32,000 bases of DNA from Geotalea uraniireducens Rf4. Its GTDB lineage: Bacteria; Desulfobacterota; Desulfuromonadia; Geobacterales; Geobacteraceae. The stretch spans positions 60,001 to 92,000 of the forward strand of contig NC_009483.1 in assembly GCF_000016745.1 (NCBI RefSeq). The letters run 5' to 3'. This document shows, one piece after another, positions 1-32,000 of this stretch (the first letter of the stretch is position 1; each line of letters opens with the position of its first letter). Below the pieces are notes generated by a model. The model did no database searches, had not been told where the DNA came from, and worked only from the letters and a program-made list of their open reading frames with translations. The position numbers and the translations under genes were made by a program.

Positions 1-1
1 C

Positions 2-1183
2 AGCAGGATGGTCGGGGACCTCAAAAGATCAAGGGATGAGATCGTTGCCGGGAAAAATTATCTGAACGACATCATCCATTCCATGATGGATGCTCTCATC
101 GTCGTCGCACCGGACGGCACGATTCAGAGCATCAACGGCGCCGCCTGTTCCATGCTCGGTTACGATGAAGAGCCTGTAGGTGAGGCGTTTGCTAATATTC
201 TACAGGAGTCCCCGTTTGACGAACTGGTTGAACAGGGGTTCATGCGTAATGCAGAAAAAACCTACCTTGCGAGAGACGGGAGAAGCATTCCCGTGGCTTT
301 TTCCGGTTCGGTGATGTGGAATTCCGACAACACCATGCGGGGTATTGTCTGCGTGGCCCAGGACATTACCGAACGAAAACATGCGGAGAACATGCTGCAT
401 AGATATACCGAGGAACTCAGGGACAACAATGAAGAACTGAAGGGGTTCGCCTATATCGTTTCCCATGACATGCGAGCGCCTCTCGTCAACATCAAGGGTT
501 TTTCCCGTGAACTGCTGGATGTTTTGCAGGAGCTTGACGCAAGACTTCAAGGGGCGTTATCGCTTATCGAAGAGGGCGAACGGGATAGGATAAATACCAT
601 TTTACGGAATGAGGTGCCGGAGGCGCTCGATTTCATTAATTCATCCGTTCACCGGATGGATGTCATGATTAAAGCGGTACTGAAGCTGTCCCATCTTGGT
701 CGGCGCGAGATCAGGACTGAACCGGTGAAAGCGGACGAACTGGTCCACGGCATTTTGAAGACGATGAAACATCAGCTGGAGCGGGGTAAGGTAACGGTTA
801 CGGTGGGGGATCTGCCGGATCTTGTTATGGACCGGACCGCCATGGAGCAGATTGTCGGCAACCTCCTGGACAATGCGGTAAAGTACCTGGAACCCGGTCG
901 TCCCGGCAAACTGGAGATCACCGCTGAACAGGGGGACGGTAAAACCACATTCCATTGCAGGGACAACGGCCGCGGCATCAGCCATGAGGATATGGCCAAA
1001 ATTTTTGAACTTTTCCGCCGGGCCGGCAGGCAGGACACAGAAGGGGAGGGTATGGGGCTTGCGTACGTGAAGACCCTGTTGAAGCGTTTCGGCGGTCGGA
1101 TCTGGTGCGAATCGCAGCCGGGAGAGGGGAGCGTCTTCAGCTTCACCATTCCCATGCAGGGGAATTTGAACGGCACATCATAG
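2..1183 (+). CDS. PAS-domain sensor histidine kinase, probably 5'-truncated by the window edge
   Basis: The frame is open from base 2 and the track ORF is 8..1183. A PAS-like N-terminal part is followed by the HisKA H-box FAYIVSHDMRAPLVNIKGF. The HATPase_c motifs are present: DNAVKY (N box), DNGRGI (G1) and GMGLAYVK (G2). Confidence 0.85.
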   Translation, partial: SRMVGDLKRSRDEIVAGKNYLNDIIHSMMDALIVVAPDGTIQSINGAACSMLGYDEEPVGEAFANILQESPFDELVEQGFMRNAEKTYLARDGRSIPVAFSGSVMWNSDNTMRGIVCVAQDITERKHAENMLHRYTEELRDNNEELKGFAYIVSHDMRAPLVNIKGFSRELLDVLQELDARLQGALSLIEEGERDRINTILRNEVPEALDFINSSVHRMDVMIKAVLKLSHLGRREIRTEPVKADELVHGILKTMKHQLERGKVTVTVGDLPDLVMDRTAMEQIVGNLLDNAVKYLEPGRPGKLEITAEQGDGKTTFHCRDNGRGISHEDMAKIFELFRRAGRQDTEGEGMGLAYVKTLLKRFGGRIWCESQPGEGSVFSFTIPMQGNLNGTS

Positions 1184-1233
1184 GTGTGAAAAACGGAGAA
1201 CCGCCATTGGGCGTGATAGGGAGGGAAAGGGTC

Positions 1234-2064
1234 GTGCGGAACTCGAAGTCAGGTATACGGTGCGCGGTGCTGTTCCTGCTGTTGGCAGCGGGAGTGTTGT
1301 TTCCCGCTTTAGCAACTGCGGAAACAGTGATAAAAATCGGCGGTTCCGGGGGTGCCCTCGGTTCCATGAAGCGGCTTGCCGAGGCATTTATGAGGTCTCA
1401 CCCCGGCGTCAAGATCCAGGTGCTTTCCAGCCTTGGCAGCTCCGGCGGGATCAAGGCGTTGATGGCGGGTGTGCTGGATCTGGCGGTCAGCGGCCGGCCT
1501 CTCAAGGATGATGAGAAGGCGAAAGGGGGGACAGAAATTCAGTACGCCAGAACCCCCCTTGTTTTCGTCGTCCACAGCAAGGTTGCCGGGTCAGCAGTGA
1601 CAACCCATGAGCTGGAACAGATCTACGGTGGCCAGATGCCGGATTGGCCCGATGGCAGTCGCATCCGCCTCGTGATTCGGCCGGAAGGAGATTCGGACAC
1701 ACAACTCCTGCGCGGCATTTCCCCTGCCATGGACCAGGCTGTGAAGAGCGCCATCGGCAAGGCGGGAATGAACTTTGCCGTAACGGACCAGGACAGCATC
1801 GACATGGTGACGAAGGTGCCGGGGAGCCTTGGCGCGGCGACGCTGAGTCAGATCATGACGGAAAGGCCGCCGGTAAAAGTCCTGGCCTACAACGGCGTGA
1901 AACCCGTTGTGAAGGCGATGGCCAAGGGGCGTTATCCGTTGTCCAAGCCGCTTTATCTGATAACCATGAACAAGAGCGCGGCTGCTGCCAGGGAGTTTGC
2001 CGCATTCGTGCGCTCTCCGGCCGGGAAGAGGATCCTGGCGAATTCCGGCAACCAACCAATCTAG
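1234..2064 (+). CDS. Periplasmic substrate-binding protein, PstS/PBP-like (phosphate ABC-type binding fold)
   Basis: The ORF is 1105..2064. I prefer the GTG at 1234 because a GGAGG lies 9 nt upstream. This start also avoids overlap with the upstream kinase, whose stop is at 1183. It gives a Sec signal peptide VRNSKSGIRCAVLFLLLAAGVLFPALA/TAE. The mature part IKIGGSGGALG...SSGGIKAL is typical of PBP-like_2 proteins. The start codon is an inference. Confidence 0.7.
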   Translation: MRNSKSGIRCAVLFLLLAAGVLFPALATAETVIKIGGSGGALGSMKRLAEAFMRSHPGVKIQVLSSLGSSGGIKALMAGVLDLAVSGRPLKDDEKAKGGTEIQYARTPLVFVVHSKVAGSAVTTHELEQIYGGQMPDWPDGSRIRLVIRPEGDSDTQLLRGISPAMDQAVKSAIGKAGMNFAVTDQDSIDMVTKVPGSLGAATLSQIMTERPPVKVLAYNGVKPVVKAMAKGRYPLSKPLYLITMNKSAAAAREFAAFVRSPAGKRILANSGNQPI

Positions 2065-2226
2065 GAGCCTGTCGGACTTAGGAATGAATCTACTGCGAGA
2101 ACGGCAAATCGGTCCATATTTCCGTAAATTTTCGACAAATAGGTCCACTATTCGCTCTCAAATTTCCGGAAATCTGTCCTCGATTTTCCATTCTCTCGCT
2201 ACGATCACCTAAGTCCGACAGACTCC
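2064..2226. repeat. 163-bp MITE-like element bounded by 19-23-nt terminal inverted repeats
   Basis: GGAGCCTGTCGGACTTAGG(AATG) lies at 2064-2086. Its reverse complement CCTAAGTCCGACAGaCTCC lies at 2208-2226 with one mismatch. They bracket a 121-bp non-coding core with an internal direct repeat CAAAT(C/A)GGTCCA and the perfect palindrome ATTTCCGGAAAT (2162-2173). The element fills the gap between the PBP stop and the next kinase start. Confidence 0.6.
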
Positions 2227-2243
2227 TAAGCAGGCAATAAACC

Positions 2244-3578
2244 ATGCATGACGACAGCAACAACACCAACCTGATCAGGATCACCACGAGGATCGCCGCA
2301 ACTGTTGCCGCTGCGGTGACGCTGACCATGCCACTCGGCTACTTTGCCGTTTCTTACCAATACATGGTGGGGAGTCTCGAAACGGCATCGGAGGTCAGTG
2401 CCTACAATATCTCCAAGGTCATCAGCGCAAATCCTGAGCTGTGGCGTTATGAGACGGTGCGGCTCGACGAGTTGCTGGTTCGCCGTCAGCCTACCTGTCG
2501 GGCCGAAACCCGACGCATTATCGATAATCAGGGCAACCTGGTGGCGGAAAGTGCCAACAGCCTCACCCCGCCGATTGTCAAGCGGTCATACCCCCTGAAG
2601 GATGCTGGTGCGGACGTCGGAAAAATCGAGATCAGCCGTTCCCTTAATCCCATTCTGCTCCGCACGGCCCTTGTGTCGTTTCTGGGGTTTGTTCTCGGGA
2701 TGACCGTGTTCATCACCCTTCGCGTCCTCCCCAAGCGTGCGATCAACGAACTGAAGCGCACTGAAGAAAAACTGCATCGCTATGCCCGGGAACTGAAGGA
2801 GAGCAACGAAGATCTCAAGAACTTTGCCTATATCGTTTCCCACGATCTGCGCGCGCCGCTTGTGAATATCAAGGGCTTTGCCGGAGAACTCAGCGCCGGC
2901 CTGAAGGAGCTCGAGGTAATAAAGGAAAGCGGTGTCTGCCGGTTTGAAGGGAATGACGGGGAGAGGGTCGATAAAATATTGGGGACCGAGGTGCCGGAGG
3001 CGCTCGATTTCATAAATTCTTCGGTCAACCGGATGGACGCACTCATCAATTCTATCCTGAAGCTGTCGCGTCTGGGGCACCGGGAACTGAAGCCGGAGCC
3101 CGTTGACGTGAAAGAGCTTGTTGCGACCATCCTGAAAACATTGACCCACCAGCTTGAACAGCATAGCGCGGAGGTGGTGTTGGGGGCGTTGCCTGAACTC
3201 GTTGCAGACAGAACTTCGCTGGAGCAGATCATGGGGAATCTCCTGGACAACGCGGTCAAATATTTCGATCCGCAGCGTCCCGGCAGGCTTGAGATATGCA
3301 CGGAGAGCGGGGTTGATGAGGTTGTCTTCCATCTCCGCGACAACGGCCGCGGAATTTCCAAGGACGACATCCAGAAGGTTTTCGAGATTTTCCGCCGCGC
3401 GGGTAAGCAGGATGTGCAGGGGGATGGAATGGGGCTCGCCTACGTGAAAACCCTGGTGCGCCGCCTCGGGGGGCGCATCTGGTGTAAGTCGGAGCTGGGG
3501 ATTGGAACAACGTTCAGCTTTGCCATTCCTAAGTCCGACAGGCTCCCGGGCAATGAACGGGGTGATTTTGCCTTATGA
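2244..3578 (+). CDS. Membrane sensor histidine kinase (two TM helices flanking a ~120-aa periplasmic domain), paralog of the first kinase
   Basis: The ORF encodes 444 aa. Hydrophobic segments are IAATVAAAVTLTMPLGYFAV and LLRTALVSFLGFVLGMTVFITL. The H-box is FAYIVSHDLRAPLVNIKGF. The shared motifs EVPEALDFINSSV, DNAVKY, DNGRGI and GMGLAYVKTL match kinase 1 at roughly 60 percent identity by eye. Confidence 0.88.
   Translation: MHDDSNNTNLIRITTRIAATVAAAVTLTMPLGYFAVSYQYMVGSLETASEVSAYNISKVISANPELWRYETVRLDELLVRRQPTCRAETRRIIDNQGNLVAESANSLTPPIVKRSYPLKDAGADVGKIEISRSLNPILLRTALVSFLGFVLGMTVFITLRVLPKRAINELKRTEEKLHRYARELKESNEDLKNFAYIVSHDLRAPLVNIKGFAGELSAGLKELEVIKESGVCRFEGNDGERVDKILGTEVPEALDFINSSVNRMDALINSILKLSRLGHRELKPEPVDVKELVATILKTLTHQLEQHSAEVVLGALPELVADRTSLEQIMGNLLDNAVKYFDPQRPGRLEICTESGVDEVVFHLRDNGRGISKDDIQKVFEIFRRAGKQDVQGDGMGLAYVKTLVRRLGGRIWCKSELGIGTTFSFAIPKSDRLPGNERGDFAL
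3524..3546. repeat. Third, solo copy of the 23-nt repeat found at 2064-2086
   Basis: CATTCCTAAGTCCGACAGGCTCC is the perfect reverse complement of 2064-2086. It is in direct orientation relative to 2208-2226. It lies inside the last 18 codons of the kinase ORF, exactly where its C-terminus diverges from the paralog (FSFAIP|KSDRLPG... versus FSFTIP|MQGNLNGTS). Confidence 0.8.
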
Positions 3579-3690
3579 AAACGCCGACCGGAGATTACAG
3601 ATTTTTCCGCAGATGCCGATATGTGTAAAATCGGCGTATTTCATCGGCGCCCTTATTGGGGAAACCGTGGTTCCAGGTGAAGGAGCAATT

Positions 3691-5016
3691 GTGGTTGATA
3701 CAAAATCAGTTCGCATATTATACATGGAAGACGATGCCGGTTTGGCCCGCATTTTACAAAAGACCATGCAGCGGCTGGGGTATATTATCGACCTGGCGGG
3801 CAACGGCGAAGAAGGTCTGGCCATGGCAGAAAGGAGAGAGTACGATACCGTCCTGGTCGATTACAACATGCCGGTATGCGGAGGTATTGATGTACTCCGT
3901 ATACTGACCGCCCGGCAAAAGCATCCACCGGTGATAATGGTTACCGGCAACGGAAATGAAAAAGTTGCGGTCGAGGCGCTCAAGTTGGGCGCAACCGATT
4001 ACATAGTCAAAGACGTTGATATGGGGTATCTGGAGTTGCTCCCGCTGGTCATCGGCCAGGTGCTGCAAAAGCAACACCTGATCAACGAGCGGGAGCAGAT
4101 GCTTGCGGCAATGCAGGAAAGCGAAGGACGCTACAGGAAACTTGTCGAGCTTTCGCCGGACGGGATAGTAATTTGCGCCCGGGGCCGTTTCGTATTTATA
4201 AACCCGGCAGGAGTAACGCTCCTTGGCGCACCCGGGCCGAAAGAGCTGTTGGGCATGGCGATGATCGATTTCGTGCACCCCGATTACAGGGATATCTTCA
4301 AAGCGCAGATGCGGCAACTGGAGGATAATGGCTACAATGTGCCGTGGATCGAAGAGAGGTTCATACGATTCGACATGGCGGACATCGACGTGGAAGTGTC
4401 CGGGGTCCCTTTCACGTTTCGAGGAGAAGCGGCAGTCCAGATCATCTTTCGAGACATAACCGAGCGAACCCTCGCCAAGCGCCGCCTGGAACAGATGGCC
4501 CATTACGATACCCTGACATCCCTTCCCAATCGCGCCCTGTTTTTTGACCGGTTCACCACCATGCTGGAGCAGGCCAAGAGATATGGGACTGCTTTCGCCC
4601 TTTTGTACCTGGATTTAGACAGTTTCAAGCAGGTAAACGATAGCCTGGGACACGATGTCGGCGACCTTTTGTTGAAGAAGGTTACGGAGAGGCTGACGGG
4701 CAATCTGCGTAAATCGGATACGGTGGCCCGTATGGGAGGGGACGAGTTTACGGTCATACTTTCGCGGATAAATGAAAGGGAAGATGCAGCCGTCGTTGCC
4801 AGAAAAATCATCTATGTCCTTTCCATGCCGTTTGATTTGAAGGGAAATCAATGCTCGATCGGGGTCAGCATCGGGATCAGCGTTTTTCCCGACGATGGTG
4901 ACGATACCGAAACGCTTCTGAAAAATGCCGATACAGCCATGTACAGTGCCAAGGAAAGTGACCGCGAAAAATATCAGTATTATGTCTCTCCTGAAGCCGT
5001 TGAACAATCAACTTGA
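3691..5016 (+). CDS. Response regulator with REC, PAS and GGDEF domains (diguanylate cyclase)
   Basis: The ORF is 3502..5016. I prefer the GTG at 3691, which has GAAGGAG 5 nt upstream and lies just before the REC domain (SVRILYMEDDAGLARIL...VLVDYNMP). A PAS segment follows. The GGDEF domain has an intact MGGDEF motif and an RKSD I-site 5 residues upstream. The start codon is an inference. Confidence 0.85.
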   Translation: MVDTKSVRILYMEDDAGLARILQKTMQRLGYIIDLAGNGEEGLAMAERREYDTVLVDYNMPVCGGIDVLRILTARQKHPPVIMVTGNGNEKVAVEALKLGATDYIVKDVDMGYLELLPLVIGQVLQKQHLINEREQMLAAMQESEGRYRKLVELSPDGIVICARGRFVFINPAGVTLLGAPGPKELLGMAMIDFVHPDYRDIFKAQMRQLEDNGYNVPWIEERFIRFDMADIDVEVSGVPFTFRGEAAVQIIFRDITERTLAKRRLEQMAHYDTLTSLPNRALFFDRFTTMLEQAKRYGTAFALLYLDLDSFKQVNDSLGHDVGDLLLKKVTERLTGNLRKSDTVARMGGDEFTVILSRINEREDAAVVARKIIYVLSMPFDLKGNQCSIGVSIGISVFPDDGDDTETLLKNADTAMYSAKESDREKYQYYVSPEAVEQST

Positions 5017-5046
5017 CAATCAATTTCCTTGCGTGGTAGTTTTCCA

Positions 5047-5071
5047 GGCGGTTTCCGCCAATATCCTTTTT
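5047..5071 (+). terminator. Weak candidate intrinsic terminator after the GGDEF gene
   Basis: The hairpin GGCGG-TTT-CCGCC is followed by AATATCCTTTTT. The stem is only 5 bp, so support is weak. Confidence 0.25.
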
Positions 5072-5072
5072 A

Positions 5073-5603
5073 GTGCACACTTGCATAATTTTGCCAAACA
5101 AGCCGACAATTATAAAAAGTGCAGTCGAGAAGGATGACGTCTGGTGGATGGGGAGCGCCATCCGCGAAGCCGAAAAGGCTGCCGAGCGGGGTGAAGTACC
5201 CATCGGCGCAGTCATAGTCAGAGACGGGAAAATTATTTCCAGGGGCTATAACCTGCGGGAGGGGAAGCAGGACCCGGCAGCCCATGCCGAGCTGATAGCC
5301 ATCCGCAAGGCGGCAAAAAAACTGGGTAACTGGCGACTTGCCGGCACGACGCTGTACGTTACCCTGGAACCATGTATAATGTGCATGGGGGCCATACTGC
5401 TGGCAAGGGTCGAAAAGGTCGTATTCGGCTGTTATGATCCCAAGGGAGGGGCGGCCGGTTCCCTTTACGATTTGTCCGACGACAAGCGGCTCAACCATAG
5501 GGTAACCTTGGTTGCCGGGATCAGGCAGGCGGAATGCGCGGCGCTTCTGAGCGGGTTTTTTGCGGCGCTCAGGGCAGAAAAAAAGCGGGCAAAGCTACAA
5601 TAG
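5073..5603 (+). CDS. tadA: tRNA-specific adenosine(34) deaminase
   Basis: The CDA zinc motifs HAELIAIRKA and PCIMCMGAI are present. The N-terminus DDVWWMGSAIREAEKAAERGEVPIGAVIV aligns with known TadA N-termini. The start is uncertain: GTG 5073, TTG 5091 or ATG 5148, none with a good SD. Confidence 0.85.
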   Translation: MHTCIILPNKPTIIKSAVEKDDVWWMGSAIREAEKAAERGEVPIGAVIVRDGKIISRGYNLREGKQDPAAHAELIAIRKAAKKLGNWRLAGTTLYVTLEPCIMCMGAILLARVEKVVFGCYDPKGGAAGSLYDLSDDKRLNHRVTLVAGIRQAECAALLSGFFAALRAEKKRAKLQ

Positions 5604-5613
5604 TTTCACTTTC

Positions 5614-5701
5614 GGAGAGGTGTCCGAGTGGTCGATGGTGCCTGACTCGAAATCAGGTGTACGGCAACGTACCTAGGGTTCGAATCCCTACCTCTCCGCC
5701 A
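5614..5701 (+). tRNA. tRNA-Ser (anticodon CGA) with encoded CCA
   Basis: The acceptor stem pairs GGAGAGG with CCTCTCC. The anticodon stem-loop is CCTGA-CTCGAAA-TCAGG, giving anticodon CGA. It has the long variable arm (GTACGGCAACGTAC) typical of class II tRNAs, a T-arm GGGTTCGAATCCC and a terminal GCCA. It starts 10 nt after the tadA stop. Confidence 0.9.
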
Positions 5702-5710
5702 TTAAATTTG

Positions 5711-5739
5711 CTGTAAAATTAGATATTTAATTTTAACAG
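5711..5739. repeat. 29-nt imperfect palindrome immediately 3' of the tRNA
   Basis: CTGTAAAATTA-GATAT-TTAATTTTAACAG shares the TGTAAAAT half-site with the three palindromes downstream. Confidence 0.5.
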
Positions 5740-5880
5740 CGTCCCTAAAAACCCCCAACTTTCACCAAGAACATTCTGGTAAAAAGGAAGGGGTTTTTCT
5801 TTTGACCTCAACATAATCTTTACCGAAATACCGCAGGGGCAGACCTTCTTGGCCGGAATGGCGCCAGTGCCGAACAGCCA

Positions 5881-6014
5881 AGTGTAAAATTTTTTTACAA
5901 TAAGTCTAAAGCCTTGCCAGACAAGGGTTTACGGGCATGTGTAAAAATTTTTTACAAGAATGTAAAGCCTTGTCCCATGGGCTTCTACGGCGATGTGTAA
6001 AATTTTTTTACAAT
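5881..6014. repeat. 56-57-bp tandem repeat (about 2.3 units), each unit starting with a perfect 17-nt palindrome TGTAAAA-N3-TTTTACA
   Basis: The palindromes lie at 5883-5899, 5940-5956 and 5996-6012. Units 1 and 2 also share a second hairpin-capable segment, AAAGCCTTG...CAAGGGTTT and AAGCC...GGCTT, and an ACGG(G/C)(C/G)AT tail. Confidence 0.85.
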
Positions 6015-6145
6015 ATCTCCACAAAAAATCGCCTCCCATTTATTCTCCTACCTCTGAAATTCCAGAAAACTAAATTTGAAAACTATTGTTTATATTCAGC
6101 TGGTTATTAACTGTTTATTGAATATTTTCAATCTACCTTTCATTT

Positions 6146-6160
6146 TGGCATGCTTTGTGG
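6146..6160 (+). promoter_or_regulatory. Candidate sigma-54 (-24/-12) promoter for the giant gene
   Basis: TGGCATGCTTTGTGG compares with the consensus TGGCAC-N5-TTGC. The -24 element is good, but the -12 element reads TGG rather than TGC. It lies 135-265 bp downstream of the three palindromes, across an AT-rich tract. Confidence 0.3.
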
Positions 6161-6501
6161 TTATATGACAGCTCCTGCTGCCGCGGATAAGGGGCCGGTG
6201 CAGGAGACCGTCTTATTCCAAATCAAGTCGCTATCTTCGTTGGCTCGTCTTCGGCTCCTCAACGTACTATCTGTACGCCTTCGTCGCCTCATTCCTCGCC
6301 GCCTTGATTTCATCCTTGATTTGAAATTGGAATTACAAGTATCCCAGGGGAGAGAAATATTATGGCCGGTAGTCCCTTTCAAGTTTTGAAGAATTCATGC
6401 GCAATGCGCCCGTTGTAAAGCTTTAACGGGTGTAACGGAATATGGTCTTTGACGACCATGGTTGACATGTCATGTGTTTATTTATTGTTCAGGAGGGTTT
6501 C

Positions 6502-9500
6502 ATGTCCCGCTTGTTTGTATTCCTTGCGGCAGTAGCAGCGTTCTTTCTCATGGCTGCGGGCGCCCAGGCCGGCTCTATCCCCGCAGATATGTCGCGATTG
6601 CTTGGCGAGAGCCGTAGCATCGTGTCAGCGATGATCTCCAGGAATGACTCCAGCCAGCCCGCCACAGCCGAACTCTCCCGTCTCTCTGCCCTGAAGGAAG
6701 AGTTGGCCGCCCTGCGTCTCCTCCAGGCCGAGCGCAATGCCACCCTCGACAGCCGTGCCGCCGCACTGGGGGGCAACGCCGCTGACCGTCAGCAATCCGT
6801 ATCCTCGGCACTTCCGCAGGCCCTGGACGATCTGATCAGCCGTCTGGATGTGGTCATTACGAGCGGGGGGAACGACGGCCTTCAGCAGCTCCTCGATGCC
6901 ATCAATCGACTTGTTCCCAAACGTTCCCGCCCGCTTTTGGGAGCACTCCCCTACAAGCACACCAACTATCCCCCCCACGAACCCGCTTCATCACCCGTGG
7001 TCAAGCCCGCGTATAAAGGTGGAGATCACACCGTCTACGCCGCCGATACAGCCGCATCTCCCGAGGCCACCCTGTCGAAGGAGATCGTGGAGCTGGCCCA
7101 GTCTCTGCAGTGGAATCCGGTCCTGATTTACGAATGGGTCAAGAACAACGTGGAGACCGAATGGTATTGGGGGAGCATGAAGGGGGCCGAGGAGACCCTG
7201 CGGCAGAAGAGCGGCAACGACGCCGATCAGGCCAGCCTGCTGGTGGCGCTCTTGCGGGCCGCCAACTTCCCGGCCCGCTACGTCAAGGGGACCATCGATT
7301 TCTTTCCCGACATCGAACGCGCCAGGAACCTGACCGGTCTGGACGATCCGCTTAAGATTGCCGCTTTTTTTCAAAAAGCCGGCATACCTTTCAAGCCGGT
7401 CATTGCCGGTGGAGGAATTACCAACTTTAATATCGAGCACATCTGGGTAGAGGCCTTCATCCCCTACGCCAATTACCGCGGCGCGGTGCTGGACGACCAG
7501 GGCAAGCTCTGGCTCGGGCTGGACACCAGCATCAAACCGCTGGGTTATACCCGTACCCAGGGGGCAGGTGTCCCGGCCGATCTGCTCTCCACTCTGAGAG
7601 ACGACTATTTGAAGGCGACGCAGACGCTCACGCCTCTTGATTATTTCACCGCCAGACTCGACGAGCAGCTCGCATTAAGCCAGCCGGGTATAACATGGAG
7701 CAGCCTCAAGGATACGGCCGTCCTCATCCCGGACGTGCTCAAGATCATTCCCGACAGCATGCAGTTCAATCAGAAAGAGATCACAGGCGAATACCAGTCC
7801 CTGCCGGATGACCTGAAACACAAACTGACCTTCACCGCTACGAACAATGGCAGCGAACTCTTCAGCATTGCTCTCGAAACACACAAACTCTCCAACAGGA
7901 GGCTTGCCCTGCGCGCCGAACCGGAGACCGTCGAGGATCAGAACCTCATCGACTCCTTCGGCGGGCTGGACAATACCCCGGCCTACCTCGTCAGGCTGCG
8001 TCCGGTCCTGACCCTTGACGGCGAGCGCCTGATCGTGGCCCAGGACGGCCTCCCCATGGGGGCCGACTTCACTCTCAATATTGACATCGTCACTCCCAAC
8101 GCTACGGAACGGATCAGTTCCAGCCAGATCATCGGCAACCTGTCCGTGATCGGCGTGGTGGGCCAGAAGGCACGGACTCCTGCCGCCATAAGCGAAAACG
8201 ACGATGCCGAGGCCATCCTGCACAAGGAAGCCATCGGCTACATCGAGCGCTGGAACAGGGCCGAAGACGACCTGTCCGCCCTCATGGGACAGCGCATCTC
8301 CCGCCCCACGGTCACCATCGCCACACTTGGCGGCCAGATGGAGGTGACCACGCTGCTCGACACCCCCCACGACATGCAATGGAAGGGGGTGTACCTGGAC
8401 GCCGGTTACCGGCGGATCGAGAGCGTCGGCAGAAATGGGCAGGAAAAGGAGTTCATGCGGCTGGCCGCATTGCAGGGCTCGATCCTGGAGAACCGCATCT
8501 TCGAAGACGACCTGAAGGTGGATTCGGTTTCCACTGCCAAGCTGCTGCAACAGGCCAAGGCTGGCAATACACCCGTCATTACCGTAGACAAGACGAACGT
8601 GGATGTCATCCTGCCGCAGCTTTTCTTTGACGATGCAGTCAAGGCCGACATCACCAACGCCGTCAACCAGAACCTCACGGTCACCATACCGCAGAACGAA
8701 GTAACCTACCTGGATTGGATCGGCATCGGCTACATCAAGGAAGACGTCAGTAGCGGCGAATCCGGCTGGATGCTTTCCGGGCAGGTGGCCGGGGGGATGA
8801 CAGCGTGGAGCCCTGACCAGTGGGATGCATCGGCAGCAAAAGCCAAGTCCGATGCACTGCGAGCCCCCTTTAGCGGCAAACCGAACACCAATCCCGATGA
8901 AGCGACCTCCATAGTGAAAATACCGATTACCGATCAACAGATAGGGACTGTAGGCCAGCGACCCAGTTCTCGCCTCCAGGTCAAAGTGCTCGACAAGCTC
9001 TTGAAACCGGTCCAAGGCGCATCGGTAACATTCAGCATCAAGGCCGGAGGAGGCACTCTCGGCGACAAGAACGAGACCATCGTCACCATCCAGACCAACC
9101 GCAACGGCATTGCCTCCGTTGCATTGAATCTAGGCCAGAAGACCTCGGACAACCCGGTTTACTGGTTTACGGAAGGGAACACCTACTCCGACCAATACGG
9201 AGCCAACATCATGGATGCCGGACTGGGCAACGGCATAGCCATCGACGCCCCCTTCACCATTTACGGGAAGCCCGGACCGCTGAACAAACTGCGACCGACG
9301 TACGGCGAGACCATGCAGGGCTCCATCCTCTCCTATGTCGGCTTCGTCGGATTGATAGCAGAAGACAGCTACGGCAACCCCATAGCCAACCAGAAAGTGA
9401 CCTTCAAGCTCGGTCAACCGACCGGACCCGGATACTGTGAGAACTATACCTATGACACGACCCCGGCGCTGCTGGTCAAGGAAGGCGACGGCTGCCTGAA

Positions 9501-11754
9501 CACCTTGCCAACTATCAGCGAGGCCAAGGCAACATGCAATAACGCCGCAGCAACCATCACCGACGCAACCAGCGCCAGCGGTCTCTGGGCCGGCGTTATC
9601 CTTGGGGGCGGACCCGACGTCACGTATCCCGTAACCGCCACGACGACCTCGGCAGGCAAAACCTTCACCGCCGAATACACCCCTTCGACCTTTGGCGACT
9701 GCCGCGACCGCACCGCTGAACCAAGCGCTTATCTCGTCGTCACAAGCATAATACCCACCGACATGTACGGCAAGAGAATCAATGCCGCCCGTAGTGGCTC
9801 GACCATCTCCATAATGGCCAAAGAATACCTGATCAAAGAAGGTGAAACTATCGGCGCAGAAGACGCCTGCATCAATAAAATCTGCCCACAAGTAGTTGGC
9901 GACAACACCTACAGCACCACCACCGACCTTGTCGCCCCCGAGGTTGTGTATACCCGCATCTTCCCGACAAACCCGGACGAGCTCTACCCGATCTACCCGC
10001 CCTACGAACAGGTCCCGGCCAACAACCTCGGAAACGGTCTGTTCCAAGGGAACTACACCCTGCAACAGGGCCGTAACAGCATATATATCCAAGGGATCGC
10101 CTCCTACGGCTTCAATCGCTTTAAAAACAGTTGCGCCGGTTGCGCGGAAAAGACCACCACCGAGGTCGTCAAACTGTGGAACTCCGCCAAGGCCATCGAG
10201 GTATATGGAGTTGACATAGCCATCAAACAGCCATTACAGGTCATGCTCGATGGTCAAGGGAGGTCCCGCAATAACCTCAAGATCAGCTATACCATCTATC
10301 CTCTTGAATATCGTGCCATGAACGCCTTTATCCTGCTCTACAAGGTAACAGACCTGCACGGACAGAAGAGCTATGAAGAGATTGACTATATTCCCGTCGA
10401 AAATAAAGGCTCGGGCTTCGGAACTATTGCCCGGGGATACCGATTTGACGACACCCAGAGCTACGCCGTAAAAGTCGTCCTCAACTACGGCAGTTCCGTC
10501 CAGATCATGAGCGATCCGGCGCCGATCACCTTTGTCAAGGGCGCGCTCATCCCCGATTACAACCACGACCGGAAGATCGACCAGGAAGACATCGACAGGG
10601 CAATGAATGGCGATACCTACTACTTCTGGGTGAATGACGATGACGGTAATGGGGATACGGAAGGAACGGGAATCCCGGGGACACGCCCTTATCCGCTGCA
10701 AACGAGCATACCCGGCACCCGTGATCTGGTAGACTGGTTCCCCGTGCAACTCGACATGAAGGGGCTCTTCAATGCCTATCCGCCCGGCGTCTACGACTAT
10801 TTTTTGAGTAACGCCAGCCAGTCGCTTCGCTACGTAAATACCGACCTTGCGCCAAGCGAAAGCGGCACATATCTGACCGATGTCCAGGCAGCCAATGGCC
10901 TGATAGCCAGCCAGGAAATCAAGGCAGTAGCAGCGAATCCGGCCACACCGATCGACCCGTTGTTGATCCAGGCCGTCAGGGACGGCAAGGGAATAATATT
11001 GCTGGAAGCTGTTCTATCGACCAGCAGTTCCTTGAAGCTGCAAATACGCGACCAGGCAGGAGCCCATCGATACGAGATGAGCTTGCCGTTGTCAATCGCG
11101 GGTGTGGAGCAGATGTTCAGGCATAAGAATCTCTCGCAGGATGGAGGAGGGCCAGCCCCCGCAGCCACGGAGGGAGATCGTATCGTACTGCAGAATTTCC
11201 CTTATACCGAGACGAACGACAAACACTTCGTCTTTGTGCACGGATACAACGTTAATCCACAACAGGCCCGAGGCTGGAATGCAGAGATGTTCAAGCGCAT
11301 GTACTGGTCTGGTTCAAAAGCCAACTTTTGGGGTGTGACGTGGTATGGGTGGGATTCACAAAACTTTATGGGACCATGGGATTTTCGCACTGGAAATTAT
11401 CACATCAACGTACAACATGCCTTCAAAACAGCACCTGCATTCAGTGACTTCATTAATCTGCCGCTAGGAGGCAAAGATGTAACAGTGGCAGCTCACAGCC
11501 TGGGTAATATGCTCGTTTCAAGCGCAATAAATGATTGGGGTGCTAACGTTAGCAAGTACTTCTTGGTTAATGCAGCTGTAGCACTCGAAGCATATGGAGA
11601 TGCAGATAAAGACCCCAATATGGTGCATCCCGATTGGAATGACTACGATCAGAGGCTCTTGGCGTCTGAGTGGTACAACTTGTTCTCCGTTTCCGATGGA
11701 AGATCAAAACTTACGTGGCGTAATCGATTTGCAAATCCCTCTGTGCCAATATAA
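6502..11754 (+). CDS. Giant secreted multidomain protein: transglutaminase-like core, invasin/Big_1-like Ig domains and a C-terminal alpha/beta-hydrolase (lipase/esterase-like); 3' end interrupted by IS3-family insertion
   Basis: The ATG at 6502 has AGGAGG 5 nt upstream. The signal peptide is MSRLFVFLAAVAAFFLMAAGAQA. The transglutaminase-fold signature is GNDADQASLLVALLRAANFPARYVKG...EHIWVEAFIP...WLGLDTS. Big_1-like repeats include LQVKVLDKLLKPVQGASVTFSIKAGGGTL. The hydrolase part has FVFVHGYNV and the nucleophile elbow AAHSLGN (Ser codon 11497-11499). The stop at 11752 lies 1 nt before the IS end. Confidence 0.8.
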   Translation: MSRLFVFLAAVAAFFLMAAGAQAGSIPADMSRLLGESRSIVSAMISRNDSSQPATAELSRLSALKEELAALRLLQAERNATLDSRAAALGGNAADRQQSVSSALPQALDDLISRLDVVITSGGNDGLQQLLDAINRLVPKRSRPLLGALPYKHTNYPPHEPASSPVVKPAYKGGDHTVYAADTAASPEATLSKEIVELAQSLQWNPVLIYEWVKNNVETEWYWGSMKGAEETLRQKSGNDADQASLLVALLRAANFPARYVKGTIDFFPDIERARNLTGLDDPLKIAAFFQKAGIPFKPVIAGGGITNFNIEHIWVEAFIPYANYRGAVLDDQGKLWLGLDTSIKPLGYTRTQGAGVPADLLSTLRDDYLKATQTLTPLDYFTARLDEQLALSQPGITWSSLKDTAVLIPDVLKIIPDSMQFNQKEITGEYQSLPDDLKHKLTFTATNNGSELFSIALETHKLSNRRLALRAEPETVEDQNLIDSFGGLDNTPAYLVRLRPVLTLDGERLIVAQDGLPMGADFTLNIDIVTPNATERISSSQIIGNLSVIGVVGQKARTPAAISENDDAEAILHKEAIGYIERWNRAEDDLSALMGQRISRPTVTIATLGGQMEVTTLLDTPHDMQWKGVYLDAGYRRIESVGRNGQEKEFMRLAALQGSILENRIFEDDLKVDSVSTAKLLQQAKAGNTPVITVDKTNVDVILPQLFFDDAVKADITNAVNQNLTVTIPQNEVTYLDWIGIGYIKEDVSSGESGWMLSGQVAGGMTAWSPDQWDASAAKAKSDALRAPFSGKPNTNPDEATSIVKIPITDQQIGTVGQRPSSRLQVKVLDKLLKPVQGASVTFSIKAGGGTLGDKNETIVTIQTNRNGIASVALNLGQKTSDNPVYWFTEGNTYSDQYGANIMDAGLGNGIAIDAPFTIYGKPGPLNKLRPTYGETMQGSILSYVGFVGLIAEDSYGNPIANQKVTFKLGQPTGPGYCENYTYDTTPALLVKEGDGCLNTLPTISEAKATCNNAAATITDATSASGLWAGVILGGGPDVTYPVTATTTSAGKTFTAEYTPSTFGDCRDRTAEPSAYLVVTSIIPTDMYGKRINAARSGSTISIMAKEYLIKEGETIGAEDACINKICPQVVGDNTYSTTTDLVAPEVVYTRIFPTNPDELYPIYPPYEQVPANNLGNGLFQGNYTLQQGRNSIYIQGIASYGFNRFKNSCAGCAEKTTTEVVKLWNSAKAIEVYGVDIAIKQPLQVMLDGQGRSRNNLKISYTIYPLEYRAMNAFILLYKVTDLHGQKSYEEIDYIPVENKGSGFGTIARGYRFDDTQSYAVKVVLNYGSSVQIMSDPAPITFVKGALIPDYNHDRKIDQEDIDRAMNGDTYYFWVNDDDGNGDTEGTGIPGTRPYPLQTSIPGTRDLVDWFPVQLDMKGLFNAYPPGVYDYFLSNASQSLRYVNTDLAPSESGTYLTDVQAANGLIASQEIKAVAANPATPIDPLLIQAVRDGKGIILLEAVLSTSSSLKLQIRDQAGAHRYEMSLPLSIAGVEQMFRHKNLSQDGGGPAPAATEGDRIVLQNFPYTETNDKHFVFVHGYNVNPQQARGWNAEMFKRMYWSGSKANFWGVTWYGWDSQNFMGPWDFRTGNYHINVQHAFKTAPAFSDFINLPLGGKDVTVAAHSLGNMLVSSAINDWGANVSKYFLVNAAVALEAYGDADKDPNMVHPDWNDYDQRLLASEWYNLFSVSDGRSKLTWRNRFANPSVPI

Positions 11755-11810
11755 GTGAGACACTTACCTCCCCTTAAATTACTGTAGAGGGTGGGGAGGA
11801 AAGAAAGGAT

Positions 11811-12314
11811 ATGACCATCAGTAATGTGAAGCGCATCCCGGTAATTGCAGGAGCCCGTAAGGCGAGTGCAATTACCGGGATGGCCCCCGAAGATTTAACT
11901 CGGCAACAGCAGGAATTGACTACCTCACCGCCTGACCCGGAGGTAGCGGAAAAGCCTGTACGCAGGCGTTTCACGGCTAAGTACAAACTTGACATCCTAA
12001 ACCAAGTCGACTCTTGCACCAAGCCCGGTAGCCTGGCAGCGCTATTACGTCGAGAGGGGCTTTATGCTTCCAACCTCAACACCTGGCGCCGCCAGCGGGA
12101 TGAAGGAAGCCTTGCGGCGCTTACGCCCAAGCAGAGGGGCCGTAAAGCGCTAAAGCCCGATCCCATGGCCGTCGAGAACGAGCGACTGCGCAAGGAGATT
12201 ACCCGCCTTGCCAAACGCCTCAAACAGGCCGAGTTGATCATCGATGTCCAAAAAAAAGTCTCGCAGATCCTGGGGATCACCTTGGATACGCCGCCAGAGA
12301 GCGAGAGCGACTGA
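11811..12314 (+). CDS. IS3-family transposase OrfA (HTH / leucine-zipper part)
   Basis: The product is 167 aa. It contains RRRFTAKYKLDIL...LLRREGLYASNLNTWRRQ and a coiled region ENERLRKEITRLAKRLKQAELI. The gene ends in TGATG, which overlaps the orfB ATG. Confidence 0.85.
   Translation: MTISNVKRIPVIAGARKASAITGMAPEDLTRQQQELTTSPPDPEVAEKPVRRRFTAKYKLDILNQVDSCTKPGSLAALLRREGLYASNLNTWRRQRDEGSLAALTPKQRGRKALKPDPMAVENERLRKEITRLAKRLKQAELIIDVQKKVSQILGITLDTPPESESD
12251..12257 (+). promoter_or_regulatory. Programmed -1 ribosomal frameshift slippery heptamer A AAA AAA
   Basis: An A8 run lies at 12250-12257, near the end of orfA. The orfB frame is open from here to the ATG at 12314. This is the canonical IS3-family OrfAB fusion mechanism. 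Confidence 0.7.
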
Positions 12315-13312
12315 TGGAAGCTGTCGAAATACTTGCCCCTGATGTGGGCACCGATCCTGCCTGTAAAGCTCTTGGTGTTTCCCGTGCCGGGCTGTATCGC
12401 AGGCGCGCAATCAGCAAGACAGCGCCGCGTGTACCCCAAAAGCGCCCTGTGCCGCCACGGACCTTGCCATCAGAGGAAAGGCAGGCAGTACTCGATATTC
12501 TGCATTCCGAGCGCTTTCAGGACAAGGCACCCCATGAGGTGTATGCAACGCTTTTGGACGAAGGGGCCTATCACTGCTCGATCCGCACGATGTATCGAAT
12601 TCTCGAAGAAAACGCCGAAGTCAAAGAGCGGAGAAATCAGTTGCGGCATCCCGACTACAAAAAGCCTGAGCTTCTGGCAACGGCCCCAAATCAAGTCTGG
12701 TCGTGGGATATTACCAAATTGATGGGGCCTGCTAAATGGTCCTATTTTTACCTCTATGTGATTCTCGATATCTTCAGCCGCTATGTGGTCGGCTGGATGG
12801 TTGCAACCTGCGAGTCGTCGGAACTGGCCAAACGGCTGTTCAAAGAAACGTGTGAGAAACAAGTCATCCAGAAAGGGCAGTTAACGATCCACGCCGATCG
12901 CGGCTCTTCCATGAAATCCAAGCCGGTAGCTTTTCTGTTTGCTGATCTGGGGATCACTAAAACGCACTCAAGGCCCTATACGAGCGACGACAACCCATAT
13001 TCGGAAGCCCAATTTAAAACGCTGAAATATCAGCCTGATTTCCCGGAAAGATTCGGCAGTATAGAAGACGCAAGATCGTTCTGCCAAACCTTTTTCCCCT
13101 GGTATAACCAGGAACACAAGCATTCCGGCATCAGCCTACTTACACCTGAAGTAGTACATTACGGCAGAGCTGAGGAAGTCATCCGATCAAGGCAAACCGT
13201 GTTGACTGCTGCTTATGCAGCCCATCCTGAACGCTTCGTCAGGAAAATACCATTACATAAACCGTTACCGGAAGCGGCGTGGATCAACCCGCCAAAACCG
13301 GCCACTAGCTAA
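12314..13312 (+). CDS. IS3-family transposase OrfB (rve/DDE integrase core)
   Basis: The product is 332 aa. It contains WSWDITKL...YLYVILDIFSRYVVGW...IHADRGSSMKS...SRPYTSDDNPYSEAQFKTLKY, typical of DDE(35)E IS3 transposases. Confidence 0.9.
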   Translation: MEAVEILAPDVGTDPACKALGVSRAGLYRRRAISKTAPRVPQKRPVPPRTLPSEERQAVLDILHSERFQDKAPHEVYATLLDEGAYHCSIRTMYRILEENAEVKERRNQLRHPDYKKPELLATAPNQVWSWDITKLMGPAKWSYFYLYVILDIFSRYVVGWMVATCESSELAKRLFKETCEKQVIQKGQLTIHADRGSSMKSKPVAFLFADLGITKTHSRPYTSDDNPYSEAQFKTLKYQPDFPERFGSIEDARSFCQTFFPWYNQEHKHSGISLLTPEVVHYGRAEEVIRSRQTVLTAAYAAHPERFVRKIPLHKPLPEAAWINPPKPATS

Positions 13313-13358
13313 AATTCGCTACACTAAATTCGACAGGTAAGTGTCTCAAAGTCATTGA

Positions 13359-14018
13359 CAGATTCCGAATCTTCCGAAAGATAAGCTCTATAACTATTTT
13401 TCATCAGGCGATGAGGTCTTCCAGGTGCATCCAAATACAGATCTTAATGGTGCCCCTGACTTACCTGGCCTGGAAGACTTTAATAGTGGGAAACTGCTCG
13501 ATATTATTCATATTGGCAGATATTCCTGGTCTCTTCAGGAAAAGCTAAAAGGGCGCATGATTGTAGAAGGGTGGACAGGTAGCACGTATGGCGGTTGGGG
13601 ATTCAATTTGAATGATTATGCCAGTGGCCAATGGAAAGACCTGCCCATTTCTGCTTCACTTGCAAATTTGCTTACTCCTGAGCAGCTTAAGCAAAAACCA
13701 TTCTTTAAGATAAGAACAGCTGATATCAACTTGCTGGACCCTGTGAGTGGAAGTCAGTTTGCGCTTGATAACCGTGACAGGCTCTTGGCAGAAGCTATAC
13801 CGGCAAGAACTGGTGCGGCAGGAAGGAATGTAGTAAGTAGTTTTCCTAATAATACTGATATGCAGGTAAAATTTATTAAAACAGTTGGCAGTATTGTTTG
13901 GCCAAGAAAGAGTATTCAATTTAACAATATTTGGCTCCATAGTGATATCAGGGAGATGGCATATCCATATATTTACTCATTGTTCGATCACTTTGTCCTC
14001 AAGGGAGGCTTTAAATGA
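13359..14018 (+). pseudogene. Detached C-terminal part of the alpha/beta-hydrolase domain of the giant protein
   Basis: The frame is open from 13359, 8 nt past the IS3 target duplication. There is no plausible independent start or SD. KLYNYFSSGDEVF (candidate acid Asp codon, 13410-13412) and NIWLHSDIREMAY (candidate His codon, 13938-13940) would complete the triad begun by AHSLGN upstream of the IS. Confidence 0.7.
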
Positions 14019-14977
14019 TAAAATACGGCTCGGTTTGTATCTTGATTATTCTTTTCATGAGTGGCTGTATTTTGAGTAACTATTACATAAATATTGCAAA
14101 AATAACGGTTAAAGTTGTTGATGAACATGGGAAAACTGTTAAAGGGGCAGCTGTAAGTATTGCTTCATTTACTGGAGTCGGTGGGAAAAAAGAAAATTCT
14201 GTAGATGGCTATACCGATGACAATGGCCTATTTACCGCAACTCTGAGTGGAACAAACGAATACTCGTTGACTGCCAGTAAGGATAATTACTATGTAAATG
14301 GATTAGCATATAAGTTCAAAGAAGATAAATTTAAGCGTTGGCAGCCCTGGAATCCTAAAATACAGATAGTACTGTATAAAATCGGCAACCGTGTTCCTAT
14401 GTATGCGCATGACACCGAAGAATCAAAGATTGAAATACCAGTAATAGGAAAGAAGGCTGGTTTTGATTTGATTGAATTCGACTGGGTGCGCCCGTATGGC
14501 AGGGGTGTTCATCCAGATATGATCTTCAAACTTGATAAACAATACACCGATTGGGACAATTTCAAAAGTAAATTAACGGTTTCATTTCCAAATAGGTATG
14601 ACGGGATTCAGTTGATAAAGCAAGAACGCAGCATTGGCAGTGGGCTTAAATTGGCAAGATTTGCTCCTGAAGATGGTTATCAGAATGAAATTACACATTA
14701 TAAAGAAAAGATTCCAAATACGCCTTTGAAAACAAGTTTTAAAGAAGATAACAATTATTTCTTTCGAGTCAGATCTGAAGTGAAGAATGGAAAGCTGGTC
14801 AGGGCCATGTACGGAAAAATTTATGGTGATATTGTCTTCGAGCCAAGAGGTTCAAAGACTGCATCTATTTTGTTCAAATACTTCCTAAATCCTGATTACA
14901 CCAGAAATATGGAGTTTGACCCACAACGAAACCTGTTTACAGGTTTGAGTGATCTTGAACGAAATGGGCTGCAATGA
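14015..14977 (+). CDS. Lipoprotein with N-terminal carboxypeptidase-regulatory-like beta-sandwich; candidate cognate immunity or partner protein
   Basis: The product is 320 aa. The lipobox is MIKYGSVCILIILFMSG|C. ITVKVVDEHGKTVKGAAVSI resembles a CarboxypepD_reg-like motif. The ATG overlaps the upstream stop in ATGA. It is a paralog of 15182..15952. Confidence 0.75.
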   Translation: MIKYGSVCILIILFMSGCILSNYYINIAKITVKVVDEHGKTVKGAAVSIASFTGVGGKKENSVDGYTDDNGLFTATLSGTNEYSLTASKDNYYVNGLAYKFKEDKFKRWQPWNPKIQIVLYKIGNRVPMYAHDTEESKIEIPVIGKKAGFDLIEFDWVRPYGRGVHPDMIFKLDKQYTDWDNFKSKLTVSFPNRYDGIQLIKQERSIGSGLKLARFAPEDGYQNEITHYKEKIPNTPLKTSFKEDNNYFFRVRSEVKNGKLVRAMYGKIYGDIVFEPRGSKTASILFKYFLNPDYTRNMEFDPQRNLFTGLSDLERNGLQ

Positions 14978-14981
14978 CTAG

Positions 14982-15185
14982 TTTAGGCTTTACATGGAGG
15001 CTGGGTCTGGACGCTCTTCACATGGTCGTCACATGAATTACAAAAACAAAAATGGCTGGCCACCTTCAAGAAGTGTGGATAATGAAAGCAAAAAGTGGAA
15101 ACATAGTGATCTTCGCGAGATAGCTTATCCATATGTATTCGGTTTATTTGATAAATTTACCTCTCAAGGGAAGTTGGACAAATGA
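14982..15185 (+). pseudogene. Orphan remnant of a second hydrolase C-terminus
   Basis: GWPPSRSVDNESKKWKHSDLREIAYPYVFGLFDKFTSQGKLDK aligns with the last ~40 aa of 13359..14018 (VWPRKSIQFNNIWLHSDIREMAYPYIYSLFDHFVLKGGFK). The frame opens only at 14982. It has the same ATGA overlap with the following lipoprotein gene. Confidence 0.7.
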
Positions 15186-15952
15186 AAATATTAATTCCAT
15201 TGTTTTGTTGTTTTGTTACGTTGTGCAGTTGCTCAATTGAATTTCTTCTTCCAGAAGGTTGTATCACCATTATGGTTATAGATGAAGAAGGAAAACCAAT
15301 GGAAGGTATTAATGTTGGAATCGGATTTGAAAAAAATACTGGTTCAGGAACAAAAGGTATACCTGTGAGGGGCGTAACCGATTCAATGGGAAAATTTACT
15401 GGTAAGCATAATACACTAGAGGGTGTCCAGTACCGTGCTTATAAAGGGGGGTATTATGAAAGTTCTGGCGAGTATAGATTCAAAAATGAAGTTGGAAAAA
15501 AATGGCAACCCTGGAACCCGGAAATAAAATTGGTTTTGCGCAAAATAGAGAAACCTGTACCTATGTATGCAAGGCAGTTTGTTGGTGTTTTGCCATTGAA
15601 AGACAAAGACATCGGATGCGACTTGATAGCCAATGATTGGGTGAAACCATATGGAAAGGGTACTCACAGCGATATTATCTTTCATCTGAGGAAGCGGTAC
15701 GTAGATGACAGCGATTACAGTGCCGATTTACTGATCAAGTTTTCTGGCAAAAATGACGGTTATATAAAATATGACTTGAACATGTACAACGGCAGTGAAT
15801 TCAAGCTGCCAAGATATGCCCGTGTTGATGGGTATGCAAAGCAATTCGTGCGGCATGTTATCAGACCGCCGGGCAGATCACTCCAGGACGACCGAAACGA
15901 TAACATCGGTTATGTCTTCCGGGTGAGATCATCCGGCTCCTCGACGAATTGA
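15182..15952 (+). CDS. Paralogous lipoprotein (second candidate immunity protein), 3'-truncated by the ISL3 end
   Basis: The lipobox is MKILIPLFCCFVTLCS|C. Blocks shared with 14015..14977 include KKWQPWNPEIKLVL, PVPMYA, DWVKPYGKGTHSDIIF and YVFRVRS. Homology stops at RVRSS, where the ISL3 inverted repeat begins (15935). The paralog continues for ~65 more residues. Confidence 0.75.
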   Translation: MKILIPLFCCFVTLCSCSIEFLLPEGCITIMVIDEEGKPMEGINVGIGFEKNTGSGTKGIPVRGVTDSMGKFTGKHNTLEGVQYRAYKGGYYESSGEYRFKNEVGKKWQPWNPEIKLVLRKIEKPVPMYARQFVGVLPLKDKDIGCDLIANDWVKPYGKGTHSDIIFHLRKRYVDDSDYSADLLIKFSGKNDGYIKYDLNMYNGSEFKLPRYARVDGYAKQFVRHVIRPPGRSLQDDRNDNIGYVFRVRSSGSSTN

Positions 15953-16020
15953 GTGGGTAGCCTGGGCCGGGTTGATGTAAGATAGGCCACCATCACTCAG
16001 CCTGGAGGTTAGTAATCGCT

Positions 16021-16659
16021 ATGAATCCTGAAGATCTTTTTGGTGCTGCTCTTGGAATTGCCATCCCGTGGAAGGTTACCTCTGTTGACTTCAACAAGAA
16101 GTCAAGTCGTTTGGACATAACCATCGACTTCCAGCGGGGAGCCACCTTTCCCTGTCCGGTCTGCGGAACGTTGTCACCAGTCCATGACACCACGGAGAAA
16201 GAGTGGCGGCATCTGAATTTCTTCCAGTACGAAGCCTACCTTCATGCGCGTGTTCCACGGGTAAAGTGCCCTAACAGCGACTGCGGCGTGAAGTTGGTCC
16301 AGGTACCCTGGGCTCGCGCAGGCTCAGGATTTACGCTGCTGTTTGAGGCCCTGGCCATGACCATGGCTCGTGATTTGCCGGTGAAGGTCATGAGCAGGCT
16401 GTTTGCCGTTACCGATACCCGTCTATGGCGGTTGATTCAATCCTATGTCGAGAAGGCAAGGGCCGCAGAAGACTTCTCCGAGGTGAAGAGGGTCGGTGCG
16501 GATGAAACCTTTGCCGGGCGCAGTCATGACGAGAAATTCGTCACCTTCTTCTTCGACCTCGACATGCATAAGCTCTTGTTCGGCACGACGGGAAAGGACA
16601 ACGAAACAGTCAAGAGCTTCGTCGCGGACCTTAAGTCACATGGCGGCGATCCTGATAGC
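16021..16659 (+). pseudogene. ISL3-family transposase, N-terminal fragment
   Basis: The zinc-finger part is CPVCG...CPNSDCG. It is followed by an HTH region and the start of the DDE domain (VGADETFAGRSHDEKFVTFFFDL). The stop at 16660 is supplied by the first bases of the inserted IS21 element. Confidence 0.85.
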
Positions 16660-16776
16660 TGATCAACGTCAACTATTTTTCCCGGTCAACGACAATTATA
16701 ATTCCCGTTTTAAGTGCGGTAGCAGAAACGGAGGGAGCCCGTAGGGCGACCTGCGTTTCCGCTACCAAGCGAACCG

Positions 16777-17028
16777 CTACTCGTGCTGCTGCATAAGCTC
16801 TTTTGCCTTTTTCTGGCTATAGTCAATATCCGCCCTCGATATGTCATACAGCCAGATTGGATACGTATTATCGAGGGCTTTGATGAGAAGCCCGCCGTCG
16901 AAATCCGTGATAGTGGCGACAACACGGGTATTCTCACTGTTTTCGAACCAGGTCGTATTCTCTGCCGTGAGATCCACATCGAGCGTTTCCAGTCGGCCTT
17001 TTTGAGGATTATATACCGTGAATTCCAT
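16777..17028 (-). CDS. 83-aa hypothetical protein, passenger ORF inside the IS21 element
   Basis: The SD AAGGAG overlaps the istB stop (TAAGGAG) and lies 10 nt before the ATG. The ORF is located between istB and the terminal inverted repeat. I recognise no motif in it. Confidence 0.55.
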   Translation of the reverse strand: MEFTVYNPQKGRLETLDVDLTAENTTWFENSENTRVVATITDFDGGLLIKALDNTYPIWLYDISRADIDYSQKKAKELMQQHE

Positions 17029-17042
17029 ACGTTCTCAGCTCC

Positions 17043-17870
17043 TTAACCCGCCGTGTTTTGTTCCTGCGGCTCTGCTTGAGCCGATTGGACAGCAACGGTT
17101 TCCTTTGATTTTTGGGATTGCTCCAATCTGTAACTGGATAAGTTCAGCTCCAGGATAACGCTGTGATGGACCAATCGGTCAATTGCTGCTGCCGTGGTCA
17201 TGGGATCTTTAAAAATCTGCTCCCATTTGGAGAACGGCAAATTGCTGGTGATCATTATGCTGCTGCGCTCATAGCGGTCGGCAAGAAGAGTGAAGAGAAC
17301 TTCCATCTCTTCCCGGCTTTGCTGCACGTAGCCGATGTCGTCAATGATCAGGGCTTCATACTTCGCGTACTGCTTGAGAACACGCGCCAGTTTCAGGTCC
17401 CGTTTCGCGATCAGAAGTTCCTGCACCAGCAGGTTGCAGGGGATAAAACGGATCTGCCGTCCCTGGTAAATCAACTCCTGAGCGATCGCGCATACGAGAT
17501 GAGTCTTGCCGCTGCCGGGATTGCCAAATGCCAGTACGTTCTCTCTATGCTCAAGAAAGTCTCCTTTCAACAGGAGATTGAGCTGTGCATCCACCTTCCG
17601 GGGCAGACGCTTGCGGTCAAAGGCTTTCAGACTTTTTTCCAAGGGAAGTTTTGATTCCCTGAGCAGGCGGGCAATTCGATTGTTTTGCCGGTCCTCACAT
17701 TCGCGTTCGGCTAATTCATAAAGATAGGTTTCGTAATCCCAGTTGTCTCGCCGGGCATTGATGGCCTCGTCCTGATAGCAGCGCCGCACGGTGGGCAAGT
17801 GTAACTCTTTGAGGCGCCGGTCCAGGCGGCCGGCTTTTTCACCTTCACACTGCATATGACACCTCCTCAT
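17043..17870 (-). CDS. istB: IS21-family helper ATPase IstB
   Basis: Walker A is GNPGSGKTH and Walker B is LIIDDIGY, in a DnaA/IstB-like AAA+ layout. It overlaps the end of istA. The true start may be the Met at codon 6. Confidence 0.9.
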   Translation of the reverse strand: MRRCHMQCEGEKAGRLDRRLKELHLPTVRRCYQDEAINARRDNWDYETYLYELAERECEDRQNNRIARLLRESKLPLEKSLKAFDRKRLPRKVDAQLNLLLKGDFLEHRENVLAFGNPGSGKTHLVCAIAQELIYQGRQIRFIPCNLLVQELLIAKRDLKLARVLKQYAKYEALIIDDIGYVQQSREEMEVLFTLLADRYERSSIMITSNLPFSKWEQIFKDPMTTAAAIDRLVHHSVILELNLSSYRLEQSQKSKETVAVQSAQAEPQEQNTAG

Positions 17871-19353
17871 TCAACAGGAGACGATCATAAGCGGCCAGGT
17901 CCACCTGAGCGATACTGACTTCGGCAACAGGGGACGGCGGCTGTTGTTTGTGAAGGATTTCTTCCACGGCACAGGCAGTGATCGGTTGCCGGCCGCAGAG
18001 ATCAGAAAGGGCTGCTCCTACGGCTGTTTCGCTCTCCATGGCTGCCATGCGCAATATTTTTAGGTATTCCCTGACGGCCTGCTGCGGCGTATGCCGCTCT
18101 TTGAGTTCATCATAGGCAAGCCGGAAATAGCTGCCGGGAAACATCTCTTCCCGGTAGCGGTAGTTCTCGAACGCCCCCGGCTTACGCTCCAGTTGGTCGA
18201 TCATGTGCCGGTAATTGATCAGATGCCGATTTTCCCCGCGCAAGCGGGGAAGCGTGTCCACACACTTTTGGGCATAGAAAAGATCGAGATGTTCGGCAAA
18301 AAGGTGAACCTGAATGGTTTCACCGATCAATCTGCTTTCAACCGAGTAGACGTTGTGGTTGACGCGGATGGTGCTGCTCGGGCCGACGCTGACGGATAGG
18401 CGCTTGCAGCTTTCCAGGCGCTGATCCGGGAGGCTGTGCAAGACCCGTTGTTCTTCCAGAAACCGTTCACGGCGGCCGCTGTTTAATCTGGCGAAGAGTT
18501 TTTTCAGAAATTGCTTGTAGTCGTCGAGAGTGGCGAAATCAGCGCCTCCTCGCAGCAACAGAGCCTGCTGGACCGCTTTTTTGAGCCGATAGTTGCTCTG
18601 CTCCACATCTCCATTTTCATTGGGGCTTGCTGCCTGTGTTTTGCGCCCGGTGAGTCCGTAGTGTTTGAGCAGCGCCTGGTAGCGTTGGGTAAATTCATCC
18701 GGGTGCAGGGCTTTTTGCACCGCTGCCGTCAGCCGGTCTGTCTGGTGAGTCTGCGGCACACCGCCCAGTTCCCATAATGCGGCCTGTAGCCCTTCGCTGA
18801 GGCTTTCGAAGCTTTCTGAGAAGCAGACGCTGCCCGTTTCCCAGTTGGAGTAGGTCAGCACAAAATGATACAGCAGATGGTCAAATGGCTGATTGGCGAT
18901 GGTGATTCCCAGTTTCTCCATGTGTGTGTAATCCGACTGCGCCAGTTCGCCGGGGCGGTGCAGTTGGGGGAAAAAGATTTCCTGGGAAGGCCCCTCCAGG
19001 GCACGCCAGCGCTTAATCCGTCGCTGGAGAGTCCGTAATTGCCCGTCCGAAAACTTGCCGGGAAAGCGGTTCTGCAAGTCATCGAAAAGAGTTTTTGCTT
19101 CAAATCCCGGATTTGAAGCAAGGTTTTCGCGGACTTCATCCCAAATGTCTTCGAAAGGATCTGGCCGGGTCCGCCATGTTCGCTCTTTTATGAGCTCACT
19201 TGGCAACCTGCCTGTCTTTAGATACTTTCGAGCAGTTTTTTCGTCCATGCCAGATTTGGCTGCGGCTACAGCTTGTGTTTTTTCCGTTTGCATCAGCTTG
19301 AATAACCTCCTTACCTGTTGATCAGTTACCATCCGTGCCATCCTTTTTTCCAA
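17845..19353 (-). CDS. istA: IS21-family transposase IstA
   Basis: The product is 502 aa with an N-terminal HTH (AAAKSGMDEKTARKYLK) and a DDE core region (AQSDYTHM...LTYSNWE...). It lies upstream of and overlaps istB. Confidence 0.88.
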   Translation of the reverse strand: MEKRMARMVTDQQVRRLFKLMQTEKTQAVAAAKSGMDEKTARKYLKTGRLPSELIKERTWRTRPDPFEDIWDEVRENLASNPGFEAKTLFDDLQNRFPGKFSDGQLRTLQRRIKRWRALEGPSQEIFFPQLHRPGELAQSDYTHMEKLGITIANQPFDHLLYHFVLTYSNWETGSVCFSESFESLSEGLQAALWELGGVPQTHQTDRLTAAVQKALHPDEFTQRYQALLKHYGLTGRKTQAASPNENGDVEQSNYRLKKAVQQALLLRGGADFATLDDYKQFLKKLFARLNSGRRERFLEEQRVLHSLPDQRLESCKRLSVSVGPSSTIRVNHNVYSVESRLIGETIQVHLFAEHLDLFYAQKCVDTLPRLRGENRHLINYRHMIDQLERKPGAFENYRYREEMFPGSYFRLAYDELKERHTPQQAVREYLKILRMAAMESETAVGAALSDLCGRQPITACAVEEILHKQQPPSPVAEVSIAQVDLAAYDRLLLNEEVSYAV

Positions 19354-19435
19354 AGATGGTGGATAGTTTACAATTCCACAAATTACCGGGAATTATAATT
19401 GTCGTCAGGCGGGAGTTTTAATTGTCGCTGATCAT

Positions 19436-20044
19436 GATAGCATCACAGACGCTGCTATTGACATGTCCAAGGCATTCATAAAGGGTGTCAAAGAGCAGTT
19501 GCCCCATGCCGTGGTCACCTTCGATAAATTCCACGTCATCAAGCTTATGAACGATAAGCTTAGTAAGATAAGGGCTCAAGAAGCCAGGTTATTTCCTGAA
19601 ATCCTGAAAAAGAGCAGAAACCTGTTCCTCAAAAATCCAGAGAACCTGACACCGGAAGAGGAACAGCGCCTGGATGCCATTATCACCAGTCAAAGCTTAA
19701 GGAGTACGGAAGCTTACATGCACAAGCTGAACCTTCAGAACGTCTATTTTGCTTCAAGCCGAACGGAGGCAGAAACCCTGTTGACCAAATGGCATCGGAA
19801 AGCCGCCGCAAGCTCAATCCAACTCATCAAGAACATGGCCGAATCTGTAAAAGAGCATTGGGATGGCATTCTGGCACATTTTGAAAGCGGCCTGACTAGC
19901 GGCTTCATTGAGGGCATCAACAGCCTAATTCAATCAGCCAAAACTCGGGCACGAGGCTATCGGAATCCTGACAACTTGATCTGCATGGCTTATCTGGTTG
20001 CAGGCAAGCTCAACCTAAAGTCGCTATTCCCTCTACCCACTTGA
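19436..20044 (+). pseudogene. ISL3-family transposase, C-terminal fragment
   Basis: AITDAAIDMSKAFIKGVKEQLPHAVVTFDKFHVIKLMN...RARGYRNPDNLICMAYL is the DDE_Tnp_ISL3 C-terminal half. It resumes directly after the IS21 target duplication but is offset by 1 nt from the N-terminal fragment's frame. Confidence 0.85.
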
Positions 20045-20058
20045 TTCGTTGCAGAGCC

Positions 20059-20216
20059 GGTTTCATCGAGGGTATCAACAGCCTCATCCAATCAGCCAAA
20101 ACTCGGGCACGAGGGTATCGGAATCCTGACAACTTGATCTGCATTGCTTACCTGGTTGCAGGCAAGCTCAACCTTAAATCGCTATACCCTCTACCCACTT
20201 GATTCGTTGCAGAGCC
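20059..20216 (+). mobile_element. 158-bp right-end fragment of a second, diverged ISL3 copy
   Basis: It aligns with 19901-20058 with about 11 substitutions (about 93 percent identity by eye). It includes the terminal inverted repeat ...CCCTCTACCCACTTGATTCGTTGCAGAGCC. It abuts the full copy on its left and the giant gene on its right. Confidence 0.85.
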
Positions 20217-23200
20217 ATAAAGTGTTTGTAGATCGAACTCTCCCCGTTGCCATTATCAATCATCCAGCCGTCAACGAGAAAGCCTGCCCTGTCAAGATGA
20301 CCGACTCTCAAGGAAGCTGGGTCGGAATAGAAGTCGGGGGTGTCGTTGCTGACAATATAAAGGTAAAGCGATACGAATTGTATTATGGAATCGGTGATAA
20401 TCCGAGTGAATGGTATCCAGCCATGACTGGAAACGGCAGTCAGGCCAAGCCGATTGCCGGAATAATACCGGTAAATGGCAGGATAGGAATGTGGAATGTT
20501 AGCAATCTCAATGCTACGAGATTAACCCTCAGACTGAAGGTCGTCGATGAGGCAGGAAACGTCAGCTGCGACATCAAAACCTTTTCGGTCGACACCATGG
20601 GGGCATTGACGCTATCAACAGAACGGAATTTATTTTCCCCAAATACTGATGGAATAGCGGATGAGGTTACTGCTGCTTTTCATCTGGACAAAAATGCCAC
20701 GATCCAGGCACAGGTCTTCGGATTTATTAATGGAACCGTACTTGAGACTTCTCCGGTAAGATCTGTAGTCTCCGGTCGGCAACATCTTGCCGGAACCGGA
20801 TCGGTGGTCTGGAACGGAATGAACGATGCCGGTTCAGCGGTCCGGGATGGTCGTTATGGAATAGCGATCACTGCTGTCGATGCCTGTGGCAATACAACCA
20901 TGAAATGGAGCGCTGTGGAAGTGGATAATACGCCTCCTCTGGTTGCAATCAGCTATCCATCCCTGAGTTTACCTCTTCCGCCGGGTAATATCATTGAGGT
21001 TAAAGGTACAGTTACAGATCTTCACTTAAAATCGTTTTTGGTTGAGGCAGGGGCAGGAGATATGCCTGCTGCATGGACGCCGATTACGACGAGTACTACC
21101 CAAGTGAACGGTGGGGTCCTGGCTGTATGGAGCACGGTGGGACTGGAGGGCCGATGGACTCTCAGGGTTTCCGCAGAGGATGCGATTGGAAACCAAACTG
21201 TCATTACTGCTCCGATTGATCTGGGAATCCGCAGTTCCTTGGTCAAGAGCCTGAATGCTGTACCTCCACTTTTCTCTCCAAACAATGACCAGAAGCTCGA
21301 TGTTACCCGTATAGATTATGAAGTTGCGGATACCTGCCAGATCAAGTTGGAAGTCGTAGATGGCACAGGGCAGGTAGTTAGGAGCCAGCTGTTTGCCGGG
21401 ATTGCCGCCGGGGTACACAGCTACTCCTGGGATGGAAAAAACAATAATGGCGTAATCCTTAACGATGGCCAGTATACTTTGCGTCTGACGGCGACTCTTG
21501 CTACTGATCCGCTGGTGTCCCAATCCGAAAGCATTACCGTGACTCTCGATAATGCCGCTCCTGTCATAACCATTGCTGAACCCGCAGACAAGGCATTTCT
21601 CAATAGGACTGATGTGGCCATCATTGGATCGATCAACGATCCTAACCTGCTGGATTACTCACTCTCACTGTCCGGATCAGCTAGCGCCAGTGTAGATAAA
21701 GGGAATACTAACCGTGCCAATTACTCCTTCGACGTCATAAAGGATCTAGCCGAGGGAACCTACACTATTTTGGGCGAGGTAAAAGACCGGGCTGAAAATC
21801 AGACTTCCGTGCAGCGATCCTTTAGTATTGATAGGACCCCCCCCAAGGTGACCCTGGAAGCTCCTAAAGGAGGCGAATACTTCGGGAATTCCCGGAATGT
21901 AGTCAATATAACCGGGACCATAACAGAGGCAAACCTGCAGCGCTACAGCATGCGTTATGGAGTGGGCGAGGTTCCGACTGTCTGGCAGGAAATCATGGGT
22001 GGAGATTCACTGCCGACATCCCCGCTCACTGCCGCCTGGAAAGTTGGCCCCGCCGACGGCATTGCCGACGGCACCTATACAGTATCCTTATATGCAATAG
22101 ACAAAGCCGGATTGGAGGCTGAGGTAAAGGCAAGAATATTCATTGACAACACTCCACCGACAGTAACGATTTCCTCCCTAAAGGACGGTGATTATGTAAA
22201 GGGTGCTTTGGACATCAAGGGTAGCGTGACTGATGCCAATCTAGACACGGGAACTCTGGAGATTTCAGAGGGGCTGTGCAGTGTGGCTTACAAGTGGGTT
22301 TCGCTCAAAACTTTCTCAGATCCTGTTAATAATGGGCTGTTACAGTCATGGAAAGCGGTGCCTTCCGATGGAATTTATTGTTTGAAATTGTCCGCATCTG
22401 ACAAATCAGGCAACAAGAATGAAACAAAAATATCATTCAAAATCGACACCCATCCTCCAACCTCGCCTCATCTTTCAGGAAGAGTCGAGAACAAAACCGA
22501 CAATGTTTTGACCTGGACCAGAAATACCGAACCTGACCTAGCCGGTTACAATATCTACCTCAATGGAAGCAAACCTAATACTACTGTACTTTCGGATAAC
22601 CAGTACACCGCCAGTGGCCTTGCAGAAGGAGAGTATGCCTATACCGTCAAGGCGGTAGACTTCGCCGGCAATGAGAGCGAGCCATCCAATATCGTCAAGC
22701 TCAGGATTGACTTGACTGGTCCCAGTGTTCGTATTTCTTCACCACAAGAAGGCGCTAAGGTGGGTGGCCTTGTCGATGTCAAAGGAACTGCCTACAGCAG
22801 TGATGATTTCAAAGAGTATCGGGTGTATGTGGGGCAGGGGGCTGCTCCTCTCCAGTGGACCTTGCTGAGAAAGTCTCCCGTTCCAGTGTCATACGGAAAC
22901 CTTGCAGAGTGGGATGCTTCAGGGATTCTCGGAAGCATTTATGCGGTGAAGCTGGAGGCGGAAGATGTTTCCGGCAATATAGCTACCCTTACATCTACCT
23001 TCACAATAGATCAAACTGCCCCTGCTCCTCCTCGGCTAATTTCCGCGGATCCTGCAGGTTCAGATGTTATCCTGTCCTGGGAAGCCAGTCCTGATTTAGA
23101 TGTGGCTGGATATCTTTTGTTCCGAAACGGTCAGATTGCAAATCTTCCAGGCGGCACGACTGATTTGAAGCCGTACCTTCTGAGTACTTCACCCTATACT

Positions 23201-25320
23201 GATAAAGCCCTTCCTGACGGGAAATACTCCTACTATCTCGTGGCTTTGGATTACGCGGGAAATATGAGCCTTCCGTCCGAAATACGCACGGCCACTATTG
23301 ATGTTCGCAGACCAAAAGCGACAATTGTGGCTCCAGAAAATGGCGCCAAGATTGATAGTGCCGTAGCCGTCAAAGCGGAATGCCCCGATAGGGACGTCGT
23401 ATCGGTACAATTCAGATACAAGAAATCAACAGATACAGCTTGGCTCGATTTGGGAGGACCTGTTGTCAGGACACCCTATGTCACAAATTTTGACCCACTG
23501 ACATTGGGGCTTCTCTATGGTGACTATCAAATTGCGGCGGCGGCTTCCGATGCAACCGGCGTCGATCCTGCGCCTGCTTTTATCATGATCTCCTATACGG
23601 ATCTAACACCTCCTGCCCAACCTCAAAATCTGCGTGCGTTAACTGATGGTGCCAACGTAAATCTTACCTGGGATCCTGCCGCAGAACCGAATGTTACCAG
23701 CAATATTTACAGGCTTTCCTCCTTTGGATGGGAAAAGATTAATGCTTCGCAAGTCACCGGCGTCGTTTACCAAGATGCCGGTCTTGCAGACGGCACATAC
23801 TCCTATCGCATCACTGCGGTTGATGCGTACGGCAACGAAAGCATTCCCTCTGAAGAGGTTGCTGCATCGATTTATGCCCCGGTCATCCTGCAGCCGTTCA
23901 CTCCAACGACTCTTAGGGCATTGACACTTGAAGGCAATAATGCCGGGGCGGATGCCCGTGTCGAGATTCTTACAGAGGGTGCCTCCGCTCCGGTAGCGGT
24001 AGCTACGGCTGATGTCAACGGTAAATTTGTTGTCAGTGATTTTCCTCTTGTCGCCGGAGAAAACCGCATTACAGCAAGAGCGGTAACAGCTGGAGGCACC
24101 AGTCGACCTTCCGAAGCAGTCATAGTGATACAGGATGATGCTCCGTCAGCACCAACAGGACTTACTGGAGTTGTAGACGGATACAATGTCCACCTTGGAT
24201 GGAATCAGAATCTTGAACCCGATCTGGCTGGTTACCGGATTTACCACGATGGAATCAACTTGGTTCCTTCCACTATTCTGACTCCTGGAGAAGTGACGGC
24301 TTCATCATCCTATGTTGTAAATCCGCCGGAATATGTTTTTGACAGTGACCCTCGTACCGTCTGGGTTTCCGATTATGCTTTTAATGTCTTCCCTGAGGTC
24401 TGGTTCCAGGTAGGGATGGCATCGGCAACTCTGATCAACAAAGTGGAGGTGACTTGGTTTGATGCAAACACCACGGGGAAAGATTTTGTCATTCAAGCAT
24501 GGACAGGATATGCCTGGGTAGATTTGGCTCGGGTATCCGGTAATGCTGATAAGACTAATAGCGTTGAGTTTCGCCCGTATCGGACGGACAAGATCCGGCT
24601 GCTCATAACTGCTACGAATGGTACTGGTAGAATCAAGCAGGTCGCAATTTCAGACCTGAAGATCTTCAGCGAAAACCTTGTAACAAGTACCATCTATGAT
24701 GATCTCAATCTGCCCGACAAGATGTATGAGTACAAGGTATCTGCTATAGACACCAACGGTTTTGAAAGCCCACTCAGCGATCCGTTCAGTGCGGCGGTCG
24801 GAGATGTGACCCCTCCAGAGGCCCCTGTTCTCATTGCGACGACTACCGGATCATTAGTTTCTCTGGGTTGGGTTGGGCCAGAAACAGACGTAGCCGGATA
24901 TGTAATTTATCGCAAATCAACAGAGGGCTGGACTCGACTGAACGCTGAACTTATAAATGGCACTACCTTCAGCGAGATGTTGGGCAATGGGGTATACACC
25001 TATAAAGTTACCGCAGTCGATGCCGCGTCAAACGAGAGTGCTGCCTCAAACGAAGCAACGGCAACCGTGTCCATTGCCGCTCCCCCGGCACCAATTAATG
25101 TCGCTATTGTTGCTGACTCGAGCGGCGGGAGGTTGACTGTGTCTTGGGACAATCCAGGAGGAAGTGCTGTTTCTTTTAACATATATCGGGGGATGACAAC
25201 AGGAGGTGCATATACTAAGGCAAATAATGCTCCTATCACATCATTTTCTTTTACTGATATCGGTCTTAACAACGGGCAGACTTATTTTTATGTAGTTACG
25301 GCAATTGATGCAATGTGGAA
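20217..25320 (+). pseudogene. Giant surface protein, upstream segment (5' end removed by ISL3, 3' end cut by IS1595): FlgD-Ig-like, Ig-like, Fn3 and discoidin (F5/8 type C) domains
   Basis: The track ORF 20144..25384 begins inside ISL3-derived sequence. FlgD-Ig-like repeats include LFSPNTDGIADEVTAAFHL...VVWNGMNDAGSAVRDGRYGI. Fn3 repeats with the xxDLAGYxIY...Y.YTVKAVDFAGNES pattern recur. A discoidin-like block spans about 24290-24670. Confidence 0.8.
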
Positions 25321-26377
25321 CCTGATTGGCCCTCATCTTCAGCCAATGGAGAAAAGGACGTATTCTGTCACATGTCTAGAGTAGTGTCATAGTGAAATAA
25401 GCCAAGGAGGCCACTATGACGAAGAATCACTTTCAGTTTCAACAAGGGCTCAGCTTGAACGACTTTTTGTACAGCTATGGCACTGAAGAGCAATGTTCAG
25501 CGATCTTGGAAAAGAGCCGCTGGCCCCAGGGTTTCAAATGTCCTTCCTGTCAGAGTACCAGCCACTGTGTAGTCTGGCATGCACAAGTCAAAACATTTCA
25601 GTGCAATCGGTGTCATACCCAGACAACGCTGACCGCAGGCTCGATTTTTCACTCAACCAAGTTGCCGCTGGTCCAATGGTTTCAGGCCATGTACTTTCTC
25701 ACGCAAACCAAGAACAATGTCTCGGCTCTGGAGTTGAAGCGCCTGATCGGTGTTTGCTACAAAACCGCATGGCGTGTGAAGCACAAGCTCATGCAAGTTA
25801 TGGTTGAACAGGAGCAGGACACGATTTTGCTCGGCCGGGTCGAAGTAGATGATGCCTACCTGGGTGGAGAAAACCCAGGAGGCAAGGCCGGGCGAGGTTC
25901 GGAAAACAAGACGCCGTTTATTGCTGCTGTTGAAACCAATGAAAAGGGCCATCCACTTCGTGCTGTGTTTACAAAGGTGCCAGCCTTTAACCGCGAAGTA
26001 GTCACCGAATGGGCAAAACGGTCACTGTCAGCTTCAGCGACAGTGGTAAGCGACGGACTGGCCTGCTTTCGTGCAGTTACCGAGGCTGGATGTTTCCATA
26101 CCCCAACCATTGTCGGGAAGAAACGCAAGAGTACCGACATTGTGTGTTTCAATTGGGTCAATACCATTCTCGGCAACCTCAAGACGTCGATCTCTGGAAC
26201 GTACCATGCATTTGATTTCGAAAAGTATGGAACTCGTTACCTGGCTGAGGTTCAATACCGATTCAACCGCCGGAAGGATCTGCGCGGCATGCTCTCGCGA
26301 CTGATCTCGGCGGCGGCTACTACTGGCAAGCATCCCGAGCACAATCTCAGACTGGCTGAAGATTGGCGCTAATCAGG
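25321..26377 (+). mobile_element. IS1595-family insertion sequence (1057 bp)
   Basis: The imperfect inverted repeats CCTGATTGGCCCTCATCTTCAGCCAAT and (reverse complement) CCTGATTAGCGCCAATCTTCAGCCAGT match at 22 of 27 positions. A perfect 8-bp target duplication ATGTGGAA lies at 25313-25320 and 26378-26385. Confidence 0.9.
25416..26372 (+). CDS. IS1595-family (ISXO2-like) DDE transposase with N-terminal zinc ribbon
   Basis: The product is 318 aa. The zinc ribbon is CPSCQS...CNRCH. LPLVQWFQAMYFL...ALELKRLIGVCYKTAWRVKHKL and VEVDDAYLGGE are characteristic of ISXO2-like transposases. The SD is AAGGAGG upstream. Confidence 0.88.
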   Translation: MTKNHFQFQQGLSLNDFLYSYGTEEQCSAILEKSRWPQGFKCPSCQSTSHCVVWHAQVKTFQCNRCHTQTTLTAGSIFHSTKLPLVQWFQAMYFLTQTKNNVSALELKRLIGVCYKTAWRVKHKLMQVMVEQEQDTILLGRVEVDDAYLGGENPGGKAGRGSENKTPFIAAVETNEKGHPLRAVFTKVPAFNREVVTEWAKRSLSASATVVSDGLACFRAVTEAGCFHTPTIVGKKRKSTDIVCFNWVNTILGNLKTSISGTYHAFDFEKYGTRYLAEVQYRFNRRKDLRGMLSRLISAAATTGKHPEHNLRLAEDWR

Positions 26378-29300
26378 ATGTGGAATGAAAGCCCCTATTC
26401 AAAAGAGGTTTTCGCTGTTCCAAGTGACACCCTGCCGCCTGATAAACCGATCCTCCATTATCCATCCGTTACAGGGATCCCGGCTGTTGTCTATGACGGA
26501 CTGGCCGATGTCGCAGGCTTTACCGAACCGGGTGCCAATGTCTTTATTTTCAAGGAAGGTGAAAAGGTTGGTGAGGCAGTCGCTCTTGCTTCGCACTTGG
26601 TAGAGAGCAAATCCTTTTCTTTCTCCGGGAGTGACATAGCTTTTTCACTTGATGGAACATCGGCAGCGTACACTTTATTCAACAACGTGTACGAGAAAAA
26701 CTTGTCAACAGGTGTTGAGACTCTATTGGCAGAAAGTGCACGTAATCCCGTTTGGAATGCGGCTGGCGACAAAATAGCCATGCAGTTTTACGATTCAAGG
26801 GGGAATGACCGGATCGCTGTCTTTGACGTGCATACGGTAAAAATGACACCGTTGACAGCAGGTCTGTATGTCTATGAACAGACCCCCGCATGGTCGGCAG
26901 ATGGGACAAAGGTGATTTTCACCAGCAACAAAAATGGCTATCAGGAAATCTGGTCAAAGGACCTCATTTCTGGTGCGGAAACACAGGTAACACATGGTGT
27001 TTTTGCCTACAATCCGAAACCGTCCCAGGATGGAAGCAGAATCGCATTCTTCGATGGTTCTACACTGAAGGTAATTGATTTACAAACTGCTGTGACAACT
27101 CTGGTAGGAACTGCCAATCAAAATACCCATAACTGGTCTGCTGATGGGAAAAGGATCTCGTTCAGGGCAAATAAAGGAACAGGTTACAGCATCTTCAGCT
27201 ACGATTTGATGACAGGCCAAACGAGCGAAGTTGCTGCTTCGGTGCACTACTCTATTATTCCAAGTTGGTCTCCTGACGGTAGTGAAATACTATTCGCGAA
27301 GGCTGAACCTGGTGGGGGGTACGCCCTGCTTGCCTCTACTCTGACCGGAGAATCTCGGCTGGTTAAGAAAGTAACGGGGAACATCACCTATGCCAACTGG
27401 GAGAAGGATGGAAGGATATGGTGTCTAGAATATGGTACTTTGCATTCGGCCTATCTTGCCGGGCATTTCGCCCTAAAGGGCATCCGGCTTGATCAGGGAG
27501 AAAACACTTTCAGTTCAGTTGCAGTGGATGCAGCCGGAAATGCAAGTCAAGTTTCAGAGGAGATCACAGTCAGATATGATACTGCTTTCCTTCCTGACGT
27601 AGTCCCTGTGAACTTAACCGCCTACCCAACTACCCCGAAACCATCCGAGAATGTACTGTTGCAGGCGGCGGTCAAAAACCTCAGCAATGTGGCAATCGAC
27701 AATGTGGAGGCTTCCCTCTATCTGTGGGATCCGGCAGGAGATCTGAAACTGCTGAAATCTGACGTTATACCCCATATGGAAGGGGGCGCAGAGGAAACCA
27801 TAGGGGGAAGTTTTATCCTTGGCAGTCTCACCGGGACCTACTCAGTGATTGCCATTCTGGATCCTGCAGATAAGGTCACCGAGCTCGACGAGACAAACAA
27901 CTACATCTCTAAGGAAATTTATGTAACTGACAAGGATGGACTAATTGTTACGGCGTCGGTCAATGTGCCTCAATATACCGCCGGACAGGATGTCGGCATT
28001 ACCATGGAGGTTCGCAACAACGGTGCCGCCGCCGAGGCTGATTATGACGGTTTCATAGAAGACGAAGCCGGCAATACGGTTTATACATTCGACAGATCGC
28101 ACGTCAGTCTTTCTTACGGCGGGCGTCAAACCATCTCTTTAAAATGGAACACCGGCTCTACCTTCGCAGGGTGTTATCACGTCCATTGGAAACAGACTAC
28201 AGCCGCCATGGAAGGGGTAGTGCCGTTTGCCATTCTGCCTGAAATAATAGTAACGACAACGGCCGTTTCCGACAGAACTGCCTATGCTCCGTTTGACAAT
28301 GTCTCACTCGACGTTACCGTGCGAAACGACGGAAGGAACTACATCGTGCCGCAATTCCAGGTAAAGACAAGCATTTTTGATTCTGGAAATAAGCTTCTCT
28401 TCACCAACGATAAGAACGATGTAAATTTCTTTCCTGGAACGCTTGCTTCTCATTCCGAAATATGGAGCACCGGACTTGCACTGGCGGGAGATTACCGAGC
28501 TGTAGTCGAGACTTGGCTTGATGGAGCCATAGTATCGACCAAAACCGTACCTTTCAGGATAAACAGCATCGTCCAGCTCAGAGGAACAATCTCAACAACG
28601 CCTGCCGTCGTTTCGGCTGGCAACCATGCAACTGCCGAATTTACCCTGACCAACATCGGTAATGTCCCGGTTGATGGCCTTTTCAAAATCAACGTGATCG
28701 AACCGGATGTCCAAACCATCGTGGAGTCTTTCGATTACCCCATGGCCCTTGCGCTTAATGTGTCCGGTAAAGGGAGTATCGATATCCCAACGGAAGGGCT
28801 GAAGCTGAAGCCCTACATCGTCACCCTTGCCTCAACTGGCGCAGCGGGACAAAAGACCCTCGCCTCCGCTTCCTTCTCAGTAAAGGATGGAATCCCGCCG
28901 GTTCTTACCGTTATCTCGCCGAATCATGGAGGAATTTATGACTCTACCGTACAAGTTGCCGTAATTGCCGCAGATGCTCACAGCGGCGTGGACAAGGTTG
29001 AGTTCAGCATCGACAACAGCACATGGTTGCCGATGGCCGTTGCCGATCCGGCACTCGGCCGCTACATCGGTTCATGGCGCCAGCCGCAGGTTACCGCGAC
29101 CCATGTCGTTATATTCCGCGGGATTGACAGAGCGGGGAATACCGCAGTTTCTGGTCCAGTTCAATTCGTCATCGATACCGCACCACCAGAACTCCACGTC
29201 TCAACATTAAGCGACGGCTCCTATACGCGAAACGAGATCCTCAACGTTTCTGGAACCGTCACCGATGACACCGGCGTGAAGGAGCTTAAAATAAACAATG

Positions 29301-32000
29301 AAGTTGTTGCCGTGAACGCGGATGGCACCTTTAGCTACGCCATCGTTCTCCAGAGCGGACAAAACGTCCTCACCACCGTCACAACCGATGTTGCAAACCA
29401 CACCACCACTGACACCCGCACCATCTATCTCGACCAAAAGGCGCCGGTGATTAAGATCATAACCCCCGCTGACAACAGTAAGACCGCACAGCAGCAGATT
29501 GTGATCTCCGGGACCGTCGACGAGAATGCAACCGTGGAGATTATGTTCAAGGGGGTCTCCCCGCCTGTCAGCATGGAGGGGACCTCTTTCAGCGGCAGCA
29601 TTACCGCCGACTACGGACAGAACACCATCGAAGTCACCGCTACCGACTTGGCAGGAAATCGGAGCACCGAGAAGAGAAGTGTCATCTTCGACGACCTGGC
29701 GCCGTCGCTTTCGATTAAGCAGCCGGCCCAAGACATAAGGACAAATGTGCGCAGTATCGTGATTCAGGGCACCGTCTCAGACGCCCTCACGGCAGTCACC
29801 CTGGCTCTTACCTACAACGGCGAGACGTTCTATCCGGCTCTTGTCAACGGAGTATTCGAGCAGCCAGTGACATTTACTGAAGAGAAGCTCCATGCCGTCA
29901 CCATTACCGCAACCGACGAGGTTGGCAACACTTCAATCGTGACCAGGAACATCATTTACGACATAACGCCCCCGGCGTTAATCATAGATCCTGTCATAAG
30001 CCCAACGAACCAGGACAGCCAGCCCGTAAGCGGCACCAGGGAAGAGGGGGCATCGATTGTCGTATCCTGCGCAACGGCCACCGTTGGAGCTGTGGAATAC
30101 CCGACCTCCACCAGCTGGCGTGCCGCATTGGGCGGGCTGAGCGCAGGCATCAACACCATCAGCGTCTTTGCCTTGGATGCCGCCACAAACCAGAGCACGG
30201 CCACCACCCAGATTTTCTACGACACAACCCCTCCAGTCGGCAGCATTGCCATCAACAACGGAGCAGGAGCCACCGCCTCCAGTCAGGTCACCTTGACGCT
30301 TGCGGCAGGCGACGAGAGCGGTGTATCCAAGATGCGCATCAGTAACGATGGCAACGTATGGAGCGATCCAGAAAATTATGTCACAACTCGGGGCTGGTAC
30401 CTTACCCAAGGTGACGAACTCAAACGGGTTTACGTCTCCTATCAGGACCTGGCCGGCAATTGGTCTGTGCCCGTAGTCGCCGAAATTGTGCTCGACACCA
30501 CACCTCCTGCGCTCTCCGTCTCCCCTGCGGGAGGCATCTATAATACTGCCCGCAGTGTCATCCTCTCAGCCAATGAGCCTTCCGTCATCCGCTACACTGT
30601 CGATGGCTCCACACCCGATGCTACTTCGGTCGTCTACCAGACGCCGATTCAGATAGCAGCCAGCACAACCCTCCGCTTCTTGGCTATCGATAACGTCGGC
30701 AACGACAGTGAAGTGAAAACCGAAGACTACATAATCGACACCGTTCCGCCATCCCTCACTGTCTCCACCCTGGCCGATGGCGCCTACACCAACATCCAGG
30801 TACTCAACGTTGCCGGTTCAGCAACAGACTCCTCCGGAATCAAGTCACTCGTCATCAATGGTGTCGACATGGCGCTGAACCAGGACGGCAGCTTCAGTCA
30901 GGCTCTGGTGCTTCAACCAGGTCCCAACGCCCTAACCGTCGTCGTCACGGACCTGGCGGGCAACAACAGCACCGATGTCCGTATCATCAACCTGGACATG
31001 ACCGCGCCGTTGCTCACAATCATCGCTCCGGCCGACAACGCCAAGACCGCGTCGGCCATCATGAGCGTCACCGGGACAGTCAACGAGACCTCGACCGTCA
31101 CGGTCAAACTGGGGGCATCCGTCCAGCAGGCCGCCATGGACGGCACCGGATTCAGCGCCTCGGTCAGCCTGATCCCCGGCATCAACACCATCGAAGTCAC
31201 CGCAACCGATCTGGCCGGCAACACCAGCAGCCAGAAGCGGACGGTGATCTACGACGACCAGAAGCCGTCCCTGGCCGTCATCGATCCGCCCCAGGATATC
31301 CGCACCAACCAGTCCGGTTTGATCCTCATGGGTACTGCCTCCGATCCCTACACCCAGGTCGGCGTCACCATAACCATGGACGGGCAGAGCTACACGCCCC
31401 AGCTGGTCAACGACAGCTTCCAGCAGGCGCTCACCTTCACCCAGGAAAAGAGCTATGCCATCGTGGTTACCGCCGCCAACGAGGTGGGGAGCAGCACCAC
31501 GACCCAACGCAACGTCATCTACGACACCACCCCGCCGGCCCTGGCCATCAACCCGGTGCAAAGCCCGATCACAGCCAGTTCCGTACTGCTCAGCGGCACC
31601 AGGGAAACCGACCTCACGGTCACCGTCGCCTGCCCAACCGCGACGGTAGGCACGATCATCTACCCCACACCCACTACCTGGCAGATACAGGTGAGCGGCA
31701 TGTCGCTGGGCGAGCATATCGTCACTGCAGAGTCCACCGATACCGCCAACAACACCTCTATCGTATCGGTCAGGATCGTGGTGCAGCAATCTGGAGCGGA
31801 CATTGTCCTGACGCCGTCTCCAACGATCATTTGGCCACCCAATCACAAAATGGTGCCGGTTACCATCAACGGCGTGCTGAACGTGCCCCCTGCCGATCTC
31901 AAATCGCTGAATATCACCCTGACCGATGAATACGGCGAGTACAACTTCACGAAACTCACTTTGGGGAGCATCGTGCTTCTGGAGGCTTGGCGAAACGGCA
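26378..32000 (+). pseudogene. Giant surface protein, downstream segment (continues beyond window): PD40/TolB-like beta-propeller, CARDB-like and Ig-like domains, chitobiase-C-like domain
   Basis: This frame is absent from the ORF track because it has no stop in the window. I translated it by hand, and it is open from 26360 to 32000. PD40 repeats include WSADGTKVIFTSNKNGYQEIW, SQDGSRIAFF, WSADGKRISFRANK and WSPDGSEILFAK. A CARDB-like segment is LTAYPTTPKPSENVLLQAAVKNLSNVAIDNVEASLYLWD...ELDETNNY. The frame is continuous with 20217..25320 after IS excision. Confidence 0.8.

Follow-up and report, generated by a model that had tools for sequence, protein, structure and literature searches.

The window, i.e., the whole 32,000-nucleotide stretch of Geotalea uraniireducens DNA analysed here, harbors a giant toxin-like gene interrupted by an insertion sequence (IS), followed by two lipoprotein (LP) genes separated by the remnant of a hydrolase C-terminus. 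The features are as follows:

6472..14018 (+), giant toxin-like gene, with a 1,970-aa rejoined product, interrupted by an IS3-family element
6472..11737 (+), 5' part of the giant gene: signal peptide, predicted inactive transglutaminase, beta-rich/Ig-like body, pre-domain and first hydrolase half
7072..7470 (+), Transglut_core-like domain, predicted inactive (aa 201-333; Pfam, 46.9 bits)
7219..7221 (+), Asp250 replacing the catalytic Cys (alignment to 3isr: GVCRDFA versus GNDADQA)
10540..11100 (+), pre-domain (aa 1357-1543), whose fold resembles that of the N-terminal Ig-like domains of peptidylarginine deiminase (PAD)
11092..11737 (+), N-terminal half of the hydrolase (HMM positions 1-220; E 4.9e-113)
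11101..11133 (+), junction motif GVEQMFRHKNL (aa 1544-1554), the body/cassette boundary in relatives
11239..11241 (+), His1590 of the HG oxyanion motif, in the N-terminal hydrolase half
11497..11499 (+), Ser1676 of the nucleophile elbow AHSLG (Ser kept in 85/85)
11738..13367 (+), IS3-family insertion sequence (Pfam HTH_Tnp_1, rve and rve_3; inverted repeats; IS-free allele L001)
11811..12314 (+), IS3 orfA, within 11738..13367
12314..13312 (+), IS3 orfB, within 11738..13367
13368..14018 (+), C-terminal half of the hydrolase (HMM positions 219-432; E 4.9e-83), which also holds Asp1947, listed beside Asp1769 and His1945
13410..13412 (+), acid Asp1769 (D/E in 85/85)
13938..13940 (+), His1945 (His in 85/85)
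14016..14018 (+), stop codon of the giant gene
14015..14977 (+), LP1, predicted lipoprotein and putative cognate immunity protein (320 aa; lipobox FMSGC; intact)
14996..15185 (+), start of the orphan cassette; synteny with L001 breaks after 14995
15021..15176 (+), orphan tail, the predicted C-terminal remnant of a different hydrolase allele (50 aa; HMM 382-431, E 5e-14)
15182..15934 (+), LP2, paralogous lipoprotein gene, cut by ISL3 at about aa 251 of ~311
15935..20060 (+), ISL3-family element (inverted repeats; transposase Pfam), which cuts LP2 and lies outside the toxin-like system
16660..19434 (istAB on the minus strand), IS21 element splitting the ISL3 element (transposase Pfam)

As read in the window, the 5' open reading frame of the giant gene runs from 6472 to 11754. 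The initial annotation had called for an IS-free allele, and one was found in a related metagenome contig (L001), which is 96-99% identical at the nucleotide level and joins both halves exactly. Removing 11738..13367 yields TWRNRFANLPKDKLYNYFSSGDEVF, in agreement with homologues, and the translation rejoined in silico is free of internal stops. The IS3 target duplication is the 4-bp AATC, at 11734..11737 and 13368..13371. Placing the ends at the perfect 14-bp inverted repeats (11756..13348) was rejected, as excision there leaves the frame unrestored. A GTG at 13425 was also discarded as the start of the C-terminal part; the L001 alignment sets the inserted segment at 11738..13367, and this part therefore begins at 13368. 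The ISL3 element explains both the missing 3' end of LP2 and the missing downstream genes. The second lipoprotein gene, first drawn as 15182..15952, is indeed a paralogue of LP1 (36% identity, E 3e-46) but is cut by ISL3 at 15935. In the G. uraniireducens genome, the toxin gene (by IS3) and LP2 (by ISL3) are thus inactivated, and the locus is decayed.

The giant protein starts with a signal-peptide-like sequence, MSRLFVFLAAVAAFFLMAAGAQA, followed by GS. Its transglutaminase domain is predicted to be inactive because the catalytic Cys is replaced by Asp. The initial annotation had combined a transglutaminase core with Big_1 domains; the former was recovered, whereas Big_1 stays below threshold (27.1 versus 34.9 bits). 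The pre-domain (AF2 model pLDDT 90.8; Foldseek match PAD3 7d56, E 6e-6) immediately precedes the hydrolase on all scaffolds compared and forms a shared homology region. Its profile retrieves 1,980 protein clusters, and 138 of the 141 top proteins bear the same hydrolase family; the other three end in a PGAP1/DUF676-like lipase, a different DUF900 hydrolase and a domain of unknown type. The GVEQMFRHKNL motif is near-invariant in two alignments (A3 and A4). Across phyla, many adhesin-like scaffolds that are unrelated to one another end in the hydrolase cassette; most have signal peptides, and they carry TSP3, cadherin-like, Big, PKD or Laminin_G domains. The idea of an undescribed delivery scaffold holds only in part, since scaffolds with inactive transglutaminases have been described (PMC3482391) and the cassette rides on many unrelated ones. 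The noted absence of PAAR, Rhs, VENN, haemagglutinin and T6SS markers is borne out by zero Pfam matches in the window.

The hydrolase was modelled with high confidence as an alpha/beta-hydrolase fold (pLDDT 90.8, pTM 0.92), and the proposed Ser-acid-His triad is found in the prediction as Ser1676/Asp1769/His1945, with Ser, His and the acid position (Asp or Glu) each kept in all 85 hydrolase sequences. DUF900 and Abhydrolase_6 match giant aa 1579-1736. Among the Pfam families suggested at the outset, DUF900 alone was recovered in the window's domain: PGAP1, Lipase_3 and DUF676 gave no match at E up to 1, nor did the Tle-type families DUF2235 and DUF3274 match. Among 60 hydrolase relatives, DUF900 matches 45 and PGAP1 one, weakly (E 0.001). 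Characterised lipases match the fold weakly (TMq <=0.2, the TM-score being normalised to the 614-residue query). An archaeal secreted DUF900-type hydrolase has been reported to be a phospholipase with bactericidal activity (bioRxiv 10.64898/2026.06.10.730825). The domain is predicted to be the toxic part and, we infer, most likely attacks envelope lipids as an esterase or lipase.

The start of LP1 overlaps the hydrolase stop codon (ATGA). LP1, the kin of which are ~320-aa proteins, is 99% identical to its L001 copy, and its AF2 model (pLDDT 89.6) displays a transthyretin-like beta-sandwich and a second all-beta domain. Every LP-family member carries an export signal. A lipobox is found in ~35%, and many members possess an ordinary signal peptide, so that the partners stand as exported proteins but not all as lipoproteins. 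Conservation within the family is high, many residues being invariant, and the family does not resemble known immunity proteins in Pfam, NCBIfam or the PDB. Downstream, the orphan tail contains WKHSD, and its stop overlaps the LP2 start. Its proposed relationship to the extreme hydrolase C-terminus was verified; it is 60% identical to the main tail over 25 aa (47% in another comparison) and 68% identical to the tail of a full-length giant (L091). As a unit, tail and LP2 are 77% identical at the nucleotide level to the hydrolase-tail and LP of two full-length giants (L090 and L091). By these matches, the unit is a displaced orphan cassette.

The coupling of hydrolase and LP holds across genomes. 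Among hydrolase 3' ends with room downstream, 99 of 100 are followed by an LP-family gene within 300 nt, in Nitrospirota, Geobacteraceae/Desulfuromonadales, Verrucomicrobiota, Kiritimatiellia, Lentisphaerae, Acidobacteria, Chlorobi and Bacteroidota; one locus (L055) has no LP. Orphan arrays (a 3' hydrolase fragment with an LP, or extra LPs) occur in ~25 loci of many phyla. The expected variable cassettes behind a conserved body are exemplified by two Geobacter-type loci, L088 and L089, with a sharp junction. Their bodies are 97.9% identical at the nucleotide level as far as the motif LSIDGVEQMFRHKNL, and their proteins are identical through GVEQMFRHKNL and unrelated directly beyond, with hydrolases 35% and LPs 41.5% identical. 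The displaced hydrolase/LP pair is found downstream as an orphan (99% identity), an arrangement shared by the complete G. anodireducens SD-1 genome. Co-variation was likewise observed: the divergence of the LP correlates more closely with that of the hydrolase (partial r 0.53) than with that of the adjacent pre-domain (partial r 0.20). Where two hydrolases are near-identical, the differences fall in the final ~80 aa of the enzyme and in the N-terminal half of the LP. The LP is kept after hydrolase loss in L003, L072 and the window. Together, these comparisons show hydrolase and LP moving as one exchangeable cassette, with recombination sites right after GVEQMFRHKNL or within the last ~80 hydrolase codons.

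All elements of the layout first noticed are therefore present (a C-terminal hydrolase with a coupled exported partner, then a displaced orphan C-terminus with its partner), and its polymorphic-toxin-like character (Rhs/CdiA/Tle type) is backed by the comparative data that the initial annotation had proposed to gather. We consider, with a probability of about 0.65, that the locus is the decayed G. uraniireducens copy of a Sec-dependent polymorphic toxin–immunity system. Judged from sequence, the hydrolase/LP cassette bears the genomic hallmarks of an unnamed toxin–antidote family, the toxin role being putative. In its intact form, the gene would specify an exported protein of 1,970 aa, in which a signal peptide is followed by an inactive transglutaminase-like domain, a beta-rich/Ig-like body, the PAD-N-like pre-domain and the ~430-aa DUF900-related hydrolase. 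The translationally coupled LP1 gene would yield an exported lipoprotein that may bind and block its cognate hydrolase in the periplasm, thereby protecting the producer and its kin. Recombination brings in a new hydrolase/LP allele and shifts the old 3' fragment and LP downstream as an orphan. LP1, the sole intact member in this genome, could still serve as a stand-alone immunity gene.

Several observations count against this reading. Classical polymorphic toxins present many unrelated C-terminal toxin domains per scaffold, whereas one hydrolase family in 138/141 proteins means low toxin diversity. The hydrolase is also among the best-kept parts between the window giant and its G. anodireducens orthologue (57% identical). 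The conservation of the LP and its lack of likeness to known immunity proteins, the LP-less L055 and the weak fold matches to characterised lipases weigh in the same direction. Furthermore, no conserved secretion or delivery machinery was found near the loci, which leaves no known way for a Sec-exported giant into a neighbour's periplasm.

A variable surface tip, as opposed to an interbacterial weapon, is an unlikely reading but the strongest of the alternatives. The giants would be adhesins or exo-enzymes whose hydrolase acts on environmental or own-surface polymers. The LP would be an envelope partner that anchors or docks, or else a self-inhibitor required solely in periplasmic transit, and cassette exchange with silent 3' copies would be a source of antigenic or phage-receptor variation, comparable to pilS-type silent cassettes. 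The adhesin-like scaffolds, the lack of nearby delivery machinery, the predominance of a single hydrolase family and the well-conserved LP, whose Ig/transthyretin-like domain is typical of surface proteins, all agree with it, as does another giant surface-type protein adjoining the Geobacter locus. However, the triad is strictly kept while the catalytic-His segment and the LP N-terminal half vary most, a pattern more in keeping with an arms race between enzyme and inhibitor than with simple docking. LP-only extras and LPs outliving their hydrolase are typical of immunity genes, and in orphan cassettes the LP is intact while the enzyme is not. A lipase with a dedicated helper, the LP being a Lif/LipB-like lipase-specific foldase needed for periplasmic folding, is improbable. 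Lif genes lie directly downstream of lipase genes (Pseudomonas/Burkholderia lipA-lif operons), a gene order like that of the LP, and the strict, translationally coupled linkage and the anchoring in or export to the envelope would agree. Lif is, however, an alpha-helical scaffold whereas the LP model is all-beta, and a foldase leaves allelic cassette swapping, orphan 3' fragment/LP arrays and tandem LP paralogues unpredicted. The genome is rich in ISs (the window has at least five IS copies, two of them within the locus, with giant gene and LP2 both inactivated), and the tail remnant and LP2 might be functionless debris from chance IS-driven duplication and deletion, but this origin is already disfavoured and very improbable. 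The two are no copies of the main tail and LP1 (47-60% and 36% identity), together they match the cassette that full-length genes carry elsewhere, and they follow a pattern seen in many phyla without these ISs, where assembly artefacts are countered by a complete isolate genome (L086, CP014963).

The polymorphic-toxin reading finds its nearest parallel in Sec-dependent ("T2SS/Sec") toxins, in which a signal peptide is combined with an inactive transglutaminase and, occasionally, bacterial Ig domains (Zhang et al. 2012, PMC3482391, section 19). The giant shares with them the signal peptide followed by a Cys-less transglutaminase-like domain, Ig-type body domains, a C-terminal enzymatic domain, an adjacent partner gene and displaced C-terminus/partner cassettes downstream. 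In contrast, it is devoid of RHS repeats, its transglutaminase begins ~190 aa past the signal peptide, and its C-terminus is DUF900-related and follows a PAD-N-like pre-domain and the GVEQMFRHKNL junction. In that paper (Zhang, de Souza, Anantharaman, Iyer, Aravind, Biol Direct 7:18; PMC3482391), the Tox-ABhydrolase-1/2/3 domains accompany T6SS modules or SUKH/Imm66/Imm69 immunity proteins, whereas the window partner is an exported beta-sandwich protein outside the Imm families listed there.

As in CdiA-CT/CdiI and Rhs-CT/RhsI, a conserved body precedes a variable C-terminus with a tightly linked partner gene, a short junction motif (cf. VENN or PxxxxDPxGL) marks the boundary, and displacement creates orphan C-terminus/partner arrays downstream. 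The studied family differs by the absence of TPS domain, FHA repeats, CdiB, YD repeats and PAAR, by alleles all belonging to one enzyme family, and by a putative extracytoplasmic partner. T6SS Tle/Tli pairs also associate a GxSxG alpha/beta-hydrolase with an adjacent periplasmic or lipoprotein partner and show tandem partner paralogues. Unlike them, the window hydrolase has no DUF2235/DUF3274 match and no VgrG, PAAR or Hcp context; it forms the C-terminal end of a giant protein that a signal peptide exports, and no solved Tli resembles the LP in fold. MafB/MafI of Neisseria and WapA/WapI of Bacillus are Sec-exported polymorphic toxins, mostly nucleases with cytoplasmic immunity proteins. They carry other N-terminal domains (DUF1020; RHS/wall-binding), but resemble the present family in their signal-peptide export, their polymorphic C-termini with immunity genes alongside, and their silent or orphan cassettes.

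The giant exported protein of the window begins in an ORF of 1,760 aa (6472..11754), with a signal-peptide-like start (MSRLFVFLAAVAAFFLMAAGAQA, then GS; read from the translation). Signalling proteins and a tadA-like deaminase are encoded upstream, and no secretion genes. The 176-aa deaminase (5073-5603) matches both MafB19-like deaminase (E 8e-41) and dCMP_cyt_deam_1 in Pfam; its size and context suggest a TadA with a housekeeping role, not a toxin domain. Pfam finds no match to PAAR, Rhs, VENN, haemagglutinin or T6SS families in the window, as the initial annotation had stated. Of the scaffold described there, the transglutaminase core stands, but the Big_1 domains remain below threshold. 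The transglutaminase domain carries Asp250 at the position of the catalytic Cys (GNDADQA, aligned with GVCRDFA in 3isr), while its His and Asp are apparently kept, as read from the sequence. Insertion sequences abound in the region, which contains an IS3-family element, an IS21-split ISL3 element and an IS1595-type transposase gene.

Domains of the giant protein (aa) and ISL3/IS21 features of the window (nt)
aa 201-333: Transglut_core (Pfam, 46.9 bits)
within the giant: Big_1 (Pfam, below threshold only)
aa 1579-1736 of the unrejoined ORF: DUF900 and Abhydrolase_6 (Pfam, weak)
15935-15960 and 20033-20060: inverted repeats of the ISL3 element, split by IS21
16660-16707 and 19387-19434: inverted repeats of the IS21 element inside ISL3, istAB on the minus strand
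20191-20216: solo ISL3 right end, a second copy

The element that breaks the giant gene shows the features of the IS3 family, namely HTH_Tnp_1 and rve/rve_3 domains (Pfam), inverted repeats and a 4-bp AATC duplication. Excision along its perfect inverted repeats of 14 bp (11756..13348, with an apparent AAG duplication) was tried and rejected, as it leaves stops in every frame. The IS-free allele anticipated by the initial annotation is found in a metagenome contig (L001) that is near-identical to the window locus: 10605..11737 and 13368..14995 of the window adjoin in it, at 96.5% and 99.0% nt identity. Since this empty site joins both halves, the inserted segment is 11738..13367, flanked by the AATC duplication. 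The rejoined gene (6472..11737 and 13372..14018) encodes 1,970 aa with 0 internal stops, and its product reads ...TWRNRFANLPKDKLYNYFSSGDEVF..., as in homologues.

The last ~614 aa of the giant were modelled from 60 sequences (pLDDT 90.8, pTM 0.92). The first ~190 aa of this model, the "pre-domain", resemble the N-terminal Ig-like domains of PAD (PAD3, 7d56, E 6e-6). The remainder is a divergent alpha/beta hydrolase fold with a large insertion, showing weak structural matches to monoacylglycerol lipase, cutinases and esterases. Among the lipase families put forward by the initial annotation, DUF900 (PF05990) matches the rejoined domain marginally above its cut-off (21.8-22.6 bits against 20.5), but the Tle families are unmatched; 45 of 60 relatives match DUF900 as well. 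All 85 full-length domains contain the nucleophile Ser (AHSLG), the WxHSD His and the acid in SSG(D/E), and 81 of them also keep the HG oxyanion motif. The triad, assigned from conservation and from positions relative to the predicted strands, corresponds to Ser1676, Asp1769 and His1945 in the window. Model and conservation bear out the hydrolase fold and Ser-acid-His triad first proposed from motifs. Searching PDB sequences with the hydrolase profile returned nothing meaningful, and NCBIfam holds no model for any part of the system. A membrane-lytic role is plausible, if unproven, because a secreted archaeal hydrolase of DUF900 type is reported to be a phospholipase that kills bacteria (bioRxiv 10.64898/2026.06.10.730825).

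The gene of the first partner protein, LP1 (14015..14977), overlaps the hydrolase stop at ATGA and encodes a lipobox (FMSGC). Its model (pLDDT 89.6) shows a transthyretin/Ig-like sandwich followed by a second all-beta domain. Structural neighbours were found for the first domain only; those returned by Foldseek are transthyretin/Ig-like sandwiches of a generic kind, none of them a Tli or any other known immunity protein. LP1 falls into no family by Pfam, NCBIfam or PDB sequence search. Synteny with the IS-free contig ends after 14995. Beyond it, 15021..15176 encodes a 50-aa remnant containing WKHSD, which aligns to positions 382-431 of the hydrolase HMM (E 5e-14) and whose stop and the LP2 start overlap. 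LP2 shares 36% identity with LP1; the left end of ISL3, at 15935, truncates it at ~aa 251. The array of hydrolase and LP1, then orphan tail and LP2, is real as originally recognised, on the evidence of the ORFs and the HMM match, with its coordinates corrected. The view of the partners as lipoproteins needs qualification: LP1 has its lipobox and a signal-peptide-like start is found in all 100 inspected members of the LP family, but a lipobox-like Cys is present in 35 only, the others having ordinary signal peptides. The family is otherwise fairly conserved. In this genome the system is defunct, LP1 excepted.

Next to the ISL3 element, an ORF of 1,746 aa (20144-25384, homology from 20192) is an internal fragment, from ~aa 2200, of another giant protein, with CARDB, FlgD_ig and SQHop_cyclase_C domains (5,903 aa in the IS-free contig and 5,555 aa in locus L091). 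It is cut again by the IS1595-type element (25416-26372). Three IS-free loci (L001, L088 and L091) display the order LP, a secreted ORF of 121-125 aa, and this second giant; what is missing beside ISL3 in the window amounts to ~6.6 kb, the small ORF and the 3' end of LP2.

A distribution scan with one genome per species recovered 79 hydrolase-encoding loci, in Nitrospirota, Geobacteraceae/Desulfuromonadales, many Verrucomicrobiota, Kiritimatiellia, Lentisphaerae, Acidobacteria, Chlorobi and Chryseolinea; HMMs were built from the matches and all loci were then scored. Among the 100 hydrolase 3' ends that are followed by 400 nt of sequence or more, 99 have an LP-family gene at most 300 nt downstream. 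The sole exception (L055 9200-21138) encodes instead a 3,321-aa surface-type protein, its start overlapping the hydrolase stop; its hydrolase protein is short (658 aa), comprising a signal peptide, the pre-domain and the hydrolase. The last ~630 aa (pre-domain and hydrolase) are the only part common to all scaffolds, which upstream range from <100 to >3,000 aa and harbor TSP3, beta-helix, Laminin_G, Big, cadherin-like, PKD or IgGFc-binding domains. A simple heuristic places a signal peptide at the start of 34 of the 51 complete scaffolds. The pre-domain profile retrieves 1,980 clusters (50% identity) among 1.84 billion representatives, and the diversity of putative toxin types behind it is low, with this hydrolase family carried by 138 of the 141 top proteins. 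The other three end in a PGAP1/DUF676-like lipase (P0324), another DUF900 hydrolase, and an unknown domain (432 aa, P0248). In some relatives (P0241-P0249, P0242), the PAD-N-like pre-domain occurs in two to three tandem copies before the hydrolase.

Clustering of flanking genes over ~70 loci reveals no conserved secretion, transport or delivery partner. One neighbour alone recurs: directly 3' of LP, 11 of these ~70 independent loci carry an IS200-like Y1 transposase gene (PF01797), which may be linked to cassette mobility. Y1 genes are seen at L008 12580-13536, L009 7949-8641, L019 12424-13413, L053 12428-13372, L090 9149-9814 and others, some with a DnaA_C-like HTH and often separating the main pair from an orphan cassette; one also adjoins the Geobacter anodireducens cassettes.

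Arrays occur in ~25 loci, as repeats of full hydrolase and LP, as 3' hydrolase fragments with LP, or as extra LPs. The most direct view of cassette exchange comes from two closely related loci, L088 and L089, whose giant genes show 97.9% nucleotide identity over ~4 kb, up to the junction motif GVEQMFRHKNL (aa 1544-1554 of the window giant). The proteins are identical through LSIDGVEQMFRHKNL and unrelated right after. Beyond the motif, identity is 35% between the hydrolases and 41.5% between the LPs. Downstream in L089, the L088-type hydrolase and LP are found as a displaced copy at 99% identity, with a chimeric 5' end bearing its own GVEQMFRHKNL. G. anodireducens SD-1 (L086, CP014963), whose genome is complete, has the same arrangement, so the displacement is not an assembly artefact. 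At 1283-8960, that locus harbors a long decayed array in which three LP genes alternate with hydrolase fragments (HMM 123-391, 375-432 and 1-101/89-432) and an IS (DDE_Tnp_1); in this isolate genome, cassettes have thus turned over repeatedly at a single site. An earlier comparison of the window giant with its G. anodireducens orthologue had pointed to no polymorphism: no break separates body from C-terminus, and the hydrolase is 60-76% identical against 57% overall. The break in the closer pair overturned this reading.

A smaller exchange unit and a likely interaction surface are suggested by sequence comparison of two other pairs. Between the two copies in L021 (5381-7773 and 11618-14022), and between L005 and L088, the hydrolases are 95% and 88% identical, respectively, and the LPs only 61-71%; the differences are concentrated in the final ~80 aa on the hydrolase side and in the N-terminal half on the LP side. 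The extent of the window orphan matches that unit. Its tail and LP2, taken as one, are 77% identical in nucleotides to the hydrolase tail and LP of L090 and L091, which encode full-length transglutaminase-type giants, and the tail is 68% identical to that of L091 against 47% to the window's own hydrolase tail; judged from these identities, the orphan descends from a full-length lineage. Orphan C-terminus/LP cassettes occur at window 15021..15934 and in L008, L020, L021, L047, L060, L062, L068, L086, L089 and others. Across 64 triplets, LP divergence shows a partial r of 0.53 with the hydrolase (given the pre-domain) and 0.20 with the pre-domain, values that are only indicative because the pairs are not independent. 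The co-variation of LP with the C-terminal domain and the variable cassettes behind a conserved body, both foreseen by the initial annotation, are recovered in these comparisons, and the L088/L089 switch, the 99/100 linkage and the orphan arrays support its polymorphic-toxin-like reading.

A toxin–immunity mechanism for the hydrolase/LP pair is favoured, with a probability of roughly 0.65. The main rival, a variable surface enzyme whose partner serves for docking or as a self-inhibitor, is unlikely. It is an even question whether these proteins make up a large family, so far unrecognised, of polymorphic envelope-lipase toxins exported by Sec, each paired with a beta-sandwich immunity protein that is itself exported. 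The toxins would be borne on giant proteins of adhesin-like type and would exchange cassettes at a VENN-like GVEQMFRHKNL. Its carriers would be Desulfuromonadota, Nitrospirota, PVC phyla, Acidobacteria and Bacteroidota, and exchange at the motif would possibly be aided by the IS200-like Y1 transposases. If true, this would imply contact- or surface-mediated delivery in diderm bacteria by a route independent of the known T5, T6 and T7 systems, and would provide a candidate envelope-targeting toxin fold together with its inhibitor. New here are the putative toxin/partner family, the pre-domain and the junction motif; the scaffolds are adhesin-like, and little is known of such systems in the phyla concerned. 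Cassettes of this type are currently annotated just as "hypothetical" or "alpha/beta hydrolase", and GVEQMFRHKNL offers a new junction motif for finding more of them. If these are toxin–immunity pairs, interbacterial antagonism reaches phyla that dominate in the environment and have been studied little (among them Geobacter relatives, Nitrospirota, Verrucomicrobiota and Kiritimatiellia), and strain competition in Geobacter bioelectrochemical communities could hinge on the cassettes and orphan LP genes carried. The question is then raised of how a Sec-exported giant surface protein brings an enzyme to the neighbour's envelope.

Tle families of the T6SS comprise DUF2235, DUF3274, PGAP1-like and PLD types. 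By Pfam, the present domain is not of the Tle1-4 type, as DUF900 and Abhydrolase_6 alone are matched at E up to 1; among 60 relatives, a single weak PGAP1 match is observed (E 0.001). No T6SS genes are found in the window, and no conserved neighbours of VgrG, PAAR or Hcp type in 70 loci. The LP family is nonetheless exported, as are the periplasmic or lipoprotein Tli immunity proteins. Lif, also encoded 3' of a lipase, is a membrane-anchored, mainly alpha-helical chaperone, whereas the LP1 model is all-beta after its signal helix; no foldase family of Pfam matches LP1. Searches of the literature on polymorphic toxins, DUF900, Geobacter and Tle/Tli/orphan systems returned no description of the cassette.

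Zhang et al. 2012 (PMC3482391, section 19) describe Sec-dependent polymorphic toxins with an inactive transglutaminase right after the signal peptide, occasionally beside bacterial Ig domains. The window giant likewise combines a signal peptide with a transglutaminase domain lacking a catalytic residue, and Pfam detects no RHS/YD repeats in it. The claim of an undescribed scaffold is narrowed accordingly: since signal peptide and inactive transglutaminase are already in that source, the scaffold is a variant of a described type, differing in the lack of RHS. The same paper links Tox-ABhydrolase-1/2/3 to T6SS modules or to SUKH, Imm66 or Imm69 immunity proteins. The partner here, unlike those, is an exported beta-sandwich protein. 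Compared with CdiA/CdiB (T5SS), neither a TPS domain, FHA repeats, VENN nor a cdiB neighbour is found for the window protein and eight other scaffolds. Classical polymorphic toxins share with this locus a conserved body, a sharp switch to divergent C-terminal alleles, a downstream partner gene exchanged along with the C-terminus, and downstream orphan cassettes. The pattern of cassette displacement is the same as in CdiA and Rhs loci, with GVEQMFRHKNL standing where VENN does.
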